Positions 1 to 64,000 of a DNA stretch of 64,000 nucleotides are shown here, piece by piece. Numbering within the stretch: the stretch's first letter is position 1; each line of letters starts with the position of its first letter. The notes beneath the pieces were generated by a model. That model worked only from the letters and a program-made list of their open reading frames with translations. It ran no database searches and was not told the origin of the DNA. The stretch covers positions 43-64,042 of the forward strand of contig JAQURX010000005.1 of the NCBI GenBank assembly GCA_028715415.1. The letters run 5' to 3'. The stretch comes from Candidatus Omnitrophota bacterium. GTDB taxonomy: Bacteria; Omnitrophota; Gorgyraeia; Gygaellales; Profunditerraquicolaceae. Both the position numbers and the translations under genes were made by a program.

Positions 1-1802
1 TCGCTGGTAAAATCGCGGATAATATCTATTTCAGAAAGTTTAACTTTGTATTGAACCATCTCTAAAGTAGTGTCAAGTATTGTGTTTAATTCAAGTAATT
101 CAAAATTCTCATCGCCGCGGCGGGAATATTTCAAAATTCCACGCACAACTTCCCCTCCCTGCACAACATTTGCCTGAATGCGTTCAAGGGCATGGTTTAT
201 GTCTTTAAGCATTTCTTTAACTTCGGGAGTGCATTTTGAAGTGTCTGTATTTACCAGAGTATTAATACTATCTCCTGCGATCAATGAAAGAGCGTAGAAA
301 CGGTTATTTATTTGATGTGATAATCCATCGGCCATGGTCCCGATTGTTGCCATTTTCTCTGCCTGTCCGATTTGCTCCTGCATTTCTTTTGTTTCAGCAT
401 AGAACTGCGCGTTCTCAATTGCAAGCGCTGCCTGGCTTGCAAGCACTTGGAATACATTAAGGTCGTCAATTGTAAAAATCTCTCCTGAAATTTTATCTCC
501 TAAAACAAAAAATCCCATGAATTTATCTTCCAGAAAGCTCGGGATAATTACCGAAGCGTCAAGCAGATGCATTTTTTCTTCTAATATCTTAAAAGTTACT
601 TCATTGGTGTCTTGGGCTTGGCGTTTAATTTCTTCGTAAACAAGCGGCTCGCGCTTAACCATAATCCATGAAACAAGAGTATTGTCGGAAGAAATTTTCT
701 GAATCGGCACCCTTCCTTTATCCCGGCAAACTTGCAAGACATATTCATCTGCCTGCCGGTCGTAAAGATAGGCCGAGAAATAGGAAATTTTGACGGTTTT
801 GGTCATAATGTGCGCAATTAGGTTAAGGAGTTTGTTTAGGTTGCGCACGCGAGTCATGCCGAGTGAAGCCTGTTTTAAGGTTTGCTGATAGCGTCGTTGC
901 TCTTTAAGCAGGCGGTCCTCTGCTCTTCTTTGGATGTAGATATAAAGGAACGGGCCAACAGTGGCTAAGAGGGTTAACAAGCCAAACGGCACAATCCACC
1001 ATTGTGAACCAAGCATATCAACAAGCCAGCTTTTAAGCCAAATAGTCGCTGCGAAAGGTATGCCGAGAACGAGGGTGTAAACAGCGATAAATACGCCTGC
1101 TCGGGTGATGGCTATGGAAACATCCATAAGTCTATATCTAAACATTGCATAAGCAAAAATAAAAGGATATAGTCCGATAAGAATGTTTGAATAAGGATAA
1201 ACAGGTAATCCAAATATAATATATAAGAACATTCCTTCTGGTCCTAGCCAGCCAATTACTGATCCGATTAAGAAATATTTTAGCTGATTGCTTTGGCTTC
1301 CGTTAGTACTCCCCCTGTAAAGATTGAATATTAGAAAGAAAGTATAAAAGAGGATTAAATTATAAAAAATAATATAATAAATCAGGTAAAGTGGATTAAT
1401 CTTTAGATTTAAAACAAAGAAATAAAATTGATTAAAGGAATATTCTAAAAGAATAAAATCTTTTTTAAAGAAAATTAAGTAAAGAGATAGGATAGTTAAA
1501 ATATAAACTAAAATGATTTGAAATGTTCTACGTTTTGTTTTGGTAAGTATTAGCGCGTAATGAATGAAAAAAGTGCAGGTTAATGTTACTCCTATATGTG
1601 CTATTTTAGTCCAATATAAGGCAATTTCTTTTGAATTAGTAGTTGAAAACTTGTAAGCACCTAAAGCCCAAATTGCACAAGCAACGCAAACCATACCCCA
1701 GACATTAGAAAGGCGCTTATTTTTGCCTTTTGTAAATGTGAAAATAGCAATAAAAGAATTTGTAATTAATGTGAATATACAGGACCAAGCAAATAGGTTC
1801 AT
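1..1802 (-). CDS. Sensor histidine kinase, N-terminal portion (multi-TM membrane domain + GAF-like + HisKA H-box); C-terminal ATPase lies beyond the window edge
   Basis: Manual reverse translation from ATG at 1802 gives an open frame to position 1. N-terminus is hydrophobic and helix-rich (MNLFAWSCIFTLITNSFIAIF..., IGLYPFIFAYAMF...). It is followed by a GAF-like region and the H-box IGTMADGLSHQINNRFYALS. Not in the ORF track because the stop is outside the window. Confidence 0.65.
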   Translation of the reverse strand, partial: MNLFAWSCIFTLITNSFIAIFTFTKGKNKRLSNVWGMVCVACAIWALGAYKFSTTNSKEIALYWTKIAHIGVTLTCTFFIHYALILTKTKRRTFQIILVYILTILSLYLIFFKKDFILLEYSFNQFYFFVLNLKINPLYLIYYIIFYNLILFYTFFLIFNLYRGSTNGSQSNQLKYFLIGSVIGWLGPEGMFLYIIFGLPVYPYSNILIGLYPFIFAYAMFRYRLMDVSIAITRAGVFIAVYTLVLGIPFAATIWLKSWLVDMLGSQWWIVPFGLLTLLATVGPFLYIYIQRRAEDRLLKEQRRYQQTLKQASLGMTRVRNLNKLLNLIAHIMTKTVKISYFSAYLYDRQADEYVLQVCRDKGRVPIQKISSDNTLVSWIMVKREPLVYEEIKRQAQDTNEVTFKILEEKMHLLDASVIIPSFLEDKFMGFFVLGDKISGEIFTIDDLNVFQVLASQAALAIENAQFYAETKEMQEQIGQAEKMATIGTMADGLSHQINNRFYALSLIAGDSINTLVNTDTSKCTPEVKEMLKDINHALERIQANVVQGGEVVRGILKYSRRGDENFELLELNTILDTTLEMVQYKVKLSEIDIIRDFTS

Positions 1803-1808
1803 TTTTAG

Positions 1809-3245
1809 TTATAATTTATCACTAAACGTACTTAAAATATTTTTTGCCGTAATTCTACCAGAAACAGCTACTGTTGAAATCCCTCCTTGTCCTGCCCCTC
1901 TAGTGCACCAATGACCTGCAAGATAAAGATTTTTTACTGAAGTTTTTTGCGGAATTAAATTGCCCTTAGTTTGATTTTTTGTAGAAGCCCACCCAAAAGC
2001 AGCTCCATTCCTATTTAAAGTGTATCTATGGAAAGTACAAGGAGTGGCTGTTTCAATTAAATCGATATTTTCTTTGAGGTCGTCCACTATCCTATTAGAA
2101 ATGTCTATTAGTTTGTTTGTTAATTGACCTCTTTTTTGTTTCCAAAAATTCTGATTTTCAAAAGTAGCCATTGTAAATATTTCAATAGTATTTTTTTGAG
2201 ATTTAACTAAAGACTTGTCTTTTGAAGAAGGAAAAGACACTAATAAGCCACTAATTATATTTTCTTTTAAGTTGGTTCTTAAATTCTTGTAACAATTTTC
2301 AATATTGTTTTCTGAAAAATACCAAATATTAGAGCAGTTGTTAGAGGTCTCTTTTAGGTCTTTTTTTATTCCCAAGTAGACTGCAAACACTGAATTTGAA
2401 GGCTTAAGTCTATCTACCGTTTTTCTTTCCTTAGTTTTGGTTTTAATTAATTTCTTAAAAGTTAAGGTAGCATCACAAGCAGAAACTGTTCTTTTAGAAT
2501 AAATCTTTTCTTTGGATACCAACTCTACTCCTATAGCAATGTTATCTTTAACTAAGATTTTAATGACTTCTTTTGAAAGAATAATTTCTCCCCCAAGTGA
2601 TTTAAATCTTTTTACGAATGCTTCAGTAAAATCTTGCATTCCTCCTCTTGGATAGTATCCCGGGTCTAGTATGAATTCATTAAAGAATACAATAGCGATG
2701 ATAGCAGGAATTTTACTTGGTGGTAAACCCATATTGCCTAATAAAAGCAATCCAATTGATGATTTTAAATTAATATCCTTAAAGAAATAATCAAGCAAAT
2801 CTTTTGTGCTTAAGTTTTTAGTCGCTTTAAATTGAAGAAAAATTTCTTTTTTAGAAATGAACTTAAAAAAACGTTCAATATTATTTTTTTCTTTTGGAAA
2901 ACTTTTTTTAAATTCATTAATTGTGTCAAAATAATTTTTTCTAATGTAAGTAATTGAATCAGGTAGGATTATTTTATCAGCCGGATCAAATTGATTAAAT
3001 TTTATTATATTGGTTAGATCGAGTTCTTTAATAATTTGGTTTAGCGATCCATGTTTTATCCCGCCAATATAGTGGATAGATGTGTCAAATTTATAACCTT
3101 TTCGCGTGAAAGAAGTGCAATAGCCACCTGCCATTGAGTGTTTTTCAACAATTAACACTTTCAACCCAGCTTTAGCAAGATAACACCCGCAAGTAAGGCC
3201 CCCGATTCCCGCTCCAATTATTACTACATCGTATTTGTTTTTCAT
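1809..3245 (-). CDS. FAD-dependent oxidoreductase, phytoene desaturase (CrtI)/amine-oxidase family
   Basis: N-terminal dinucleotide fold DVVIIGAGIGGLTCGCYLAKAGLKVLIVEK and C-terminal YLAGHWCTRGAGQGGISTVAVSGRITA typical of the CrtI family; 478 aa. Confidence 0.7.
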   Translation of the reverse strand: MKNKYDVVIIGAGIGGLTCGCYLAKAGLKVLIVEKHSMAGGYCTSFTRKGYKFDTSIHYIGGIKHGSLNQIIKELDLTNIIKFNQFDPADKIILPDSITYIRKNYFDTINEFKKSFPKEKNNIERFFKFISKKEIFLQFKATKNLSTKDLLDYFFKDINLKSSIGLLLLGNMGLPPSKIPAIIAIVFFNEFILDPGYYPRGGMQDFTEAFVKRFKSLGGEIILSKEVIKILVKDNIAIGVELVSKEKIYSKRTVSACDATLTFKKLIKTKTKERKTVDRLKPSNSVFAVYLGIKKDLKETSNNCSNIWYFSENNIENCYKNLRTNLKENIISGLLVSFPSSKDKSLVKSQKNTIEIFTMATFENQNFWKQKRGQLTNKLIDISNRIVDDLKENIDLIETATPCTFHRYTLNRNGAAFGWASTKNQTKGNLIPQKTSVKNLYLAGHWCTRGAGQGGISTVAVSGRITAKNILSTFSDKL

Positions 3246-3847
3246 TTTATATGTTTAACTGCTTCTATGCTATTTTTGCGAATAGAACGTTTGCCTTTTT
3301 CCGCTGGATAACCAAAGGTCAGAATTGCTATTAATTCTTTATCGGTTTTAAGTAGTTTATTAATTCCTTCTTTGCAAAATAGAGGAGTGTCAAGCCAGCA
3401 GGAGCCAATTCCACAAGATTCAGCACCAAGAATCATATTTTGGATGGCCGCAGAAATTGCGCTAAATTCAGCCTTCTTGATTATGCCTGAAAACCTTGAG
3501 TAAATTTCTTTAAATCTATTTTTCATTTTATCCATATCTCCGGAATTATATACTGCAATTGTAACAGGAGCTGACTTAATTATATTTGATGCGGAGTGAA
3601 GTAAAATATTAACTCCTGCTCCGGAATTCTTGGATTTTTTCAAAACGATTTCCGATAGTTGTTTTTTTATCGATTTATTTGTTATTACTACAAAAAACCA
3701 AGGTTGGATTCTTAGGAAGCTTGGAACTGACGGCCCCCAGATCCCCGCCTCAATAATCTTATCCAAGATTTTCTTAGGGATGGATTTGTTTTTATATTTT
3801 CTTACTGTCGCGCGCTCTTTGATAAGTTTGAGTACATCAGTTTTCAT
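3242..3847 (-). CDS. Nitroreductase-family flavoprotein
   Basis: 201 aa; ATVRKYKNKSIPKKILDKIIEAGIWGPS N-terminal nitroreductase signature; 4-nt ATGA overlap with the downstream gene suggests translational coupling. Confidence 0.65.
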   Translation of the reverse strand: MKTDVLKLIKERATVRKYKNKSIPKKILDKIIEAGIWGPSVPSFLRIQPWFFVVITNKSIKKQLSEIVLKKSKNSGAGVNILLHSASNIIKSAPVTIAVYNSGDMDKMKNRFKEIYSRFSGIIKKAEFSAISAAIQNMILGAESCGIGSCWLDTPLFCKEGINKLLKTDKELIAILTFGYPAEKGKRSIRKNSIEAVKHIK

Positions 3848-3873
3848 ACAAAACCTTCCGTGGCTGGTGAAGA

Positions 3874-5133
3874 TTAAATTTTCTTAGCAAACCATTTTGT
3901 CATTGCTATTAGTGGAAGCATTGGCGGCAGGCCCGGAGCAAATGGCAATACACTGGCATCGCAGACAAAAAGATTCTTTAGTTTTGTTTCTAAGTTGTTA
4001 TCTACAACTTTTCCAATAGCCGCAGTTCCACCCGGATGCGCGCCTTTTAATTTTGTGACAAATATGTTCTTTGGGTCAACTCCGCATTCAACAAGAATTG
4101 TTTTGGCAATATCTCTTCCTTTTTTTAGTTTTCTTAGGTCGTTTTCTGTAGGGGCTTTGGATATTGTGCCATCAGGATAAACTTTTCCAATAGAATCGTC
4201 ATTAATCTTTGTCATGATTCCGATTAATTTTCTTCTTTTGAAAATGTTTAGGTAGTCTTTTGGCTCTAATCCGGAGAATAAACCGATGCAATTAGGGTCT
4301 ACAAATGGCGACAATACAAATCCTTCGGTTTTGTGGAATTTAGTACAAACTACAGACATTGATAATTCTTTTGCCTGTGTAGAATCTTTTGCAACTCCAT
4401 AAGTCATATGAAACAAATCTACAAAAAGATTATCTCCAGCTTCAATCCCTGAATTTTGTAGAATTATTGGAGTTCCTATGCCTCCTGCGGAAAGGATGAT
4501 TTTGTCAGCAAAATACTTCTTTCCATTCTTTCCTTCTACTCCAGTGGCTTTCCCGCTTTCTTCAATAATCCTTTTAACTGAGAATCTAGTAATTAAATCA
4601 ATGCCTAGGTGTTTGATTTCCTCCCAGCATTTTTTTGCCGACCATTTTATGCCAAATTTGCACCCTTCAGAGCAATGTCCGCAGTCAAGGCATTTTCCCG
4701 TAATACTAAACTTAGGCATAGGGAACATCTCATAGCCAAGTTTATTCGCAGCATCCATTATCCTGTGCGAAGTTTTACCAATTTCAAGGCCGCTATCTCT
4801 GACAAAACATTCTTTTTTCGCCTCGGCAATTTCATCTTTGAAGTCAATGCTAAGTTGGTTGTATTCTTTGTCGGTGAAATCAACCGCGTTTCCGCAGCTA
4901 ACAATGCTTGTGCCTCCAACGCCGAAAACCCTAAAAATCGTAACTCCTTGGATACTTTTTGCAAGAGCAAATTTATCATAAAAAAGCGCAGCAGGAAAAA
5001 CCGAACCCAAGTTATTAATAATCCCGCCTTTTTCTAAAAGCAATACGGTTTTATTTTTTTTAACTAATTCTTTAGCAAGCACTAATCCGCAAAGCCCGGC
5101 TCCTACAATTATATAATCATATTTTTTTTCCAT
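3874..5133 (-). CDS. Compact GMC-family FAD oxidoreductase with inserted Cys-rich (CxxCxxCxxxC) motif
   Basis: N-terminal DYIIVGAGLCGLVLAKEL...LLEKGG, the central stretch VGGTSIVSCGNAVDF, and C-terminal GAHPGGTAAIGKVVDNNLETKLKNLFVCDASVLPFAPGLPPMLPLIAM match GMC N- and C-domains. An extra CLDCGHCSEGCKFG insertion is present. Only 419 aa. Confidence 0.55.
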   Translation of the reverse strand: MEKKYDYIIVGAGLCGLVLAKELVKKNKTVLLLEKGGIINNLGSVFPAALFYDKFALAKSIQGVTIFRVFGVGGTSIVSCGNAVDFTDKEYNQLSIDFKDEIAEAKKECFVRDSGLEIGKTSHRIMDAANKLGYEMFPMPKFSITGKCLDCGHCSEGCKFGIKWSAKKCWEEIKHLGIDLITRFSVKRIIEESGKATGVEGKNGKKYFADKIILSAGGIGTPIILQNSGIEAGDNLFVDLFHMTYGVAKDSTQAKELSMSVVCTKFHKTEGFVLSPFVDPNCIGLFSGLEPKDYLNIFKRRKLIGIMTKINDDSIGKVYPDGTISKAPTENDLRKLKKGRDIAKTILVECGVDPKNIFVTKLKGAHPGGTAAIGKVVDNNLETKLKNLFVCDASVLPFAPGLPPMLPLIAMTKWFAKKI

Positions 5134-5136
5134 TTT

Positions 5137-6201
5137 TCACCTCTGTTTTCTTAGGAAGTAAGTTAGTATTCTTTCTAAGAGGCTGTTGGTGATATTTGGC
5201 ATAGTAAAGCCACAACTTTTTAGTATCGCATTTGTATCAGTAGAGTCAAGATTTATTTTGAAATTTACCGAAAGGATTGTAGCGCGTAAAATTGCCTGTT
5301 GCGTAGGGGTAAACTTATCGGCAATAAATTCTTCCAAGCTTGTAATCTTGGGTTTTTTAAAGTTTGCCAGTTTAGCTGCAGTATTAATTATTGTTTCTAT
5401 TGGAACTAAATCTGTTGGGATAGGATGGAATGTCTTGTTTTTTTCTTTTGTGGTGTTTGCTAATACGTAAATCGCGTTTGCTGTTAGGTCAATCGGCACC
5501 AAGCTTAGGCGGGCGTCTTTAATCGGCAGAGTATCAAACAATTCAATCCTGCACAGGTTAATAAATTGATAGACGTGTTTAAATTGGAATGTTTTTCCTT
5601 CTATAGAATCTCCCATGATCATAGAAGGCCTAAATATATCAACCCAAAGCCCTTTTTTACGGAATTCTACCACAATTTTCTCTGCTTCAAACTTTGTTTT
5701 TTCGTAATTTGTATCAAACCCTTGTCCGACATCCAGATCCTTTTCGGTAAATTTATTATGATAATTACCGTAAACATAAGCTGTGCTGATGTGGTTGATT
5801 TTCTTGAGTAAGCCATTTTTTGCAAAACTATCGCTTAAATCAAGTATTCTTTTGGTGCCTGTAACATTTATATTGGTAATTTCATTTATTGGGCGGTTTA
5901 AATCTGTGATTGCGGCGCTATGATATATTTCTTCAACAGAATCCCGTAATTCCTGAAGCGTTTGATTACTCAACGCCAAGTTATCTTTACCGACATCTCC
6001 TTCTAAAATAACTAAATTATCGGGTTGAAATTTAGTATCCCAGAATTTTAACACTTCTAAGATTCTATTTTGTGAGGTTTTTTCTTTTGAACTTCTGGAA
6101 AGCGCAAAAACTTTATGGTTGTTCTCTAAGAATATTTTTAAGAGGTAGGAGCCAAGCAGCCCTGTTCCACCGGTGAGAAAAATTGTTTTTTGAGAGTTCA
6201 T
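5137..6201 (-). CDS. SDR-superfamily thioester reductase (R-domain / fatty acyl reductase-like) protein
   Basis: IFLTGGTGLLGSYLL...ALSRS...HSAA...NVTGT...YEKTK pattern matches the thioester-reductase / male-sterility NAD-binding family. ATG at 6201 (MNSQK) preferred over the TTG-extended track start at 6228. Confidence 0.6.
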   Translation of the reverse strand: MNSQKTIFLTGGTGLLGSYLLKIFLENNHKVFALSRSSKEKTSQNRILEVLKFWDTKFQPDNLVILEGDVGKDNLALSNQTLQELRDSVEEIYHSAAITDLNRPINEITNINVTGTKRILDLSDSFAKNGLLKKINHISTAYVYGNYHNKFTEKDLDVGQGFDTNYEKTKFEAEKIVVEFRKKGLWVDIFRPSMIMGDSIEGKTFQFKHVYQFINLCRIELFDTLPIKDARLSLVPIDLTANAIYVLANTTKEKNKTFHPIPTDLVPIETIINTAAKLANFKKPKITSLEEFIADKFTPTQQAILRATILSVNFKINLDSTDTNAILKSCGFTMPNITNSLLERILTYFLRKQR

Positions 6202-6211
6202 GAAATCGTTT

Positions 6212-7420
6212 TTATCCCGTTTTTCCAAAGACTATGCAGCAGTTGTTGCCGCCGAAGGCAAAGGCGTTGTTGAGTGCTGTGTTAATTTTAAGTTTTCTTG
6301 CTGTGTTTGGTACGCAGTCAATGTCGCATTCAGGGTCAGGTTCAGTAAAATTGATTGTCGGAGGCAAGACTCCTTCTTTAATCGCCATGCAGCATGCAGC
6401 TGCTTCAATGGCACTCGCAGCCCCCATGCAGTGGCCAAGCATTGATTTACTTGAGCTAACAGGTAGTTTTCTTTCTCCGAAAACTTCTTTTATGGCAGTA
6501 GATTCTTCTTTGTCATTTTGAGTTGTTCCTGTGCCATGGGCATTGATATAGTCAATATCATCCGGCTTAAGCCCGGAGTCGTTTATTGCTTTCTCCATTG
6601 CTTTTCTAATCCCTCTTCTTGCCGGGATAGTCATATGATGAGCATCGCAAGATAAGCCGGCTCCGAGAATCTCCGCGTATATGGGAGCTTTTCTTTCAAT
6701 AGCTTTTTCTAAGGGCTCTAGAATAAGAATGCCTGCGCCTTCCCCCAGAAGCATCCCTTTCCTGTTCTTGTCAAATGGGGCGCAAATATCAGGCGCCATC
6801 GCGTATAATTTCTGGAATCCTTGGTATGCAATCCTTGATAGTGCCTCAGCGCCTCCCGCAATCGCTAAATCTACCTGTCCGGTTTTGATTAAATCAAAGC
6901 CATAGCTTAGGCTATAATTTCCCGCAGAACAGGCATTGGGGATTAAAAGATTAGCCCCTTTTGTTTTAAAGAAATATCCGGTGTTTCTTGCAATTGAAGG
7001 AGAGAAAATATTAAGTAGGAATTTATTTGTCAGGCTGTCAGGGTCATTTTCCAAAATCATGTGTGATGACAGGTCTATAGTATTTCCTTCAGGAATAGTT
7101 ACGCCAATAACAAATGCCGGCTCTGTTTTTCTGATTGACGGGATGGGGATTTTTGCGTCTTTTAATGCAAGTTTTGTCGCGGCAATTGAAAAAACTGAAG
7201 CTCGCCCCATAAATTTCAGCATTTGTTTGGGGACAAAATCTTCGGGATTAAAGTTTTTTACTTCTCCCCCGTTTTTGCGGGTAAATTTGGAGGTGTCAAA
7301 CAAATCAACTTTGCTTATTCCGGACTTTCCTAAGATTAAATTCTTCCAAAAATCTTCTATTCCTATCCCAATTGAGGAAACAATTCCTAATCCGGTTACC
7401 ACAACTCTTCTATTCATCAT
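6212..7420 (-). CDS. fabF: Beta-ketoacyl-ACP synthase II-like condensing enzyme (intact Cys-His-His triad)
   Basis: Motifs PNACSAGNYSL (Cys), YINAHGTGTTQND (His) and KSMLGHCMGAAS (His). Start set at the MMNRR ATGs (7420/7417), because the track's MTPLI extension lies inside a repeat element. Confidence 0.8.
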   Translation of the reverse strand: MMNRRVVVTGLGIVSSIGIGIEDFWKNLILGKSGISKVDLFDTSKFTRKNGGEVKNFNPEDFVPKQMLKFMGRASVFSIAATKLALKDAKIPIPSIRKTEPAFVIGVTIPEGNTIDLSSHMILENDPDSLTNKFLLNIFSPSIARNTGYFFKTKGANLLIPNACSAGNYSLSYGFDLIKTGQVDLAIAGGAEALSRIAYQGFQKLYAMAPDICAPFDKNRKGMLLGEGAGILILEPLEKAIERKAPIYAEILGAGLSCDAHHMTIPARRGIRKAMEKAINDSGLKPDDIDYINAHGTGTTQNDKEESTAIKEVFGERKLPVSSSKSMLGHCMGAASAIEAAACCMAIKEGVLPPTINFTEPDPECDIDCVPNTARKLKINTALNNAFAFGGNNCCIVFGKTG

Positions 7421-7429
7421 AATTAATGG

Positions 7430-7494
7430 TGTCATTCCCGCGAAAGCGGGAATCTACGCTATTTTCTGGATCTTTGCTTTCGCAGGGATGACAA
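7430..7494. repeat. Palindromic repeat unit A (hairpin H1 + inverted diverged copy H2; tgtcat...atgaca termini)
   Basis: tgtcattcccgcGAAAgcgggaatctacg is a perfect 8-bp stem with a GAAA loop. The second arm ctggatctttgcTTTCgcagggatgacaa is a degenerate inverted copy. Copies recur at 16.5 kb and 52.3 kb. Confidence 0.8.
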
Positions 7495-7503
7495 TATTCA
7501 TCC

Positions 7504-7553
7504 GTCATTCCCGCCCCTGCTTCCGCAGGGGTAAACTCCAGTGGGAATCTACG
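7504..7553. repeat. Repeat unit B (H1 stem with nested inner hairpin cccctgcTTCCgcagggg)
   Basis: gtcattcccg cccctgcttccgcagggg taaactccag tgggaatctacg; a second copy at 16549 carries compensatory changes in the inner stem. Confidence 0.8.
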
Positions 7554-7566
7554 ACATAACCTTGTT

Positions 7567-8016
7567 TTATTCTTTTGGTTTGATTCCAAAGACGATGTTA
7601 GCTTCAACGACTGTTTCGTTATCAACTAATGCGCAGGCTTTGACAATTCCGGCGTTGCCAAGGATTTTCTCACCTTTTATCTTTAAAATTAACTGATCTC
7701 CGGGCCGCACCGGCTTTAAGAATTTAGATTCAACTCTACCTAAAAAGTATGTCGGGTGTTTTTCTGCGATTTCAGGTTTAAGTGCAGCAAAAAGAAGTAT
7801 GCTGGCCTGCGCAAGCGCTTCAATGATTACAACCCCCGGCAGGATAGGATTCCCCGGAAAGTGCCCCTGAAAAAAATAATCATTCATAGTGACATTTTTT
7901 AAGCAAGTAATTTCTCTTGAAGGCGCATTTATTTCAAGGACAGAATCAACAAAAAGAAAAGGGTATTTCTGCGGCAAGATTGATTGGATTTTATTTATAT
8001 CCCAGATAGCAGGCAT
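7567..8016 (-). CDS. fabZ: 3-hydroxyacyl-ACP dehydratase FabZ-like (hot-dog fold)
   Basis: FFQGHFPGNPILPGVVIIEALAQ active-site motif; 149 aa. Confidence 0.8.
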   Translation of the reverse strand: MPAIWDINKIQSILPQKYPFLFVDSVLEINAPSREITCLKNVTMNDYFFQGHFPGNPILPGVVIIEALAQASILLFAALKPEIAEKHPTYFLGRVESKFLKPVRPGDQLILKIKGEKILGNAGIVKACALVDNETVVEANIVFGIKPKE

Positions 8017-8017
8017 A

Positions 8018-8272
8018 TTATTTTTCTAGTAATGGCTGAAGGACTTTGTAAACATCGCCAAGGCTTCTTAAAGTAGGAATTTTCTCTTCAGGCACAACTA
8101 CCTTGTATTTCTTTTCAATGCTTGCGATAATTTCAAGCGCCATCATGCTGTCAATACCTAAGTCTTCTGAAAACTTAACATTTTCTAAAAGTTCTTTTTC
8201 TTCAACTTCGGTAATTTCAGCGACTAGTTTTTTTACCTCAAGCTTGATTTCCTCAAAATTCTTTTTAGCCAT
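8018..8272 (-). CDS. acpP: Acyl carrier protein
   Basis: 84 aa, phosphopantetheine attachment motif DLGIDSMMALEI. Confidence 0.85.
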   Translation of the reverse strand: MAKKNFEEIKLEVKKLVAEITEVEEKELLENVKFSEDLGIDSMMALEIIASIEKKYKVVVPEEKIPTLRSLGDVYKVLQPLLEK

Positions 8273-8289
8273 AGCCTCTCCCTTGGTTG

Positions 8290-9036
8290 TCAGATTGCCA
8301 AGCCACCGTCGATTTTAATTGCTTCGCCGGTAATGTAATTAGCTTTTTCCGATGCAAGAAAAACGCACAAGTTTGCCACTTCTTCGGCTTCGCCTAATCG
8401 TTTCACTGGTATGATTTTTAGAATTTCGGTTTTCATTTCTTCTCTCATCCCGCTTACCATATCTGTATTGATAAAGCCCGGACAGACAGCATTTACGGTA
8501 ATATTATATGCCGCTACTTCCTTTGCTAAAGCTTTTGTAAAGCCTATTATCCCTGCTTTTGAAGCGCTATAATTTGTCTGGCGCGGTAATCCGGTTATCC
8601 CGCTTACCGAGCTCATATTAATTATCTTGCCTGATTTTTGTTTCAACATTGTTGTTATGCAGGCCCGGCTCATGTTAAACGTCCCGCCGAGATTGGTTTC
8701 TAAAACATCTTTCCAGTCTTCCTGAGCCATCATTAACAATGCTTTATCTTTGGTAATACCTGCGTTATTGATGAGTATATCTATTTTTTGGAATTTTTCC
8801 ATAGTTTTTTCAATTACTTTCCGGCATTGCTCAAGGTCTCTGACATCTGTTTGTAAGCTGAGGCATTCAATATTTAATCCTTCAATTTCTTTTTTAAGTT
8901 TTTCCGCTTCCTCTATATTTTTATTATAAGTAAATACTACACTTGCTCCTGCTTTAGCAAGCGCAACACAGCAAGCCCTGCCGATTCCGCGAGAGCCGCC
9001 GGTAACAATCGCAATCTTTCCTTTTAATTCATTCAT
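8290..9036 (-). CDS. fabG: 3-oxoacyl-ACP reductase (SDR, FabG-like)
   Basis: KGKIAIVTGGSRGIGRA, NNAG and SxnY..K motifs. Start moved to MNELKGK (9036) to remove a 56-nt overlap of the track ORF with the upstream gene. Confidence 0.8.
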   Translation of the reverse strand: MNELKGKIAIVTGGSRGIGRACCVALAKAGASVVFTYNKNIEEAEKLKKEIEGLNIECLSLQTDVRDLEQCRKVIEKTMEKFQKIDILINNAGITKDKALLMMAQEDWKDVLETNLGGTFNMSRACITTMLKQKSGKIINMSSVSGITGLPRQTNYSASKAGIIGFTKALAKEVAAYNITVNAVCPGFINTDMVSGMREEMKTEILKIIPVKRLGEAEEVANLCVFLASEKANYITGEAIKIDGGLAI

Positions 9037-9037
9037 T

Positions 9038-10276
9038 TTAATTTTCCGTAAATTTTTCGAGGATACAGGCGCTATTGTATCCTCCTGGGCCAAAAGAAGT
9101 AATTAATGCAATCTTTACGTCTTTTTTCTCCCCTTTGTTAGGAACACAGTTGATTTCGCACTCCGGGTCTTTTTCTTCATAGTTTATTGTCGGTGGAATA
9201 ATTCCACGCTGCATTGCTCCTATGCAAGAAGCAACCTGAAGAGCACCTGAAGCTGCAAAAGTTTCACCAATCATGGACTTAATTGAACTAACTGGGATGT
9301 CTCTTAATTCTTTTCCAAAGATTTTATTAAGGACTTTTACCTCTGTTTTATCCAAATCCTGAGTTGAATTAGCGCAGCTTGAGATATAGTCTATATCTTT
9401 AATGTCGATTCCCGCTTCTTTAATTGCTTGAATTATTGCGATCTCAAGGCCTTCTCCTTGCGGGTTAATCGTTCCCATCTTACTCGCGTCAAAATAATTA
9501 CAAACACTTTTAATTTTAGCGTAAATATTAGCGCCTCGTTCCCTTGCCCTATCCTTTTCTTCTAGAGAAAAAACACAGGCAGCTTCTCCTAGTATAGGGC
9601 CATTTCTTTTTTTGTCAAAGGGGCAGCTTAATTCTTTTCCGTTTAACCCGGCCATGTAGCCAAGTTTTTGTAAGCCCATAAATAATGATGAGGTTAAAGT
9701 TTCGACACCTGCAGAGAAAATAATTTCTGCTTTGTTTGTTTTCAGGGCGTCTATGGAGTATTTCAACGCGGCAAGGCCCGAACAAAACCCCGTGCTCACT
9801 GTTGCATTAAAGCCTTGTATATTAAAACGGATTGAAACTTGAGAAGAAGCTGCGTTCATTACTGTTGAGGGGAAAAGCGCCGGGCTTGCGAATTCTATGC
9901 CTTCGGTAAATACTTCTTTGTCAAATTCCGTAATAGACCATAAATGCGGAAAGGTTGTCCCTGTGCAAACGCCGAATTTATCCGTATTCTCATCTGTTAT
10001 TTCAATTTTAGCATCGTCAATGGCAAGTTTTGCCGCTGATATTAAAAATAATGCGCTTCTATCTAAATTCCTCAAACCCTTAGCGCCTAAGATTTCTTTT
10101 GGATCAAAGTTTTTAGCTTCGCAGGCAGATTTTACTTTAAATTCATCTGTGTTGAAGAAAGAAATCTGTGTTGATGAATTTAAGCCGTTTTCAAGAGCCT
10201 GCCAGAACTCAGCCTTACCGATTCCGTTCGGGGCAATTACCCCAATTCCTGTAATAACAGTTTCAAAGTTTTTCAT
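9038..10276 (-). CDS. Ketosynthase-like protein with Cys retained but both catalytic His replaced (C-C-E; chain-length-factor / KS0-like)
   Basis: Full thiolase/KAS fold (MKNFETVITGIGVIAPNGIG..., VSTGFCSGLAALKY) but YISSCANST replaces YINAHGTGT and KSMIGETFAASG replaces KSMxGHxxGAAG. Confidence 0.7.
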   Translation of the reverse strand: MKNFETVITGIGVIAPNGIGKAEFWQALENGLNSSTQISFFNTDEFKVKSACEAKNFDPKEILGAKGLRNLDRSALFLISAAKLAIDDAKIEITDENTDKFGVCTGTTFPHLWSITEFDKEVFTEGIEFASPALFPSTVMNAASSQVSIRFNIQGFNATVSTGFCSGLAALKYSIDALKTNKAEIIFSAGVETLTSSLFMGLQKLGYMAGLNGKELSCPFDKKRNGPILGEAACVFSLEEKDRARERGANIYAKIKSVCNYFDASKMGTINPQGEGLEIAIIQAIKEAGIDIKDIDYISSCANSTQDLDKTEVKVLNKIFGKELRDIPVSSIKSMIGETFAASGALQVASCIGAMQRGIIPPTINYEEKDPECEINCVPNKGEKKDVKIALITSFGPGGYNSACILEKFTEN

Positions 10277-10279
10277 AGT

Positions 10280-11299
10280 TTATCTTACCGGTGCATGCGG
10301 CGCCCATACCTCAAAGCCATGTTGGACCGCAATATCAGAAATTTCTTCCATTTTGTCAGAACACGAACTTTCTCCTAAATAATGATGGAATGATTTCTCT
10401 TCAAAAGTTAAAAGCATTGTTTCTGCCATAGAGGCATTAATCACGCCTTTGGGAAGCCCTAAGTCAATATTAATATCTTCCGGAAACGGAACTTTTACTA
10501 AGGTGCCGCTAATTACCGGAAGCCCTTTGCAGATGTTATTTTCTGATTTTGAATTTAAAGTAGCATCGCAAAAGATCGGCTTTTTTTCTAATTCGGAAAC
10601 CATTTTTTCTAAATTCACTTTTGAAAAATCCAGATTAATGATGATATCAGCCTCTTTAATAGCTTTATTTATATCTGGTTCTACGCAAATCATGGTATTG
10701 TTATTGTGTAAAATTGTTTCTTCTATTCTTTGTAATATTTTAGGATCATCTCCTTGCAGGATAATTTTGTTTATGCAGCTTGAAAATCGTTCCGAGCAAA
10801 GTTTGCCTATTGAGCAGTCCGCACCGATTATGACAAGGGTTAAATTATTTGTTTTTAAGCCTCTTTCTCTGCAGGTCCTATAAATAGTTTCATAAATTGC
10901 CCAAGCGGAATAATATTTTCCGTTTGTTACTGGAAGAGGAACCTTTTCTTCAATTTTTTGATGATTTTTTTCTGCCAGGTATCCTGCATATCCGCTCAAG
11001 CCTAAAAGGCTTGCTTTAAGCTGCTTTGCAATGTTACCTGCTGAGTAAATCGTGTTTAGAACGAATTCTTCATCAAGGTTTGGAGCCTCGTTGTCTAATA
11101 ATGGGCTAATGATAACATGGCCTTGTATTTCTTTTCCTTGAGTTGATTGGATACGTTTTAGATGAATTACTTTGCAAGGATAACTTCCTTTGGAGAACAT
11201 TTTCGCAAAAAAACCGGGCATGCGTTTAAATGCAGGCCAGAATCCTTTAGCTTCATCCAGATTTGTCGGGTTTACTACAAAAGCAAAGCTTTTTATCAT
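10280..11299 (-). CDS. Rossmann-fold protein resembling long-chain acyl-ACP reductase (AAR) / shikimate-DH-like family
   Basis: By recollection, similar to cyanobacterial AAR. N-terminal GKEIQGHVIISPLLDNE compares to AAR GKVIHGRYIESCFLPE. NAD fold LVIIGADCSIGKLCSERF. C-terminal ASMAETMLLTFEEKSF...EEISDIAVQHGFEV compares to AAR ACFAEAMLLEFEGW...EAIGEASVRHGFQP. Confidence 0.45.
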   Translation of the reverse strand: MIKSFAFVVNPTNLDEAKGFWPAFKRMPGFFAKMFSKGSYPCKVIHLKRIQSTQGKEIQGHVIISPLLDNEAPNLDEEFVLNTIYSAGNIAKQLKASLLGLSGYAGYLAEKNHQKIEEKVPLPVTNGKYYSAWAIYETIYRTCRERGLKTNNLTLVIIGADCSIGKLCSERFSSCINKIILQGDDPKILQRIEETILHNNNTMICVEPDINKAIKEADIIINLDFSKVNLEKMVSELEKKPIFCDATLNSKSENNICKGLPVISGTLVKVPFPEDINIDLGLPKGVINASMAETMLLTFEEKSFHHYLGESSCSDKMEEISDIAVQHGFEVWAPHAPVR

Positions 11300-11309
11300 G
11301 TTAGGTTGG

Positions 11310-11534
11310 TTAGTTTTCCTCTAAAGATGATTTTCTGCGGTCTCTTTTTGAATAATTATATTCTGATTTCTCTTTAATCCATCTTTCAATATGTTTTTTG
11401 TGGAATCTCCAGTCTGTCCCAATTTTAAAAGCCGGGAGTTTCCCTTCACGAGCGTATTTTTGTACTGTTAAAAGGTGGACATTTAAGTATTCTGCTACAT
11501 CTTTCGCTGTCCAAATTTCTTTATTCTGTGACAT
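11310..11534 (-). CDS. Helix-turn-helix DNA-binding protein, excisionase/MerR-like family
   Basis: WTAKDVAEYLNVHLLTVQKYAREGKLPAFKIGTDWRFHKKHIERW; ATG at 11534 preceded by AGTGAGGT Shine-Dalgarno 7 nt upstream. Confidence 0.6.
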   Translation of the reverse strand: MSQNKEIWTAKDVAEYLNVHLLTVQKYAREGKLPAFKIGTDWRFHKKHIERWIKEKSEYNYSKRDRRKSSLEEN

Positions 11535-11570
11535 ATTTAACCTCACTTTAGCATATTTACACTTGCTATA

Positions 11571-11599
11571 AATATACTATCAAAACCATGACTTGTCAA
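11571..11599 (-). promoter_or_regulatory. Sigma70-like promoter (TTGACA -17- TATATT) driving the HTH/biosynthetic cluster
   Basis: Minus-strand read: cTTTATTGACAagtcatggttttgatagTATATTtatagcAagtg; -35 at 11594-11599, -10 at 11571-11576; about 30 nt upstream of the HTH start. Confidence 0.45.
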
Positions 11600-11620
11600 T
11601 AAAGAATTTAGGGACAAAAT

Positions 11621-11690
11621 AAAGGGGACGGTTCTATTTTTTTTGGTTTTCTTGACCGTAAAAATAGAACCGTCCCCTTTATTTACCTTT
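11621..11690 (-). terminator. Rho-independent terminator (18-21 bp perfect stem, T-tract); potentially bidirectional
   Basis: ggggacggttctattttt (11624-11641) pairs perfectly with aaaaatagaaccgtcccc (11660-11677), 18-nt loop. On the minus strand it is followed by tttattttg, immediately after the stop of the lipoyl-domain gene. Confidence 0.7.
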
Positions 11691-11921
11691 TTAATCTATA
11701 ATTGCTAAAGTGTCTCCAACGTTAACAGTATCTCCTTCCTGAAACATGATATCGGAGATAGTTCCGGTAGCTGGACTGGGAAGATTGAATGTAGCTTTAT
11801 CGGTTGCAAATTCAACAAGGTCGTCTTTTTCGCTTACCTTGTCTCCTAATTTAAAAAACCAGTAGGAAAGGGTTGCTTTTGTGATTCCTTCTCCTAATTC
11901 CGGAAGAACTACTTTAACCAT
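11691..11921 (-). CDS. Standalone lipoyl (biotinyl/lipoyl attachment) domain protein, E2-type
   Basis: About 76 aa with LPELGEGITKATL...EFATDKATFNLPSPATGTI lipoyl-lysine motif; ATG at 11921 has a strong AGGGAGGA Shine-Dalgarno 6 nt upstream. Confidence 0.7.
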   Translation of the reverse strand: MVKVVLPELGEGITKATLSYWFFKLGDKVSEKDDLVEFATDKATFNLPSPATGTISDIMFQEGDTVNVGDTLAIID

Positions 11922-11973
11922 GGTATCCTCCCTGGGCACCAGCCCGCCCTGTTTCATCCGATAGAAACAGGGG

Positions 11974-12717
11974 TCATAGTATTGGGGGTAAGCGTCTTCT
12001 TAGCCCCAGTTTATTAATTGATGTTGTTGTTAAACTTGCAGTTGAAAAAACCGCATTAAATTCCGGAAAAATCTCACAGTTGGGTTCTTCAGGCAGCGTA
12101 TTGTTAAATTTAGCAGCAATTTTATCTTTTAATTCTTTGATTTGCATGGAAGCTCCTAATTCAGCTTCTAAACAAGTCATTTTAATATCCATTCCACACG
12201 GCCTGATTAAATTAAAGTTTTCTAAATCAAATTTCTTAATATTGATACTAAGGCCGTGGAAACTTATCCAGTTTTTAATTGATATCCCGATTGAGGCGAT
12301 TTTCTTATCTTGAACCCATACGCCGGTTAATCCGGGACGCCTTACTCCGTTAATTCCCATTTCACAAAGTATATCCATGATAGTTTCTTCAAGGTATCTT
12401 AAGAAAAGGTGAATGTCTTTTTTGAAATATTTAAGGCTGAATATGGGATAAACTGTCAGCTGCCCGGGGCCATGATAGGTTATATCTCCTCCGCGCGTTG
12501 ATTCAATAACTTGAATTTTTTTTGCTTTTACTTCTTCCGGAGGAGCTACTAAATTTTGCCTGGAGCCTGCCCTGCCGATTGTAATCACCGGATTATGCTG
12601 GCAAAAAATAAGTGCAAGCGGATAATCTTCATTTTTTACAGCTGTGTGGGTTTGTGTTTGAAAGGCTAAAGCCTTATTGTAGTCAATCAAGCCTAAATCA
12701 AAGATTTTAACTTGCAT
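11974..12717 (-). CDS. lipB: Lipoyl(octanoyl) transferase LipB
   Basis: IFCQHNPVITIGRAG...GGDITYHGPGQLTVYPI...KIASIGISIKNWISFHG. Confidence 0.8.
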   Translation of the reverse strand: MQVKIFDLGLIDYNKALAFQTQTHTAVKNEDYPLALIFCQHNPVITIGRAGSRQNLVAPPEEVKAKKIQVIESTRGGDITYHGPGQLTVYPIFSLKYFKKDIHLFLRYLEETIMDILCEMGINGVRRPGLTGVWVQDKKIASIGISIKNWISFHGLSINIKKFDLENFNLIRPCGMDIKMTCLEAELGASMQIKELKDKIAAKFNNTLPEEPNCEIFPEFNAVFSTASLTTTSINKLGLRRRLPPIL

Positions 12718-12719
12718 TT

Positions 12720-14009
12720 TTATTTGATTGCGTCGTGGATTGCTTCTGACACTGTCGGGTGTGCAAAGATTATATTCTTTAAATTTGCTGTTGTGAAATG
12801 ATTAGAAATTGCTAGTGCTAAAATTCCAATTAGCTCTGTTGAGCGAGGCCCGATTAATGAGCTTCCTAAGATTTCTTTTGATTGCTTATGGGAGATAATC
12901 TTTATAAAGCCTTCTGTTTCATCTAAGATTCGCGCCATGCCGTTTCCAAGGAAATCAAATCTATCAATATTAATTTCAATCTTTTTCTCTTTGGCTTCAG
13001 CTTCTTTTAGCCCTACGCTTGCAATTTCAGGATCTGTAAAAATACAATTAGGCACAGTCGTGTTATCCGCTTTTTGCAAATTTCCTTCGGTAACAGCGTT
13101 TGAAGCGGCGAGAATCCCTTGATAAGAAGCATAGTGGGCCAACATGATTTTTCCTGTGCAATCTCCGCAAGCAAAAACTTTCGGATTACTTGTCTGTAGG
13201 TAGTCATTAATAATAACTTTACCTTTTTGCATTTTGATTCCCAATTCTTCAAGTCCAAGGCCGTAGGTATCAGGAGTTCTGCCTACGCAAACCAAAATTT
13301 TACTAATTCCTTTAAGGTCCAAATCTTTAGCATCAGTATTAGTACAGACTTTAATCCCCTTTTTCTTAAAGATCGTTTCTAACTTTTTGGCAATCTCAGC
13401 GTCTTCTTCGGGTAACAGAAAAGGCATCTTTTCAACTAGCGTGACTTTTACTCCTAAATTGTTAAATAAACTGGCGAATTCACAGCCGATTACTCCTCCT
13501 CCGATAATTAAGAGTGATGCTGGAATCTCGTTTAGATTAAGCAAATCGTCGCTTGAAAGCACATTCTTACCGTCAAATTTGAAAATCGGCAATTCCATCG
13601 GTTTTGATCCGGTAGCAATGATTAATTTCTTAGTTTCAATTATCTTTTCATTTACTTTAATTCTTTCAGGGGATAATAATTGAGCCTCCCCATTTAATAA
13701 ATCAATCCCCTGGAGCATAAATTGCATTCCTTGGGTGAGCTGTTGGACTATTTTATTTTTTCTTTCCTGGATTTTTGCGAAATTAAAGCTACAGTTGGTT
13801 AAATCTACTCCGAATATGGAAGATTTTTTGGCAAGAGAATATATTTTTGCGCTTTGGATTAAAGCTTTAGTGGGAATGCAGCCGCAGTTAAGGCAGGTGC
13901 CTCCTATTTTTGATTTTTCAATGAGGCATACTTTAGCCCCAAGTTTTTTTGCTTTGATGCTTGCGTTAAACCCAGCCCATCCTGCGCCGATTACAACAAT
14001 GTCATACAT
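12720..14009 (-). CDS. lpdA: Dihydrolipoyl dehydrogenase-family pyridine nucleotide-disulfide oxidoreductase (E3)
   Basis: YDIVVIGAGWAGFNAS, redox-active GGTCLNCGCIPTKAL, C-terminal HPTVSE dimer-interface motif. Confidence 0.75.
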   Translation of the reverse strand: MYDIVVIGAGWAGFNASIKAKKLGAKVCLIEKSKIGGTCLNCGCIPTKALIQSAKIYSLAKKSSIFGVDLTNCSFNFAKIQERKNKIVQQLTQGMQFMLQGIDLLNGEAQLLSPERIKVNEKIIETKKLIIATGSKPMELPIFKFDGKNVLSSDDLLNLNEIPASLLIIGGGVIGCEFASLFNNLGVKVTLVEKMPFLLPEEDAEIAKKLETIFKKKGIKVCTNTDAKDLDLKGISKILVCVGRTPDTYGLGLEELGIKMQKGKVIINDYLQTSNPKVFACGDCTGKIMLAHYASYQGILAASNAVTEGNLQKADNTTVPNCIFTDPEIASVGLKEAEAKEKKIEINIDRFDFLGNGMARILDETEGFIKIISHKQSKEILGSSLIGPRSTELIGILALAISNHFTTANLKNIIFAHPTVSEAIHDAIK

Positions 14010-14016
14010 TATAAAT

Positions 14017-14937
14017 TTAAAGAGGTAATTGTGCGGTTAATTTACGAATACTCTCAGCTGAAGCGATAAATTTGTCTTTTTCTTCTTTATTAAGATCAAG
14101 CTCAATAACTTTTTCAATCCCGTCTTTTCCGATCCTGCAGGGAACTCCAAGGCAGACGTCTTTAATGCCATACTCTCCATTCAAGCTGGCACAAACGCCA
14201 ATAGTCCGTTTTTCATTCTTAACTATTGTTTTTACGATATCAGCGATTGCAGCAGATGGAGCATAATATGCGCTACCCGATCCCAAATTAGAAACAATCT
14301 CCAAGCCTCTGCCTATTGTCCGATTGATTAAAGTTTCTAGCTTAGCTTTATCTACAAATTCGTCTAACGCAATGCCATTAATTTTTGTAAATCTTGCTAA
14401 AGGAAGCATTGCTTCTCCATGGCTTCCAATAACGCAAGCCTCAACGCTTGTTTGAGGAACTTTTAATTCTAAAGCAATGAGGTTTGCAAAACGCGCGGAA
14501 TCAAGGCCGATCCCCATACCGAAAACTTTATTATTCTTAAATCCGGTTTGCTTTAAAGCAAAAAAAGTCATTAAATCCAAAGGATTGGTAACTACAATTA
14601 GTATCGCCTCTTTTGCCAGATTTTTAATATTAATTGAAACATCTTTGATGATCTGGGCATTTTTAGCCAGGAGCTCTTCTCTGGTCATTCCGGGCTTACG
14701 TGCAAGGCCGGCAGTCATAACGACAATGTCAGAGTCTTTTATCTGCGTAATGTCATCACTTCCTGTGATATTGTAGTTTTGTTTTAAAATCGGGCGGGCA
14801 TCTTCTAAGTCAAGCGCTTTTCCGTGAGCTAAGCCTTTAAGGATATCAACGATTAAAATATCGCCTACACCCTCTTGAGCTAAGCGCATAGCGGTTGTGC
14901 TTCCCACATTCCCAGCACCAATAATACTGATTTTCAT
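14017..14937 (-). CDS. mdh: Malate dehydrogenase (LDH-like family, Arg at the substrate-specificity position)
   Basis: [16 protein letters not shown]...[14 protein letters not shown]...[11 protein letters not shown]. Confidence 0.8.
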
Positions 14938-16025
14938 AGTTTTTCTTTAATTTTTTTGATAATAGCATCAGCCATTTCTTGAGTGCCGACGCTGCCTGGA
15001 TCATCTCTGTGCGGTTTTAAATCATAAGTAACATCTTTACCTTCTTTTAAAACATCTTTTATTGCGTTTTCAAGTGTATCAGCAGCTTTATTCTCTTTTA
15101 AATATCTTAACATCAATACGCCTGATAAAATCATCGCAGTAGGATTAACTTTATTAAGCCCTGCGTATTTTGGAGCCGAGCCATGAACTGCTTCAAAAAC
15201 TGCTACATCATCCCCTATGTTTGCTCCCGGGGCAATTCCTAATCCTCCGATTAACCCTGCGCAAAGGTCGGAAAGAATATCCCCATAAAGGTTTGGAAGG
15301 ACCAGTACATCGTAATCATTTGGTTTCTGCACTAATTGCATGGCCATATTATCAACCAGTGCTTCTTGAAATTCTATCTTTCCTTCGTATTTTTTTGCAA
15401 CTTCCCGGGCAACTTTAAGGAATAAACCATCAGTAAATTTCATAATATTCGCTTTCTGAATTACTGTAATTTTTTTTCTATTGTTCTCTAATGCGTATTC
15501 AAAAGCGAACTTTACGATTCTTTCTGTGGCAAATCTTGAGATAGGCTTAATGGAAATACCTGATCCGGGGCGGATTTTTTTCTTGCTAAAAGTTTCTATC
15601 TTTTCTATAAGTTCTTTGGTTTCAGGTTTGCCTTCTTCAAATTCAATCCCCGCATATAAATCTTCACTGTTCTCTCTTACAATTAAAAGGTTGATATCTT
15701 TAAAATTGCTTTTTACTCCGATGTAAGTTTTTGCCGGCCGGACGCAGGCATAAAGATCCAAAGCTTGGCGTATGGCAACATTGACTGAGCGAAAACCTGT
15801 GCCGATAGGAGTTGTAATCGGGCCTTTAAGAGCAACTTTATTTTCTTTAACCGAATCAAGTGTTGCTTGCGGTAGGAGTTCGCCAGTTTTTTCTAAGGCA
15901 GCTTGCCCAGCTAAAGCTTCAACCCACTCTATTTTTACATTTGTTGCATCAATGCACCTTTTCGCAGCAAGGGCAACTTCTGGGCCGATACCATCACCGG
16001 GAATCAGGGTAACTTTATGATTCAT
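14934..16025 (-). CDS. Beta-decarboxylating dehydrogenase, isocitrate/homoisocitrate dehydrogenase-like (NAD-IDH type)
   Basis: [11 protein letters not shown]...[33 protein letters not shown] matches IDH rather than the LeuB signature; 363 aa. Confidence 0.7.
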
Positions 16026-16526
16026 CTAGACCTTTAATTCCTTATATTTCTTGAAATAATTAACTACTCCGCCTTCTTCTAATAATTTCTGCATAAATGC
16101 AGGTAGAGGTTTAATCTTAAATTCTATATTCTTACTTGTATTTTTTACAATACCGTTATCTAAGTCAACTTCAAGGATGTCAAACTCATTAATCTTATCA
16201 GTATCCAGTTCAATCAAGAGAAGGCCGATATTAAATGCATTGCGGTAGAAAATCCGGGCAAAAGATTTCGCTACTACTGCTACTATCCCCGATTCTTTAA
16301 TAACTAAAGGCGCTTGTTCTCTTGACGAGCCCATTCCGAAATTCTTACCGGCAACGATTATTGATTTTCCGGGTGTAATCTTTGAAGGGAAGCTCGGGTC
16401 AATATCTTCCATGATATGTTTCGCGAGCTCCTTAATATCAGTAATTGCGAATTTATAACGCCCGGAAATAATAAAATCCGTGTTAATGTTATCTCCTAAT
16501 TTTATTGCTTTGCCGTCAAATTTCAT
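16026..16526 (-). CDS. leuD: 3-isopropylmalate dehydratase/homoaconitase small subunit (short LeuD type)
   Basis: 166 aa, IKLGDNINTDFIISGRY...; AAAGGA Shine-Dalgarno upstream. Confidence 0.75.
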   Translation of the reverse strand: MKFDGKAIKLGDNINTDFIISGRYKFAITDIKELAKHIMEDIDPSFPSKITPGKSIIVAGKNFGMGSSREQAPLVIKESGIVAVVAKSFARIFYRNAFNIGLLLIELDTDKINEFDILEVDLDNGIVKNTSKNIEFKIKPLPAFMQKLLEEGGVVNYFKKYKELKV

Positions 16527-16547
16527 TTTAAGTATCCTTTACTCATC

Positions 16548-16633
16548 TGTCATTCCCGCCCCTGTTTCCACAGGGGTAAACTCCAGCGGGAATCTATGTT
16601 ACATCCTGGATCCCTGCTTTCGCAGGGATGACA
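16548..16633. repeat. Repeat locus: unit B' + hairpin H2 between pilT and leuD
   Basis: tgtcattcccg cccctgtttccacagggg taaactccag cgggaatctatg ... ctggatccctgcTTTCgcagggatgaca. The inner stem shows compensatory g>t/c>a relative to the 7504 copy. Confidence 0.8.
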
Positions 16634-16640
16634 ACTTTTT

Positions 16641-17687
16641 TTAGAGCTGTTTAAATTCGTCTAGATTCTTTACTTTTGACATTGCCACGTCTAAGGTTAT
16701 TAATCCTTTTTGAGTCAGTTCCTTTAATGACTTATCCATGGTTTTCATTCCGAATTGAGATCCGGTTTGCATGATTGTCGGGATTTGCTCAATTTCCTGT
16801 TCACGGATTAAATTTCTAATTGCAGGAGTTGCAACCATGATTTCATTTGCCATAACACGGCCTTTGCCTGAAGCATGCGGAAGCAATAACTGGGAAACAA
16901 CTGCCTGTAATGAGTCTGCTAGCTGCAATTTTACCTGCATCTGTTGGTGTGGAGGGAAAACATCTATAATTCTTTGAACTGTCTGAGGAGCATCAGGGGT
17001 ATGTAATGTTGCCAAAACCAAGTGCCCGGTTTCTGCTGCTGTTAAAGTAGTGGAGATTGTTTCAAGGTCACGCATCTCTCCTACTATGATTACGTTAGGA
17101 TCCTGCCTTAAAGCTCGTTTCAGGGATTCAGCAAATGAATGCGTGTCAGCGTAAACTTCTCTCTGCTTGATAACACTCTTTTTATTACTGAAAACAAATT
17201 CAATAGGGTCTTCAATAGAAACTATTAAACACTCTCTTTCATTATTAATCTGGTCTATCATGGCGGCAAGGGTAGTAGTTTTACCCATGCCGGTTGGCCC
17301 AGTAACAAGGACTAAGCCGTTTGGACGGCGAGCTAACTCAGGAATAATTGCTGGAAGGCCAAGGCTTTCCATAGTAGGGATAACTAAAGGCACACGCCTG
17401 CAGGCTGCTTCAACAGAGCCTTTTTGCATGTGGATATTGACTCTGAACCTGTCCAAATCCGGAAGCGCTAAAGAAAAGTCCAGCTCAAGGTCTCTTTCAA
17501 ACATTTCTTTTTGCGTATTTGTCAAAATGCCGTAAATCATTTTCTTAAGAGTGTCTTTGGACATGACAGGAAGGGTTGTGCGGTTTAATTTTCCATCAAT
17601 ACGCAGGATTGGAGGTTCGTTTTCTGTTAAGTGCAGGTCTGAAGCCTGTTTTTCTATACACATTACAAGCAGATCTCTTATCTCCAT
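16641..17687 (-). CDS. pilT: Type IV pilus retraction ATPase PilT
   Basis: 348 aa; MEIRDLL...ASDLHL..., Walker A VTGPTGMGKTTT, His-box and PilT C-terminal motifs. Confidence 0.8.
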   Translation of the reverse strand: MEIRDLLVMCIEKQASDLHLTENEPPILRIDGKLNRTTLPVMSKDTLKKMIYGILTNTQKEMFERDLELDFSLALPDLDRFRVNIHMQKGSVEAACRRVPLVIPTMESLGLPAIIPELARRPNGLVLVTGPTGMGKTTTLAAMIDQINNERECLIVSIEDPIEFVFSNKKSVIKQREVYADTHSFAESLKRALRQDPNVIIVGEMRDLETISTTLTAAETGHLVLATLHTPDAPQTVQRIIDVFPPHQQMQVKLQLADSLQAVVSQLLLPHASGKGRVMANEIMVATPAIRNLIREQEIEQIPTIMQTGSQFGMKTMDKSLKELTQKGLITLDVAMSKVKNLDEFKQL

Positions 17688-17702
17688 TCTAGTCCTCTCT
17701 TT

Positions 17703-18956
17703 TTATAGATATTGCTTGGGGTCTGTTATCCTGCCGCGGAGTGCGGATGCTGCAACTGTGGCCGGTGAAGCAAGGTAGATAAAACTATTTGGGTTTCCCA
17801 TTCTACCTTTAAAGTTTCTGTTAGCAGTTGAAATAACGCTCTCTCCATCTGCGGGTACGCCATTATGAGTTCCTACACACGGCCCGCATCCGGGAGCAAC
17901 TATTACTGCACCTGCTTTTATAAGAGTATCAACAATTCCTAGTTTTAAGGCGTCCAGATAAATATCGCGTGAACTTGGAGCGATTATCAATCTAACTCCT
18001 GAGGCAACGCGTTTTCCTTTAAGTATTTTCGCAGCAACCTTTAGGTCGCTTAATCTTCCGTTAGTGCAAGTGCCCAAAAAAGCCTCATTAATGATTACGT
18101 TCTTTAACTCTTGCGCCGTTGAAACTGTATCAACGCTATGAGGTATTGAAACTAAAGGCTTGAGTTTAGAAATGTCAAATTCCAAGACAGATTCATATTT
18201 AGCATCTTTATCTGCTATTTGTGGGTTAAGTTTTGTCCCTTTCGGCATTCTTGGCTTTAACCAATCAAGAGTGGTTTTGTCAACCGGCATTAGGCCCACC
18301 TTTGCTCCCATTTCAACAACCATATTGCAGATAGTAAATCTTGCATCCATGCTAAGCTGGTCAATTACAGGGCCGTAAAATTCTACAGCTTTATAGGTTG
18401 CGCCATCAGCCTTAATTTCGCCGATTATATGGAGAATAATATCTTTGGCATAAATACCTTTCGGTATTTTACCTTTAACGATAATTTTAATTGTTTCCGG
18501 GACCTTAAACCAGTTTTTCCCGCTTGCTAATGCAATTGAAAGATCAGTTGAGCCGACCCCGGTTGAAAAAACTCCCAAAGCTCCATATGTGCATGTGTGT
18601 GAATCAGCACCTAAAACTAAGTATCCGGGTAAAACCTGCCCTGATTCAGGGATAACCTGATGGCAAACTCCGCAGCCAATATCGTAAAGTTTGGTTTTAA
18701 GGCCTGATGCAAAGTCGCGCATCTTTTTGTGCACTCTTGAAACGCCTTCACTTGGCGAAGGAGCACTATGGTCTATAACCATGCAAAACTTTGTTTTTAG
18801 CTCTTTTATGCCGAGCTCTTTGACTCGATCAATAATAATTGACGATGTCCCGTCTTGCCCAAAAGCAAGTTCAATATTACAGACAGCAAAATCACCTGCG
18901 CTTAAATCTTTTCCTGCGTGATTACTTAATATCTTTTCTGCGACAGTCTTTCCCAT
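17703..18956 (-). CDS. leuC: 3-isopropylmalate dehydratase/homoaconitase large subunit (short LeuC type, aconitase family)
   Basis: 417 aa, MGKTVAEKIL..., Fe-S cysteines ...GTCTNGR... / APGCGPCVG. Confidence 0.8.
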   Translation of the reverse strand: MGKTVAEKILSNHAGKDLSAGDFAVCNIELAFGQDGTSSIIIDRVKELGIKELKTKFCMVIDHSAPSPSEGVSRVHKKMRDFASGLKTKLYDIGCGVCHQVIPESGQVLPGYLVLGADSHTCTYGALGVFSTGVGSTDLSIALASGKNWFKVPETIKIIVKGKIPKGIYAKDIILHIIGEIKADGATYKAVEFYGPVIDQLSMDARFTICNMVVEMGAKVGLMPVDKTTLDWLKPRMPKGTKLNPQIADKDAKYESVLEFDISKLKPLVSIPHSVDTVSTAQELKNVIINEAFLGTCTNGRLSDLKVAAKILKGKRVASGVRLIIAPSSRDIYLDALKLGIVDTLIKAGAVIVAPGCGPCVGTHNGVPADGESVISTANRNFKGRMGNPNSFIYLASPATVAASALRGRITDPKQYL

Positions 18957-18959
18957 TAA

Positions 18960-20135
18960 TTAAATTTCCTTAAGCCAGGTTTCTAACCTATCCATGGCAA
19001 TCGTAAGCTGCTCTATTGAATTAGCGAAACTTATGCGTACATAATTATTAAGCCCGAATCCTATCCCGGGGATTATACTTACAAATTTTTCATCAAGCAT
19101 CCTGTTTGCAAAAGTCATGGAATCAAGTTTTGTTCTTTCAATCCCGCAAAAGATATAAAATGCTCCCTGCGGAACCACATATGAAATTTTATCCATCTTT
19201 TTGAGGCGGGAGATTATATAATTTCTTCTTTTTTCAAATTCTATGCAAAGGCTTTTAGAAAATTCATCAGGAGCGCTTAATGCTGCAACAGCTGCCTTTT
19301 GAGCAATAGAATTTGGGTTTGAAGTTGAATGATCCTGAAGGTTTGAGATTGCATCAGCAATTTCCTTGGGAGCTCCGAGGTATCCAATACGCCAACCAGT
19401 CATGGAGTAACTTTTTGATAGCCCATTAACTGTAATTGTTAGATCGTAGATACTCTTATTCAAGCTGCCGATGGAAAAGTGTTTTAAGTTGTCAAAAATA
19501 ATCTTTTCATAAATCTCGTCGCTTATGACATAGATTTTATTATCCACGCAGATTTGTGCAATTTCTTCCAGTTCATTTTTTTCGTAAACACAACCGGTTG
19601 GATTTGATGGGCTATTTAAAATAAGCACCTTTGTTTTTTTAGTTATTGCTTTTTTAAGTTCCGCAGTGGTAATTTTAAAATTATTTTCCGGCAAGGTTTT
19701 GATAAAAACCGGTTCTCCTTCACACAAATTAACCATTTCCGGATAGCTGACCCAGTAAGGAGACGGAATAATAACCTCATCTCCACGGTCTACCAATACA
19801 AACAAAGCATTAAAAATGCTGTGTTTTGCACCGCAAGAAACTATGATTTGGTTAGGCGCGTATTCTAGTGAATTGTCTTTCTTGAATTTTTCCGAAATGA
19901 GTTTTTTTAATTCAGGAGTTCCTGTGGTAGGGGTATATTTTGTAAAACCGCTTTTAATAGCTTCAATTGCGGCGTTTTTGATAAAATCAGGGGTATCAAA
20001 ATCAGGTTCTCCCGCAGCAAGCGTAACGATATCCTTACCCTCTGCTTTTAGTTTCTTTGCTTTTGATGTTATAGCAAGAGTTAAGGAAGGGTTAATTTTC
20101 TTTAAACGAACGGCTAAAGTTGTATCTGTTCGCAT
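18960..20135 (-). CDS. Class I PLP-dependent aminotransferase (AspC family)
   Basis: 391 aa; LAAGEPDFDTP...; SKSYSMTGWRIGY PLP-lysine region. Confidence 0.8.
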   Translation of the reverse strand: MRTDTTLAVRLKKINPSLTLAITSKAKKLKAEGKDIVTLAAGEPDFDTPDFIKNAAIEAIKSGFTKYTPTTGTPELKKLISEKFKKDNSLEYAPNQIIVSCGAKHSIFNALFVLVDRGDEVIIPSPYWVSYPEMVNLCEGEPVFIKTLPENNFKITTAELKKAITKKTKVLILNSPSNPTGCVYEKNELEEIAQICVDNKIYVISDEIYEKIIFDNLKHFSIGSLNKSIYDLTITVNGLSKSYSMTGWRIGYLGAPKEIADAISNLQDHSTSNPNSIAQKAAVAALSAPDEFSKSLCIEFEKRRNYIISRLKKMDKISYVVPQGAFYIFCGIERTKLDSMTFANRMLDEKFVSIIPGIGFGLNNYVRISFANSIEQLTIAMDRLETWLKEI

Positions 20136-20153
20136 AGGGATATGAAATTAAAA

Positions 20154-20720
20154 TTATAAAGAATCCCTCTCTTTTTTAAAGATACCTCTAAGGCCACCTA
20201 AAAATTTCTTTGAAGGCTTTTTTGTAACCGGAGGCTTTTCTTTAACTGCGACATTGCTTTCTTGTGCCTTTTCTTCTTTCTGCGCAGTTTCAATCTGTTC
20301 AGTTTTGGAAACCTCTTCGGTTTTAGTTTCTTTTGCTTTCTTTTCTTTTTTGACTTCTTTCTTTTTAATTTCAGTTAACTCAAAAATAACTAACTTAGCG
20401 CTGTCCCCTCTTCTGATCCCATAATTGATTATCCTTGTAAAACCGCCAGTCCTATTCGCAAACCTAGGAGCGATATCACTAAAAAGCAAGCTTACCAGTT
20501 TATGGTCGCCTAATATTGAGAACGCATCCCTTTTTCCTGCTAAGGTATTTTTTTTGGCAGTTGAGATTAATTTCTCAAATAAAGGCTGAGTTGTTTTTGC
20601 TCTTTGCAAAGTTGTCTTTATGCTCTGGTTTATAAGAAGGCTTCTAATCAAGCTTTTCACGGTAGCTTTGTGCCAACTCGTAAAGCGGTTTAATTGATAT
20701 CTGGATTTTTTATGTCTCAT
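20154..20720 (-). CDS. rplQ: 50S ribosomal protein L17 with ~70-aa Lys/Glu-rich C-terminal extension
   Basis: MRHKKSRYQLNRFTSWHKATVKSLIRSLL... then KKKEVKKEKKAKETKTEE... tail. Confidence 0.85.
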   Translation of the reverse strand: MRHKKSRYQLNRFTSWHKATVKSLIRSLLINQSIKTTLQRAKTTQPLFEKLISTAKKNTLAGKRDAFSILGDHKLVSLLFSDIAPRFANRTGGFTRIINYGIRRGDSAKLVIFELTEIKKKEVKKEKKAKETKTEEVSKTEQIETAQKEEKAQESNVAVKEKPPVTKKPSKKFLGGLRGIFKKERDSL

Positions 20721-20763
20721 TTTAAATTTCCTTGAAGTTAGTTATATTTAAAGCTAACGAATA

Positions 20764-21753
20764 TTATTTTTTAAGTTTCTTTTGGTCAACTTGCATGCCT
20801 AAAGTTAACCCCATACCCATAAGCAATTCTTTAATTTCAGTCAGGGATTTTTTACCGAAATTTTTAAAAGCAAGCATCTCCTCTTCGCTTCTCTTCACTA
20901 GATCAGCGACGGTTTTAATATTCGCTTCTCTTAAGCAATTTGAGCTTCTGACGGAGAGCTCAAGTTCGGAAATCGGAAGCCTTAGTTTTTCATAAACAAT
21001 AGCCTCTTCTTTATTCATCTCAGGTTCTTCCTCGGCGATATCATCAGGAAGCTGTCCAAAGCTGACAAAAATATCAAGATGCCTCTGTAAGATATTTGAA
21101 GCATAGAGAAGTGCATCTTTTGGGCTGATTGCTCCGTTAGTAAAAATCTCCAAGATAAGTTTATCATAGTCTGTTTTTTGCCCGACTCGCGTATTCTCTA
21201 CAAAGTAATTTACTTTAATTACTGGAGTAAAGATTGAATCAACAGGAATAAGCCCTATGATTTTATCCTCTTTTTTGTTTAATTCTGCCTGGACATAGCC
21301 TCTGCCTCTTGCAACTTCCATTTCCAGGTTGAATTTAACATCTTTTGTCAGTGTGGCAATATGAAGCTCTGGATTGATTATTTCAATTGTTTCATCAACA
21401 ATTATATCTTTTGCCTTAATCTCACCCTTTGAGTCCTTTTTGATGTAGATAGTCTTTGGAATCTTTGAATGAGAGTTAATGATAAGGCTCTTTATATTTA
21501 AAATAATCTCCGGAAGGTCTTCAAGGACTCCGGGAATACTGGAGAATTCATGCTCGGCGCCGATAATTTTAATTGAGGTAACAGCGCTTCCTTCAATAGA
21601 TGAAAGAAGGACTCTTCTTAAAGAGTTCCCTAAAGTAACTCCATAGCCTCTTTCAAAAGGTGCCGCAGAAAACTTCCCATAAGTTTCTGTGTAGGTAGAT
21701 TCATCGCACTCTAATCTTTTTGGTAGTTGAAAATCTCTCCATTTTATACCCAT
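20764..21753 (-). CDS. rpoA: DNA-directed RNA polymerase alpha subunit
   Basis: 329 aa; NSLRRVLLSSIEGSAVTSIKI. Confidence 0.9.
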   Translation of the reverse strand: MGIKWRDFQLPKRLECDESTYTETYGKFSAAPFERGYGVTLGNSLRRVLLSSIEGSAVTSIKIIGAEHEFSSIPGVLEDLPEIILNIKSLIINSHSKIPKTIYIKKDSKGEIKAKDIIVDETIEIINPELHIATLTKDVKFNLEMEVARGRGYVQAELNKKEDKIIGLIPVDSIFTPVIKVNYFVENTRVGQKTDYDKLILEIFTNGAISPKDALLYASNILQRHLDIFVSFGQLPDDIAEEEPEMNKEEAIVYEKLRLPISELELSVRSSNCLREANIKTVADLVKRSEEEMLAFKNFGKKSLTEIKELLMGMGLTLGMQVDQKKLKK

Positions 21754-21816
21754 CTAGTCCTCCTAATTAATATTAATTTTAAAGTTTAGAACTTTAAAGT
21801 GTAATACTTTTAAACT

Positions 21817-22443
21817 TTATTTGGAATACAACTCTACGATCAACTGTTCCTGAATTATATGTTCAATATCTTCTTTTTCAGGAAGCCTTATAACTTTGGC
21901 GGTCAACTCTTTTGCATTAAACTCAAGCCATGAAGGGACAGTCCTTTCTTTTGTAATCTCCATGGTCTCCTTCATGTTTTTAGATTTATCGTTTGGTTTT
22001 ATTTGAATCACATCGTCTTTTGCGATCTGATAAGAAGGGATGTTTACCCTTACAGAATTTACCAACACATGGTTATGGCGTACGATTTGCCTTGCCTGTG
22101 CCCTTGATAAGGAAAGCCCGAGCCTGAATATTACATTATCAAGCCTGCGTTCCAACATCTGTAAAAGCACTTTACCTGTGACGCCCTTTGTGTGAGAAGC
22201 AACTTCAAAGTATCTACGGAACTGTTTTTCCAAAACTCCGTACATTCTTTTTACTTTTTGTTTTTCGCGCAACTGTAAACCATAGTTGGAAAGCTTTGTT
22301 CTTCTTCCTTCTCCATGGTCTCCGGGAGCGTATGCCCTTTTAGTAACCGGGCATTTTTCCGTAAAACATTTTGTGCCTTTTAGAAAAAGCTTATCTGTTT
22401 CCCTACGGCACAACCTGCAAACTGCATCTGTATAACGAGCCAT
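21817..22443 (-). CDS. rpsD: 30S ribosomal protein S4
   Basis: MARYTDAVCRLCRRE... Zn-ribbon N-terminus. Confidence 0.9.
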   Translation of the reverse strand: MARYTDAVCRLCRRETDKLFLKGTKCFTEKCPVTKRAYAPGDHGEGRRTKLSNYGLQLREKQKVKRMYGVLEKQFRRYFEVASHTKGVTGKVLLQMLERRLDNVIFRLGLSLSRAQARQIVRHNHVLVNSVRVNIPSYQIAKDDVIQIKPNDKSKNMKETMEITKERTVPSWLEFNAKELTAKVIRLPEKEDIEHIIQEQLIVELYSK

Positions 22444-22446
22444 TGA

Positions 22447-22836
22447 TTACACTCTCCTTTTCTTCTTAGGACGGCAACCATTATGAGGAATCGGAGTCAC
22501 ATCCTTTATTAAGGTTATAATAAGCCCCGCAGCCTGTAAGGCTCTAATAGCCGATTCTCTTCCAAATCCCGGCCCTTTTACGCGCACCTCAAGTTCTTTA
22601 ATGCCAATTTCTTTGGCTTTTCTTGCCGCGTCTGTTGCCGCAATCTGGGCTGCAAAAGGGGTTGATTTCTTTGAACCGCTGTATCCTACGATACCCGGAG
22701 CAGACCAAGCTAACACATTCCCCTGCCTATCTGTAATAGTGATAATTGTATTATTAAAACTTGCCTGAATGTGAGCAATCCCTGCTGTAACCCCTCTGGC
22801 AATCTTCTTCTTTTTTGCCTTATCTTTTGTTGCCAT
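22447..22836 (-). CDS. rpsK: 30S ribosomal protein S11
   Basis: 129 aa; [18 protein letters not shown]. Confidence 0.9.
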
Positions 22837-22878
22837 ATTAATTTTACTCCTTTTCCTCTAAATAGTGTTTATTTAAGC

Positions 22879-23289
22879 CTATTTTGCAGCTTTAGGTGCT
22901 GCTTTTGCCGGTGCTTCTTTTTTAACAATAGCTAAATTGCCTTTACGAGGGCCTTTTCTGGTCCTTGAGTTTGTACGGGTACGTTGCCCTCTAACAGGAA
23001 GCCCTTTTCTATGGCGTGAACCTCTATATGAACCGATATCCATAAGCCTTTTAATATTCTGAGATATTTCTCTGCGAAGGTCGCCTTCAATCCTAAGGCC
23101 ACTCTTTTGAATTGTATTGGTAATATGAGAGATCTCTTCATCTGTCAGGTCTTTGGCGCGCTTGCTTGGTTCAATCCCGGCATCTTTACAAAGCTTGATT
23201 GAAACAACTTTCCCAACGCCGTATAAATATGTTAATGCAATATCAACTCTTTTTTCTTTAGGAATGTCAACACCTAGAATTCTTGGCAT
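22879..23289 (-). CDS. rpsM: 30S ribosomal protein S13
   Basis: [26 protein letters not shown]. Confidence 0.9.
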
Positions 23290-23368
23290 TTATTTTTTTC
23301 TCCTTAATTTCCCTTTAGCTTAATTCAGAGGGGTTAATCTCGAACGAAGAAAGGGGGTAAACAAATTT

Positions 23369-23485
23369 TATCTAACCCTGTCTTTGTTTATGTTTTGGAT
23401 TTGTGCAAATTACCCGTAGAACTCTTCTTCTTTTAATAATTTTACACTTATCACATATTTTTCTAATGGAAGCTTTTACTTTCAC
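23369..23485 (-). CDS. rpmJ: 50S ribosomal protein L36, GTG start, C-terminus apparently frameshifted
   Basis: Not in the ORF track (too short). Translation [28 protein letters not shown] matches L36, then diverges. The -1 frame continues NPKHKQRQG*, the canonical L36 end. AAAGGA Shine-Dalgarno lies upstream of the GTG. Confidence 0.6.
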
Positions 23486-23532
23486 TTAATTTTCCTTTCA
23501 AATGTTTCATTATAAGATTTATATTAAGAGGC

Positions 23533-23751
23533 TTATTTGACTCTAAACGTAATCCTGCCTCTTGTTAAATCATAAGGAGATAACTCAAGCTTTACTTTGT
23601 CCCCGGGAAGTATTCTTATGAAATTCATGCGCATTTTTCCTGAAACATGAGCGAGGACAACGTGCCCATTTTCCAGCTCAACTTTAAACATCGCATTTGG
23701 GAGCGCTTCAATTATCTTGCCTTCTGTTTCAATCAATTCTTCTTTAGCCAT
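23533..23751 (-). CDS. infA: Translation initiation factor IF-1
   Basis: 72 aa; [31 protein letters not shown]. Confidence 0.9.
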
Positions 23752-23769
23752 AGCTTTGTCTTTAAAGTT

Positions 23770-24522
23770 TTATGAAGCAAAAGCCGTTAAAATTTGAGGT
23801 CCGTCTTCCGTCACAGCTACAGTATGCTCAAAATGCGCTGAGAGCGAACCGTCTTTTGTAACTGCTGTCCAGCCATTTTCAAGAATTTCTGATTCCCAGG
23901 AGCCCATGTTTACCATTGGTTCAATGGCTAAAACCATGCCGCTTTTTAATTGTGGCCCGAATCCTTTTCTTCCGAAATTCGGGATTTCCGGGTCTTCGTG
24001 CAACTTAACTCCAATACCGTGCCCTACAAATTGCCGAACCACTGAAAAACCATTTCTCTCAACGTAATTCTGAATACTGTAGGAAATATCTCCTAAGTAA
24101 TTCCTTACCCTTGCTTCTTTTATCCCGATTTCCAAAGCTTTCTTTGTTACATCTATGAGCTTTTTTTCTTTTGAGCCTACTCTACCTATTCCTATTGTAA
24201 TTGCCGCGTCAGAGAAGTATCCTTCCAAATTAACGCCAAGGTCAAGGCTTAAAATATCTCCTTCAAGAAGCACTCTTGGGCCGGGAATACCATGCACAAT
24301 CTCTTCGTTTATTGAAGTACAGACTGTTGCCGGGTAACCGTTATATCCTTTAAAGGCAGCTTTCGCGCCTTTTTTGACAATGAGCTCTTGCGCCAAATCA
24401 TCTATTTGGCCAGTTGTGATCCCAATCTTAACGAACTTTTTAAGCTCTTCCATCACCAAGCTTAAAATTTCTCCGGACTTTTTCATCATCCGAAGATCAA
24501 ATTCAGATTTTAACGGAATCAT
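23770..24522 (-). CDS. map: Methionine aminopeptidase type I
   Basis: Start placed at MIPLKSEFDLRMMKKSG; metal-binding D, D, H, E, E residues in expected contexts. Confidence 0.85.
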   Translation of the reverse strand: MIPLKSEFDLRMMKKSGEILSLVMEELKKFVKIGITTGQIDDLAQELIVKKGAKAAFKGYNGYPATVCTSINEEIVHGIPGPRVLLEGDILSLDLGVNLEGYFSDAAITIGIGRVGSKEKKLIDVTKKALEIGIKEARVRNYLGDISYSIQNYVERNGFSVVRQFVGHGIGVKLHEDPEIPNFGRKGFGPQLKSGMVLAIEPMVNMGSWESEILENGWTAVTKDGSLSAHFEHTVAVTEDGPQILTAFAS

Positions 24523-25168
24523 TATAAGCCTTTGCAAGCTTAATTATTTCTTTAAGAACGACTCCCGCTTCTGCATCAGCGGATAAATTATTAAATTTAT
24601 TCTTTGATTTGTAATATTCTATTAAAGATGCGACTTCGTTTTTATAAACCTCAATCCTCTTTTTAATGGTTTCAATATTGTCATCGCTTCTTTGATAAAG
24701 CTTGCCGTTGCATTTATCGCAAATGCCTTCAACTTTAGAAGGCATGTTGGTTATATGGAAATTAGCACCGCAATTACTGCATACCCTTCTTCCGGAAAGC
24801 CTTTGTATGATTACCGGATCAGAAGTATCAAGATAAAAAACTAAATCAATTGACATGTTTCTTTTTTTGAACATCTCATCCAAAGATTTCGCCTGGGCCA
24901 AATTACGTGGATACCCGTCAAGGATAAAGCCTTTTTTCGTATCGGGCTCGTCGAATCTTTGCATGAGCATTTTAGCAACTAGCTCATCAGGGACTAAAAG
25001 GCCTTTATCCATGTATCCTTTTGCTTCCTTGCCTAAATTAGTTGCATCTTTGACATTCTGGCGTAAAAGGTCTCCCGTTGAAATATGTGCTAAATGAAGC
25101 TCTTCAGCTAATCTTTTTGACTGTGTTCCTTTTCCTGCGCCAGGAGGACCTAAGAAAACTATTCTCAT
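24503..25168 (-). CDS. adk: Adenylate kinase (Zn-lid type)
   Basis: MRIVFLGPPGAGKGTQ; CSNCG...CDKCNG lid. Confidence 0.9.
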   Translation of the reverse strand: MRIVFLGPPGAGKGTQSKRLAEELHLAHISTGDLLRQNVKDATNLGKEAKGYMDKGLLVPDELVAKMLMQRFDEPDTKKGFILDGYPRNLAQAKSLDEMFKKRNMSIDLVFYLDTSDPVIIQRLSGRRVCSNCGANFHITNMPSKVEGICDKCNGKLYQRSDDNIETIKKRIEVYKNEVASLIEYYKSKNKFNNLSADAEAGVVLKEIIKLAKAYNDSVKI

Positions 25169-26515
25169 TTATCGCCTTCCTCTAATGTGCCCACCCTTAA
25201 TAAAGCCTTCGTAGTGGTGCGTTAAAAGATGAGATTCGATTTGTTTTAATGTATCTAACATGACTCCAACAACGATAAGGATTGCTGTGCCTCCAAAAAA
25301 TGATGCAACTAAGTACGGCACTTTAAGCCAGGCCATGATTAGATCGGGAAATATCGCAATAAAAGCAATAAACATTGCACCTGCTAAAGTAATCCTTGTC
25401 ATAACATAATCCAGGTATTCTGCCGTAGGCGCTCCGGGCCTGATCCCGGGAATAAATCCGCCGTATTTCTTCATATTTTCAGATAAGTCCAACGGATTAA
25501 AAACGATTGCTGTATAGAAATAACAAAAGAATATAATTAACAGTGCGTAAATTACCGTATAAAGAATGTGTCCTCTGATTAATCCTTGTGCTAACCTTTG
25601 GAAACCCGGATTTGGGATAAAAGAAGCCAATGTCGCCGGAAAAAGTATAATTGACTGCGCAAAGATAATAGCAATAACACCGGAAGTGTCAACTTTAAGC
25701 GGTATATATGTTGATTGGCCTCCGTAAATCTTTCTTCCTACAATCCTTCTTGCGTATTGAACTGGAATTTTTCTTTGCCCTTGAGTTATCATTATAACTG
25801 CAAAGACCACGCTTACAAGAAAGACCGCCATAATTAACAGTGTAAAAGGTTGAATCTGCCTGCGGCTTGGAGCAAAGGGTGAAATTAAAACAAAAAGCTG
25901 GTGAAATGCCGATGGAATCCTGGAAACAATACCCGCAGTGATGATTAATGAGATACCATTTCCTATCCCCTTTTCCTGTATTTGTTCTCCCAGCCACATA
26001 ATAAAAATAGTTCCTGTGCTAAGAGTTAGCATTGTAAGTATTCTAAATCCGATCCCCGGAGTCATAACGATTTTTAATCCTTCAAACCGGGCAGGATCTT
26101 CAAGCCACAATGCGATAAAGAATGATTGAACTAGTGAAAGGACTATGGTCCCATAGCGGGTAAATTGGTTGATTCTTTCGTGCCCTGCTTTTCCTTCTTT
26201 GGCGATTTTTTCCAAAGCAGGAATTACTGCGGTCAAAAGCTGCATGATAATTGAAGATGATATATAGGGCATGATCCCAAGCGCAAAAATGGTCAGTCTC
26301 TCCATTGCGCCACCCGAGAACATATTCATTATGCCAAAGAGCGTTCCGCCTTGAGTCTTTGCAACACGGCTAAAAAACTCTGCTAAAGCCGATCCGTCAA
26401 TCCCGGGAGTAGGTATATAGCAACCTATCCGGTAAACGGTAATAAGTGCAAGAGTAATTAGAAGACGCCTTTTTAAATCAGGGATCTTAAATGAATTAAC
26501 TAATGCACTAAGCAT
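25169..26515 (-). CDS. secY: Preprotein translocase SecY
   Basis: 448 aa polytopic membrane protein in the canonical spc-operon position. Confidence 0.9.
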   Translation of the reverse strand: MLSALVNSFKIPDLKRRLLITLALITVYRIGCYIPTPGIDGSALAEFFSRVAKTQGGTLFGIMNMFSGGAMERLTIFALGIMPYISSSIIMQLLTAVIPALEKIAKEGKAGHERINQFTRYGTIVLSLVQSFFIALWLEDPARFEGLKIVMTPGIGFRILTMLTLSTGTIFIMWLGEQIQEKGIGNGISLIITAGIVSRIPSAFHQLFVLISPFAPSRRQIQPFTLLIMAVFLVSVVFAVIMITQGQRKIPVQYARRIVGRKIYGGQSTYIPLKVDTSGVIAIIFAQSIILFPATLASFIPNPGFQRLAQGLIRGHILYTVIYALLIIFFCYFYTAIVFNPLDLSENMKKYGGFIPGIRPGAPTAEYLDYVMTRITLAGAMFIAFIAIFPDLIMAWLKVPYLVASFFGGTAILIVVGVMLDTLKQIESHLLTHHYEGFIKGGHIRGRR

Positions 26516-27092
26516 TTATAATTTCTGTCTTTCCGCCTGCCTTAATAATTTCGGCAGAGGCCCTTTTTGAGAAAGCATGGGCTTGGATGGTTTTAGCGCT
26601 TCCTATGGTGCCATCTCCTAAGACCTTAACAAGCTTCGCTTTATCTTTTATTAAACCTTTTTGAGCTAATAATTCTATGCTAACTATTGCCTCTTTAATC
26701 TTATCTAACTGTCCAAGATTAATAATCTGGTATTCTTTCTTAAAAATATTTGTAAAACCGCGTTTAGGCATCCTGCGGATTAAAGGAGAGGTTCCTCCTT
26801 CAAAGCCAATATAAAAATGCCTTCCTGCACGCGAAGTCTGTCCTTTACTTCCTCTTGTGGAAGTTTTACCATGCCCTGAACTTGAACCCCTGCCAAGCAA
26901 CTTCTTTTTTTTGTGTGCGCCCTTAGGAACAGCTAAATTATGTAAACCGAAGGTAACAGTGCTTGCCTGAACCTTTTTTCTCGCCGGACGGGTTTTTTTG
27001 GCAACAGGTTTGGTTTCTTTAACTTCTGTTTTATGAGTTTTTACTTTTCCTTTTGATTTTTCTATTTTCTCTTTTTTGATTTTCTTTTCCAT
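26508..27092 (-). CDS. rplO: 50S ribosomal protein L15 with Lys-rich N-terminal extension
   Basis: GRGSSSGHGKTSTRGSKGQ...GFEGGTSPLIRRMPKRGF core preceded by ~45 aa of K-rich sequence (true start uncertain). Confidence 0.8.
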   Translation of the reverse strand: MEKKIKKEKIEKSKGKVKTHKTEVKETKPVAKKTRPARKKVQASTVTFGLHNLAVPKGAHKKKKLLGRGSSSGHGKTSTRGSKGQTSRAGRHFYIGFEGGTSPLIRRMPKRGFTNIFKKEYQIINLGQLDKIKEAIVSIELLAQKGLIKDKAKLVKVLGDGTIGSAKTIQAHAFSKRASAEIIKAGGKTEIINA

Positions 27093-27110
27093 TTTAAATA
27101 TTCCTATTGA

Positions 27111-27593
27111 TTATTTTTCTGCTGGATTAGCAACAGGTTCCTTTACGATCAAATTCTGTAACCCGTCAACAGTAGCTTTGATGACATTGATAGGATTGTT
27201 TGATTTAAGGCATTTTGTCAATATATCCTTTATACCTGCAGCTTCGCATATAGCTCTTACTGGACCTGCAGCAATAACTCCGGTTCCTTCAGAAGCAGGC
27301 TTAAGAAGGACTTTTGCAGCGCCATATTCACCGATAATTTGATGAGGGATCGTGGAGCCTTCCATTGGCACCTTAAATAAGCTCTTTTTCGCTTTTGTTA
27401 AAGATTTGCGTATCGCATCTGCAACTTCATTTGCTTTATCTAATGCAAAACCAACTCTTCCTTTCGTGTCTCCTACAACTACCAGAGCGCTAAAGTGTAG
27501 TTTTTTACCACCCTTAGTAACCTTAGTTACCCTGTTTATGGTAATAATTTTTTCTACCAATTCAGCATGTTGATCAATATTTAATTCTCGCAT
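27111..27593 (-). CDS. rpsE: 30S ribosomal protein S5
   Basis: 160 aa; [16 protein letters not shown]. Confidence 0.9.
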
Positions 27594-27613
27594 TTTTTAC
27601 TTGGCTCCTCTAA

Positions 27614-27976
27614 TTAGAATTCTAATCCGCCTTTTCTTAAGGCTTCTGCAAATGCTTTTACTCTGCCATGATATAAATACCCTGCACGGTCAAAGATAAT
27701 CTTACTAATCCCTTTTTGTTTAGCTTTTTGAGCAAATAACTCGCCTAAGAATTGAGCAGCTTTTATATTTCCGCAGGTAGCAAGCTTTTGCTTGATTTCT
27801 TTGTTATTTCCTGATAAAGAGAATATGGTTTTTTTATTAGCATCATCAACTACTTGAGCAGAAAAATTGTTCAAACTCCGGTGTATAACTAATCTTGGCT
27901 TTTCAATGGTGCCAAACATTCTTACCTTGATGCGATGGTGCCTTTTTAATCTTGATAGCTCTTTTTTATTTTTCAT
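27614..27976 (-). CDS. rplR: 50S ribosomal protein L18
   Basis: 120 aa; conserved position and sequence. Confidence 0.9.
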   Translation of the reverse strand: MKNKKELSRLKRHHRIKVRMFGTIEKPRLVIHRSLNNFSAQVVDDANKKTIFSLSGNNKEIKQKLATCGNIKAAQFLGELFAQKAKQKGISKIIFDRAGYLYHGRVKAFAEALRKGGLEF

Positions 27977-28002
27977 TTTAATTACCTAAATTTTAGTTTA
28001 AG

Positions 28003-28548
28003 TTACTTGCTTGTTGCCTGTGCTTTTCCAATCTTTTTCTTAACGTGTTCACCAACAAATCGAATACCTTTTCCTTTATAGGGCTCAGGAGGATAAAATG
28101 CGCGAATCTCAGTAGAAATCTCTCCAACTAATTCTTTATCGATTCCCCTTATGACAATTTGAGTTGGTTTTGGTGTTTCAATTTTTATCCCAGCAGGTAT
28201 CTCCATTATGACTGGATGGGAATAACCTAATGCCATGTTAAGCTTGTTGCCTTGAACAGCGGCTTTAAACCCGACTCCGATAATTTCCAATTCTTTTGTA
28301 TAGCCTTCCATTGCCCCTTTAATCATGTTTACAATAAGTGCGCGATAAAGGCCATGCAAGGATTTATCTGTTTTGATGTCCGATGCCCTTTTTACAAGTA
28401 ATTGCCCGTCTTTTGATTCTATCGTAATCCTCGGATGGATCGTCCTGCTGATTTTTCCTTTAGGGCCTTCAATAAAGATTTCCTTATCTTTAATCTCAAC
28501 TTTTATTTCTTTTGGTACTACTATTGGTTTTTTTCCTATTCTAGACAT
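28003..28548 (-). CDS. rplF: 50S ribosomal protein L6
   Basis: Start at MSRIGKKPI (28548) rather than the track's upstream start, which overlaps rpsH. Confidence 0.9.
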   Translation of the reverse strand: MSRIGKKPIVVPKEIKVEIKDKEIFIEGPKGKISRTIHPRITIESKDGQLLVKRASDIKTDKSLHGLYRALIVNMIKGAMEGYTKELEIIGVGFKAAVQGNKLNMALGYSHPVIMEIPAGIKIETPKPTQIVIRGIDKELVGEISTEIRAFYPPEPYKGKGIRFVGEHVKKKIGKAQATSK

Positions 28549-28564
28549 TTTAGTATAATTAGTT

Positions 28565-28960
28565 TTACCAGATATAACCGATAATTTCTCCACCGACTCC
28601 CAATTCTCGGGCTTTTTGATCAGTAATAACACCCTTGGAAGTTGAAATAATTGCAAGTCCTCTGCCTCTTAAAACAGACGGAACCTTATTGTTTCTAACA
28701 TAAATACGAATACCGGGCTTGGAGATTCTCTTGATATTTTTAATAGCGCTTTTACCAGCAATGTATTTAAGATAAACACGGATCATGCCTTGTTTCTTGT
28801 CTTCAATAAGCTTAAAATTCTCAATATATCCGTCTTGTTTTAAAATACCCAAAATTGATTTTAAGGTATTTGAAGCTGGCATATCTGCAGTTTCTTTTTT
28901 TGCCATTATGGCGTTTCTGATAATAGTAAACGCATCGGCAATTAAATCAGTTCTTGACAT
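28565..28960 (-). CDS. rpsH: 30S ribosomal protein S8
   Basis: 131 aa; MSRTDLIADAFTIIRNA. Confidence 0.9.
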   Translation of the reverse strand: MSRTDLIADAFTIIRNAIMAKKETADMPASNTLKSILGILKQDGYIENFKLIEDKKQGMIRVYLKYIAGKSAIKNIKRISKPGIRIYVRNNKVPSVLRGRGLAIISTSKGVITDQKARELGVGGEIIGYIW

Positions 28961-28991
28961 TTGTCTCCTTCTTTTCGATTTTCTTAATTAA

Positions 28992-29177
28992 TTACCAGCT
29001 GGCTTTTTTAATACCAGGTATTAAACCTTGCCATGCCAACTCTCTGAAGCAAATTCGGCAAAGCTGGAAACGCCTTAAATAACCGCCTGACCTTCCGCAG
29101 ATCTGGCATCTGTTGTGTGCACGCGTAGAAAACTTAGGTGCTCTTTTCCATCTTGCTATTTGTGAATTTTTAGCCAT
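28992..29177 (-). CDS. rpsZ: 30S ribosomal protein S14 type Z (zinc-binding, 61 aa)
   Basis: [23 protein letters not shown] with four Cys. Confidence 0.9.
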
Positions 29178-29183
29178 TCTTTA

Positions 29184-29735
29184 TTAATCCTTAGTTTTAA
29201 AAGGTATACCGAATAACTTTAATAGTTCTTTTGCCTGTTCTTTGTTTTTAGCGTTCTTGATTACAAAAGTAATATCCATGCCTTGTGCGCGGCTAATTTT
29301 ATCGTAGTCAATCTCAGGGAAAATTCCCTGTTCGCTCAATCCTAAGGTATAATTTCCGGCTTTATCAAAAGATTCAGCAGGAACTCCTCTAAAATCGCGA
29401 ATACGAGGAAGTGCGATATTTATAAGCCTATCCATAAACTCGTACATCATTGCGCGCCTTAATGTAACTTTGCAGCCTACAGGCTGGCCTTGTTTAATCT
29501 TAAAATTAGATATGGCTTTTTTTGCTCTTCTAATAATAGGCTTTTGTCCTGTAATAACACCTAATTCTTCCATTGCTCTATCAAGTATCTTGATGTCTTG
29601 AATTGCTTCTCCAACACCCATATTTACCACAATTTTATCAAGCTTTGGGCAAGCAAGCTTATTTTTTAAATTAAAGGTCTTCATTAATTCAACACTTACT
29701 TCAGTCCTGTATTTTTCTAATAATCTTGGCACCAT
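29184..29735 (-). CDS. rplE: 50S ribosomal protein L5
   Basis: 183 aa; conserved. Confidence 0.9.
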   Translation of the reverse strand: MVPRLLEKYRTEVSVELMKTFNLKNKLACPKLDKIVVNMGVGEAIQDIKILDRAMEELGVITGQKPIIRRAKKAISNFKIKQGQPVGCKVTLRRAMMYEFMDRLINIALPRIRDFRGVPAESFDKAGNYTLGLSEQGIFPEIDYDKISRAQGMDITFVIKNAKNKEQAKELLKLFGIPFKTKD

Positions 29736-29736
29736 T

Positions 29737-30048
29737 TTATAATACCCCTTTACAAACTTTGCAAATCCGGGATTTAGTTCCGTCTTTGTTGATTAACATG
29801 CCTACGCGCACACCCTTATTGCATTCCTTGCAAACAACCATGAGGTTTGATACGCTAATCGGCTTTTCAATGGAAACTATGCCGCCTTTTTCCTCTTGCC
29901 TTGTTTGGCGCTTATGTTTTTTTACTAAATTGATTCCTTCAATTACGGCACGCTTAGTTTCAGAGATAACTTCTAAAACCTTGCCTTTTTTGCCTTTGTC
30001 TTTTCCTTTTGTTACTTCCACTATGTCGTTCTTTTTAATTTTTTGCAT
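29737..30048 (-). CDS. rplX: 50S ribosomal protein L24
   Basis: 103 aa; KKNDIVEVTKGKDKGKKGKVL. Confidence 0.9.
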   Translation of the reverse strand: MQKIKKNDIVEVTKGKDKGKKGKVLEVISETKRAVIEGINLVKKHKRQTRQEEKGGIVSIEKPISVSNLMVVCKECNKGVRVGMLINKDGTKSRICKVCKGVL

Positions 30049-30416
30049 TAAATAACCTCTGGCGCTAAAGATATAATTTTACTGAAATTCTTTTCTCTTA
30101 ATTCACGGGCAACCGGCCCAAAAACACGAGTCCCTCTTGGATTCTGCGCAGTATCAATAAAAACAATTGCATTCCTGTCAAATCTAAGCACTGATCCATC
30201 TGAACGCCTGATTGGATTTCTTGTCCTTACGATAACCCCTTTTGCTTTCTCGCCTTTTTTAATAGCGGCATTTGGAGCAGATTCTTTGATGTGCACATTA
30301 ACCACATCACCAATTTCTGCTGTTGGGCAATTCTTTTTGCCGAGAACGCAAATAAGAGCGGCTTTCTTTGCTCCTGTGTTATCTGCTACATCTAAAATTG
30401 AACGTAACTGAATCAT
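30048..30416 (-). CDS. rplN: 50S ribosomal protein L14
   Basis: [18 protein letters not shown]. Confidence 0.9.
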
Positions 30417-30691
30417 TTTATCTCCTCTTTAATTTCTATTTGAGGTGTTTTTACTTTTTCAATAACTGCTATAAGCCTAAAGCACTTTTCTTTAGACAAA
30501 GGCCTTGTTTCTTCAATCTTTACCTTATCGCCAATTTTAGCAACACCTTTTTCATCATGAGCCTTAAATTTTGTATATCTTTTCATGATTCTGCCGTATT
30601 TGGCGTGTTTGCTCATATGCATTATCTTGACAATAATGGTTTTCTGCATCTTGTTGCTTGTTACTGTTCCTATGTATGTTTTTCTGGCCAT
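30413..30691 (-). CDS. rpsQ: 30S ribosomal protein S17
   Basis: 92 aa; conserved. Confidence 0.9.
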
Positions 30692-30695
30692 TTTA

Positions 30696-30884
30696 TTATT
30701 CTTTCTTTGAGTTTAAAATTGTTTTAATCCGGGCAATATCCTTTTTTATAACGGAAAACATATGGGGCTTTTCAACTCTTCCACCGAAACGCGCGTCGTT
30801 AAGTTTAAACAAATCTTCCTTTAAGCTTTTTTCTTTTAGCAGTAATTCTTCTTTTGATAAATTTTGAAAGTCTTTTGGTTTCAT
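30696..30884 (-). CDS. rpmC: 50S ribosomal protein L29
   Basis: 62 aa; conserved position between L16 and S17. Confidence 0.85.
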
Positions 30885-30916
30885 TCTATTACTCCTCGAA
30901 CGAGTCTAACTTAATA

Positions 30917-31333
30917 TTACCTGTGAATCCTTGTAACAAATTTTGTCCTGCAAGGCAGCTTATATGCAGCTAAGCGGAAACACTGTTTAGCGTATTCCTC
31001 GGGGATGCCCCCTAACTCAAACAATATTCTTCCTCTCTTAATAACTGCAACCCAATGGTCAAGATCTCCCTTGCCTTTACCCATTCTAACTTCAGCCGGT
31101 TTCTTTGTAATTGATTTATCTGGGAAAACCCTGATCCAAAGTTTGCCACCTTTATGCAGCTGCCGAGCCAAGATAACACGCACGGCTTCAATTTGAGTAT
31201 TCTTTATCCAGCCATTTTCCAATGTTTTTAGGCCATATTCACCAAAAGCAAGCTGGGCTCCGGTAGTTGCAACACCACGGCGATTCCCTTTTTGCAGCTT
31301 GCGATATTTAACCCTCTTTGGCATTAATACCAT
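30917..31333 (-). CDS. rplP: 50S ribosomal protein L16
   Basis: [13 protein letters not shown]. Confidence 0.9.
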
Positions 31334-31352
31334 TTAAATTTCTCCCTCGTTT

Positions 31353-32039
31353 TTATGCTTTGGGTGTTTCTTCTTCAGCAGGCGCTTGCTGTACTGTTTC
31401 ACTTCCTCTTTTTGTTAGTATATCGCCTTTATAAATCCATACTTTTACCCCGATAAGCCCGTAAGTTGTCAAGGCTTCGCAAAATCCATAGTCAATATCA
31501 GCACGCAATGTCTGTAATGGAACCTTTCCTTGTTTATAGGTTTCTGTACGAGACATTTCTGCCCCGTTAAGCCTCCCTGCGCAGCTTACCCTGATTCCTT
31601 TTACTCCCGCATTCATGGATTGCTCCATAGATCTTTTTACAGCCCTTCTAAACGCTACTCTCTTTTCCTGTTGAAATGCGATGTTTTCTGCGACTAATTG
31701 CGCGTTCCAAGCCGGATTTTTTACTTCTTCTATGTCAATTGCAACCTCTGTTTTTACCATTCCATTAAGATCGCTTCTCAATCGTTCAATATCTGCGCCA
31801 TGGCGCCCTATTACAAGGCCAGGACGTGCAGTAACCAGCTTAATCTTGACTTTTTGAGCAAGCCTTTCAATGATAATATTAGCAATAGCAGCCTGTTTGA
31901 ATTTCTTCTTAATGTATTTCCTTATTTCATAATCCTGGTGCACAAATTTCGGGAAATCCTTAAAGCTAGCAAACCAACGGCTATGCCACGTCCTGATGAA
32001 ACCGACTCTTAATACAAATGGATGTACCTTTTGACCCAT
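31353..32039 (-). CDS. rpsC: 30S ribosomal protein S3
   Basis: MGQKVHPFVLRVGFIRTWHSRWFA. Confidence 0.9.
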   Translation of the reverse strand: MGQKVHPFVLRVGFIRTWHSRWFASFKDFPKFVHQDYEIRKYIKKKFKQAAIANIIIERLAQKVKIKLVTARPGLVIGRHGADIERLRSDLNGMVKTEVAIDIEEVKNPAWNAQLVAENIAFQQEKRVAFRRAVKRSMEQSMNAGVKGIRVSCAGRLNGAEMSRTETYKQGKVPLQTLRADIDYGFCEALTTYGLIGVKVWIYKGDILTKRGSETVQQAPAEEETPKA

Positions 32040-32043
32040 AGAA

Positions 32044-32382
32044 TTATTCTCCTGACTTTAGATCTAACTCAATTCTTATATGTGAAGTTCTTTTTAAAAT
32101 TGGGGCCGCTCTACCAAAGGCAGCTGCCTTAAATCTTTTCCACATTGGACCGGGATTACAAGTTATTTTAGAAACGTATAATTGGTCTGCGGTAAAACCT
32201 TTTACTTTAGCATTCGCGATAGCAGACCTTAATATTTTAATCAAGTATTCTTTCGGCCGTTTATTAAGATTTAAAAGTATATTCTCAGCTTCTACAGCAT
32301 CTCTTCTACGGATTAAATCCATTACCTGGCAAACTTTTTTTGGTGCGAGTCTTAAGAATTTTCCTTCAGCTTTAGCAATCAT
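32044..32382 (-). CDS. rplV: 50S ribosomal protein L22
   Basis: 112 aa; conserved. Confidence 0.9.
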   Translation of the reverse strand: MIAKAEGKFLRLAPKKVCQVMDLIRRRDAVEAENILLNLNKRPKEYLIKILRSAIANAKVKGFTADQLYVSKITCNPGPMWKRFKAAAFGRAAPILKRTSHIRIELDLKSGE

Positions 32383-32383
32383 T

Positions 32384-32671
32384 TTAAGTCTTCTCCGCAG
32401 CTTTCTTGGCTTTTACGCCGCCATGTTTCTTAAATATTCTAGAAGGTGCAAACTCTCCTAATTTATGCCCTACCATATTTTCGGTGATAAAAACCGGAAT
32501 ATGCTTTCTGCCGTCGTATACAGCAAAAGTTGTACCTACAAAATCAGGGATTATGGTTGAGCGCCTGGACCATGTTTTAATTGCCTGGCGGCCTCCCATA
32601 CGTCGTGCAGCTTCCACTTTCTTTATTAATTTCTCTTCTACAAACGGGCCTTTTTTTAATGAACGTGGCAT
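32384..32671 (-). CDS. rpsS: 30S ribosomal protein S19
   Basis: [19 protein letters not shown]. Confidence 0.9.
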
Positions 32672-32673
32672 TT

Positions 32674-33507
32674 TTATTTCCTTCGCTTAAGTATAAATTT
32701 ATCTGAATATATTGCTTTTCTTCTTGTTTTATAGCCTTTAGTTGGTACTCCCCAAGGAGTAACTGGATGCGGATTTCCTTGTCCAGATTTTCCTTCGCCA
32801 CCGCCATGAGGGTGATCTACCGGGTTCATCGCAAGGCCTCTAACTGTAGGCCTTATACCTAACCATCTGGATCTACCTGCTTTTCCTTTAATAATAGCTT
32901 CGTGCTCAATGTTTCCAAGTTGACCTATAGTTGCACGGCAATCCAAACTTACGATTCTAACTTCACCAGAAGGCAAGCGAATGTGGGCGAAATTTTCTTC
33001 TTTAGCCATGATTTGAGCACTTGACCCCGCGCTTCTTACTATTTGGCCGCCCTTTCCTTTAAATAACTCTATATTATGCACAAGAGTTCCCGATGGAATA
33101 TGCCTTAAAAGAAGAGCATTTCCGGCTTTTATATCAATATCCTTCTTATCAGAAGATACAATTTCATCTCCAACTTTTAATTCTGCCGGAGCTAAAATAT
33201 ATTTTTTTATTTTATTGTTATACTCAAGCAAAGCAATTCTTGCGGAACGGTTAGGATCATATTCAATTGCAATTACTTTTGCTGGCATATCTAATAAATC
33301 TCTCTTAAAATCAATCAAGCGTAACATCCTTTTATGCCCGCCACCCTGATGTCTTACTGTAAGCCGGCCATATGAATTTCTTCCGCCTGTTTTTTTAAGA
33401 GGCACAATCAATGATTTCTCAGGCTTAGTTTTAGTGATTTCAGAGAAATCATAACCGCTCATATGCCTTCTTGATGGTGTTGTTGGTTTGAATTTAATTA
33501 TTCCCAT
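32674..33507 (-). CDS. rplB: 50S ribosomal protein L2
   Basis: 277 aa; [13 protein letters not shown]; HPHGGGEGK. Confidence 0.9.
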
Positions 33508-33524
33508 TTTTAGTTTTCCTTAAA

Positions 33525-33803
33525 CTATACGGCAGTGTCAATCTTCTGGCCGGTTTTTAACGTTACTATAGCTTTTTTTAAATCGGGTGTCTTTCCTAAT
33601 TGGTGCCTTACCCTCTTTAGTTTTCCGCTTGAAATTAAAACATTTACATGCTCAACTTTTACTTTATAAATCTGCTCAACTGCTTGTTTAATCTGGATTT
33701 TATTCGCGGCATTGTTTACTAAAAACAGATACCTGCCAGATGGCTCAAAAGCCGTTGATTTTTCCGTTCTCATTAATGATTTTATAATGTCTTGCGCAAT
33801 CAT
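33525..33803 (-). CDS. rplW: 50S ribosomal protein L23
   Basis: 92 aa; conserved position. Confidence 0.85.
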   Translation of the reverse strand: MIAQDIIKSLMRTEKSTAFEPSGRYLFLVNNAANKIQIKQAVEQIYKVKVEHVNVLISSGKLKRVRHQLGKTPDLKKAIVTLKTGQKIDTAV

Positions 33804-34504
33804 TTTTTATCCTTATTAGATGCCTTGGCTGTTTTAACTACCTTTTCTGATTTGCCCTCTCGGTTTAACCGGTTGGTTATTTCCTTAAGAGCATCTTTTG
33901 TGACAATCAATTTTGTATGTGACATTACTTCGTAAGTATGGGTATTCTTTGCTAAATTAAAATCAATAAACCCGATATTTCTTAATGAAAGCAATGTTGA
34001 ATCGTCTATTTTATCAAGCAAAACTAACGCTGTAAAAGACTTTTTTTCTTTCCTGGGGAGAATCTTTAAATTGCTAAGGACTTTAACTGCGTCTTTTGTT
34101 TTTGCTTTATTAATTTTCAATTCATCAAGAATAATTATGTTATTATCAATGAGCTTAGCATTAAGAGAAGATTTTAATGCGACGTTTTTAATTTTTTCCG
34201 GAAGGTTATAAGAAAAATCTTTCGGATGAGGCCCAAACACAACGCCACCGTGCCTCCACAGAGGAGAACGTGTTGAACCTACTCTTGCCCGGCCAGTGCC
34301 CTTTTGTTTCCAAGGTTTGCGTCCGCCTCCGGAAACCTCGCCTCTGGTTTTTGTTGAAGCAAGGCCCCTTCTTTTATTAGCAAGGTGCGCATTAACTGCC
34401 TGATAAATAGCTTCTTTATTTACTATGCCGTCAAATAATTTGCTATTTAACTCTACTTTGTCTATTTCTTTTCCTTCATTGTTATATATAGGTAAACTTG
34501 TCAT
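33800..34504 (-). CDS. rplD: 50S ribosomal protein L4
   Basis: 234 aa; conserved. Confidence 0.9.
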   Translation of the reverse strand: MTSLPIYNNEGKEIDKVELNSKLFDGIVNKEAIYQAVNAHLANKRRGLASTKTRGEVSGGGRKPWKQKGTGRARVGSTRSPLWRHGGVVFGPHPKDFSYNLPEKIKNVALKSSLNAKLIDNNIIILDELKINKAKTKDAVKVLSNLKILPRKEKKSFTALVLLDKIDDSTLLSLRNIGFIDFNLAKNTHTYEVMSHTKLIVTKDALKEITNRLNREGKSEKVVKTAKASNKDKK

Positions 34505-34507
34505 TTT

Positions 34508-35143
34508 TTACTTGCCCTTAACCTGCTTGGGTGCGCCTTTCTTTTTTGCTTTTTTAATAATAACTAAACAATTCTTGTGCCCTGGGATAGCCCCTTTTAC
34601 CAACAGTATGTTATTTTCAATATCAGTTTTCATTACCTTTAAATTTTGTAAAGTTACTCTGATATTGCCCATGTGTCCTGGCATATGATGGCCCTTCCAT
34701 ACGCGGCCAGGTGTAGTTGTTGAACCAATTGAACCAACCCTGCGGTGTGAAGTAGAACCGTGTGTCTGTGGCCCACCCTTCCAATTCCAGCGTTTCATGC
34801 CGCCTTGGAAACCCTTTCCGAGCGAAGTTCCAGTAACATCAACAAAATCTCCGGCTTTAAATAAATCCACCTTGATTTCTTCACCAACTTTATATTCTTT
34901 TCCGGATTCTTTCGTTACTTCTCTGATAATTTTACGAGGAGCTACGTTAACTTTTTTAAATAATCCTAAGACTGGTTTTTTCAAGCTTTTTTCTTTTGCT
35001 AACTCAAAACCGATCTGGACGTTCTTTTCTTTTACAGCTAAGATAGGGCATGGCCCTGCTTCAATAGCCGTAACAGCTACCTGCTCACCTTTATCAGTGA
35101 ACATTTGCGTCATTCCAATTTTTTTTCCGATTATACCTATCAT
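34508..35143 (-). CDS. rplC: 50S ribosomal protein L3
   Basis: MIGIIGKKIGMTQMF. Confidence 0.9.
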   Translation of the reverse strand: MIGIIGKKIGMTQMFTDKGEQVAVTAIEAGPCPILAVKEKNVQIGFELAKEKSLKKPVLGLFKKVNVAPRKIIREVTKESGKEYKVGEEIKVDLFKAGDFVDVTGTSLGKGFQGGMKRWNWKGGPQTHGSTSHRRVGSIGSTTTPGRVWKGHHMPGHMGNIRVTLQNLKVMKTDIENNILLVKGAIPGHKNCLVIIKKAKKKGAPKQVKGK

Positions 35144-35199
35144 TTTATAGTCAATATTTAGCTTATCAAAAAAAGCCTGCTTTAATTAATAAGCGCTTT

Positions 35200-35499
35200 T
35201 TATTTTATTTCAACATCTACACCAGCAGGCAAATTCAGTTTTCTTAGCGAATCAATTGTCTTGGATGTCGGTTCGAAAATATCGATAAGGCGTTTGTGGA
35301 TGGAGAGCTCAAACTGTTCACGTGACTTCTTATCAATAACCGGGGAACGCAAGACCGTGTAGATTTCTCTTTTTGTTGGTAAAGGCACCGGCCCGTGAAT
35401 ACTTGCGCCGGTGCGCCTTACGGTTTCTACTATTTCCTCTACCGCCTGATCCAAGAGACGGTGATCATACGCTTTTAGTTTAATTCTTATCTTTTGCAT
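35200..35499 (-). CDS. rpsJ: 30S ribosomal protein S10
   Basis: [17 protein letters not shown]. Confidence 0.9.
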
Positions 35500-35514
35500 A
35501 GTTGTTTTAAGCTT

Positions 35515-36717
35515 TTAAGCAATTACCTCGGTAACAACACCTGCTCCTACCGTATGTCCACCTTCACGGATTGCAAAACGAGATTCTTTTTCCATAGCAA
35601 TTGGTGTTATCAATTCAACTTCACAAGCAACATTATCACCGGGCATAACCATTTCTACTCCAGTAGGAAGTGTTACCGCTCCGGTAACATCTGTAGTACG
35701 GAAATAGAACTGAGGCCTGTAACCTTTAAAGAATGGTGTATGCCTTCCACCTTCTTCTTTTGTTAAAACGTAAACTTGAGCTTTGAATTTAGTATGTGGT
35801 GTAATTGATTTTGGAGCAGCAATAACCATACCACGCTCAATATCTTTCTTATCAATACCTCTTAAAAGAAGACCAACGTTATCTCCTGCATGGCCTTCAT
35901 CAAGAAGCTTTCTAAACATTTCGATACCAGTTACTACTGTTTTCTTTACTTCTGGCCTTAACCCTACTATTTCAACTTCTTCACTAAGTTTTACTTTACC
36001 ACGTTCGATTCTACCAGTTCCAACTGTCCCTCTACCTTCAATGCTAAAGACGTCTTCAACAGCCATAAGTAAAGGCTTATCAAGTTCTCTGGTTGGAAGT
36101 GGAATGAAGTCGTCGCAAGCTTTCATTAACTCTAAGATACATTTTGCATCTTCGCCGTTTGCATCCGAGGCGCCTAAAGCTTTTGAAGCGCTTCCTCTTA
36201 CGATTGGAGTTTTATCTCCAGGATAACCATATTTGGTGAGTAAATCCCTTACTTCCATTTCAACTAAATCTAAAAGTTCCTTATCGGTAACTAAATCGCA
36301 TTTGTTTAAAAAGACTACCATTGAAGGAACGTTTACCTGTCTTGCTAAGAGAATATGTTCTCTTGTTTGAGGCATAGGGCCATCAGCAGCAGAAACTACT
36401 AAGATAGCGCCGTCCATCTGAGCTGCACCGGTAATCATGTTTTTAATATAGTCTGCGTGTCCAGGGCAATCAATATGAGCATAATGACGAGCATCCGTTT
36501 CGTATTCAACGTGAGCAACGGAAATTGTAACAACTTTTGTTTCGTCTCTAACTGTACCACCCTTTGCGATATCAGCATAATTTCTTTCAGTGGCTTTTCC
36601 TAACTTAGCCAAAACGTGTGTAATAGCTGCAGTTAAAGTTGTCTTACCATGATCGATGTGACCAATGGTCCCGATATTTACGTGTGGTTTACTTCTAACA
36701 AACTTTTCTTTAGCCAT
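35515..36717 (-). CDS. tuf: Elongation factor Tu
   Basis: 400 aa; [22 protein letters not shown]. Confidence 0.95.
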
Positions 36718-36741
36718 TTTAAAACACCTCCTGTTTAGAGT

Positions 36742-38835
36742 TTAAGTTGTTCTTTTCCCAGAAGTTGCAAAACCTGCAACAATTTTTTCCGATATATGTG
36801 AAGGCACTTCAGAATAAAACGAAGGCTCCATTGTATAGGATGCGCGGCCTTGTGTCAAGCTTCTTACTGATGTTGCGTAGTTAAATACTTCTGCTAGCGG
36901 AACATTAGCCCTTATTATACGCAAATTTAGCCTTTGTGCAAGAGAAACTATTTTTGCACGACGAGAACTTAAATCGCCGATAACCTGTCCCATGAATTCT
37001 TCGGGGACTACAACTTCCATATCCATGATAGGCTCGAGCAGGACTGGGCTTGCATGCCTTAATCCGTCGGAGAAACCAAGTGAGCCTGCCATCTGAAATG
37101 CTAATTCTGAAGAATCAACTTCATGAAACGATCCGTCTATTAAAGTTACTTTTACATCCGTTACAGGGTAACCTGCGATGACTCCATTTTTAGCAGCTCC
37201 CATAATTCCTTGTTTTACTGCAGGAATATATTCTCTTGGGATAGCACCGCTTTTTATTTTATCTTCAAAAGTTATTCCTGTACCCGGAACTTCTTGAGGT
37301 TCCATTTCTAAAACACAATGCCCGTATTGTCCGCGGCCACCGCTTTGTGAAATAAATTTTCCAACTGATTTTACTTTTTTAGTAAGAGTTTCTCTGTAGG
37401 CAACTTGAGGAGCGCCTACTCCTGCTTCAACATTAAATTCTCTTAAAATTCTATCAATGATAATTTCCAAATGCAACTGTCCCATCCCGGCTATCAAAGT
37501 CTGTCCTGTTTCCTGATTATAAGTAACGCGGAATGAAGGATCCTCATCTTCTAATTTATGTAATGCCATACCAAGTTTTTGCTGAGCATCTTTTGATTTT
37601 GGTTCAATTGCCTGCTGAATAACCGGCTCAGGAAAACGCATAGCTTCAAGTAAAATATGCATATCTTCATTGCACAATGTATCCCCGGTTTTTGTTTCTT
37701 TAAGGCCTACTGCTGCGGCAATCTCTCCAGTAGAAACACTCTCAACAATTTCCTGCCTATTAGCATGCATTTTTACAATTTTAGTAACACGTTCTCTTTC
37801 TCTTTTTGTGGCATTGTAAATATAAGTTCCTGACGAAAGTTTACCAGAATAAACTCTGATGTAATTTAGTTTTCCTACGAAAGGATCGGTTGCAACTTTA
37901 AAACAAAGAGCGCAAAAAGGCGCGTCATCAGAAACAGCAATCTCTTCAAATTCTCCTGTTTCAGGATTGGTTCCCTTTGCAGCAGGGACATCAACAGGAG
38001 AAGGAAGATAATCTTTTACAGCATCCAAAACCATCTGAACGCCTTTGTTTTTAAATGCAGTTCCGCAAAGAACCGCAATAAATTTATTTGCAATAACAGA
38101 CCTTCTGATTGCATCTTTAAGTTCTTGATTTGAAATTGCTTTATTATGGAGATAATCATCCATAATTTTATCGTCGGCTTCAGCTAATTTCTCAATCAAG
38201 ATAGCCCTGTATTTCTCTACTTCTGGCATTAAATCTGCGGGAACATCCTTAACTTCAAATTCTTTTCCCAGATCATCTTTATAAAGAGTTAATTTCTTTT
38301 CAACGAGATCAATAATTCCTTTAAAATCTGCTTCTTTGCCATAGGGAAGTTGGATAGCAGCGACATTGGCACCTAATTTCTTTGTCATCTGGTCAACTAC
38401 GTCAAAGAAATTGCTTCCAGTCCTATCCATTTTATTTACGAAAGCAATTCTTGGGACATTATACCTGTCAGCTTGACGCCAGACAGTTTCAGACTGAGGT
38501 TCAACTCCGCCAACTGCACAAAAAACTACAACAGCCCCATCTAAAACCTTTAAAGACCTTTCAACTTCAACTGTAAAATCTACGTGGCCGGGAGTATCAA
38601 TCAAATTAATGTGAATATCTTTCCATGTGCAGGTAGTTGCAGCAGCAGTAATCGTAATTCCTCGTTCCTGCTCTTGCACCATCCAGTCCATGGTAGCAGC
38701 TCCATCGTGGACTTCTCCGATTTTATAGGTTCTACCGGTATAAAAAAGGATGCGCTCGCTGGTTGTTGTTTTCCCAGCGTCGATGTGCGCGATAATCCCG
38801 ATATTTCTAATTTTATCTAAAGGTATCTTTCTCAT
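36742..38835 (-). CDS. fusA: Elongation factor G
   Basis: 697 aa; [18 protein letters not shown]. Confidence 0.95.
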
Positions 38836-38838
38836 AGT

Positions 38839-39309
38839 TTACCAGCGGAAATGTGCAAACGCTTTGTTTGATTCTGCCATCTTATGTGTATCGTCTCTCT
38901 TTTTAATACATGAACCTTCGCCTTTGTAGGCTGAAATAATTTCTTCGGCAATCTTCTCACTCATTGTTTTGCCTTTTTTACTCTTAGCAAAATCTCTTAT
39001 CCAACGCAATGCAATTGAAGTGCCACGTTCTTGACGCACTTCAATAGGAACCTGATAAGTTGCGCCACCTACCCTTCTGGGTTTTACTTCAAGCCTCGGA
39101 CGGGCATTATCTAAAGCCTTATTAAATACTTTTAAGACGTCTTGATCATTAAGCTGTTTTTTAATAATATCAAATGATCCATAAACCATTTTTTCAGCTA
39201 TTGCTTTTTTACCTTTAAGCATTACCATGTTGATGAATTTTGCAACAATCTTACTGTTGAACTTTGGGTCTGCTGTTATTTCTTTCTCTTGAGCTTTTCT
39301 TCTTCTCAT
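38839..39309 (-). CDS. rpsG: 30S ribosomal protein S7
   Basis: 156 aa; conserved. Confidence 0.9.
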   Translation of the reverse strand: MRRRKAQEKEITADPKFNSKIVAKFINMVMLKGKKAIAEKMVYGSFDIIKKQLNDQDVLKVFNKALDNARPRLEVKPRRVGGATYQVPIEVRQERGTSIALRWIRDFAKSKKGKTMSEKIAEEIISAYKGEGSCIKKRDDTHKMAESNKAFAHFRW

Positions 39310-39325
39310 TTGTAATTATTAACTC

Positions 39326-39700
39326 CTATTTCTTAGGCATTTTTGCGCCGTATTTAGAACGAGATTTTCTGCGCTGGTTAACACCGGCTGCATCAAGCGT
39401 ACCTCTTACAATATGGTACCTGACGCCCGGTAAATCTTTTACACGTCCGCCTCTTACTAATACTATGGAATGCTCCTGAAGATTGTGCCCTTCTCCCGGA
39501 ATATATGAAGTAACTTCTATGCCTGTGGTTAACCTTACCCTTGCGATTTTTCTTAATGCTGAGTTAGGTTTCTTCGGTGTCATTGTACGAACCTGCAAAC
39601 AAACCCCTTTTCTCTGAGGGCATGCTTTTAAAGCCGGTGATTTTGATTTCTTCTTTTTGGATATTCTTCCGTACCTAATTAATTGCGAAATTGTTGGCAT
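39326..39700 (-). CDS. rpsL: 30S ribosomal protein S12
   Basis: [12 protein letters not shown]...[10 protein letters not shown]. Confidence 0.95.
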
Positions 39701-39703
39701 AGA

Positions 39704-42700
39704 TTATTCCTTTATCTTTTCAGTCTCTCTTACTTCTTCTTTCTTACTTACTTTTTCTTCAGCAGTTTTTACTAATTCAATTTGGCGATGATCACTAAAA
39801 CCTGTTCCAGCCGGAATAAGATGGCCTACAATAACATTTTCTTTAAGCCCAAAAAGTTCGTCTCTCTTTCCGGATGCAGCAGCTTCGGTAAGCACTCTTG
39901 TAGATTCCTGGAAACTTGCAGCAGAAATAAAGCTTTCTGTGGTAATAGAAGCTTTCGTAACACCAAGCAGTAATGGCGTGGCCTGTGCAGGCTTTCCTTC
40001 TTTTTTAATGATTTTGGCGTTTTCTTTATGGAATTTCCATTTATCAACTTGTTGAGTCGCCAAAAATTCGGTATCTCCCGGATCTTCAATTCTAACTTTT
40101 TTAAGCATCTGCCTGATGATAACTTCAATATGCTTATCATTGATCCTGACGCCTTGCAGACGATAAACTTCCTGTATTTCGTTAACCAGATATTCTTGCA
40201 AGACTTTGTCTCCGCAGACTCTTAAGATATCCTGTAAAACTACAGGCCCGTCAGTAAGCTGTTGGCCGGCATCAACTTTATCACCTTTATAAACATTAGG
40301 ATGCTTTCCATGAGGAATTACGTATTCTCTCTGCATCCCTGTGATGGACTTTACAATAATTACTCTCTGGCCTTTTTTAGTTTCACCAAATTCAACAAAA
40401 CCGTCAATTTCACTGATTACTGCGGGATCCTTAGGCCTTCTTGCTTCAAATAATTCTGCTACTCGGGGAAGACCACCTGTAATATCCCTTGTTTTAACGA
40501 CGAGTCTTGGGATTTTAGCAAGGAGTTCTCCACCGTCAACTTTCTGCCCATCTTTAACCAAAATATGGGCTCCTATAGGAATAGGATAAATTCCTGAAAC
40601 AGATTTAGATTCATCTAAAACAACAATTTGAGGATGAAATTCCTGTTTATGCTCAACGACAACGCGCTCAACCAATTTTGTAACAGGATTAAGCTCTTCT
40701 CTTACTGTTATGCCTTCGCGTAAATCTTCAAATTTAACTTCACCGGGAACTTCAGTAAGGATTGGAATAGTGTAGGGATCCCAACGTACAAATGCTATTC
40801 CCTTTGTGACCTCTGCGCCATCATCAATGCTGATAAATGCGCCCTGAGGAACAGCATATCTTTCAAGTTCTCTTCCTTGTTTATCATTAATACTTACTGC
40901 GCCGTTTCTATTTAAAACAACATTTTCTTTATTTCTTGTGGTTGATCTTACGCTATGGTATTTAACAATACCTTTATTCTTGGATTTAAAGAATGACTGC
41001 TCAACTGTCCTAGAAGCAGTTCCACCGATATGGAATGTTCTCATTGTTAGCTGGGTACCAGGTTCACCGATACTCTGCGCGGCAATTACGCCAACTGCTT
41101 CGCCCAGCTCAACGATTCTCCCGGAAGCAAGATTCCTACCGTAGCATTTTGTGCAAACTCCTCGCCCCGATTCGCAGGTTAATACGCTTCTGATACGTAT
41201 CCTTTCAATCCCTAATTTTTCTATCATATCAGCTTTTTCTTCGCTGATATCGCTGCCAGCTTCAACAATAACTTCGTCGGTTATAATATCTACTATGTTA
41301 TCCAAAGCAACTCTTCCAACAATACGGTCCTTAAGGCTAACAACAACTTCGTCACCTTCAATAATTGCAGCGACAGTAATTCCGTTAAGAGTGCCGCAAT
41401 CTAGTTCATTAACAATTACTTCCTGGGCGACATCTACAAGCCTTCTGGTTAAGTAACCAGCGTCAGCTGTTTTAAGCGCTGTATCTGCCAAACCTTTACG
41501 TGCACCGTGTGTTGAAATAAAATATTCCAAAACATTAAGGCCTTCCCTAAAATTTGCTGTAATAGGGCTTTCAATAATTTCACCTGATGGCTTTGCCATA
41601 AGTCCACGCATACCTGCAAGCTGCCTTACCTGAAGCCTAGACCCGCGGGCACCTGAATCTGCCATCATAAATATAGGATTAAAAGACTCCATGCCTTTAA
41701 ATAAAAGGTCTGATATCTTATCGGTTGCATGTGTCCAAATGTCGATAACCTTACTTTTTCTTTCGCTATCGGTAATAATACCTTTGCGATATTGATCTTC
41801 AACTTTGGAGACCTCTTCTTTAGATTCTTTCAATACATCTTTTTTCTCTACGGGAATCTGCATATCGTCAATGCCGATTGAAATTCCGCCTTTTGTCGCG
41901 AAGTCAAAACCAAGCCTCTTAATATCATCAAGAAGATTAACGGTAACCTGATTACCAAATCTCTTGTAACATTCGCCGACAACTTCTCCAACCTTGCTTT
42001 TATTTAATTCTTTATTTACATAACCAAAATCCTTAGGAAGAAGTAAATTGAACAAAACCCGGCCAACTGTAGTTGTAACCAGCTGGTTTCCGACGATATT
42101 CTTCTTTTCTTCTACATCCCAAAGATTATTAATTCTTAATTTAATGCGAGCATGTAAATCAACTGCCCCATCTTCATAGGCAACTAGAACTTCATCGGTA
42201 TTTGCAAAAATCTTATCTTCTCCGAGAGCTCCGGGTTTTTCTTTAGATAAATATGCTGTTCCTAAAATTATGTCTTGAGTTGGGGTAATAATTGGACGTC
42301 CATCTGCGGGAGAAAAAACATTATTAATAGAAAGCATTAGAATCTTTGATTCTAACTGAGATTCTAATGATAAAGGAACATGCACTGCCATCTGGTCTCC
42401 ATCAAAGTCAGCGTTAAAAGCAGTACAAACTAATGGATGGATTTTAATCGATTTTCCTTCTATTAAAACAGGCTGAAAAGCCTGAACGCCTAAACGGTGA
42501 AGTGTAGGAGCACGGTTCAAAAGCACAGGATGATCTTTGATTACTTCGTCAAGGATATCCCAAACTTCAATCTTGCCACGTTCAACCATTCTACGTGCAC
42601 CTTTAATAGTATGCACAAAACCTTTTTCTCTTAATTTTTTGATGATAAACGGCTGGAATAACTCCAGTGCCATTTGTTTTGGTAAGCCGCATTCGTGCAG

Positions 42701-43756
42701 TTTTAGCTCAGGGCCAACGACGATAACTGAACGGCCAGAGTAATCAACGCGCTTTCCTAAAAGATTCTGCCTAAACCGGCCTTGTTTTCCTTTAAGCATA
42801 TCGGAAAGTGACTTTAAAGGACGGCTATTTGCTCCGATTACTGCTTTTCCATGCCTGCCGTTATCTAAAAGTGCGTCAACTGCTTCCTGAAGCATACGTT
42901 TCTCATTGCGGATGATGATTTCAGGAGCATTTAAATCAATTAATTTCTTTAAGCGGTTGTTTCTATTGATTACTCTTCTATATAAATCATTGAGGTCGGA
43001 TGTAGCAAATCTACCGCCATCTAAAGGGACTAAAGGCCTTAAATCCGGAGGAATTACAGGAAGCATTTCTAAAATCATCCAGTCTGCTTTATTGCCGGAT
43101 TTCTTAAAGTCTTCAATAATCCTTAATACCTTGAATCCTTTTTGATTGCTTATTGCTTCTTTTGATTTCTCAAGGTCGCGGCGGATCTTGCGGCAATGTG
43201 CGTCTAAATCCAATTCTTTCAAAAGGTCGCGTACTGCCTCAGCGCCAATCTTTGCTTTAAAATTATTGCCGTATTTTTCCAGGGCTTCTTGATATTTATC
43301 TTCGCTTAAAAGCTCTTTTTTCTTTAAAGGCGAGGTTCCCGGATCAACGACAACATATTCTTCATAATAGATAACTTTTTCTAAATCTCTAAGGCCGATG
43401 TCAAGAAGAGCTGATAAACGGCTGGGGACTGCCTTAAAAAACCATATGTGGGTTACAGGAGCTGCTAATTCAATATGGCCCATACGTTCGCGCCTAACTG
43501 AAGAACGGTCTACAGTAACCTGGCAGCGGTCGCAGGTAATACCTTTAAACTTTATTCCTTTATATTTTCCGCAGTTACATTCCCAATCACGGACAGGGCC
43601 GAAAATCTTTTCGCAGAACAACCCGTCTTTTTCTGGTTTAAGTGTGCGGTAATTGATGGTTTCAGCTTTTTTCACCTCACCTTTTGACCAGGACTTAATT
43701 ATCTGAGGAGAAGCTATTTTTATACTTATACTATCAAATGTAATTATCTCATCCAT
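39704..43756 (-). CDS. rpoC: DNA-directed RNA polymerase beta-prime subunit
   Basis: 1350 aa; [12 protein letters not shown] active-site motif, Zn-binding CNCGKY...C..C. Confidence 0.95.
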
Positions 43757-46700
43757 TATTTTGCCTTTTCTGTTCTGATATCCAGGCCTAAGCCCTGAAG
43801 TTCTTTAATTAACACGTTAAATGACTCAGGAATACCGTGGGATAAGCGTTGTTCACCTTTAACGATTGCTTCATATATGCGGGTCCTTCCGGCAACGTCG
43901 TCGCTTTTTACAGTAAGCATTTCCTGTAATGTAAAAGCAGCTCCGTATGCCTCAAGCGCCCAAACTTCCATTTCCCCTAATCTCTGGCCACCGAATTGTG
44001 CTTTACCGCCTAATGGTTGCTGAGTTACTAAGGAATATGGTCCAATTGAACGAGCATGAATCTTTTCATCAACTAAATGTATAAGTTTCATAATATACAC
44101 ATATCCAACAGTAATTTTTTGATCAAACTGTCTTCCGGTATATCCGTCATAAAGATTGATTTTTCCATCTTCGGGAAGCCCTGCTTTCTTTAGCATTTCT
44201 TTTATTTCGCTTTCTCTTGCTCCGTCAAAGACAGGACAACTTACATGTAAACCCAACATTTTTGCAGCCCAACCAAGGTGGCATTCAAGAATCTGCCCTA
44301 CATTCATACGTGAAGGAACGCCTAAGGGATTCAAGATTACATCAATAGGACGGCCATCTGGCATATAAGGCATATCTTCTTCGGGTAAAATGCGCGCCAC
44401 AACACCTTTATTACCGTGACGGCCTGCTAATTTATCCCCTTCAGCAAGCTTACGCTTTGTTGCAATATACGCAACTACTCTTTTTAATACGCCTGCGGGT
44501 AATTCATCTCCACGCCTTACTTTCTCAATTTCCTGTTCTTCTTCAGCCAAAAGCTCCTGAATCTGCTCATCAAAAGAAGCAGATAGAATCTTTGCTTCCT
44601 CATTTTCTCCCAGATCCATCTTTTCAAGCTTTTTAGCGTCAACGCCGAGAATCTTGCTTAAGCGGGAAATCTTTTCAGTCTGAACAAATTCTATTTCTTG
44701 CTTATAATAAGCTTTTAATTCTTTAATCTTTGCTAATTCTTTAGTTTTCTCTTCTTTTGATTTTCTGCCGCGATCCTTACGGGAAAAGATATGCACATCA
44801 ATGACAACACCTTCAACTCCGGGAGGAACAATCAAAGAAGTATCGCGTACATCTCCTGCTTTTTCCCCGAAGATTGCGCGTAAAAGCCTTTCTTCCGGAG
44901 AAGGTTCAGAATCTGTCTTTGGTGTAATTTTTCCTACAAGAATATCCCCCGGGCCTACTTCAGCTCCGATGCGGATAATCCCGTTTTCATCAAGATTCCT
45001 TAATGCATCTTCATTAACATTAGGGATGTCACGAGTAATTTCTTCATTTCCTAAACGAGTTTCTGTTGCTTCAATTTCAAATTCTTCAATATGTATAGAA
45101 GTAAAAGCATCTTCTCTAACTAACTTTTCATTGATAATTATAGCGTCTTCAAAATTGTAACCGCGCCATGGCATAAAGGCACAAAGTACATTAGTTCCCA
45201 GCGCAAGTTCGCCGTTATTTGTAGCAATACCATCAGCAATGATATCGCCTTTTTCAACATGATCGCCTACTTTTACTAAAGGCCGTTGATTTAAACAGGT
45301 ATCAGCATTGGTACGTAAAAATTTCTTAAGATGGTAAATCTTTTTCCCGATAACAATAGTCGTAGAATCAACACTGGTAACCTTTCCTGAATCTTCTGCG
45401 ACTACAACTGTGCCGGAATCACGGGCAACTTTTTCTTCCATAGCAGTGCCGACAATAGGTGGTTGCGGAATCATTAAAGGAACTGCCTGGCGTTGCATAT
45501 TTGAACCCATCAAAGCACGGTTTGCGTCATCATGCTCTAAGAATGGTATTAAGGAAGCAGCGACTGAAACTAACTGCTTAGGAGAAACATCCATATACTG
45601 GACTTGTTTTCCAGGTACTTTAGGAAAATCATCTTTAAAACGGCAGCTAACACTTGACTCAGAAAAAGTTCCATCAGGGTCTAAAGGAACATTGGCCTGA
45701 GCAATTATCTTATCTTCTTCTATGTCTGCAGTTAAATAATCAATTTTTTTAGTAACCTTTCCATCTTCAGCTTTTCTATAAGGAGTTTCTAATAAACCAA
45801 GGGTATTTACTCTTGCATAGGTGCTTAAAGAAGCAATTAAACCGATATTCGGGCCTTCAGGAGTTTCAATGGGGCAAACCCTGCCATAATGCGAAGGATG
45901 GATATCTCTTACTTCAAAACCAGCTCTTTCGCGGGATAAACCACCGGGGCCTAAAGCACTCAACCTTCTCTTGTGGGTCATTTCAGCCAATGGGTTTACC
46001 TGATCCATAAACTGAGATAACTGGCTTCGTGCAAAGAAATCTCTAATCTGATTAGACAAAAGTTTGGAATTTACAAGATAGTGCACATTAAGATTCTCAA
46101 CTTCACCAAGTATTCCTAATCTTTCTCTGATAGAACGTTCAACGCGCGACAAACCAATTCTAACCTGATTTTGAACCAACTCTCCAACTGTCTTAACACG
46201 GCGGTTTCCTAAATGGTCAATATCGTCAATTTTTCCAACATTATCTTTTAGCCTGATAAGATACTCAATAACTTTGATTACCGTCGCAGAATCAAGGATA
46301 CGTTTTTCTAAGGAAACATCCATCCCTAGTTTTCTGTTAAGGATAAATCTTCCTGCACGCTCCAAATCGTATCTGCCCGGATCAAAGAATAATCTATAAA
46401 ACAGGCCTTCTGCAGCTTCTTTTGTTACCGGCTCTGTTGGCCTCATTTTTCTATAAAAATCCAAATACGCTTCTTCTTTATTCTTGGTGGTATCTTTCTT
46501 TAAGGTGTTCGCAATCTCCGGATATTCCTTGCCAAAAGCATTAATTATTTCAGCATCCGTGGAAAATCCAAGGATTCTTAAAATTTGAGTCGCAGGAAAA
46601 TTTCTGCGCCTGTCAACATAAGCAAGTATAGTCCCGGTTAAGTCATATTTAAATTCAAGCCAAGCTCCACGATAAGGGATAACCCTGCCGTAGAAAATCT

Positions 46701-47160
46701 TTTTGCCAGTAGGGTGCAATTCTTCTTCAAAAGAAACGCCCGGAGAGCGTTGTAACTGGCTTACTACTACTCGCTCATCACCATTGATAATGAAAGTTCC
46801 GGTTTCCGTCATTAATGGTATTTCGCCAAAATAAGCATCCTGCTCTTTAGTCTCAGAAGGAGTAGTTAGCCTGAACTTTACCTTAAGCGGAGAGGCAAAA
46901 GAAAGCCCTCTATTTTTAGATTCAGAAATTGTATATTTCGGCTTTCCTAACGAATAAGAAATAAACTCAAGCTTTACAGTACGGTCAGCATTCTCAATAG
47001 GCAGAATTTCTTCAAAAACTTCCTGTAAGCCAATACGTTTTCTTTGGTGCACAGGAACATCAAGTTGCAGAAATTCATGAAATGCCTCAAGCTGCACATC
47101 AAGCAGATTAGGCAAATCATAGACCTCTTTAATTTTTGCAAAATTCTTGCGTTTAATCAT
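43756..47160 (-). CDS. rpoB: DNA-directed RNA polymerase beta subunit
   Basis: 1134 aa; conserved rifampicin-cluster and C-terminal motifs. Confidence 0.95.
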
Positions 47161-47202
47161 TTTCTAACCTATTCCTTAAGCTTAGTTAAATCCGCTTTTT
47201 TA

Positions 47203-47592
47203 TTATTTTAATTCTACTGTTGCGCCAGCTGCTTCTAATTTCTTTTTCATATCCTCAGCCTCTTCTTTTGTTGCGCCATCTTTGATCGGCTTTGGAGCAG
47301 CATCAACTAAGTCTTTGGCTTCTTTTAAACCAAGGCTTGTCATGGTTCTTACTTCTTTGATTACCGCGATTTTGTTAGCACCAGCACTTGTTAAAACTAC
47401 GGTAAACGTGCTTTTTTCTTCAGCAGCTGCTGCAGCACCACCGGCAGAAGCACCTGCGGCAGGAGCGGCCATCATCGGCATATTAGCCTTTACGCCAAAT
47501 TTCTCCTCTAATGCTTTAACTAAATCAGAAAGCTCTAATACTGTCATGCTCTCTATAGATTTAATCATTTCATCCAATTTTTCAGTTGCCAT
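47203..47592 (-). CDS. rplL: 50S ribosomal protein L7/L12
   Basis: 129 aa; Ala-rich hinge, C-terminal GLKEAKDLV. Confidence 0.9.
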
Positions 47593-47606
47593 TTTGTTTC
47601 CTCCTT

Positions 47607-48134
47607 TTAACTAGTCTTTTTTTGTTTGATTTGATCTAAGCAAATAACAAATTTCGCCAATACCTGATTTAAAGTGATTACTATTCCTGATATTGGCGAA
47701 TTTAATGCCATAACAACCTGTGCTCTTAAAACTTCTTTTGAAGGAAGTGAAGCTAAATGTTCAATATCCTTTTTCTCAAGGATTTTATCTTTTAAAGCCC
47801 CACCTTCTAATATTAAATGTTCATGTTCTTTTGAGAAATTACACAATGCTTTAGAAGCTGCTACCGGCTCTTCCTTAATAAACACAAAGCCGCAAGGCCC
47901 TTCTACGTTCTTAATTAATGTATCAAGCCCAGCTTCTTTAAGCGCACGACGTGCAACTGAATTCTTAGGGACAAAAAGATTGGCGTTGGCAGCTTTAAGA
48001 ACCATCCTTAAAGAGCTTAAATCCGGACTTTTAAGGCCGGAATATTTTATAACATAGACTGCGCTTGATTCTTTTATTGTGCTTTTAATCTTCTTTTCCG
48101 AAACTTCTTTGACTATTAAGCCGACCTTTTTCAT
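47607..48134 (-). CDS. rplJ: 50S ribosomal protein L10
   Basis: 175 aa; position between L1 and L7/L12. Confidence 0.85.
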
Positions 48135-48814
48135 ATTACTAACCTTACTCCCGGGTTCATTGATGTGGAAATTGAAAGTGATTTTACGAATTTTCCTTTA
48201 ACTGTAGAAGGCTTTGATTCGGTGAGCGCTTCAATTACTTTAGAAGCGTTATCGTATAATTTATCCTCGCCAAAAGAAATTTTACCTACTGCTAAATGTA
48301 CTCCACCTTGCTTGTCTACACGAAATTCAACTTTACCTTTTTTAACATCTTCAATAGCTTTTGTAATATCATTTGTTACTGTTCCTGTTTTTGGGCTAGG
48401 CATAAGTCCGCGGGGGCCAAGTACTTTACCAAGTTTACTTAAATCTTTCATCATTTCCGGAGTTGCAATTGCGCAATCAAAATCCATAAAACCACCCGCA
48501 ACTTTTTCAATTAATTCAAGTCCGCCGACTAAATCCGCATTTGCTTCTTTTGCCTGTTTTTCATGCTCGCCTTTACAGAAAACAGCAACTCTAACTTTTT
48601 TACCGGTTCCATGGGGCAGAATAACAGTGCCTCTTACCATTTGTTCTGATTTTTTAGTATCAACACTTAAATTAAAATGCAAATCCACAGAAGCGTCAAA
48701 TTTCGGCGCAGGAAGTTTTTTAAGCAAAGCTATCGCTTCTTTTAAAGGAAATGTTTTTTCTTTATCGGTAACGCTCTTTTCTGATTCTTTGTATCGCTTG
48801 CTTCTAATTTTCAT
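48131..48814 (-). CDS. rplA: 50S ribosomal protein L1
   Basis: 227 aa; conserved. Confidence 0.9.
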   Translation of the reverse strand: MKIRSKRYKESEKSVTDKEKTFPLKEAIALLKKLPAPKFDASVDLHFNLSVDTKKSEQMVRGTVILPHGTGKKVRVAVFCKGEHEKQAKEANADLVGGLELIEKVAGGFMDFDCAIATPEMMKDLSKLGKVLGPRGLMPSPKTGTVTNDITKAIEDVKKGKVEFRVDKQGGVHLAVGKISFGEDKLYDNASKVIEALTESKPSTVKGKFVKSLSISTSMNPGVRLVI

Positions 48815-48822
48815 ATTAGTAT

Positions 48823-49251
48823 TTAGCCTTCTACTGTTATCCCCATGCTTCGGGCAGTGCCTTCAATGCTTTTCATTGCCTGAACAAGGTCAGAGGTATT
48901 TAAATCAGCATTTTTCAATTTAGCGATTTCCTCTATTTGTTTTTTTGTTACTTTTCCGATTGTTTCCCAACCACTTAAGCCCGAGGCCTTTGCTAAATTA
49001 GCAGCACGCTTAAGCAATATTGATGTTGGTGGGCTCTTAATAATAAAGGTAAAAGACCTGTCTTCAAATACACTGATGACTACAGGAAGGATCAAACCAT
49101 CTCTTCCTTTAGTCTGGTCATTAAACTGTTTGCAAAAACCCATAATGTTAACACCGTGCTGGCCTAATGCAGGTCCAACCGGAGGCGCTGGATTTGCAGC
49201 GCCAGCAGGAACGTGTAACTTGATTTGTGCTTTAATAACTTTTTTAGCCAT
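48823..49251 (-). CDS. rplK: 50S ribosomal protein L11
   Basis: [30 protein letters not shown]. Confidence 0.9.
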
Positions 49252-49255
49252 AGTA

Positions 49256-49783
49256 TTATATTTTTTCTACTTGCCAGTATTCTAATTCAACTGGTGTTGC
49301 TCTGCCAAAAATTGAAACACTGACCTTGATTTTACCTTTTTCAGGATGAATTTCGTCAATTGTACCGTTGAAATTTACAAATGGACCCTCTGTTACCCTA
49401 ACCTGCTCGCCTTTTTCAAAGATTACCTTAGGGCTTGGTTTGGTTTGAGTGTCCTTTGTTTTCTTTAAGATATTGTCTATTTCTCCTTGAGGCAAAGGCA
49501 TTGGTTTTTTCCCTAATCCGATAAATCCTGTGATGCCTGGGGTAGTTTTAACAAAAAGGAAGGTTTTTTCGCTTAATTCCATTTCAACTAAAAGATAACC
49601 TGGAAAGAATTTTCTTTGAGATATCTTCTTTTTGCCAGAACGAATCTCAGAAATCTGCTCGGTTGGAATAACTATACTACAAATATCTTCCTGCAAGCCC
49701 TCTGAAGCAATTCTTTTTTCCAAGGTAGCCTTAACCCTGTCTTCTAATCCTGTTTGTGTGTGAACGACGTACCAGTTTTTCAT
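49256..49783 (-). CDS. nusG: Transcription termination/antitermination factor NusG
   Basis: [20 protein letters not shown] domain, C-terminal KOW. Confidence 0.9.
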
Positions 49784-49971
49784 CTGAACAAAAAGCTTAA
49801 AAATTTAGAAAGAATCACATCTACCAGTCCTATAAAGACCCCGAGTATGGTTGTTATGGCTATAACCACAAGCGTTGAATCCATCAGTTCATGCCGGCTA
49901 GACCAAGCAACCTTACTTAATTCTACTTTTACTTCTTTTACAAAATTTATCGGTTTCTGCACTAAGTTCAT
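49780..49971 (-). CDS. secE: Preprotein translocase subunit SecE
   Basis: 63 aa, single C-terminal TM helix, upstream of nusG. Confidence 0.8.
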   Translation of the reverse strand: MNLVQKPINFVKEVKVELSKVAWSSRHELMDSTLVVIAITTILGVFIGLVDVILSKFLSFLFR

Positions 49972-49998
49972 TTTTTCCTTGTAGTAACTCTTTTGATA

Positions 49999-50070
49999 CA
50001 GGGACGGAGGGACTTGAACCCCCAGTTCCGGTTTTGGAGACCGGTGGTTTACCAGTTAACCGACGTCCCT
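49999..50070 (-). tRNA. tRNA-Trp (anticodon CCA)
   Basis: Minus-strand read AGGGACG-tc-GGTT-aactggtaa-AACC-a-CCGGT-CTCCAAA-ACCGG-aactg-GGGGG-ttcaagt-CCCTC-CGTCCCT-g; clean cloverleaf. Confidence 0.85.
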
Positions 50071-50120
50071 AATCTTAAAAATGGCGGGAAGCCATTAACC
50101 GACGCCCCCTTACCCCTTAC

Positions 50121-50270
50121 CTACTTGATTTCTTTATGTGGGGTATGCTTATGACAGAAACGGCAATATTTTTTGGTTTCTAATCTGTCTTGATGCAGTT
50201 TCTTATTCTTCTTTGTAGTGTAATTTCTATTTTTACAAACCGTACACTCTAACGTAATTATTTCGCGCAT
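50121..50270 (-). CDS. rpmG: 50S ribosomal protein L33 (Zn-ribbon type)
   Basis: Not in the ORF track (49 aa). [49 protein letters not shown] with CxxC...CxxC. Confidence 0.8.
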
Positions 50271-50318
50271 AATTAAACCTACCTGGACCTTAGTTCGTTT
50301 TTAGGCTTTAGTAATTTA

Positions 50319-50391
50319 AGCTGGAGACGAGAATTGAACTCGTGACCCCGTCCTTACCAAGGACGTGCTCTGCCAACTGAGCTACTCCAGC
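50319..50391 (-). tRNA. tRNA-Thr (anticodon GGU)
   Basis: Minus-strand read GCTGGAG-ta-GCTC-agttggc-aGAGC-a-CGTCC-TTGGTAA-GGACG-gggtc-ACGAG-ttcaatt-CTCGT-CTCCAGC-t. Confidence 0.85.
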
Positions 50392-50564
50392 AAATGGATG
50401 CGCTCGTCGGCTAATCTAATAATCTTGGTAAATTCCACATTTACCCTTCTATTTGTCAAAATAGTAAAAAACTCTTCCCCATAAAGAATTTTTCAATTCT
50501 TTATTTCTTTTTATTTATAATTACACAATAATATTGATGAATCAGAATTTCGTAAAGATAGAAG

Positions 50565-50593
50565 AGTATATATTACCAATTGTTTCTTGTCAA
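50565..50593 (-). promoter_or_regulatory. Sigma70-like promoter (TTGACA -17- TATACT) upstream of the tRNA-Thr/rpmG/tRNA-Trp/secE array
   Basis: Minus-strand read cTTGACAagaaacaattggtaataTATACTctt. It lies just downstream of the rsmA stop and about 170 nt upstream of tRNA-Thr. Confidence 0.35.
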
Positions 50594-50602
50594 GCATTTT
50601 TT

Positions 50603-51397
50603 TTAATTATTTTTCAGATTTGAGAGATTTGCGAAATCATTAAGGCTCAATGATTCAGGGCGGGTATTCTCATCAATATTAAATTCTTTAAAAAAGTGTA
50701 AAAGTAGTTCTTTAGAAACAACATTTTCAAGGCTGTTCCTTAGGGTTTTTCTTCTTTTATTAAAAGCTGCTCTGATTATCTTAAAAAACCTACCCTCTTC
50801 GTTCAAGTGAACCGGAGGCACTTGCCTTGTTTTTAAAAGCACTAAGCTGGAGTCAACCTTTGGCACTGGGAAAAAACAATTCCTGCTGATTTTAAACATT
50901 ATTTTTGGCTCTGTAAAATACTGTACAAAGCAACTAAATGATCCGTAGTCTTTTGTGCCCGGGCTTGCAATTATTCTCTCAGCAAATTCTTTCTGTACTG
51001 TTAAGAAAGCTTCACTAATAAAATCCCTTGAGTCAATTAATTTCTCAATAATTGGGCTTGATATATAATAAGGGATATTTCCAAATACCTTTATCTTTTG
51101 TTTATGCTTTGCGAATATCTCTTCAATGTTCAGTTTTAGGATATCCTTGTTTATTATTGAAATACTTTTTAAATCACTGAGATTTTCATTTAGTAAATTG
51201 CTTAATACGGTATCAATCTCTACTGCATACACGTGATTTACAAAGCCTGCGATAATGCGGGTTAGCTCTCCTTTGCCGGGCCCTATCTCAAGGACAATGT
51301 CAGAAGGCTTTAACCCAAGGGCATAAATAATTTTATTCCTGATATTCTTGTCAATAAGGAAATTTTGGCCTAACCGTTTTTTTGGTTTAATGTGCAT
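50603..51397 (-). CDS. rsmA: 16S rRNA (adenine1518/1519-N6)-dimethyltransferase RsmA/KsgA
   Basis: LGQNFLIDKNI...VLEIGPGKGELT. Confidence 0.85.
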   Translation of the reverse strand: MHIKPKKRLGQNFLIDKNIRNKIIYALGLKPSDIVLEIGPGKGELTRIIAGFVNHVYAVEIDTVLSNLLNENLSDLKSISIINKDILKLNIEEIFAKHKQKIKVFGNIPYYISSPIIEKLIDSRDFISEAFLTVQKEFAERIIASPGTKDYGSFSCFVQYFTEPKIMFKISRNCFFPVPKVDSSLVLLKTRQVPPVHLNEEGRFFKIIRAAFNKRRKTLRNSLENVVSKELLLHFFKEFNIDENTRPESLSLNDFANLSNLKNN

Positions 51398-52326
51398 TGT
51401 ATGGCAAGTTTAATTGCTTCTATTAAAGAACCTGAGTCTGCTCTATTGGGAGATTTTGCGATGTCAAAAGCAGTGCCATGCAAAGGAGAAGTCCTTACAA
51501 AAGGAAGCCCTATGGTAATATTTACCCCTTCGTTCTTTCCTGTCAACTTAAGAGGTATCAAGGCCTGATCATGGAACATAGCCACTACACAATCAAATTC
51601 CTTGTTGTAGGCCTTATAAATTGCCACATCTGCGGATAAAGGGCCGCTGATGTCAACTTTAGACTTTAGCCTTAAATCTCTAACCGCAGGCTTAATTACC
51701 TTGTTTTCTTCATTTCCAATTACGCCATTATCAGAAGCATGCGGGTTTAAACCGGAAATTACAATTCTTGGTTCTTTTATTGCAAACATTCTTTTTAAAG
51801 CGCAATTTGCCAAAAGCACAGCTTTCTTAATCCCTTGTTTATCGATTCGCAAAGAGACATTGTTTAGAGGAATATGGCGGGTAACAAGCAGAGTTTTTAA
51901 ACAATTATTAATTAACATCATCTCAAACTTGTTTACTTTAAAACTTTCTGCAATATATTCAGTATGCCCGCTAAATTTTATACCTGCCCTATTAATGGCT
52001 TCTTTTGAAACTGGACAGGTAACTAAACAATCTACTTGATTTGTTTTAAGCAAGTCCAATGCTTTATTTAGATATTCTATTGAAGCCCTGCCGTATTCTT
52101 TCTTTATCTTTCCAAAAGAAAAGCCCTTCCGGGGAACATTATCTAAATCAATGAGCTTTACATTGCTAAACTTATGCTTGTGCCAGCCAACTTTGTTAAG
52201 CACAAACTCAGAGCCAATTATTGTAAAATCTGCACATCTATTTAACTTCCTAAGGGCTTTAACGAGAATCACCGGGCCAATCCCTGAAGGATCCCCCATT
52301 GTTATGCAAACTTTGATTTTTTTCAT
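51370..52326 (-). CDS. pdxA: 4-hydroxythreonine-4-phosphate dehydrogenase PdxA
   Basis: ITMGDPSGIGPVILVKAL...; HGTAFDIA; surA-pdxA-rsmA linkage as in E. coli. Confidence 0.85.
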   Translation of the reverse strand: MKKIKVCITMGDPSGIGPVILVKALRKLNRCADFTIIGSEFVLNKVGWHKHKFSNVKLIDLDNVPRKGFSFGKIKKEYGRASIEYLNKALDLLKTNQVDCLVTCPVSKEAINRAGIKFSGHTEYIAESFKVNKFEMMLINNCLKTLLVTRHIPLNNVSLRIDKQGIKKAVLLANCALKRMFAIKEPRIVISGLNPHASDNGVIGNEENKVIKPAVRDLRLKSKVDISGPLSADVAIYKAYNKEFDCVVAMFHDQALIPLKLTGKNEGVNITIGLPFVRTSPLHGTAFDIAKSPNRADSGSLIEAIKLAIQCTLNQKNG

Positions 52327-52334
52327 TGGTTTTT

Positions 52335-52398
52335 TGTCATTCCCGTGGAAACGGGAATCTACGCTATTTCCTGGATACCTGCTTTCGCAGGTATGACA
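52335..52398. repeat. Palindromic repeat unit A'' (H1' + H2'') directly upstream of the pdxA start
   Basis: tgtcattcccgTggaaAcgggaatctacgctatttcctggatAcctgctttcgcaggTatgaca. Both stems carry compensatory substitutions relative to the 7430 copy. Confidence 0.8.
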
Positions 52399-52428
52399 AG
52401 ACTAAAAGGTATGACGGATTAAACAGAT

Positions 52429-53397
52429 TTATTGCATGATTTTTATATAGGAATTATTCTTAATTTCAGCAAGCCACTTTTTCAGCTGCTCTTCTTTTTT
52501 CTTTTCATAAAGAAAGTTTTGAATCTTGTCTTGAACTTGCGACAGGCTAACCTGTTCAGGGGCAGATATGCTGCTTAACCTAAAAACAAAACATTGGCCG
52601 TCAATTTCAACAGGATCAGAGACTTCTCCAACATTCAATTTATAGACAATATCGGAGATTTCCTTTTTTAATTCTTCGTCTTTGGAGACTTTCAAGTTGT
52701 TAACAACCAGAGGATACCTCGTGGCAAGGCTTGTGAGCTTTTCGCCCCTTCTTAGATTATAGACCAAGGAATCGGCTTGATCCTTATTTTCAATATTAAT
52801 GACATCTAAATCACGGATTTCTCCGGTATTAAACTCATTGGGATGTGCATTGTAATAACTAGTAACTTCTTCCGGACTAACTACAATTCTGCTCATAACC
52901 TTAAACTCCAGAATATTACTCATAAGGATATGATCCCTAATCTTATTTTCTAAATCTGCCTGAACAAGTCCTTGTTTAGCCAGCGCTTGCTGGAATGCCG
53001 CATCAGAGCCGTATTTCTTCTTGATCTCATTAATTTTATCTTTAATCTTGCCTGCATCAGGAATAATGCTTATAGTTTTTTTAGGGGCTATTTCAATCTT
53101 CCCATCGTTTTTTCTTGCTTCTTGTAAGATAAGACGGTCATCAATTAATTTATTCAACAAATCCATTTTCAATTCATTTACTTTTTCTTCTAGCTCTTTC
53201 CCGCTAAATTGCTCAGAATACTGAAGCCGGATAAAATTAACAAAATCCTTCAGGTCTTTTTGAGTAATGCTTTCTTTATTAACTACGGCAATAATTTTAT
53301 CTTCCGCTAAAGAATTCTTTAAAGGAAAAACAAAAAGCATGCTTAGTAAGCAAAAAAAGCAAAATTTAATTTTGTTTATCATTAAAGACTCCGGCAT
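52429..53397 (-). CDS. surA: SurA-like periplasmic chaperone / parvulin-type PPIase-domain protein
   Basis: Signal peptide MINKIKFCFFCLLSMLFVFPL, SurA N-domain-like region, degenerate PpiC-like C-terminal region. Confidence 0.65.
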   Translation of the reverse strand: MPESLMINKIKFCFFCLLSMLFVFPLKNSLAEDKIIAVVNKESITQKDLKDFVNFIRLQYSEQFSGKELEEKVNELKMDLLNKLIDDRLILQEARKNDGKIEIAPKKTISIIPDAGKIKDKINEIKKKYGSDAAFQQALAKQGLVQADLENKIRDHILMSNILEFKVMSRIVVSPEEVTSYYNAHPNEFNTGEIRDLDVINIENKDQADSLVYNLRRGEKLTSLATRYPLVVNNLKVSKDEELKKEISDIVYKLNVGEVSDPVEIDGQCFVFRLSSISAPEQVSLSQVQDKIQNFLYEKKKEEQLKKWLAEIKNNSYIKIMQ

Positions 53398-55366
53398 TCT
53401 TAAAGCCCGTAATTGCCTCTTTCAAAAGTCGGCAATATAAATCAAACCCTACTGCTGCGATAAAACCATGCTGTTCAATGCCTAAAAGGTTACCAGCGCC
53501 CCTTATTTCTAGATCTTCCATTGCAATATTAAAACCTGCACCTAAATCAGTATGCTCCTGAATCGCGTTAAGGCGTTTTTTTGCAGGGGAATCCAGCACA
53601 TCCTTATCGCGGACCATAAAATATGCGTAGGCATTCCTATTAAACCTGCCAACCCGGCCGCGCAGCTGGTGCAAATCCGACAGCCCGAACATATCCGCAT
53701 CTTCAACAATAATTGTATTTACATTCGGAATATCAAGGCCGGATTCAATAATCATCGTGCAAACCAGGCAATCAATCTCTCCGCGCAGAAAATCTGCCAT
53801 TATTTTTTCCAAAATTTTGGCTGGCATCTGCCCGTGGCCTATCGCGAATCTGATATTTGATGGAAGCCAGTTTTTTAGCTTATCTTTAACCCGCTCAATA
53901 TCATGGATTCGGTTATGGAGGTAGTAAATTTGGCCTTTTCTTCCTATCTCCCTGAGTATAGCCTGCTTTATCAGGTCTTCATCATATTCTACCACAACAG
54001 TTTTGATAGGCAACCTATTTTGTGGCGGTGTATTTATAACTGACAAATCTTTGGCGCCCATTAAACTCATGTACAACGTCCTTGGTATTGGTGTCGCCGT
54101 CAAAGTTAAGACGTCTATTGAAAGCCTTAGCTGCTTTAATTTTTCCTTTGCCTTTACCCCAAAACGCTGCTCTTCATCAATAATCAAGAGCCCCAGATTT
54201 TTAAACAAAACGTCCTCCGATAATAGTCTATGAGTGCCTATAACAATATCAATACTGCCTCCGGCTAAACCTTCAACAATTTTCTTCTGTTCTGCTTGTG
54301 TTTTAAACCTACATAGAAGTTCTACTTTTACCGGAAATTCTTTAAGGCGCGCACTAAAATTCTGGTAATGTTGCTCAGCTAGGATTGTTGTGGGAACCAA
54401 GTAGGCTACTTGCTTATTATCCATTACTGCTTTAAAGGCAGCGCGCATTGCCACTTCGGTCTTTCCGTAGCCTACATCTCCGCAAAGAAGCCTGTCCATT
54501 GGTTTAGTTGATTCCATATTTTCTTTAACTTCACTCGTTGCTTTAACCTGGTCTGGAGTTTCTTTAAAAGGAAATGTAGCCTCAAAATCTTTCTGCCAAT
54601 CCACATCTTTTGAAAAAGAGAATCCTTGTGAAGAAAGCCGCATTGCCTGCAATGACAAGAGCTCCCACGCTAATTTCTGTATCCCTTTTCTGGTTTTTTC
54701 TTTTATCCTCTGCCATTCTTTGCCGCCTAACCGGAATAATTTCGGCTTTCTGACATGAAAAGCGATGTATTTCTGCACTAAATTCATCGCATCCGTCGGA
54801 ACGTAAAGCTTCTCCTGACGATCGTATTCAATGACTAAATGATCTTTAGATTTTGCACCAGATTTAATCTTTTCAATTCCCAGGAAACGCCCTATGCCGT
54901 GCTGATTATGCACAACATAATCGCCGATATTTAAATCTACAAAATTTGAAAGAGGAACCTCTTCTTTAAAAGAATGGGTTTTAAGGCTTGACGGCTTCTT
55001 GATTGGCAAGATTATGGCAATCTTGTGTTCCCAAAGAGGCTCTCCTGTATCAGGATTAAAAGACCTTATATGCTGAATAAGCTCATTATCAAATTCAATG
55101 CGGATTGGTAACTCAAAGGTAAAAGGAAATATATCAAGAACGCCTCCTCTTCTGGCAAAGTCTCCTTCTTCTAAAACGCGTTCTTGCCTTTTATAGCCAA
55201 GGTCAACCAATGAAGCATGAAGTGCCTCAAAGTTGATAGATAAATTAAGGTATAGTTTTAACGATTTAAACATTTCGGAAAGAATTAAAGCGCTAGCAAA
55301 AAAGGAATATTTTTTTGCTAGCGCTGAATATAAGCTACTTGGAGCCCTTGCGGCCTCCGAAGGCAA
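53366..55366 (-). CDS. mfd: Transcription-repair coupling factor Mfd, compact 666-aa form
   Basis: UvrB-homology segment LVDLGYKRQERVLEEGDFARRGGVLDIFP, RNAP-interaction domain GDYVVHNQHGIGRFLG, helicase motifs GDVGYGKTEVA, LIIDEEQRFG, QLRGRVGR and TRG motif. TTG start is the most upstream possible start, abutting secDF. Confidence 0.8.
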   Translation of the reverse strand: MPSEAARAPSSLYSALAKKYSFFASALILSEMFKSLKLYLNLSINFEALHASLVDLGYKRQERVLEEGDFARRGGVLDIFPFTFELPIRIEFDNELIQHIRSFNPDTGEPLWEHKIAIILPIKKPSSLKTHSFKEEVPLSNFVDLNIGDYVVHNQHGIGRFLGIEKIKSGAKSKDHLVIEYDRQEKLYVPTDAMNLVQKYIAFHVRKPKLFRLGGKEWQRIKEKTRKGIQKLAWELLSLQAMRLSSQGFSFSKDVDWQKDFEATFPFKETPDQVKATSEVKENMESTKPMDRLLCGDVGYGKTEVAMRAAFKAVMDNKQVAYLVPTTILAEQHYQNFSARLKEFPVKVELLCRFKTQAEQKKIVEGLAGGSIDIVIGTHRLLSEDVLFKNLGLLIIDEEQRFGVKAKEKLKQLRLSIDVLTLTATPIPRTLYMSLMGAKDLSVINTPPQNRLPIKTVVVEYDEDLIKQAILREIGRKGQIYYLHNRIHDIERVKDKLKNWLPSNIRFAIGHGQMPAKILEKIMADFLRGEIDCLVCTMIIESGLDIPNVNTIIVEDADMFGLSDLHQLRGRVGRFNRNAYAYFMVRDKDVLDSPAKKRLNAIQEHTDLGAGFNIAMEDLEIRGAGNLLGIEQHGFIAAVGFDLYCRLLKEAITGFKNAGVFNDKQN

Positions 55367-57539
55367 TTACAAGAGGAGACGCGATGTAAACTGTAGAATA
55401 AACACCGGAAATAAAACCAACAATAAGCGTAAAAGCAAAATTGCTTAAGATTTCTCCGCCAAAGAGAAAGATAGCGATAACTACTAAGAGTGTAACTCCA
55501 GAGGTAAGTATCGTCCTCCCCAGTGTTTGATTTACGCTTAGATTAATTAACTCATAAAGCGTAGATTTTCGTTGTATACGCATGTTTTCTCTAACGCGGT
55601 CATAAATAACTATAGTATCATTTATTGAATAACCGGCAATAGTAAGAAATGCAGTAACACTTAAAAGGTCAATTTCTCTTCCGGAAATAGCCAATGCGCC
55701 AAGAGCAATAAGGACGTCATGGACAATCGCAATAATACCAGCTATCCCAAAGTTAAAATGTTTAAACCTAAAAGTCACATAGACTAAAATACCTACAAAT
55801 GACCAGATTAAGGCCATAATTGCTTTGTCTGCTAAGTGTTTACCAGCTATGGGGCCGACACTTTCTACCCTAAGCATCTGCACATCCTGATTTGGAAACT
55901 TTTCTTTTAGTTTATTTGTAACAATATCACCTTTATAGCTTGGGGTTTTTATCAATACAACGCTAGGATCCTCTTTAAATTGCTGCAAAGTTGCACTAGC
56001 AAAACCTGCTTCACTAATAGCAGTTCTTAATTCATCAATAGGAACTGCGGTTTTAAACTTGTATTCTTGCAGCTGGCCTCCTGAGAAATCAATGCCATAA
56101 GCACTGGGGCCTTTTTTAAAAAGAACGGTCATTCCCCAAATAATGATAATTAAGGAAAGCGCGTAACAAATCTTTCTTTTTCCAATAAAATCAATCTTAG
56201 TATCTTTTATCAGCTTAAGCATTGGCAAAGATTTAATCCAGCCAAGATTTAACAAAAGCTCAAATATTGTCCGGGTTACTACAATCGCAGTAAACATTGA
56301 AGCAATAAGACCGATAGTTAAAGTAACAGCAAAGCCTCTGATTGGCCCTGTCCCGAATTGAAAAAGAAAAAATGCAGCAATTAAAGTAGTAAGATTCGAG
56401 TCAAAAATTGCGCTAAATGCTTTGTCATATCCATTAGCAATTGCAACGCGCAAAGGTTTTCCTATTCTAATTTCTTCTCTTATTCTTTCATTAATAAGAA
56501 CATTGGCATCTACTGCCATACCAAGCGATAAAGCGATACCAGCTATACCGGGTAAAGTCAAAGTTGCCGAAATTCCCGGGAATAATACCGGAAGCATCCC
56601 TAAGCCGCCTAAAACCATAAGTAAATTTAAGAAAAGCGCGATATCGCTAACGACTCCGGCCAAAAGATAATAAACTGCCATAAAAAGAAAAACCAAGCAC
56701 ACGCCAATCAAAGCAGCCTTAAATCCTTTATTTATGGAATCCTGGCCTAAAAGAGGGCCGATAGTCCTTTCTTCTTCTATTTGCATAGGAGCTGGCAAAG
56801 CGCCAACCCTAAGGATTAAGGACAAATCCTGAGCTTGCTCAATACTAAAGCGGCCGGTTATGACTGCTTCTCCGGAAGGAATAGCTTCTTTAATATTAGG
56901 AGCTGACTGCACTTTTCCATCCAAAACAATCGCCAATCTTCTTCCTACGTTCTTTGCTGTAATATCGGCAAATTTTTTGGCTCCTTCTGCATTAAATTGC
57001 AAACCTACAACCGGTTCGTTAAATTCACTCTGGCTAAACTGTACTGTTGCATTAGTTAAGGCATCTCCAACCAAAACAGCTTGTTTTTCTAAAAGAATTG
57101 GCTCATTATTTTCTTGCGTATATTTCAATTCAAAGCCTTCAGGAACAGTGCCTGCTATCGCTTGTTTTAACTTTTCCGCATCATTTGAAACAAGCTTAAA
57201 CTCCAAAAGGGCGGTTTTTCCAATAATATCAATAGCGCGGTTTCTGTCTGTTACACCGGGTAGCTGAACAACAATTTCGTCTTCACCTTGTTTCTGGATA
57301 GAGGTTTCTCTTACTCCAAATTGATCAATCCTGTTACGGATTACTTCAACAGCCCTGTCAGTTGCATCAACTTTCGCTTTTTCGTTTAAATTACTGGTGT
57401 CAACTTTAAGCAAAAGATGCATTCCTCCCTGCAAATCCAGACCTAAATTAATCCTTTTTTGGATAGGGAAACCAAAATAAACACATAGCCCCACAATTCC
57501 CAAAATCAGAATTGACTTATATAATATACGCCTTTCCAT
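55335..57539 (-). CDS. secDF: Fused protein-export membrane protein SecDF
   Basis: 734 aa with two 6-TM modules and a large periplasmic loop. Confidence 0.85.
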   Translation of the reverse strand: MERRILYKSILILGIVGLCVYFGFPIQKRINLGLDLQGGMHLLLKVDTSNLNEKAKVDATDRAVEVIRNRIDQFGVRETSIQKQGEDEIVVQLPGVTDRNRAIDIIGKTALLEFKLVSNDAEKLKQAIAGTVPEGFELKYTQENNEPILLEKQAVLVGDALTNATVQFSQSEFNEPVVGLQFNAEGAKKFADITAKNVGRRLAIVLDGKVQSAPNIKEAIPSGEAVITGRFSIEQAQDLSLILRVGALPAPMQIEEERTIGPLLGQDSINKGFKAALIGVCLVFLFMAVYYLLAGVVSDIALFLNLLMVLGGLGMLPVLFPGISATLTLPGIAGIALSLGMAVDANVLINERIREEIRIGKPLRVAIANGYDKAFSAIFDSNLTTLIAAFFLFQFGTGPIRGFAVTLTIGLIASMFTAIVVTRTIFELLLNLGWIKSLPMLKLIKDTKIDFIGKRKICYALSLIIIIWGMTVLFKKGPSAYGIDFSGGQLQEYKFKTAVPIDELRTAISEAGFASATLQQFKEDPSVVLIKTPSYKGDIVTNKLKEKFPNQDVQMLRVESVGPIAGKHLADKAIMALIWSFVGILVYVTFRFKHFNFGIAGIIAIVHDVLIALGALAISGREIDLLSVTAFLTIAGYSINDTIVIYDRVRENMRIQRKSTLYELINLSVNQTLGRTILTSGVTLLVVIAIFLFGGEILSNFAFTLIVGFISGVYSTVYIASPLVIAFGGRKGSK

Positions 57540-57558
57540 TAGTTGATTCTCCTTACTT

Positions 57559-57852
57559 TTACTTGGCTAAACCCGGTTGCGCTTTAACATAAGCAACGCA
57601 GTTTTTCTCAACTTCTATTTTTACGTTTTCATCAATTCTTAAGGTTAAAGTTTTATCTTTAACATTAATAACTGTTCCGTGTATGCCGCCGGTTGTTACA
57701 ATCTCATCGTTCTTTTTTAAATTTGAAAGCATCTTTTGATGCTCTTTTTCTCTGTTTTTTTGCGGCTTAATAAGCATAAAATAAAATATTACGAATATTA
57801 AGGCAAAAGGAATGAGATTAACTATCGGATTCACAGCCTGTGCTTGTGGCAT
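57559..57852 (-). CDS. yajC: Preprotein translocase subunit YajC
   Basis: 97 aa; single TM then VTTGGIHGTVINV. Confidence 0.85.
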   Translation of the reverse strand: MPQAQAVNPIVNLIPFALIFVIFYFMLIKPQKNREKEHQKMLSNLKKNDEIVTTGGIHGTVINVKDKTLTLRIDENVKIEVEKNCVAYVKAQPGLAK

Positions 57853-57853
57853 T

Positions 57854-58099
57854 TTAAGCCTCCTTAGATGCTTTTTTAGCTAGACTTTTAACAGTTGCTG
57901 AAAGTTGAGCGCCGTTCTTAACCCAGTATTCAAGACGGTCTTTTTTTATCTTGAATTGGCCAGAAACAGGGCTATAGGAACCCAATTCTTCTATACAGCT
58001 GCTATCTCTGCCTTTACGCTCATCAAAAACAGAAATTCTAAAGTGGATTTGCCCTTTAGGATTTTTTCCAATTCTTCTTAATCTTACATGTACTGCCAT
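57854..58099 (-). CDS. rpsP: 30S ribosomal protein S16
   Basis: MAVHVRLRRIGKNPKGQIHFRISV; AGGGAGGA Shine-Dalgarno. Confidence 0.9.
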   Translation of the reverse strand: MAVHVRLRRIGKNPKGQIHFRISVFDERKGRDSSCIEELGSYSPVSGQFKIKKDRLEYWVKNGAQLSATVKSLAKKASKEA

Positions 58100-58128
58100 T
58101 TTTTATTTCCTCCCTGAGCAGAAGCTCG

Positions 58129-58154
58129 CCCCAAATCATCCTTTAGATTTGGGG
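58129..58154 (-). other. 9-bp stem-loop between trpE-like gene and rpsP (no T-tract; possible processing/attenuation element)
   Basis: ccccaaatc-atccttta-gatttgggg perfect inverted repeat, immediately upstream of the rpsP Shine-Dalgarno. Confidence 0.3.
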
Positions 58155-58165
58155 GTTAACTTTTC

Positions 58166-59656
58166 TTACTTAATGATTGCTTCAATTAACGCTTTTGCTT
58201 TATTTACACACTCATAGTATTCTTTTTCAGGAACTGAATCCGCTACGATCCCTGCTCCTGCTTGAATATGTGCACAATTACCCTTAATAACAATTGTTCT
58301 TATTGTAATACAGGTATCCATGTTGTGTGAAAAACTAAAATACCCCACACAACCCGCGTAAGGGCCACGCCGCAGATTCTCCAATTCATCTATAATTTCC
58401 ATTGCCCGGATCTTGGGACTGCCGGAAACTGTCCCTGCGGGGAATGCCGCTTTCATTACATCATAGATATCATATTTGGTTTTGTCAAGTATTCCTCTTA
58501 CTTCGCTTACCAAGTGCATAACATGAGAATACTTCTCAACCGACATGAATTCGCTAACCTTTACACTACCTATCTTACTAACCCTGCCTAAGTCATTTCT
58601 CCCCAGATCAACAAGCATTAAATGCTCCGCACGCTCTTTCTCGTCGGAAACAAGCTCTTGTGCAAGTAAAACATCTTCTTCTTCAGAGTGACCTCTGGGC
58701 CTTGTTCCGGCTATTGGGCGGGTTTGGACAACTCCATTCTCACACCTTACCAGCATTTCAGGGGAAGCTCCTACAATCTCAATCTTCTTTAATTTTAAGT
58801 AATACATATAAGGAGACGGATTAAGGCTTCTTAAATTCCTGTAAACACGAAAAGAGTCTTTGCTGAACTTCAAGCTAAAACGAATAGAAGGCACTGCCTG
58901 TATAATATCACCTTTTCTTATATACTCTTTCATTTTCGTTACAATCTTGATAAATTCGTTTTTACTTAGATTAGCGGCGATAGCCGGTTTTGTGGATTTT
59001 TCTTCAATAGTATCGTTTTCAATTATCGCAGAACAAAACTCTTTTCGTATAGATTCTATCTTTTTCAAAGCCTTATTATAAACTTTAAGCAACTCTATAT
59101 TGCTCAATTTCAACCCTTTGTTAGGCAAAATACAATTATTGACTATTTTTATCTTGTGGTTTACATGATCAAAAATAAGAATAGTGTCAGTTAAAATAAA
59201 TACACAATCAGGAACATTCAGAACATCTTTGTTTTTATCCGGCAGATGTTCAAAAAATCTCACCGTATCGTAGCCCATATAACCGACTAATCCGCCGTAA
59301 AAACGAGGAAGGCCCTTTACCAAAACAGCCTTAAAATCTTTCATTACTTTCTTGATTTCATCAAGCGGAGTTGAATCGGTAACAAAACGGTCGGATTTAT
59401 TCTGATGCGGATGAATAATTTCAATATCCCTGCCTTTACTAATAAATATTAACGAAGGGTTGCTTCCTAAAAAAGAATACCGGGCAATCTTCTCCTGCCC
59501 TTCAACGGATTCCAAAAGAAAAGCGTAATCGCTCTTTTGGAGCTTAAGAAAAGCTGAAACCGGAGTATCAAGATCAGCATTGATCTCTTTAAATACGGGA
59601 ATGACATTACCCGATTTAGCTAATTTTTTAAATTCCTGGAATGTTGGATAATACAT
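58166..59656 (-). CDS. trpE: Chorismate-utilising enzyme, anthranilate synthase component I-like (TrpE/PabB family)
   Basis: 496 aa; N-terminal LLESVEG...ARYSFLG, C-terminal [19 protein letters not shown]...[12 protein letters not shown]. Confidence 0.7.
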
Positions 59657-59666
59657 ATTTTATTAG

Positions 59667-59999
59667 TTATTTTAGTTTTCTATAGAAACAGCTTCTGTTC
59701 CCAGTGTGGCAGGCAGCACCGACTTGCCTAACCTTAATTAATAAAGCATCTAAATCGCAATCGTAGGCAATTGATTTAACAAATTGAAAGTGCCCGCTTG
59801 TTAATCCTTTAACCCAGTATTCCTTTCTGGATCTCGACCAAAAGCAAGTTTTCCCAAGTTTGATTGTACGCCTAAGCGATTCTTTATTCATATAAGCCAC
59901 CATCAAGACTTCGTTTGTTTTATAATCCTGCACAATTGCCGGTATCAAGCCTTGCTTATCAAACTTAAAATCATTTAACGAAACTTTTTCTTTTTTCAT
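59667..59999 (-). CDS. hisI: Phosphoribosyl-AMP cyclohydrolase
   Basis: 110 aa; [24 protein letters not shown]...[10 protein letters not shown]. Confidence 0.85.
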
Positions 60000-60766
60000 A
60001 ATCTTACCAAAACTCCTTTTTCACTTAAATACTTCTTTACTTGTTCAATTGTATATTCTTGATAATGGAATATTGAAGCAGCTAATGCGGCATCTGCGTT
60101 TGCCTTTGTAAAAACTTCTTGGAAATCTTCAAGTTTTCCTGCGCCGCCTGAAGCAATTACCGGAACAGTTACCGCATCAGTGATTGACTTTGTAAGCTGG
60201 ATATCAAACCCATCTTTTGTGCCGTCAAAGTCCATGCTGGTTAAAAGAATTTCTCCAGCTCCCAGTTTACATACTCTTTTTGCCCATTCTATCGCATCAA
60301 TACCCGTCGGAGTCCTTCCTCCGTTTACGAAAACTTCCCATTTTGGGGGATTATTAGAGGGCGCTGTGTTCTTAGCATCTATTGCTACTACTATACACTG
60401 GCTTCCAAATCTAACAGCCGCATCAGAAATCAATTCAGGGAACTTGACAGCCTGCGTGTTGATTGACACCTTTTCTGCTCCGGCATTTAAAAGTGCCCTG
60501 ATATCGTTTACTTCCCCGATTCCTCCTCCAACAGTAAAAGGAGTAAAAATATTTTTTGCAATATCTTCAACAAGGCCAATTAAGGTTTTTCTTTTTTCAA
60601 AACTTGCGGTGATATCCAAAAAAACAAGTTCATCCGCCTTTTGTGCGTCATATGCCTTGGCAACTTCAACCGGGTCCCCAGCGTCTTTAAGCCCGAGAAA
60701 CTTCACACCTTTTACTACCCTTGCGTCTTTTATATCAAGACAAGGGATGATTCGTTTGGTCAGCAT
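59996..60766 (-). CDS. hisF: Imidazole glycerol phosphate synthase cyclase subunit
   Basis: [20 protein letters not shown]. Confidence 0.9.
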
Positions 60767-60769
60767 AAA

Positions 60770-61231
60770 TTATTTTGTTTTTTTATAGAGATACTGCCTT
60801 AGCAAAGCCCATGTCCTTTTATTCACATGGCCGGTAGCTTTGATATTAGCATTCCTCTGAAACATTTTAATCGCATCTACTGTTTGTTTCCCCATCTTTC
60901 CATCAATAAGGCCCGGATTATAACCAGCGTTCTGCAAAGCAATCTGGATTTGCTTGATATTAGGCCTGGATTTAACTTCTCCTACAACCTTCTTCTTAGA
61001 AACATGTTTAATGGCAGCTACTTCAGCCGGTTTCTCTTGCGCCCTTGCTAAAGCATCTTTTAAACTATTAATTTCTTCATCTTTAGACTGAATCTGCGAC
61101 TCTAAAACAGAAACCTGATTCTTTAATGATTGGATATCCATTTCTTTCATCTTAAGATGTTTCCTTGTCGCGCAGCCGCTAAGAAGAAAAATGGAAGCGA
61201 TTACCAACATTACTAACCCTTTTCTATTCAT
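60770..61231 (-). CDS. Lipoprotein with coiled-coil and C-terminal peptidoglycan-binding (PG_binding_1-like) domain
   Basis: Signal peptide + lipobox LLSGC; IKQIQIALQNAGYNPGLIDGKMGKQTVDAIKMFQ PG-binding signature. Confidence 0.7.
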   Translation of the reverse strand: MNRKGLVMLVIASIFLLSGCATRKHLKMKEMDIQSLKNQVSVLESQIQSKDEEINSLKDALARAQEKPAEVAAIKHVSKKKVVGEVKSRPNIKQIQIALQNAGYNPGLIDGKMGKQTVDAIKMFQRNANIKATGHVNKRTWALLRQYLYKKTK

Positions 61232-61242
61232 CTTCCCCTCCC

Positions 61243-61965
61243 TTATGATATTTTCAATGCTTCGGTTAAAGTAAATTTTCCTTCATACAAAGCTTTTCCA
61301 ACTATAACACCAACAAGCCCGTCTTTTTCCAGCTTCTTTAGCTTTTTTAAATCTTCTAAACAAGATATCCCGCCTGAGGCAATGATTTCTAATCCGGTTT
61401 CTTTCAATAATTGTTTTATGCCTAAAATATTCGGCCCAGTCAATGTCCCATCTTTCTGGGTATCTGTGTAAATAATCTGCTTAAATCCAATATTCTTTAA
61501 AGTTGCAGCAAAAGTCAGGACGTCAATTCCTTTTTTACTTGCCTCCCAGCCTTTTATCTGCACACTTCCATCTTTTGCATCAATACTGACAATTATTTGT
61601 TCTTTGAATTCAAGATAAACTTTTTTTAAGAATGCTTCATCTTCTACAGCTTTAGTCCCAAGAACAACCCGTTGAACGCCAGACTTAAGAAGTAATTTAA
61701 TCGTATCAATCTCTCTTACTCCTCCGCCGAATTCAACCGGGATACCGATATTGCTGACTATTTCTTTTACCACATTTAAATTCTTAGGCTCTCCGGTTAA
61801 AGCTCCATCTAAATCAACCACGTGCAAAAATTGCGCGCCTTGCTTTGCCCAATGTTTGGCGGATTTTACCGGGTCACGGGAGTATAGTTTTTTATTATCA
61901 AACTTGCCTTGGACAAGCCTTACTACACATCCGTCTTTTAAATCAATAGCAGGTAAAATTAGCAT
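61243..61965 (-). CDS. hisA: ProFAR isomerase
   Basis: MLILPAIDLKDGCVVRLVQG. Confidence 0.9.
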   Translation of the reverse strand: MLILPAIDLKDGCVVRLVQGKFDNKKLYSRDPVKSAKHWAKQGAQFLHVVDLDGALTGEPKNLNVVKEIVSNIGIPVEFGGGVREIDTIKLLLKSGVQRVVLGTKAVEDEAFLKKVYLEFKEQIIVSIDAKDGSVQIKGWEASKKGIDVLTFAATLKNIGFKQIIYTDTQKDGTLTGPNILGIKQLLKETGLEIIASGGISCLEDLKKLKKLEKDGLVGVIVGKALYEGKFTLTEALKIS

Positions 61966-61968
61966 TTA

Positions 61969-62577
61969 TTATAAGTTAACAAAATTATTAATCATTTTAA
62001 GCCCAATCTCTTGGCTTTTCTCGGGGTGAAATTGCATTCCGAATACATTGCCTTGCCAAACGCTGGAAGCAAAATTAATCCCATACTCAGTAGTTGTGGA
62101 CACTAGTTTATTATCTTTTGGCAAAGGATAATATGAATGGCAGAAATAAACAAAAGATTTATCGGGAACCCCATTCATAAGAGGACAATTATCGGCAATT
62201 TTAGATAATTGGTTCCACCCCATATGCGGAACCTTAATTCCTTTATCCTCTTTAAATCTTTTAACACTTCCTTTAAAAACACCGAGGCCCTTTGTTTCTT
62301 TGGCTTCTTCGCTTGTTTCAAAAAGGATCTGCATTCCAAGGCAGATTCCTAAGAATGGTTTTCCATTCTTAATAACCTCAAGGATGCAGTAAATTAAATC
62401 CTTTTTCTTGAGTTCTTCCATTGCATCATCAAAAGCTCCGACTCCCGGAAGAACTATCTTTTCGGCAGATAAAATTTCTTTTGACTTATTTGAAACTATG
62501 GTTTTAGCACCTTGTAACTCCAGGGCCTTATTTACGCTATGGATATTTCCCATGCCATAGTCAATTATCGCAATCAT
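61969..62577 (-). CDS. hisH: Imidazole glycerol phosphate synthase glutaminase subunit
   Basis: MIAIIDYGMGNIHSV...GICLGMQ. Confidence 0.9.
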   Translation of the reverse strand: MIAIIDYGMGNIHSVNKALELQGAKTIVSNKSKEILSAEKIVLPGVGAFDDAMEELKKKDLIYCILEVIKNGKPFLGICLGMQILFETSEEAKETKGLGVFKGSVKRFKEDKGIKVPHMGWNQLSKIADNCPLMNGVPDKSFVYFCHSYYPLPKDNKLVSTTTEYGINFASSVWQGNVFGMQFHPEKSQEIGLKMINNFVNL

Positions 62578-63195
62578 CTAATCAATAACACCTTTCGTGG
62601 AAGGAATACCCTTTCTACGAGGATCAATCTGTGTTGCTTCATCCAATGCTTTACCCAATGCTTTAAAAACCGGCTCTAAATTAGTATGCAAATCTGGATT
62701 AGTTGTTTTAAGTATGATATTTAAATTCATCCCCATCCGCTTCGCTAAAGATTCAAAAAAATGATTCGCGTACTCAAGAGAATAATCCTCGTCTTTTTTT
62801 GCTGACATAGGCCCTAAATTCGATTCTATTCCTTTAAAGAAACCTCTTCCGCTTATATCAACTGCGACATTAGCTATGGCATCTTCCATTGGCACAGATG
62901 CATCGCCAAAACGCCTAATTCCTTTTTTATCTCCTAATGCCTGTTTAAAAGCATCCCCCAGGACAATCCCTATATCTTCATTAGTATGGTGAATATCAAT
63001 ATTAAAATCACCGCGCTTTACTAACACGTCTAAATCAAAATGGCCCCAAAATGAAAACAATTCCAACATATGATCAAGAAATCCTATGCCAGTTTTAATT
63101 TTAGACTTACCAGTCCCATCAATATTTAATTCAATAGCTATGTCGGTTTCTTTAGTTTTGCGTTTTACAATCGCAACTCTTTTTTTCATTATCAT
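62578..63195 (-). CDS. hisB: Imidazoleglycerol-phosphate dehydratase
   Basis: RKTKETDIAIELNIDG...HHTNEDIGI. Confidence 0.9.
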   Translation of the reverse strand: MIMKKRVAIVKRKTKETDIAIELNIDGTGKSKIKTGIGFLDHMLELFSFWGHFDLDVLVKRGDFNIDIHHTNEDIGIVLGDAFKQALGDKKGIRRFGDASVPMEDAIANVAVDISGRGFFKGIESNLGPMSAKKDEDYSLEYANHFFESLAKRMGMNLNIILKTTNPDLHTNLEPVFKALGKALDEATQIDPRRKGIPSTKGVID

Positions 63196-63205
63196 TCCTT
63201 GTAGT

Positions 63206-64000
63206 TTAAAATCTTGCTTTAACAGAATCCAAATGTTTAACTAAACCTTCAATCCCTGCAACCTTTTCTAAAGGCTCTCTTATTTTCTCAAGCGCTTTTT
63301 TAGAATAATTAATAATGTGGTTGCTTTTGACAAAATCATGCGCTGATAACCCAGAGAAAAATCTTGCAGTCCCGTTAGTCGGAAGCACATGGCTTGGGCC
63401 AGCGACATAGTCTCCCACAGCTGTCGGGCTATAGGGCCCTAGAAAAATAGCTCCTGCGTTCTTTATAAGTTTTAAAAGCCTGTTTGGATTATTCACCAAG
63501 ATTTCAAGATGCTCAGGAGCAATTTTATTGGCAATGTCAGCTGCCTGCTCAAGGTTCTTTGTTAATATTATCGTTCCATTGTCAGAGGAAAGCTTGGATT
63601 TAATTTCATAAGCCAAACTTTTTGAGTTGGTAATTAAAATAGCGAGCCCCTTAGCGTGTTCAGCCTGAGCTTTTAAGTCAGCAATAATAAATTTTGGATC
63701 GCTATGCCTATTTGCGATAATTACAAGTTCAGTCGGGCCTGCAACCATATCAATATCAACCTGTCCAAAGACCTGCCGTTTAGCTTCTGTCACATATACA
63801 TTCCCTGGCCCAACAATTTTATCAACGCGCGGTATTGTCTTTGTTCCATAAGCAAGAGCGGCAATCCCCTGAGCTCCTCCTACACGATAAATCTCATCTA
63901 CCTTTAGCAGGTTTGCCACAACTAAAATATGCGGGTTGATAAACCCGAATTTATCTGGAGGGCTGATTAAGGCGATTTTCTTAACTCCTGCTAATTTTGC
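63206..64000 (-). CDS. hisD: Histidinol dehydrogenase, C-terminal portion (N-terminus beyond window)
   Basis: Open frame continues to the window edge; the listed 237-aa stretch matches the HisD C-terminal half. Confidence 0.85.

Follow-up and report, generated by a model that had tools for sequence, protein, structure and literature searches.

The first 11,546 nt of the Omnitrophota DNA analysed here (the window, 64,000 nt in all) carry an operon that we think encodes a second carrier-protein-bound chain-building line, which would run apart from housekeeping fatty-acid synthesis and whose chains would be tailored and then reductively released. We reach this reading by analogy and put its probability at roughly 0.55; calling the line "second" assumes that a canonical acpP/fabF/fabZ/fabI set is present elsewhere in the genome. 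By similar analogy the likely product is an envelope-lipid building block of short to medium chain length, reduced to an aldehyde or alcohol and possibly unsaturated, rather than a ladderane. The operon also means that enzymes of the amx type, which have been termed "anammox-specific", have close relatives in uncultured Omnitrophota.

All twelve co-directional genes that an earlier note on this DNA had listed are present (positions 1–11546; all coordinates below refer to the minus strand), their labels supported by domain searches, and the gaps between them are mostly 1–26 nt. At the center of the operon is a five-gene module. The active ketosynthase (KS; 6212–7420) retains an intact Cys-His-Lys-His-Phe set, while its paralogue (9038–10276) is catalytically dead. 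The earlier note had called the latter a histidine-less KS-like protein, and the His residues are indeed missing, but the description is understated: the whole catalytic triad is gone, with Phe, Cys, Glu and Pro at the positions of Cys163, His303, His340 and Phe400. The dead KS is therefore better regarded as a chain-length-factor-like partner, and its tunnel residues Phe135 and Val139 are conserved. The FabG-type 3-oxoacyl-ACP reductase (KR; 8290–9036) likely starts at the ATG at 9036, matching 248-residue orthologues, and scores 314 bits against TIGR01830 (cut-off 297.75). The FabZ-type dehydratase (DH; 7567–8016), which is also above its NCBIfam cut-off, has 7qv0_A and 8ayb as its best PDB matches and bears an amxFabZ-type signature as defined in PMC10139942, in that the Gly usual in the tunnel is an Ile, as at amx Ile69, and a Leu, likewise hydrophobic, occupies the site of amx Val/Ile115. 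The dedicated ACP (8018–8272) falls below every AcpP cut-off and shares 45% of its residues with Brocadia amxACP, against 24% with E. coli AcpP. A module of this composition, in an operon that lacks an enoyl reductase, is non-canonical and dedicated, as the earlier note had proposed, and the divergent ACP, the Ile signature of FabZ and the dead KS set it apart from an ordinary second fab operon.

The earlier note had been unable to assign this gene combination to a described pathway, a view that no longer holds, as the KS, dead KS, ACP, FabZ and CrtI-like proteins all have homologues in anammox Cluster I, the putative ladderane cluster. Among solved structures, the KS matches 9s5h_B best (432 bits, followed by Iga11 at 345 bits and B. 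subtilis FabF at 322 bits), the dead KS matches 9s5h_C (297 bits), and the best matches of the ACP (7auf, 7qv0_D and 9s5i_E) are all anammox ACPs. In tblastn searches of the Brocadia Cluster I locus, FabZ (46%), KS (50%) and dead KS (39%, to amxFabFmut) align over their full length, and the CrtI-like protein aligns over its full length with the Brocadia phytoene dehydrogenase (PDH) at 35% identity (250–258 bits). Each KS scores higher with its own Brocadia counterpart (amxFabF2 or amxFabFmut) than with the other, and a tree with one outgroup only places the active and dead KSs in parallel clades with moderate support (74 and 52 of 100). Furthermore, the window dead KS and amxFabFmut share a Glu in place of the second catalytic His. 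Judged by sequence, the KS, dead KS, ACP and FabZ are predicted orthologues of amxFabF2, amxFabFmut, amxACP and amxFabZ, and the CrtI-like gene is a homologue of the Cluster I phytoene-dehydrogenase-like flavoprotein. The key difference is that the Omnitrophota operon lacks the B12 radical-SAM enzyme of Cluster I, as the window contains no radical-SAM homologue, and instead contains a reductive release enzyme and further flavoproteins. In anammox bacteria the KS pair forms a heterodimer that decarboxylates malonyl-ACP in vitro; it has been tried only with saturated alpha-bromoacyl probes of C6, C8 and C16, of which C6–C8 were preferred (bioRxiv 10.64898/2026.05.19.726425). The link between Cluster I and its product is unproven in anammox too (bioRxiv 10.64898/2026.05.19.726425; PMC10139942). 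Clusters of antiSMASH "ladderane" type have previously been listed, unanalysed, in Omnitrophota MAGs (bioRxiv 10.1101/2022.12.20.521206).

Downstream of the KS lies a stand-alone thioester reductase of the R-domain/fatty-acyl reductase type (5137–6201; PF07993, NAD_binding_4, 171 bits), which reaches 146.8 bits against TIGR01746 (below its cut-off of 213), has the R domain of the myxalamid synthase MxaA as its best PDB match, and conserves the TGxxGxxG motif and the Ser/Thr-Tyr-Lys residues. The earlier note had counted two thioester reductases, but only this one appears competent. The second, an acyl-ACP-reductase-like (AAR-like) protein (10280–11299), scores 46.6 bits against TIGR04058, far under the cut-off of 450; when it is aligned to AAR 6jzz, Ser290 sits in place of the catalytic Cys294, and GADCSIG replaces the GxxGxxG NAD(P) motif. 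Its orthologues next to the HTH gene likewise have Ser, Ala or Pro at the Cys position and a degenerate GxxGxxG, while paralogues and Firmicute homologues retain the Cys and GATGxxG, and the gene is missing from L120, an otherwise syntenic locus. The AAR-like protein is thus a probable pseudoenzyme, and on sequence grounds the thioester reductase is predicted to be the sole competent reductive-release enzyme of the cluster.

The three flavin oxidoreductases claimed alongside the module are borne out by domain searches, although the roles we give them below are guesses. The first is a short GMC-family protein (3874–5133; GMC_oxred_N and GMC_oxred_C) with an inserted ferredoxin-type CxxCxxCxxxC motif, in which the four Cys and His366 are invariant among aligned homologues, some of which match Pfam Fer4 (PF00037). 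This GMC-FeS gene is optional, being present in the window and in L122 and absent from the related loci L120 and L121, and outside Omnitrophota it shows no linkage to reductases. The second, a nitroreductase-superfamily FMN protein (3242–3847; PF00881, 96.7 bits) whose best PDB match is the uncharacterised nitroreductase 3gfa, is conserved beside the thioester reductase. The third is the CrtI/CrtISO-family protein (1809–3245; PF01593); both it and the Brocadia PDH match carot_isom and crtI_fam best, each below the cut-offs.

All steps of the mechanism we propose are carried over from anammox or PKS homologues. Malonyl would be loaded onto the dedicated ACP by a FabD encoded elsewhere in the genome; genes for FabD, FabH and PlsX do occur in Omnitrophota (L022). 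The KS/dead-KS heterodimer would then prime by decarboxylating malonyl-ACP and go on to elongate, an activity known, in vitro, for the anammox orthologues only, and FabG and FabZ would generate the enoyl-ACP. Because the operon has no enoyl reductase, the chain may stay (poly)unsaturated or may be reduced by an outside enzyme or by a flavoprotein of the operon. The PDH/CrtISO-like flavoprotein might change double bonds, the MxaA-like thioester reductase would release the chain reductively, giving an aldehyde or alcohol, and the nitroreductase-like protein, together with the GMC-FeS flavoprotein where present, could add further redox tailoring.

The operon co-occurs in related genomes, as the earlier note had suggested checking: its order is shared with three independent Omnitrophota MAGs (L120, L121 and L122), where identity to the window proteins is 43–74% for the biosynthetic proteins and 35–39% for the AAR-like protein and for the CrtI-like protein of L122, which has diverged further. 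The nitroreductase-like protein is 62–70% identical in these loci and 41% in L005, in which the thioester reductase, nitroreductase and PDH genes accompany a paralogous module. The five-gene module also occurs without the other genes, in identical order, in a 1.5-Mb Omnitrophota chromosome record (L087; CP070797.1), and two paralogous modules adjoin one another in L088. The module occurs widely and in well-conserved form across the phylum, and the fabG-acp-fabF order is kept; a housekeeping role would fit these facts too.

Such a role forms the first alternative, namely that the five genes are the normal fatty-acid elongation module of Omnitrophota, with PlsX, FabH and FabD encoded elsewhere, and that the reductase and flavoproteins only channel part of the acyl-ACP into fatty alcohols (for ether lipids, for example) or modify double bonds anaerobically. 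We consider this unlikely, but it draws on several observations. The dead KS has more than 120 cluster representatives at 54–71% identity, nearly all of those with a named source being from Omnitrophota; in L087 the module stands among housekeeping genes; FabG and FabZ exceed their family cut-offs; and the order fabG-acp-(fabZ)-KS parallels the canonical fabG-acpP-fabF. Additionally, in L022, plsX-fabH-fabD continues into an HTH/AAR-like/kinase locus and not into fabG-acpP-fabF, and neither a canonical acpP nor fabF was found in the ~1.8 Mb of loci examined. Homologues of the ether-lipid reductase ElbD occur in 93 of 267 Omnitrophota MAGs (PMC11868695). Against this reading stands the carrier protein, with its low identity to AcpP. 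One would expect a housekeeping AcpP to match or exceed its partner enzymes in conservation, whereas this ACP is conserved less than any other protein of the module (52–56% between the window and L087/L088, versus 60–69% for the enzymes). The tunnel-narrowing Ile of FabZ also argues against it, as in amxFabZ this residue accompanies poor turnover beyond C8, turnover being good up to C8 and solely on amxACP, with canonical ACP ignored (PMC10139942). Finally, anammox bacteria carry the Cluster I system plus canonical fatty-acid synthesis (PMC10139942), and some genomes have two paralogous modules next to each other (L088). On balance, we prefer a chain-building line separate from housekeeping synthesis.

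That line would not be self-contained, contrary to the earlier note: FabD, AcpS/phosphopantetheinyl transferase and enoyl reductase are all missing from the cluster, FabD, AcpS and enoyl reductase were not found among the other annotated window ORFs, and probing the window ORFs with E. coli FabD, FabH, FabI and AcpP found no FabD or enoyl reductase. The same set of KS, chain-length-factor-like protein, KR, DH and ACP with no enoyl reductase had led to the view that aryl-polyene (APE) clusters are the closest architecture, in which case an aryl-polyene-like or highly reducing type II PKS would make a conjugated polyenoyl-ACP, from which the R domain would free a polyenal or polyenol that might act as pigment, antioxidant or signal. 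The runner-up PDB match of the KS, Iga11, is the KS of the polyene ishigamide, myxalamid is itself a polyene, conjugated polyenes are substrates of CrtISO-like enzymes, and if housekeeping enzymes ignore the ACP, as amxFabZ does canonical ACP, a housekeeping enoyl reductase may not act on the chain. We nevertheless find this reading improbable. Domain searches of the operon and window ORFs found no APE hallmark genes (no aryl starter ligase, second ACP, LolA/MMPL export, acyl- or glycosyl-transferases or thioesterase), and the homology is to Cluster I instead. Furthermore, FabG and FabZ resemble fatty-acid enzymes, the anammox orthologues are regarded as such and their heterodimer was probed with saturated acyl groups only, an accessory pigment cluster would not typically be conserved so broadly across the phylum as this module is, and the hosts are nanobacteria of anoxic habitats with no obvious use for a pigment.

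The borders proposed for the cluster are not confirmed: the HTH and AAR-like genes at one end and the kinase gene at the other are better described as conserved flanks, since they occur in other Omnitrophota without biosynthetic genes. The first gene of the unit encodes a small excisionase/MerR-like HTH_17 protein (11310–11534; PF12728, 58 bits), with GAGG 7 nt upstream of its ATG at 11534, that is a probable regulator; in many Omnitrophota it adjoins lipB/lipoyl genes, with or without biosynthetic genes. The last encodes a 7TM-GAF sensor histidine kinase (1–1802; HisKA_7TM and GAF) that starts 6 nt past the CrtI-like stop and whose C-terminus lies beyond the window edge. In relatives the kinase is followed by a response regulator and an HD-GYP protein, a trio that is kept whatever its cargo, and the kinase, too, probably has a regulatory role. 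Upstream of the HTH gene, the near-consensus promoter (TTGACA-17-TATATT; 11571–11599) does match a sigma-70 site at 11 of 12 positions, but this is a consensus match only, as such sites occur near chance frequency in this AT-rich region (44 found, 36.5 expected). The strong terminator noted earlier is confirmed as a long hairpin with a U-rich tail (11617–11684; 25-bp stem, dG -39.7 kcal/mol, z -7.2, with 0 of 200 shuffles equally stable), and likely ends the upstream lpdA-lipB-lipoyl-protein unit.

It is this unit that suggests the last alternative, a short-chain-biased module making octanoyl-ACP for the adjacent LipB, as in mitochondrial fatty-acid synthesis, which we consider very improbable: in the window and in L120–L122 the operon is directly preceded by lpdA, lipB and a free-standing lipoyl-domain gene, an LpdA-like gene directly follows Brocadia Cluster I, the anammox KS heterodimer and amxFabZ prefer C6–C8, and tunnel residues are conserved in the window dead KS and FabZ, but the hairpin and separate promoter-like site split the two units, octanoate synthesis needs an enoyl reductase, which is lacking here, the thioester reductase, nitroreductase-like, PDH-like and GMC genes would be left without a role, the module is found away from lipB in L087 and L088, and lipB occurs with the HTH/AAR-like genes but without the module in other Omnitrophota.

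The widest gap in the operon, 131 nt between the FabZ and KS genes, holds two REP-like palindromic repeats (7431–7551) that lie outside the pathway; the window contains four copies, with 0 expected by chance. As the first ATG of the KS ORF (7435) falls within the repeat, the KS probably starts at the ATG at 7420 or 7417.

ORF calling combined with Pfam and NCBIfam searches places every large ORF of window 1–11600 on the minus strand, and the domain searches bear out the twelve co-directional genes, with their labels, that an earlier note had read from the sequence. The first encodes an HTH_17 protein (11310–11534; Pfam PF12728), which is followed by a protein resembling acyl-ACP reductase (AAR) and the PigE N-terminal domain (10280–11299; no Pfam match) and by a ketosynthase (KS)-fold protein (9038–10276; Pfam KS N- and C-terminal domains) that lacks the catalytic triad and that we refer to as the dead KS. 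The chain-building genes continue with FabG (8290–9036), which passes its curated family cut-off (TIGR01830, 314 bits against 297.75); an ACP (8018–8272), which at 44–51 bits fails all cut-offs for an AcpP-equivalog carrier protein (70–84); FabZ (7567–8016), which passes NF000582 (143.9 against 113) but not TIGR01750 (147.2 against 155.15); and a second KS (6212–7420) that scores over the NF005589 cut-off. The remaining genes encode a NAD_binding_4 thioester reductase (TR; 5137–6201; PF07993, 171 bits), a GMC-family flavoprotein (3874–5133; GMC_oxred_N and GMC_oxred_C), a nitroreductase-family protein (NTR; 3242–3847; PF00881), a CrtI/amine-oxidase-family flavoprotein (1809–3245; PF01593) and a 7TM-GAF histidine kinase (1–1802) truncated by the window edge; for its end, and for the genes beyond window position 1, we infer the content from relatives. 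Intergenic gaps measure 1–26 nt, with the sole exception of 131 nt between FabZ and KS. As the kinase starts only 6 nt past the last biosynthetic gene, it is likely co-transcribed with the operon, and one could speculate that it senses membrane state.

The cluster had also been described as lacking an enoyl reductase (ER), and this holds: neither the operon nor those remaining ORFs of the window that were annotated or probed (E. coli FabI being one of the probes) contain an ER domain, and these ORFs hold no fab gene either. Within the same set of ORFs, FabD, FabH and FabI/K/L/V are likewise missing beside FabG/FabF. Another Omnitrophota MAG (L022) does encode FabH, FabD and PlsX; at 5805–8728 its canonical plsX-fabH-fabD array is followed not by fabG-acpP-fabF but by HTH, SRPBCC, Cys-type AAR and kinase genes.

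Judged by sequence, the closest known system to the operon is anammox Cluster I (KustE3603–3608), the putative ladderane cluster to which the structures of amxFabF2, amxFabFmut, amxACP and amxFabZ belong (bioRxiv 10.64898/2026.05.19.726425; PMC10139942). The Brocadia Cluster I locus used for comparison (L089) is 100% identical to 9s5h_C and encodes ACP, FabZ, FabF2, FabFmut, a phytoene-dehydrogenase (PDH)-like flavoprotein and a B12 radical-SAM enzyme. The best solved-structure match of the window KS is 9s5h_B (432 bits), followed by Iga11 (345 bits) and B. subtilis FabF (322 bits), and that of the dead KS is 9s5h_C (297 bits). Against the Brocadia locus the KS is 50% identical (404 bits) and the dead KS 39% (294 bits), with each scoring higher on its own anammox counterpart than on the other. 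In a neighbor-joining tree with one outgroup (bootstrap values of 74 and 52), the active and dead KSs of anammox and of two Omnitrophota gene sets, module A (dead KS-FabG-ACP-FabZ-KS, as in the window) and its paralog module B, form two parallel clades.

When aligned with E. coli FabF, the KS retains all five key residues (C/H/K/H/F). In the dead KS, Cys163 is replaced by Phe, His303 by Cys, His340 by Glu and the gate residue Phe400 by Pro, and the Lys is kept. A nearby Cys in the dead KS is offset by one residue in the alignment and unconserved, its orthologs having Tyr-Thr at this point. The protein had been called a histidine-less KS; both His are indeed absent after realignment, but the loss is wider, as the whole triad is gone. 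Cluster I likewise pairs an active KS with a triad-less one, and the second catalytic His is Glu in both systems (Phe/Cys/Glu in the window versus Val/Asn/Glu in Brocadia). The dead KS also has the amxFabFmut tunnel residues Phe135 and Val139, which affect chain-length preference in the anammox protein; the anammox pair is a heterodimer in which only both subunits together decarboxylate malonyl-ACP, and it cross-links faster with C6–C8 than with C16 probes (bioRxiv 10.64898/2026.05.19.726425). A dead KS 48% identical to amxFabFmut, closer than those of Omnitrophota, is encoded on a 1.17-Mb metagenome contig (L110, 9989–12431), where it adjoins FabG and FabZ directly 3′ of a riboflavin operon, with no active KS or PDH-like gene nearby.

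The resemblance extends to the carrier protein, the dehydratase and one flavoprotein. The best PDB matches of the ACP are the amxACP entries 7auf, 7qv0_D and 9s5i_E, and it is 45% identical to Brocadia amxACP versus 24% to E. coli AcpP. FabZ, 46% identical to its Brocadia counterpart, is matched best by the amxFabZ entries 7qv0_A and 8ayb. As in amxFabZ, the canonical tunnel Gly (amx position 69) is replaced by Ile, which also holds for nearly all aligned Omnitrophota FabZs, and the window FabZ shows two of the three amx signatures, with Ile69 and a hydrophobic residue (Leu) at 115; position 96 is Leu, neither Ser/Thr nor the canonical Lys/Arg. The anammox enzyme works best on substrates up to C8, and only on amxACP (PMC10139942). 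The CrtI-like protein is 35% identical to the Brocadia PDH over its full length (250–258 bits), and both score best on the carotenoid-isomerase (CrtISO) and crtI_fam models while remaining under the cut-offs. ER, FabD and FabH are encoded by neither cluster.

The systems also differ. The window operon encodes a dedicated FabG, a free-standing TR, an NTR and a GMC flavoprotein with a predicted Fe–S motif (GMC-FeS), none of which occurs in the Brocadia locus; its gene order is different, and its host, an uncultured Candidatus Omnitrophica MAG, is not an anammox bacterium. In addition, a tblastn search with the Brocadia B12 radical-SAM enzyme finds no homolog in the window, and all cluster ORFs are otherwise assigned. 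With this enzyme missing, ladderane synthesis by the operon is unlikely, and ladderane production as the default assignment was rejected. A truncated gene for a B12-binding radical-SAM protein lies at a contig end in a MAG resembling Omnitrophica GWA2_41_15 (L050, 10996–11628); the fragment shares 42% identity with the Brocadia Cluster I enzyme over 215 aa (147 bits) and lies directly 3′ of genes for an SRPBCC protein and two AAR-like proteins.

A conserved Omnitrophota operon thus holds clear orthologs of four of the six Cluster I proteins and a homolog of a fifth, without the radical-SAM enzyme. Ladderane biosynthesis is an open problem of long standing, and the operon narrows the candidate ladderane-specific steps and offers a comparative system for what the shared part makes. 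We tentatively suggest, as something that may well prove wrong, that it is a non-ladderane sister of the anammox cluster. If so, the cassette of KS, dead KS, amx-type ACP, Ile-gated FabZ and PDH-like protein would be older than the anammox bacteria within the PVC group, and its product would be a precursor chain of ordinary appearance, probably unsaturated, leaving the B12 radical-SAM enzyme as the sole ladderane-specific step. The "anammox-specific" proteins studied so far would then not be diagnostic of ladderanes, and heterologous expression of the Omnitrophota genes, both with and without the anammox radical-SAM enzyme, would provide a means of identifying the precursor of ladderanes.

Both structural papers describe Cluster I as unique or exclusive to ladderane producers (bioRxiv 10.64898/2026.05.19.726425; PMC10139942). 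Rattray et al. 2009 had remarked on similar clusters in certain deltaproteobacteria, and a Cariaco Basin survey lists, but does not analyze, antiSMASH "ladderane" clusters that are expressed in MAGs of Omnitrophota (bioRxiv 10.1101/2022.12.20.521206). As such clusters are already listed in these two sources, we regard this kind of cluster as known but uncharacterized. Most likely, the "ladderane" calls that antiSMASH makes in this and other phyla mark a broader family of KS/CLF fatty-acid-like systems. An overview of the Omnitrophota (PMC10066038) has nothing on lipids or gene clusters, and we found nothing useful in the literature on Velamenicoccus fatty acids. What is new here is the orthology traced for each component, down to diagnostic residues, together with the missing radical-SAM enzyme, the extension by TR-NTR-PDH(-GMC-FeS), the probable AAR-like pseudoenzyme and the variable-cargo locus described below.

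Of the two thioester reductases claimed for the cluster, only the TR is credible as a release enzyme. Its TGxxGxxG and Ser/Thr-Tyr-Lys motifs are present, and its NAD_binding_4 fold is that of R domains and fatty acyl reductases, the best solved-structure match being the MxaA R domain. Unlike terminal R domains, it stands alone, with no fused carrier, adenylation or acyltransferase domain, and it scores 146.8 against a cut-off of 213 on TIGR01746. Homologs of ElbD, from myxobacterial ether-lipid synthesis, have been reported in Omnitrophota MAGs (PMC11868695). In the GMC protein, CxxCxxCxxxC and a C-terminal His are invariant in four aligned homologs, and some members of the GMC-FeS family match Pfam Fer4. 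Its gene lies directly 3′ of a competent reductase gene in all four Omnitrophota loci; this reductase is TR in two of them (the window and L122) and an AAR of the Cys type in the others (L008 and L067). A general rule that GMC-FeS always follows a thioester reductase fails in one Spirochaete and one Firmicute locus, so that the association is weak and local.

Its active-site residues mark the AAR-like protein as a probable pseudoenzyme. Although a full-length homolog of cyanobacterial AAR and of the PigE N-terminal domain, it reaches only 46.6 bits against a cut-off of 450 on the NCBIfam AAR model and has Ser290 at the catalytic Cys294 of AAR. The alignment reference was PDB 6jzz, in which residue 294 is itself Ser and which we take to be the C294S mutant; PigE keeps the Cys in the same alignment. 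The HTH-adjacent orthologs have Ser, Ala or Pro at the catalytic site and a degenerate GxxGxxG motif (GADCSIG in the window), while the second and third AAR paralogs of other loci and many Firmicute homologs retain both the Cys and GATGxxG. With the Cys replaced and the motif degenerate, the protein is not a second reductive-release enzyme. An ADO gene is also absent, and the AAR/ADO alkane pathway was rejected for want of both the Cys and ADO. Cys-containing AAR homologs, annotated as "shikimate dehydrogenase", occur in at least 571 loci of species-representative genomes from anaerobic Firmicutes and other phyla (L017–L083). They have no ADO partner, and the one in Orenia marismortui (L083, 8001–9071) lies in a coaX-dus-greA-lysS housekeeping context.

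The gene set co-occurs in related genomes, as the same arrangement recurs in three Omnitrophota MAGs, L120 (GCA_041643015.1), L121 (an ENA assembly) and L122 (GCA_041643235.1). The shared order is aconitase-family genes, IDH, MDH, LpdA, LipB, lipoyl protein, HTH, (AAR-like), dead KS, FabG, ACP, FabZ, KS, TR, (GMC), NTR, CrtI-like, (second CrtI-like), kinase, response regulator (RR) and HD-GYP. Identities to the window are 67–71% for the dead KS, 70–74% for FabG, 65–71% for ACP, 66–73% for FabZ, 66–68% for KS and 62–70% for NTR, and 43–55% for TR and 35–50% for the CrtI-like protein. The GMC gene (64%) is kept in L122 and absent from L120 and L121; the AAR-like gene (39%) is kept in L121 and L122 and absent from L120. 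A 1.5-Mb Omnitrophota chromosome record (L087) also carries module A on its own, with a gene order identical to that of the window, and in L088 the module adjoins a module B. More than 120 cluster representatives of the dead KS were found at 54–71% identity, and nearly all of those with a source name are from Omnitrophota.

In other Omnitrophota the same flanks (lipB, lipoyl protein, HTH and AAR-like on one side; kinase, RR and HD-GYP on the other) enclose different lipid-related cargo. This consists of FabZ and a PilZ-thioesterase in L003; an SRPBCC protein, a Cys-containing AAR paralog and a GMC-FeS protein in L008 and L067; two or three AAR paralogs in L004 and L010; and module B, which comprises CrtI-like genes and three for KSs, in L002, L005 and L085. 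The locus is thus variable between conserved borders, and the border proteins (the HTH/AAR-like pair and the kinase) need not be enzymes of the pathway. Across L002–L005, L008, L010, L014, L022, L067 and L085 the interval is variable and its cargo always lipid-related, the types being FabZ, thioesterase, SRPBCC, competent AAR paralogs, GMC-FeS and KS modules (each near position 10000). Toxin–antitoxin or nucleotidyltransferase pairs (AbiEi/AbiEii, ParE, MNT/HepT, HEPN) repeatedly lie between KS-module genes (L002, L085, L088, L120, L121). The c-di-GMP-binding PilZ domain is fused to a 4HBT thioesterase and to the GMC-FeS flavoprotein (L003, 11509–12279; proteins P0260 and P0288); these fusions and the presence of an HD-GYP gene 3′ of the kinase hint at c-di-GMP control of these lipid enzymes.

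Taken together, the gene content points to a dedicated, probably regulated Omnitrophota route to reduced (aldehyde or alcohol) lipids. In the reading that we favor, with a probability of roughly 0.55, a second ACP-bound line builds chains that are tailored and released reductively. FabD encoded elsewhere would load malonyl onto the dedicated ACP; the KS/dead-KS heterodimer, by analogy with its anammox counterpart, would prime and elongate the chain; and FabG and FabZ would yield enoyl-ACP. With no ER in the operon, the chain would stay unsaturated or be reduced, either by a flavoprotein of the operon or by an enzyme from another locus. The PDH/CrtISO-like protein may isomerize, saturate or desaturate double bonds, TR would release the chain as an aldehyde or alcohol, and NTR and GMC-FeS could perform further redox work.

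The operon could instead be the housekeeping fatty-acid elongation set of the Omnitrophota, and its wide conservation, its housekeeping gene context and its fabG-acp-KS order would suit such a role. We consider this unlikely, however, because the carrier protein is not AcpP, FabZ is Ile-gated, paralogous modules can adjoin each other and anammox bacteria offer the precedent of a distinct system blind to the housekeeping ACP. Somewhat less probable still is a polyene pigment. The missing ER agrees with it, as do the similarities to Iga11 and MxaA, and the highly reducing type II PKS of ishigamide (Iga10–16) shares with the operon a KS/CLF-type heterodimer and discrete KR, DH and ACP without an ER. 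Nonetheless, Iga12 is not among the best matches of the dead KS, FabG and FabZ score as fatty-acid enzymes, and the operon has no amide-forming or other Iga tailoring gene, its release being of the reductive type. Aryl polyene (APE) clusters, named earlier as an example of this architecture, share the generic logic of KS, CLF-like protein, KR, DH and ACP, and the window FabZ gives weak Pfam ApeI-like and ApeP-like matches. None of the twelve ORFs, though, supplies an APE-specific domain: there is no aryl-starter adenylating enzyme, pair of ACPs, LolA-like/MMPL export, acyl- or glycosyltransferase, or thioesterase. APE membership was therefore rejected, and a pigment also fits poorly with phylum-wide conservation. 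A supply of octanoyl-ACP for LipB, suggested by the adjacent lipoylation genes and the C6–C8 bias, is highly improbable, as it requires an ER, leaves the tailoring genes without a role and ignores the terminator between the two units.

The genes directly upstream of the operon (11691–14009) encode a free-standing lipoyl-domain protein of 78–88 aa, LipB and an LpdA-like flavoprotein. An LpdA-like gene also lies directly 3′ of Brocadia Cluster I (L089, 14440–15873); these neighbors may be a coincidence or may reflect a tie to lipoate or C8 chains. At the strong terminator proposed from the sequence, a hairpin with a 25-bp stem (11617–11684; dG −39.7 kcal/mol, z −7.2) follows the lipoyl-protein gene, and an Rfam scan of window 1–12800 returned nothing but spurious hairpin matches there. 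The near-consensus promoter exists as TTGACA-17-TATATT at 11599–11571, but the density of such sites there is about that of chance, and the match therefore carries no evidential weight. The intergenic regions also contain a REP-like palindromic repeat, TAGATTCCC...GGGAATGAC, which has a short 26-nt form and a long 48-nt nested-hairpin form. Its four copies in the window (7431–7456, 7504–7551, 16549–16596 and 52336–52361; −) compare with none expected by chance, and two of them occupy the unusual FabZ/KS gap. The rest of the window is housekeeping in nature, with TCA-type enzymes and, farther upstream, genes for KsgA, PdxA, SurA, an Mfd-like protein, SecDF and Trp/His biosynthesis. Among the former, a gene for a PilT-like type II/IV secretion ATPase (16641–17687) sits between those of the large (17703–18956) and small (16026–16526) aconitase-family subunits, an arrangement (16026–18956) that is also kept in L121 and L122.

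Follow-up and report, generated by a model that had tools for sequence, protein, structure and literature searches.

The stretch of DNA analyzed here (the window, 64 kb in full length, from an Omnitrophota contig) carries seven hairpin modules in three intergenic clusters, at positions 7430-7553, 16548-16633, and 52335-52398; the modules and the genes beside them are listed in Table 1. The neighboring genes are all on the minus strand, and the arrays are strictly intergenic, separating fabZ-like from fabF, pilT-like from leuD, and surA-like from pdxA in spacers of 102-149 bp. The stop codon of the FabA/FabZ-like gene is 13 nt from the end of the site-1 H3, and only 8 nt separate the pdxA start codon from the site-3 H1. 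The longest fabF-like ORF uses an in-frame ATG at 7433-7435, within the GTCAT end of H1, but a start at 7417 is a better fit to the predicted Pfam domain because PF00109/PF02801 begin at residue 3 of that 401-aa version. The leuC-pilT-leuD gene order is conserved in relatives. Because the spacers are short, the gene pairs around the arrays are probably co-transcribed. An earlier annotation of this DNA made from the sequence alone (the initial annotation) had placed every copy inside an operon and hence in mRNA; the co-directional genes with short spacers are there, whereas transcription into mRNA is deduced from spacer length.

Table 1. Hairpin modules of the three arrays and their flanking genes (positions in the window)
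Feature	Position	Strand	Sequence or structure	Remarks
H1, site 1	7430-7458	+	TGTC-ATTCCCGC-GAAA-GCGGGAAT-C-TACG	SRM/NTS-type hairpin, NTS orientation on + strand; covariance model 46.9 bits
H2, site 1	7465-7493	-	TGTC-ATCCCTGC-GAAA-GCAAAGAT-C-CAGA	Inverted variant hairpin; covariance model 40.8 bits, - strand
H3, site 1	7503-7553	+	H1 outer stem and flanks; loop replaced by inner hairpin plus TAAACTCCA	Inner hairpin CCCCTGC-TTCC-GCAGGGG (7514-7531)
H3, site 2	16548-16598	+		Inner hairpin CCCCTGT-TTCC-ACAGGGG (16559-16576)
H2, site 2	16605-16633	-	TGTC-ATCCCTGC-GAAA-GCAGGGAT-C-CAGG	48.6 bits, top covariance-model match of the window
H1, site 3	52335-52363	+	TGTC-ATTCCCGT-GGAA-ACGGGAAT-C-TACG	Loop GGAA; 43.5 bits
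H2, site 3	52370-52398	-	TGTC-ATACCTGC-GAAA-GCAGGTAT-C-CAGG	47.0 bits
fabF-like (beta-ketoacyl-ACP synthase)	6212-7417	-		Downstream of site-1 array; Pfam PF00109/PF02801
FabA/FabZ-like dehydratase	7567-8016	-		Upstream of site-1 array; Pfam PF07977, E = 6e-27
leuD (aconitase C-terminal domain)	16026-16526	-		Downstream of site-2 array
PilT-like T2SSE ATPase	16641-17687	-		Upstream of site-2 array; Pfam PF00437, E = 1e-43
pdxA	51370-52326	-		Downstream of site-3 array; PF04166, E = 5e-93
SurA-like chaperone/PPIase	52429-53397	-		Upstream of site-3 array

The H1 string (GTCATTCCCGCGAAAGCGGGAATCTA) lies at 7431-7456, with a second copy, differing at three positions, at 52336-52361. String searches of the window located three copies of H2 (7466-7493, 16606-16633, and 52371-52398) and two of H3 (7504-7551 and 16549-16596). 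Each module search was controlled with 100 dinucleotide-preserving shuffles, and the shuffled windows gave no module match in any of them. The three module types are present where the initial annotation had put them, and its view that they form a single hairpin-forming family holds. A covariance-model scan of the whole 64-kb window with filters off returned the five simple hairpins, together with weak matches to the two H3 inner hairpins, and no extra copies. From its predicted pairing, H3 is an H1-type outer hairpin with a second, H2-like hairpin in its loop. Together, H1 or H3 plus H2 make units of 64-86 bp with inverted ends, in which the inverted modules converge on an 8-nt spacer.

By sequence, the modules are DNA hairpins of the dRS3/NTS "Ssn-related motif" (SRM) type, which was first noticed in Neisseria; they extend a known family and do not represent a novel RNA structure. 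Aligned with the Neisseria NTS consensus (CGTCATTCCCGCGMAVGCGGGAATCYRG), H1 (TGTCATTCCCGCGAAAGCGGGAATCTAC) shares 26 of 28 bases and departs from it only in the terminal base at either end. The dRS3 form, the 20-bp palindrome ATTCCC-N8-GGGAAT, is seen in both copies of H1 (ATTCCCGCGAAAGCGGGAAT and ATTCCCGTGGAAACGGGAAT) but not in H2 (ATCCCTGC...) or in H3, whose loop exceeds 8 nt. The strict definition of an NTS is CGTCATTCCCGCGMAVGCGGGAATCYRG with at most one mismatch (PMC11893778); the best copy in the window, at 7430-7457, has two, at its first and last positions, and the modules are therefore NTS-like rather than strict NTS. The published SRM pattern, HGTCWYN(0-2)YYVSBRHN(0-5)WNVSBRGN(0-2)RNCYNB (PMC11893778), has a single exact match in the window, the site-1 H1 at 7430-7457, compared with 0.02 matches per window in shuffles. 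The other six modules are off the pattern as written (H2 with its ATCCCTGC stem, the site-3 H1 with its GGAA loop, and H3). All seven nevertheless have, in their own orientation, GTC immediately 5' of the palindrome and C immediately 3' of it, flank positions that are reported as critical for SsnA cleavage and binding (PMC11893778). SsnA is the experimentally demonstrated partner of the NTS and is described as binding single-stranded DNA only, not RNA or double-stranded DNA (PMC11893778). A changed palindrome sequence is reported to abolish its activity (PMC11893778), so that H1 and H2 may possibly be served by different enzymes. Across 326 family copies, 166 have a GAAA loop tied to the GTC...C orientation; the tails are CAG in 159, TAG in 25, and TAC in 3, the CTAC tail of the window modules thus being rare in the family (3/326). 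Rfam, which the initial annotation had proposed to consult, has no family for the repeat elements at either the gathering or a permissive threshold. At the gathering threshold, only two tRNAs pass in the window; below it, the arrays score highest with FtrB, whose 21-23 bits fall short of the 66 required.

The initial annotation had likened the modules to REP/BIME elements, which would mean classical REPs recognized and mobilized by a RAYT (Y1 HUH family) whose gene lies in another part of the genome. The general appearance agrees, with imperfect palindromes of 20-30 nt that alternate in orientation in intergenic DNA, and H1 and H3 start with CGTAG on the minus strand, a GTAG head being typical of REPs. 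This head does not, however, appear to be a family trait, as the corresponding TAC tail occurs in just the three copies counted above. Searching with E. coli RayT (phmmer, E <= 10), a single-sequence query of limited reach and sensitivity, found no RayT homologue among the ORFs of the window plus 1.69 Mb of module-bearing loci, whereas the same loci yielded four Ssn-type genes that were found via the repeats. The near identity of the sequence to the NTS, with SsnA as its experimentally determined partner (PMC11893778), also speaks against a RAYT, and we consider the REP reading very unlikely. What survives of the comparison is the alternating, BIME/NIME-like arrangement of the arrays; the family is dRS3/NTS/SRM. 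The initial annotation had itself said that membership in a known family with a different explanation would count against its view, and the SRM/Ssn family (PMC11893778) is such a family.

The stems of the modules differ between copies by paired changes, and the three compensatory differences singled out in the initial annotation are all real: the closing pair of H1 is changed from C-G to T-A at site 3, the third pair of H2 from C-G to A-T at site 3, and one pair of the H3 inner stem from C-G to T-A at site 2 relative to site 1. Three other transitions are uncompensated. The site-1 H2 (atcTTtgc/gcaGGgat) has two T·G pairs on the plus strand and two A·C mismatches on the minus strand, and the outer stem of the site-1 H3 (...gc/gT...) has one G·T pair on the plus strand; all three changes thus give a wobble on the plus strand and an A·C mismatch on the minus, or mRNA, strand. 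The initial annotation was silent on these three. Beyond the window, 99% of cells in a model-based alignment are paired, and double changes are found in five of the eight pairs; there are 44 double-change cells versus 9.6 in shuffles, with none of 500 shuffles reaching 44. A structure-blind mismatch search of the 326 copies counted 108 compensated versus 161 uncompensated non-consensus cells. In the second inner hairpin of the H3-long form, CCCCGC/GCGGGG alternates with CCCCAC/GTGGGG, and mixed forms are almost absent. Palindromy has therefore been preserved, as had been claimed: in the window and in hundreds of copies from other sequences, one side of a stem changes together with the other.

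Whether DNA or RNA is the object of selection had been left undecided. Over the 326 copies, G·T mismatches (35) are roughly as frequent as A·C mismatches (29), which leaves no wobble bias toward either strand; because of this, and because the three uncompensated changes of the window are A·C in the mRNA, we argue for selection on DNA, not RNA. Palindromy is kept, but with no strand-specific wobble and with modules in both orientations, the RNA half of the earlier claim is left without support. The alternative is that the hairpins were selected as mRNA structures that block 3'-5' exonucleases, mark sites of processing, or couple translation, and that the likeness to a DNA family is secondary. 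The arrays fold far better than shuffles whether treated as DNA or RNA and on both strands (z -4.2 to -6.3), and the RNA folds are predicted to be very stable (-28 to -53 kcal/mol, z -4.2 to -5.7). Their position in short co-directional spacers makes transcription probable, H2 shows a GAAA (GNRA-type) loop in the mRNA, and REP elements stabilize upstream mRNA in E. coli. We nonetheless regard the RNA alternative as unlikely, given the A·C mismatches just described, the near equality of G·T and A·C throughout the family, and the presence of both orientations in each array. The modules are also seen in unrelated contexts in genomes of many phyla, no Rfam family covers them, and SsnA is reported to bind single-stranded DNA only (PMC11893778). 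There is, in addition, no sense-strand terminator-like site at the arrays, for which reason we also rejected intrinsic terminators as an explanation.

No ssn (GIY-YIG) gene was found among the ORFs of the 64-kb window by regular expression or phmmer. In other module-bearing loci, GIY-YIG ORFs adjoin modules (L024, L073, L116, and L182), the modules being of the H3 type in L116 and L182. The layout module -> ssn <- module was verified in two Omnitrophota sequences (L205 and L206) and also in L024, L116, and L182. In Omnitrophota contig L205, modules bracket ssn convergently with gaps of 9 and 0 nt. In the complete Omnitrophota genome CP070780.1 (L206), a 97-aa GIY-YIG gene directly follows a module of the H3-short form and is followed by an inverted H1; this H3-short aligns over its full length with the window H3, and the TAAACTCCAGCGGGAATCTAT tail is common to both. 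We assign the module-adjacent ORFs, as putative members, to the Ssn family by their size, their Pfam GIY-YIG domain, their invariant Tyr/Tyr/Glu residues (each shifted by +3 relative to the published Y6/Y17/E64), and their flanking modules. Ssn-like proteins annotated in Omnitrophota are ~70% identical to the module-adjacent proteins, and Ssn identity across phyla reaches 87%, between an Omnitrophota and a Bacteroidales protein. UCD55040.1 and MFA5119409.1 are putative Ssn proteins of Omnitrophota. The Ssn-like proteins have no PDB match, and NCBIfam gave only a sub-threshold group-I-intron endonuclease.

The small size and inverted ends of the H1/H3 plus H2 units would also suit ordinary MITEs, i.e., deletion derivatives of a DDE-transposase IS with TGTCAT...ATGACA as terminal inverted repeats. 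However, none of the three arrays is flanked by a target-site duplication, each of the "ends" is a whole hairpin by itself and occurs singly in many genomes, and a GIY-YIG gene is the only one repeatedly found between such ends; an origin of this type is extremely improbable.

Outside the window, the exact 24-mer occurs in 109 viral or prophage contigs with GC contents from 0.40 to 0.71. The H3 core is found in 56 metagenome contigs and in 32 MAG contigs labelled Nitrospinota, Desulfobacteria, Deltaproteobacteria, Spirochaetia, Aminicenantes, Planctomycetota, and Gammaproteobacteria; it had no match in viral contigs. By sequence comparison, H3 is a member of a nested-hairpin subfamily in MAGs labelled with at least seven phylum-level groups. 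Stacked forms also exist, with 2+2 half-hairpins in L140 and L145 and four stacked 5' halves in L155. Of the module pairs with a gap below 30 nt, 22 are convergent versus 3 divergent, and the short-spacer convergent pair is a recurrent unit. The H1-spacer-H2 junction pattern had no match in 185,579 species-representative genomes, and the exact composite is thus absent from that collection. No module is present in the syntenic loci (about 70 kb) of the closest relatives: their pilT-leuD junction is either a 4-bp overlap, as in L169, where leuD overlaps pilT and the module is absent, or an unrelated 76-bp spacer. Because these loci are without modules, the window arrays are, on this comparison, lineage-specific insertions. 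Relatives that manage with a 4-bp gene overlap at pilT/leuD are a further argument against a selected mRNA structure.

The best overall explanation, to which we give a probability of about 0.8, is that these are SRM modules with a cognate Ssn enzyme and that the window arrays are gene-less miniature derivatives. It draws on the family membership shown by sequence, the maintained palindromy, the ssn-flanking layout in other Omnitrophota, and the module-free orthologous sites. Modules of this family are short DNA palindromes whose asymmetric flanks do not vary (5'-GTC, palindrome, C) and which fold into hairpins when single-stranded; a single-domain GIY-YIG endonuclease of ~95 aa, Ssn, binds the hairpin and cuts a few nucleotides upstream. 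Where a genome carries the enzyme, its gene has a module on either side, the two converging on it (module -> ssn <- module). The window arrays repeat that convergent layout without the gene, an 8-nt spacer taking its place, and for this reason look like MITE-like miniature derivatives, which would have settled in very short spacers at three places where neighboring Omnitrophota genes run in the same direction. An Ssn enzyme of the source genome would presumably act on the window copies, and the copies may have spread through Ssn or through recombination between copies; any effect of the transcribed hairpins on mRNA would be a by-product.

A bolder version, which we put forward tentatively and regard as doubtful, is that ssn and the two hairpins converging on it form an active mobile element, one that moves via single-stranded DNA and inserts by preference into the loops of hairpins of its own family. 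The window pairs would then be MITE-like derivatives of it, repeated self-targeted insertion would have left H3 and the stacked forms as footprints, and the near identity of modules and of Ssn across phyla would reflect recent horizontal spread. Transposition by Ssn is raised only as a hypothesis in the text of the 2025 paper (PMC11893778); if true, the mobile-element reading would supply a transposition mechanism for the Ssn family.

The dRS3 repeats were reportedly described with the meningococcal genomes. The Neisseria dRS3/NTS and NIME elements with SsnA (PMC11893778) and the window modules have in common the ATTCCC-N8-GGGAAT core, the GTC and C flanks, and an intergenic location; the NTS consensus allows a GAAA loop, as in H1, and a gonococcal example has the same module -> ... 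<- module layout as the convergent inverted pairs of the window. The hosts differ (a 38% GC Omnitrophota MAG versus a 52% GC betaproteobacterium), as do the tail (CTAC/CTAT versus CYRG) and the spacer between inverted modules (8 nt versus 50-150 bp in NIME). The ATCCCTGC stem variant of H2 and the nested H3 lie outside the NTS definition, and the Neisseria system has ssnA, whereas none was seen in the 64-kb window. The degenerate pattern given for the SRMs that flank bacterial cd10448 GIY-YIG genes (PMC11893778) accommodates the site-1 H1 but neither the other four simple hairpins nor either copy of H3; nested or stacked forms are not described in the main text of that paper.

Like the window modules, the REP/BIME elements of gamma-proteobacteria are short palindromes outside genes that form clusters of alternating orientation and often lie between co-transcribed genes; the presumed source of both them and SRM modules is the ends of an element acting on single-stranded DNA. 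The partner enzymes are of different classes, a GIY-YIG nuclease for SRM and an HUH/Y1 transposase for REP/BIME, and the GTAG head of the latter does not appear to be conserved among SRM-family copies. In IS200/IS605, the enzyme likewise recognizes asymmetric single-stranded hairpins, here subterminal, and cuts beside them, but the window has neither a TnpA nor a TnpB gene, and its hairpins are free-standing, multi-copy, and nested. Hirao and co-workers are said to have found that d(GCGAAAGC) and d(GCGAAGC) form extraordinarily stable DNA mini-hairpins. The exact center of H1 and of most family members is GCGAAAGC, although that work concerns the biophysics of oligonucleotides and not a genetic element.

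At the hairpin sites, tight gene coupling (e.g., pilT/leuD) is the ancestral state, and since the arrays sit where it was, the hairpins may change how stable the mRNA is or how well fabF, leuD, and pdxA are translated. Puzzling structured intergenic repeats of an uncultivated phylum are now placed in a family with a known protein partner, so that their annotation as novel riboswitch-like RNAs should be avoided; likewise, ORFs running through the modules are spurious, yielding pseudo-peptides such as VIPAKAGIQ, IPAFAGMT, and SFPRKRES, and should not be called. The Ssn/SRM system is extended to Omnitrophota, and the gene-less convergent hairpin pairs and nested hairpin-in-loop modules of distant phyla could help explain how such repeats multiply.

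The three arrays contain exactly the palindromic hairpin modules H1, H2, and H3 that the initial annotation had placed there, and no copies beyond the seven listed below were found in the window, either by a search tolerating three mismatches (shuffled windows gave zero) or by an unfiltered scan of the whole window with a covariance model built from simple-hairpin copies. H2 repeats the H1 design in inverted orientation, with another version of the stem, ATCCCTGC; H3 retains the H1 stem and flanks and carries, in place of the loop, an inner hairpin resembling H2 together with TAAACTCCA, and these inner hairpins were scored by the model as weak H2-type matches on the - strand. Each array is laid out as a rightward H1 or H3, 8 nt, and a leftward H2. 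All seven modules, each in its own orientation, keep GTC 5' of the palindrome and C 3' of it, giving four GTC...C sites on the + strand (two H1, two H3) and three on the - strand (all H2).

Hairpin modules and arrays of the window, with related features of other loci (L-numbers, fetched loci or contigs)
Feature	Position	Strand	Setting
H1, TGTCATTCCCGCGAAAGCGGGAATCTACG	7430-7458	+	site 1
H2 variant	7465-7493	-	site 1
H3	7503-7553	+	site 1
H3	16548-16598	+	site 2
H2, CTGGATCCCTGCTTTCGCAGGGATGACAA	16605-16633	-	site 2
H1 variant	52335-52363	+	site 3
H2 variant	52370-52398	-	site 3
Site 1 array, 124 bp	7430-7553		149-bp spacer; upstream FabA/FabZ-like dehydratase, downstream fabF
Site 2 array, 86 bp	16548-16633		114-bp spacer; upstream pilT-like ATPase, downstream leuD
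Site 3 array, 64 bp	52335-52398		102-bp spacer; upstream surA-like, downstream pdxA
GIY-YIG ORF near module			L024
GIY-YIG ORF near module			L073
GIY-YIG ORF near module			L116 (43% GC)
GIY-YIG ORF near module			L182 (Desulfobacteraceae MAG)
Larger unit with H3-long	5287-5450		L122
Larger unit with H3-long			~12 other contigs: L118, L121, L124, L131, L133, L139, L148, L150, L152, L162, L164
Stacked half-hairpins	~2873 (reverse-complement coordinates)	-	L140
Stacked half-hairpins	~310-420		L145
Stacked half-hairpins	~1090-1290		L155
Stacked half-hairpins			L156

A full-text search with the H1 core led to Neisseria sequences and to a 2025 paper (PMC11893778). In that paper, the dRS3 repeat (ATTCCC-N8-GGGAAT) is redefined as part of a 28-nt repeat, NTS (CGTCATTCCCGCGMAVGCGGGAATCYRG), and NTS-like Ssn-related motifs (SRM) are described as flanking a small GIY-YIG gene, ssnA (CDD cd10448), in many bacteria. 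As reported there, SsnA binds just one strand of the motif, solely in single-stranded DNA, and makes its cut a few nucleotides upstream; RNA and double-stranded DNA are not substrates, and the GTC before and C after the palindrome are the most important positions for cleavage and binding. In Neisseria, Ssn cutting lowers the integration of transforming DNA carrying the repeat (PMC11893778). H1 departs from the NTS consensus at two end positions only, both H1 copies fit the dRS3 pattern, and the site 1 H1 matches the published degenerate SRM pattern exactly, against 0.02 matches expected per shuffled window. Judged by sequence, the modules are members of the SRM family. That family is already known, dRS3 since the meningococcal genomes and the NTS/SRM-Ssn association since 2025; the novelty lies in the phylum of the host, in convergent pairs packed very compactly into operon spacers, and in a nested H3 subfamily shared across distant phyla.

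The exact H1 24-mer occurs in 109 stretches of viral or prophage contigs (GC 0.40 to 0.71), and the H3 core in 56 metagenome contigs from groundwater and sediments (GC 0.29 to 0.63) and in 32 MAG contigs, up to 11 of them in one MAG, labeled Nitrospinota, Desulfobacteria, Deltaproteobacteria, Spirochaetia, Aminicenantes, Planctomycetota, and Gammaproteobacteria. Most H3-core copies are of a long form, H3-long, with an outer stem around two inner hairpins (GTCATTCCCGC-CCCTGCTTCCGCAGGGG-TAAACT-TGTCCCCRCGAAAGYGGGGA-GCGGGAATCCAG); the form in the window, H3-short (TAAACTCCAG, tail ATCTA), is in the minority and lies mostly in low-GC contigs.

No GIY-YIG ORF is present in the 64-kb window. Four such ORFs of ~95 aa, their domain confirmed by Pfam, were found less than 100 nt from a module in loci fetched by repeat sequence alone, and ~70%-identical homologues are annotated in Omnitrophota, Elusimicrobiota, Patescibacteria, Zixibacteria, cyanobacteria, and others. 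We assign these ORFs putatively to the Ssn family, on size, domain, flanking modules, and an invariant Tyr/Tyr/Glu set that is always displaced by +3 relative to the published catalytic residues Y6/Y17/E64. In other Omnitrophota, ssn genes lie between modules of the types present in the window. In one (L205), the gene is bracketed by a rightward module 9 nt upstream and a leftward module abutting the stop codon; in the complete genome CP070780.1, the start codon directly follows an H3-short module, GTCATTCCCGCCCCCGCTTATGCGAGGATAAACTCCAGCGGGAATCTAT, that aligns over its full length with both H3 copies of the window, the differences being confined to the inner hairpin, and an inverted H1 follows the gene. 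Over all loci, module pairs with gaps below 30 nt are convergent in 22 cases vs three divergent. The convergent layout of the window arrays is that found around ssn genes, and the arrays therefore correspond in architecture to an ssn element minus its gene.

At 9900-10000 and 10440-10620 of L205, the ssn gene and its modules have tandem repeats of ~60 nt (…CGATAAGAACAGCATTACATGTTCGATAATTTGACGGCAGTTGGTTAGGAA…) on either side. Another GIY-YIG gene of this contig, at 19476-19766, lacks an adjoining simple module. The Ssn-type proteins (P0121-P0339) are very conserved across phyla; one from Omnitrophota (P0207) shares 87% identity with a protein whose annotation is Bacteroidales. The contigs of many are very short (0.5-2 kb), which would be expected of multi-copy or recently transferred DNA that breaks assemblies.

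The arrays occupy most of three short intergenic spacers, and all genes of the window are on the - strand. The window is part of a MAG of Candidatus Omnitrophota, and its lipoamide dehydrogenase is 100% identical to MDD5431906.1, encoded on a 129-kb contig. The nearest available relatives, only ~65% identical in lipoamide dehydrogenase, keep the order leuC-pilT-leuD-leuB-mdh-lpdA, with a 4-bp overlap or an unrelated 76-bp spacer at the pilT/leuD junction, and the covariance model detected no modules in ~70 kb of their syntenic loci. The arrays are therefore insertions specific to the lineage of the window.

Several other features of this region were seen. The pilT-like T2SSE ATPase gene (16641-17687) splits the isopropylmalate isomerase subunit genes leuC and leuD, an arrangement kept in the ~65%-identical relatives (L169, 6303-7349; L171, 6226-7272). 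The ATGACA end of a module resembles a -35 hexamer reading into leuD (ATGACA-17-TAAAAT, 10/12 match; 16553-16525, - strand), and at 7433-7435 it supplies an in-frame ATG from which the fabF ORF would be six codons longer. Spurious + strand ORFs run through all three arrays (6936-7559, 16480-16644, and 52151-52396) and would give pseudo-peptides of the IPAKAGI / IPAFAGMT type, as in ORFs of other loci. GC skew is negative across positions 1-64000, and all real-looking genes of at least 120 aa, including ribosomal-protein and rpoB/rpoC-sized genes, are on the - strand, which is therefore probably the leading strand; the GTC...C strands of H1 and H3 would then probably be opposite to it, although three sites carry no statistical weight. 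A 144-bp gap without genes contains a perfect 25-nt inverted repeat at 11617-11684 (AAATAAAGGGGACGGTTCTATTTTT, 18 nt, complement) that shows no sequence relationship to the SRM modules. This repeat has only sub-threshold Rfam hairpin matches (best 39 bits vs a threshold of 53, a plastid 3'UTR family) and may be a terminator acting in both directions or a palindromic element of another kind.

The initial annotation proposed selection on hairpin structure, as RNA or single-stranded DNA. The three paired stem changes that it listed were correct on re-inspection, but it did not mention three uncompensated transitions, all in the site 1 array (two in H2, one in the H3 outer stem). All arrays fold much better than shuffled sequence, on both strands and as DNA or RNA, but this is a property of palindromes and does not discriminate between the readings. 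In the model alignment (112 hits, 65 distinct), 99% of stem cells were paired and five of eight pairs showed double changes; double-change cells numbered 44, vs 9.6 in column shuffles, with none of 500 shuffles as high. That alignment was fitted to the structure, and the count was repeated on copies picked by mismatch number alone, a selection that penalizes double changes. This second set comprised 326 oriented, context-unique copies, in which the stem cells departing from the consensus were compensated Watson-Crick in 108 cases, G·T in 35, A·C in 29, and other in 97. The second inner hairpin of H3-long, unconstrained by the search pattern, is CCCCGC/GCGGGG or CCCCAC/GTGGGG, with hardly any mixed forms. 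Palindromy is therefore clearly maintained, and the structural part of the proposal is upheld; some of the signal could reflect the descent of subfamilies from a small number of palindromic founders.

The RNA part, a role of the hairpins in mRNA, has no positive support and would be a possible side effect. All three uncompensated changes pair as G·T on the + strand but leave A·C mismatches on the - strand, and thus damage pairing in the mRNA. G·T did not exceed A·C among the 326 copies, so there is no sign of one strand's RNA as the selected species; nor was any terminator-like sense-strand site found at the arrays, or any Rfam match above threshold. Weak matches to the Francisella sRNA family FtrB (7409-7467, 23.3 bits; 52313-52419, 21.3 bits; gathering score 66) may be chance, or FtrB may itself include an SRM-like repeat. 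The loop, which is asymmetric, keeps a fixed orientation relative to the flanks: it reads GAAA on the GTC...C strand in 166 of 326 copies, so that the center of the hairpin is GCGAAAGC, the sequence of a notably stable DNA mini-hairpin. The lack of wobble asymmetry, the flank-locked loop, and the published activity of SsnA on single-stranded DNA only together favor action of the hairpins at the DNA level. A search with E. coli RayT found no REP-associated tyrosine transposase, the enzyme considered initially, either in the window or across 1.69 Mb of loci that bear modules.

According to the literature, Ssn binds the hairpin on the GTC...C strand of single-stranded DNA and cuts just upstream. 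The source genome presumably has, or had, a cognate Ssn, and the arrays would derive from an ssn element by loss of the gene and would have spread through Ssn or through recombination. In other contigs (GC 0.43 to 0.63), a larger conserved unit, directly after the stop codon of a host gene, embeds H3-long and an inverted hairpin between inverted ends of its own (...CGGCTTTACAATAATCCTGGAAC, modules, ...ATTGTAAAGTCATTG), and may be a bigger composite element. Contigs of different samples also show stacked half-hairpins: 5' halves (CTTGTCCCCRCGAAA) stand in tandem, two to four at a time, with about as many 3' halves (GCGGGGA) after them, and outer 5' halves (GTCATTCCCGCCCC) are repeated as well. 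These stacks look like hairpin insertion into the loops of earlier hairpins, a hint of self-targeted insertion into hairpin loops that we consider rather unlikely to be correct; if true, it would supply a transposition mechanism for the Ssn/SRM family.

Follow-up and report, generated by a model that had tools for sequence, protein, structure and literature searches.

Within the window (i.e. the whole stretch of 64,000 nucleotides that was analysed) lies a gene cluster that includes two ketosynthase-type genes; all genes of the cluster, and the codons discussed below, are on the reverse strand. The gene under study (9038-10276) encodes a protein of 412 amino acids according to the ORF translation, which we refer to as KSmut, as it has the FabF fold and lacks the catalytic triad (Phe164/Cys301/Lys333/Glu338/Pro397). 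The initial annotation had described it as a ketosynthase paralog, and the open reading frame, the presence of both the N- and the C-terminal ketoacyl-synthase Pfam domain, and the 100% identity of the product to an NCBI protein from a Candidatus Omnitrophica MAG bear this out. NCBI labels that protein only as 'beta-ketoacyl-ACP synthase family protein', and close homologues are labelled '3-oxoacyl-[acyl-carrier-protein] synthase II'.

KSmut is followed by a gene for a FabG 3-oxoacyl-ACP reductase (8290-9036; 314 bits on TIGR01830, above the cutoff), the likely start of which is the Met at 9036, 1 nt past the KSmut stop (the mechanical ORF reaches 9093). Then come a dedicated acyl carrier protein (8018-8272), with amxACP as best PDB matches (7auf_A, 7qv0_D and 9s5i_E), a FabZ-type dehydratase (7567-8016), with amxFabZ as best PDB match (7qv0_A, 132 bits), and KS2 (6212-7420), an active ketosynthase of the amxFabF2 type as judged from its match to 9s5h_B and from the tree. 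The ORF of KS2 reaches 7435, but the ATG at that position falls within a repeat element. The set Cys/His/Lys/His/gate-Phe is complete in KS2, which the initial annotation had called intact from its motifs. The best solved relatives of KSmut, KS2, FabZ and ACP all originate from Cluster I of the anammox bacteria.

Further downstream the cluster encodes a thioester-reductase-type SDR (5137-6228; NAD_binding_4 in domain searches), which recurs in related loci, and three flavoproteins, namely a GMC-family FAD oxidoreductase (3874-5133; domain searches and related loci), a nitroreductase-family protein (3242-3847; sequence searches and related loci) and a member of the CrtI/phytoene-desaturase family (1809-3245) whose full-length identity to PDH of Brocadia Cluster I is 33%. 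On the other side, 3 nt separate the start of KSmut from the stop of an acyl-ACP-reductase-like (AAR-like) gene (10280-11299), whose product has no Pfam match and is distant kin of cyanobacterial AAR and the PigE N-terminal domain; this gene was found in about a dozen related loci. A scan for promoters and terminators gave consensus matches only; one of them, TTGACA/TATATT (11599-11571), lies in the intergenic stretch ahead of the AAR-like gene and would fit a separate transcription unit without being evidence for one. Region 1-1800 holds the first part of a histidine-kinase gene, the rest of which lies outside the window, and Rfam and repeat scans of this region gave no matches. Domain and profile searches of the cluster in the window yielded no cyclase or aromatase gene.

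Fold and active site of KSmut

On the fabF profile TIGR03150 KSmut scores 320.7 bits, which is under the cutoff for FabF equivalogs (493.75), and the triad is absent as well. The AF2 model is of high confidence (pLDDT 94.6, pTM 0.94) and Foldseek aligns it to FabF structures with a TM score of 0.95-0.96 and an rmsd of 1.5-1.8 A. Judged from sequence and model, KSmut is a catalytically inert FabF paralogue whose FabF fold is complete and modelled with confidence.

The register of the active site was derived from HMMER alignments to three PDB ketosynthases, from MAFFT and from hmmalign, all of which were concordant, and the conservation of residues was counted among the 120 closest homologues of KSmut. 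The motif TGFCSG aligns gap-free to NACSAG, TACAAG and TACATG and thereby puts Phe164 (TTT, 9785-9787) at the position equivalent to the nucleophile and Cys165 (TGT, 9782-9784) at +1, the codon pair spanning 9782-9787. Anchors free of indels match in KSmut and KS2 on both sides, i.e. G-x-N at 9 residues before the nucleophile position, and Tyr at +9, Asp at +12, Lys-Thr at +15/+16 and Glu at +28 after it. Of the 120 homologues, 101 have Tyr at position 164, 16 have Phe and 2 have Cys; at position 165, 103 have Thr and no more than 2 have Cys, and elsewhere among the relatives of KSmut this position holds Ser, Pro, Ala, Val or Asn. Such variability implies that no family-wide function can rest on Cys165. 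Across the broader KSmut family, Phe followed by Cys at 164-165 is seen again in about one member in four.

The remaining substitutions are strongly conserved. Cys301 (9374-9376; motif SSCANST) replaces the first catalytic His and is Cys in 112 of 120 homologues, although in the wider KSmut clade this position varies between Cys, Ser, Asn, Ala and Gly. The segment KSMIGE (9263-9280) retains Lys333 and has Glu338 (motif GETFAAS) where the second catalytic His would be, and both residues are found in all 120 homologues. In the GFGG motif, Pro397 (9086-9088; Pro in 115 of 120) takes the place of the gate/oxyanion Phe. Among the 120 homologues the polar residues of the pocket (Cys301, Asn303, Ser304, Asp309, Lys333 and Glu338) form a conserved set. 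Finally, the motif FPSTV (9860-9874) spans Phe135 to Val139, equal to Phe135 and Val139 of amxFabFmut in a sequence comparison; the two residues are kept in KSmut, in its family and in every anammox amxFabFmut cluster examined.

With Phe, Cys and Glu at the three positions, the site is predicted to be neither acylatable nor decarboxylating: by its sequence, KSmut lacks an acyl-accepting nucleophile and the His pair needed for the decarboxylation of malonyl. The initial annotation had read a Cys-Cys-Glu triad with a nucleophile Cys that was kept (FCSGLAA). Its assignment of Cys and Glu to the two His positions agrees with all three alignment methods, but the nucleophile register was off by one residue. 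Checking the motif register by alignment thus had a mixed outcome, with no His at the catalytic positions and a shifted nucleophile, and the idea of an acylatable but non-decarboxylating protein is not supported, given the Phe at the nucleophile position and the exchange of the oxyanion/gate Phe for Pro.

Relatives and conserved genome context

Among proteins of known structure, KSmut is closest to amxFabFmut of Brocadia fulgida (9s5h_C; 297 bits, 39% identity), against 250 bits for 9s5h_B, 223 for the FabF of B. subtilis (FabFs 195-223) and 127 for the actinorhodin CLF (1tqy_B). For KS2 the best match is amxFabF2 (9s5h_B; 432 bits, 49.5% identity), ahead of Iga11 (6kxd_A; 345 bits). In a neighbour-joining tree with 200 bootstraps, 198 replicates set KSmut and amxFabFmut apart from every Cys/His/His ketosynthase, and KS2 groups in 195 with amxFabF2 and with the ketosynthase domains of two fusion proteins. 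The phylogenetic placement that the initial annotation had proposed as a check therefore puts each protein of the window with its own anammox subunit. In the two fusion proteins (P0149 and P0136) a ketosynthase of the amxFabF2 clade is joined to a CLF-like domain of the KSmut clade.

The module KSmut-FabG-ACP-FabZ-KS2 recurs in Omnitrophota, Nitrospirota/Thermodesulfovibrionia, Endomicrobiales and Syntrophales. A Cys/His/His ketosynthase shares the locus with the KSmut homologue in 36 of the 42 related loci with enough flank; in the other 6 such a gene is missing within 10 kb. In about ten divergent Omnitrophota genomes the module is directly preceded by lpd, lipB and lipoyl-carrier genes, and Cluster I of Brocadia is likewise flanked by an lpd-like gene.

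Proposed role of KSmut

The data on homology, synteny and natural fusions, on which the pairing of KSmut and KS2 is based, make it most likely that KSmut pairs with KS2 in a heterodimer, as its chain-length-factor-like subunit. A heterodimer with the neighbouring ketosynthase had been suggested before, and the PDB matches to both anammox subunits, the 36 loci that also hold a partner and the fusion proteins all speak for it. The tight spacing of the genes around KSmut (3 nt and 1 nt) and the conserved tunnel residues fit this role too. In anammox bacteria, amxFabF2 and amxFabFmut co-purify and are active only jointly, and the crystal structures, the preference for C6-C8 chains and the effects of Phe135/Val139 mutants have been described (bioRxiv 10.64898/2026.05.19.726425). 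By homology to this solved and assayed Brocadia/Kuenenia pair, KSmut and KS2 would form an obligate heterodimer in which KS2 performs all the chemistry, i.e. priming by decarboxylation of malonyl-ACP followed by Claisen condensation on the ACP that the cluster encodes, and in which KSmut would stabilise KS2 and supply part of the docking surface for ACP. Phe135 and Val139 of amxFabFmut belong to the lining of the acyl tunnel in the active site of the partner (bioRxiv 10.64898/2026.05.19.726425), and the same residues in KSmut may close that tunnel, by which chains of short to medium length (about C6-C8) would be favoured; in vitro, no elongation past acetoacetyl-ACP was observed for the anammox system (bioRxiv 10.64898/2026.05.19.726425). 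Net charges of the helix-loop-helix and the interacting helix were counted in 58 KSmut/KS2 pairs as a simple proxy for the electrostatic asymmetry published for the anammox interface. The proxy missed this asymmetry in the Brocadia positive control as well, and therefore speaks neither for nor against the heterodimer.

More tentatively, the gene content suggests that FabG and FabZ could process the beta-keto group, that the AAR-like protein and the thioester reductase could release the chain reductively as an aldehyde or alcohol, and that the CrtI-like, GMC and nitroreductase flavoproteins might tailor the product. What we state on chain length and product for the cluster in the window is an extrapolation.

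The initial annotation had likened KSmut to a KS0 that can be acylated on a retained Cys but cannot decarboxylate malonyl-ACP; such a subunit would serve as an acyl-holding or transfer station beside the active ketosynthase. Cys165 does adjoin the nucleophile position, Cys301 adds a second Cys to the pocket, the Phe-Cys dipeptide is recurrent, and two relatives (P0024 and P0105) combine a true Cys at the nucleophile position with Cys and Glu at the His positions; we nevertheless regard this role as very unlikely, given that Phe164 occupies the nucleophile position in a gap-free alignment anchored on both sides, that Thr predominates at position 165, that the gate/oxyanion Phe has become Pro, and that amxFabFmut alone does not react with alpha-bromo-acyl-ACP probes (bioRxiv 10.64898/2026.05.19.726425). 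KSmut is moreover a stand-alone protein of the FabF type, not embedded in a modular PKS, whereas KS0s are parts of modular trans-AT PKSs. That KSmut would be a classical chain-length factor of a type II PKS (KS-beta), decarboxylating malonyl-ACP itself for priming, has hardly any probability in our view: the architecture of a ketosynthase with an inactive paralogue is the same and the heterodimeric anammox homologue decarboxylates malonyl-ACP, but the position of the Gln holds Phe (Tyr in most relatives), both His are lost, the score against 1tqy_B is far below those against the FabFs and amxFabFmut, and the cluster has neither cyclase nor aromatase.

It is somewhat less improbable, yet still quite unlikely, that KSmut works apart from KS2, either as a pseudo-enzyme that forms homodimers and binds a ligand, acyl-ACP or some other, or as an enzyme that employs Cys301, Lys333 and Glu338 for a different reaction. 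The pocket that was once the active site has kept a strongly conserved set of polar residues, which could point to some remaining function in binding or catalysis. Six related loci lack a Cys/His/His ketosynthase nearby, and Rattray et al. (2009) proposed that such paralogues have a catalytic role of their own (PMC2649909). In addition, amxFabFmut of Scalindua crystallises as a homodimer (bioRxiv 10.64898/2026.05.19.726425), so that a homodimeric state is physically possible; in that homodimer, however, the helix-loop-helix is disordered, and the anammox subunits taken singly were inactive in every assay, the heterodimer being the form that decarboxylates malonyl-ACP (bioRxiv 10.64898/2026.05.19.726425). 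The residue at the first His position is variable across the wider clade, and co-occurrence with the amxFabF2-type ketosynthase, a shared phylogenetic pattern and the existence of fusion proteins all argue for the partnership with KS2.

Relation to ladderane clusters and wider meaning

Clear counterparts of the four FAS-like proteins and the CrtI-like flavoprotein of anammox Cluster I occur in phyla without anammox bacteria, among them Omnitrophota and Nitrospirota. The B12 radical-SAM enzyme of Brocadia, in contrast, was not found in the window by tblastn and gave one weak match (off-strand, 4.5 kb away) in 85 related loci; a CxxxCxxC scan recovered only sporadic, unrelated radical-SAM genes. 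With this enzyme absent, the product of the cluster is not expected to be a ladderane. Ladderanes have been reported in the literature only from anammox Planctomycetota, and to our knowledge the Omnitrophota are not known as ladderane producers. Surveys based on antiSMASH have reportedly listed 'ladderane' clusters in Omnitrophota, an early hint of non-anammox counterparts. The occurrence of these counterparts outside the anammox bacteria, and the absence there of the B12 radical-SAM enzyme, weaken the claim that only ladderane producers carry the cluster and suggest that what is specific to ladderanes is the radical-SAM step.

A housekeeping function is also conceivable, though unlikely: KSmut/KS2-FabG-ACP-FabZ would then be a FabH-independent fatty-acid or octanoyl-ACP synthase of the Omnitrophota, a counterpart of mitochondrial FAS with a CLF-capped chain length and not a part of secondary metabolism, which would prime itself by decarboxylation of malonyl-ACP and deliver its output to LipB. 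A module that feeds LipB would explain the lpd-lipB-lipoyl-carrier genes upstream as well as the lpd-like gene at Cluster I of Brocadia. A search of the literature on fatty-acid biosynthesis in Omnitrophota found nothing on whether these genomes have a second, canonical FAS II. If this reading were true, the FAS-like core of the 'ladderane cluster' would be a lipid module of old age and wide distribution, with the B12 radical-SAM enzyme as its sole ladderane-specific addition.

Returning to the preferred reading of KSmut as the inert partner of KS2, a protein that is predicted to be unable to condense or decarboxylate by itself should not be counted as a second FabF, and pathway reconstructions that do so would be wrong. 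Should the heterodimer be confirmed, FabF-derived KS/CLF pairs would be widespread in the fatty-acid-like pathways of uncultured bacteria.

Comparison with known systems

Canonical FabF (KAS II) and KSmut share the fold and about 30% identity, but the triad and the gate residue are lost in KSmut. Domains of the KS0 type keep the nucleophile Cys and reside inside modular megasynthases. The KS0s of trans-AT PKSs and KSmut are alike in the loss of catalytic His and in not condensing; they differ in that KSmut has Phe at the nucleophile position. The chain-length factors of type II PKSs (actinorhodin KS-beta, 1TQY chain B; ishigamide Iga12) are inactive ketosynthase paralogues that form a heterodimer and shape the tunnel, and KSmut probably works in the same way. 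Chain-length factors of aromatic PKSs have Gln at the position of the nucleophile Cys, whereas KSmut has Phe164, and 117 of its 120 homologues have Tyr or Phe. The initial annotation had set KSmut apart from chain-length factors, which is not supported: KSmut appears to be a CLF-like, inert subunit with an aromatic residue in place of this Gln.

Two paralogues of Kuenenia were tabulated earlier as Phe163/Asn298/Lys328/Glu333 (Kuste2805) and Val163/Asn298/Lys328/Glu333 (Kuste3606) (PMC2649909, Rattray et al. 2009). Kuste2805, compared here by the table in that paper only, has the same kind of set as KSmut (Phe, a retained Lys and Glu) but differs in having Asn, not Cys, at His298, in keeping the gate Phe, and in belonging to a different Kuenenia cluster. 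The closest likeness is that with amxFabFmut (PDB 9S5H/9S5I chain C; Kuenenia KustE3606), which equals KSmut in the retained Lys, the exchange of the second His for Glu, and Phe135/Val139; the Scalindua type even shares the exact pair of His-to-Cys and His-to-Glu replacements. The two differ at the nucleophile position (Phe in KSmut and Tyr in most Omnitrophota, versus Val, Thr or Ile) and at the gate (Pro versus Arg or Asp). At the level of the cluster, the window and anammox Cluster I have in common an ACP, a FabZ, a FabF2-type and a FabFmut-type protein and a phytoene-desaturase-like gene, while the gene order differs (KSmut-FabG-ACP-FabZ-KS2 versus ACP-FabZ-FabF2-FabFmut-PDH-rSAM in Brocadia) and the window adds FabG, two reductases, the GMC oxidoreductase and the nitroreductase. 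KSmut is therefore of a kind that is already known, namely the inactive half of a recently solved anammox enzyme pair, of which it is a further member.

The active site of KSmut

The open reading frame at 9038-10276 (-), which encodes the FabF-like protein KSmut (412 aa), is a genuine gene, since its product contains both ketoacyl-synthase Pfam domains and has more than 120 homologues at cluster level (54-72% identity). A protein of 100% identity is present at NCBI from a Candidatus Omnitrophica/Omnitrophota MAG. An alignment of 40 homologues gave an AlphaFold2 model of very high confidence (pLDDT 94.6, pTM 0.94), and the predicted fold compares with FabF crystal structures at a TM of 0.95-0.96.

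The register of the active site was derived from HMMER alignments to the anammox proteins amxFabF2 and amxFabFmut of Brocadia and to FabF of B. subtilis, and from MAFFT and hmmalign. All three methods agree with the initial annotation that both catalytic histidines are replaced, the first by Cys301 (SSCANST) and the second by Glu338 (GETFAAS), and they show that the catalytic Lys333 is retained. The nucleophilic cysteine, which the initial annotation considered to be kept, had been placed one residue off: TGFCSG of KSmut aligns free of gaps with NACSAG, TACAAG and TACATG, and therefore Phe164 (TTT, 9785-9787, -) occupies the nucleophile position and Cys165 (TGT, -) the +1 position. Relative to KS2, the intact ketosynthase paralogue, the register is anchored on both sides without indels (i.e. 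the G-x-N motif ends 7 residues ahead of the nucleophile position in both proteins, and both have Tyr at +9, Asp at +12, Lys-Thr at +15/16 and Glu at +28). The site is thus Phe/Cys/Glu rather than Cys/Cys/Glu.

Among the 120 closest homologues, Glu338 and Lys333 are invariant, Cys301 is present in 112, and the position of the gate Phe (397) is a Pro in 115. Position 164 holds Tyr (101), Phe (16) or Cys (2), and position 165 mostly Thr (103), with Cys in two. As Cys165 is not conserved, the function of the family as a whole cannot depend on it; nor is it peculiar to the window, because the Phe-Cys dipeptide is frequent in the wider family (about one in four of 85 species-level loci). Polar residues of the former active site are still conserved. 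A true Cys at the nucleophile position, one nucleotide away from Tyr or Phe, was found in two relatives outside the window, P0024 and P0105 (STGCTSS and STGCASS); with Cys/Glu at the His positions, these two have the very pattern that had been ascribed to KSmut.

Relationship to the anammox FabF pair

The best solved relative of KSmut is chain C of PDB 9S5H/9S5I (297 bits), followed by chain B of the same entry (250 bits). A homology search with chain C yielded proteins of Brocadia, Jettenia and Scalindua at 65-91% identity, which identifies the entry as an anammox protein; we take it to be described by bioRxiv 10.64898/2026.05.19.726425, the main text of which does not contain the PDB code. 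According to that preprint, the two FabF homologues encoded in anammox 'Cluster I', namely amxFabF2 (triad intact) and amxFabFmut (triad lost), are each inactive alone, co-purify and form a heterodimer like a ketosynthase/chain-length-factor pair, which decarboxylates malonyl-ACP, forms acetoacetyl-ACP and prefers C6-C8 probes, and in which Phe135 and Val139 of amxFabFmut line the substrate tunnel. Both tunnel residues are identical in KSmut, invariant or almost so in its family, and present in all anammox clusters examined. The Scalindua-type amxFabFmut has the same His-to-Cys and His-to-Glu replacements as KSmut, and the Kuenenia paralogue Kuste2805 has Phe at the Cys163 position and Glu at His333, while Lys328 is kept (Rattray et al. 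2009, PMC2649909). KSmut shows every testable defining feature of an amxFabFmut-type subunit. When net charge was taken as a proxy for the electrostatic asymmetry described for the anammox interface, even the Brocadia positive control did not show it, and the proxy speaks neither for nor against a heterodimer.

Phylogeny, fusions and distribution

An exhaustive HMMER search over 50%-identity representatives recovered a large set of KS-like domains, stand-alone as well as fused, in most of which the Cys and first-His positions are variable, the Lys is kept and the second His is Glu. In a neighbour-joining tree of 146 domains (200 bootstraps) the KSmut family is monophyletic (178/200), and KSmut and amxFabFmut lie on one split that contains no Cys/His/His ketosynthase (198/200). 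KS2 and amxFabF2 group with the N-terminal KS domains of the fusion proteins P0149 and P0136 (195/200), whose C-terminal domains are members of the CLF-like clade. By a Rosetta-stone-type argument, such naturally fused proteins speak for a physical KS-CLF pairing in the clades of KSmut and KS2.

At least 560 stretches of GTDB species genomes encode relatives. The best 80 of these stem from Omnitrophota, Nitrospirota/Thermodesulfovibrionia, Endomicrobiales, Syntrophales and others, and have a recurrent KSmut-(FabG)-ACP-FabZ-KS2 core, around which the thioester reductase, GMC, nitroreductase, CrtI-like and AAR-like genes vary. A Cys/His/His ketosynthase is present in 36 of the 42 related loci with enough flanking sequence. 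In six loci (L039, L052, L064, L071, L056 and L008) the KSmut homologue, in some of them accompanied by FabG and FabZ, has no such ketosynthase within 10 kb; the first four have riboflavin-synthesis-like genes upstream, as identified by eye from translations. A third KS paralogue, absent from the window, separates KS2 from the CrtI-like gene in L001 (14012-15316; 434 aa, ~29% identity to KS2), L029, L035, L038, L042 and L049.

Gene context in the window

The neighbourhood of KSmut, all on the (-) strand, consists of genes for an AAR-like (acyl-ACP reductase-like) protein (11299-10280), KSmut itself, FabG (9036-8290), ACP (8272-8018), FabZ (8016-7567), KS2 (7420-6212; Cys/His/Lys/His/Phe set intact by hmmalign), a thioester reductase (6228-5137), a GMC oxidoreductase (5133-3874), a nitroreductase (3847-3242) and a CrtI-like flavoprotein (3245-1809). 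The top PDB match of KS2 is amxFabF2 (432 bits, 49.5% identity; next match 345 bits), amxFabZ and amxACP are the best matches of FabZ and ACP, and the CrtI-like protein shares 33% identity along its whole length with the phytoene-desaturase-like protein (PDH) of the Brocadia cluster. Five of the six gene types of anammox Cluster I are present in the window locus, the sixth being the radical-SAM gene: the window encodes no homologue of the Brocadia B12 radical-SAM enzyme, the 85 related loci gave a single weak off-strand match, and a CxxxCxxC scan turned up unrelated radical-SAM genes only sporadically. For this reason the locus is not to be filed as a ladderane cluster, and a ladderane product is not expected. 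Three Omnitrophota loci encode a ~590-aa radical-SAM protein (HRGCCGxCSFC motif) just upstream of KSmut (L007 7413-9269, L008 606-2474, L011 7690-9528), which bears no relation to the anammox enzyme.

The AAR-like protein (339 aa) has no Pfam match and shows distant similarity to cyanobacterial acyl-ACP reductase and the N-terminal domain of PigE; its gene is translationally coupled to KSmut (3-nt gap), and homologues occur at varying positions in about a dozen related loci. The CrtI-like gene is followed, after 6 nt, by a gene for a 7TM-GAF sensor histidine kinase that continues past the window start, so that the window covers its N-terminal 600 aa (1-1802, -). The kinase shares 48% identity with the HisKA_7TM/GAF/HATPase_c kinase of L003, and members of this family are encoded downstream of the cluster in 42 related loci from several phyla; a role in regulating the cluster, linked to lipids or the membrane, is possible.

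The FabZ-KS2 gap of 131 nt is unusual, these genes overlapping in L001 and L003, and is occupied by two copies of a small palindromic intergenic repeat, TAGATTCCC...GGGAATGA, which has forms of 25 nt and 47 nt. Four copies were observed in the window (7432-7456, 7505-7551, 16550-16596 and 52337-52361, all -) versus 0 expected by chance. One copy contains the ATG at 7435, which makes 7420 or 7417 the likelier start of KS2.

Proposed function

KSmut, for which the fold, the loss of the nucleophile, His and gate residues, clade membership, synteny and tunnel-residue conservation are established, is most likely an inert FabF paralogue that pairs with KS2 in a heterodimer and takes the chain-length-factor-like part in it. 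As in the assayed anammox homologue, the heterodimer would be obligate, KS2 would carry out all chemistry on the dedicated ACP (i.e. decarboxylative priming and condensation), and Phe135 and Val139 of KSmut would set a short-to-medium chain limit. Gene content suggests, more weakly, that FabG and FabZ process the beta-keto group, that the product is set free as an aldehyde or alcohol by the AAR-like and thioester-reductase enzymes, and that the flavoproteins tailor it.

A housekeeping or octanoyl-ACP/lipoylation role of the KSmut/KS2 module is unlikely. What room there is for it comes from the C6-C8 preference of the anammox heterodimer and from two neighbourhoods. Octanoyl-ACP is the substrate of LipB, and directly upstream of the window cluster lies a block (11691-14009, -) of lpd (12720-14009, -), lipB (11974-12717, -) and a stand-alone lipoyl-domain protein of 88 aa with a TDKA motif (11691-11957, -). 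About ten divergent Omnitrophota loci, one of them from Ca. Velamenicoccus archaeovorus, have the block directly upstream as well (listed are L006, L009, L047, L058, L059, L067, L072, L073 and L074); their KSmut is only 46-71% identical, and mdh and icd usually lie further upstream. In the Brocadiaceae genome CP064969.1 (L086), an lpd-like pyridine-nucleotide disulfide oxidoreductase lies directly downstream of the Cluster I B12 radical-SAM gene; it is called as two ORFs (14405-15839; 41% and 36% identity to the window Lpd), and amxFabF2 is likewise called in two pieces (8724-9746 and 9764-9949).

As to its class, KSmut probably works like a chain-length factor. It is not FabF proper, as it scores 320.7 bits against the fabF equivalog of NCBIfam, far under the curated cutoff of 493.75, and its triad is gone. 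An aromatic-PKS CLF was rejected for lack of the Gln and low similarity, and the resemblance to KS0 domains seen initially does not hold, as KSmut lacks the nucleophile Cys and lies outside any modular PKS. Earlier work listed antiSMASH 'ladderane' clusters from Omnitrophota and other phyla without interpreting them (PMC9902471), and the synteny of such clusters outside anammox was noted in 2009 (Rattray et al., PMC2649909), so that KSmut belongs to an already known kind of system.
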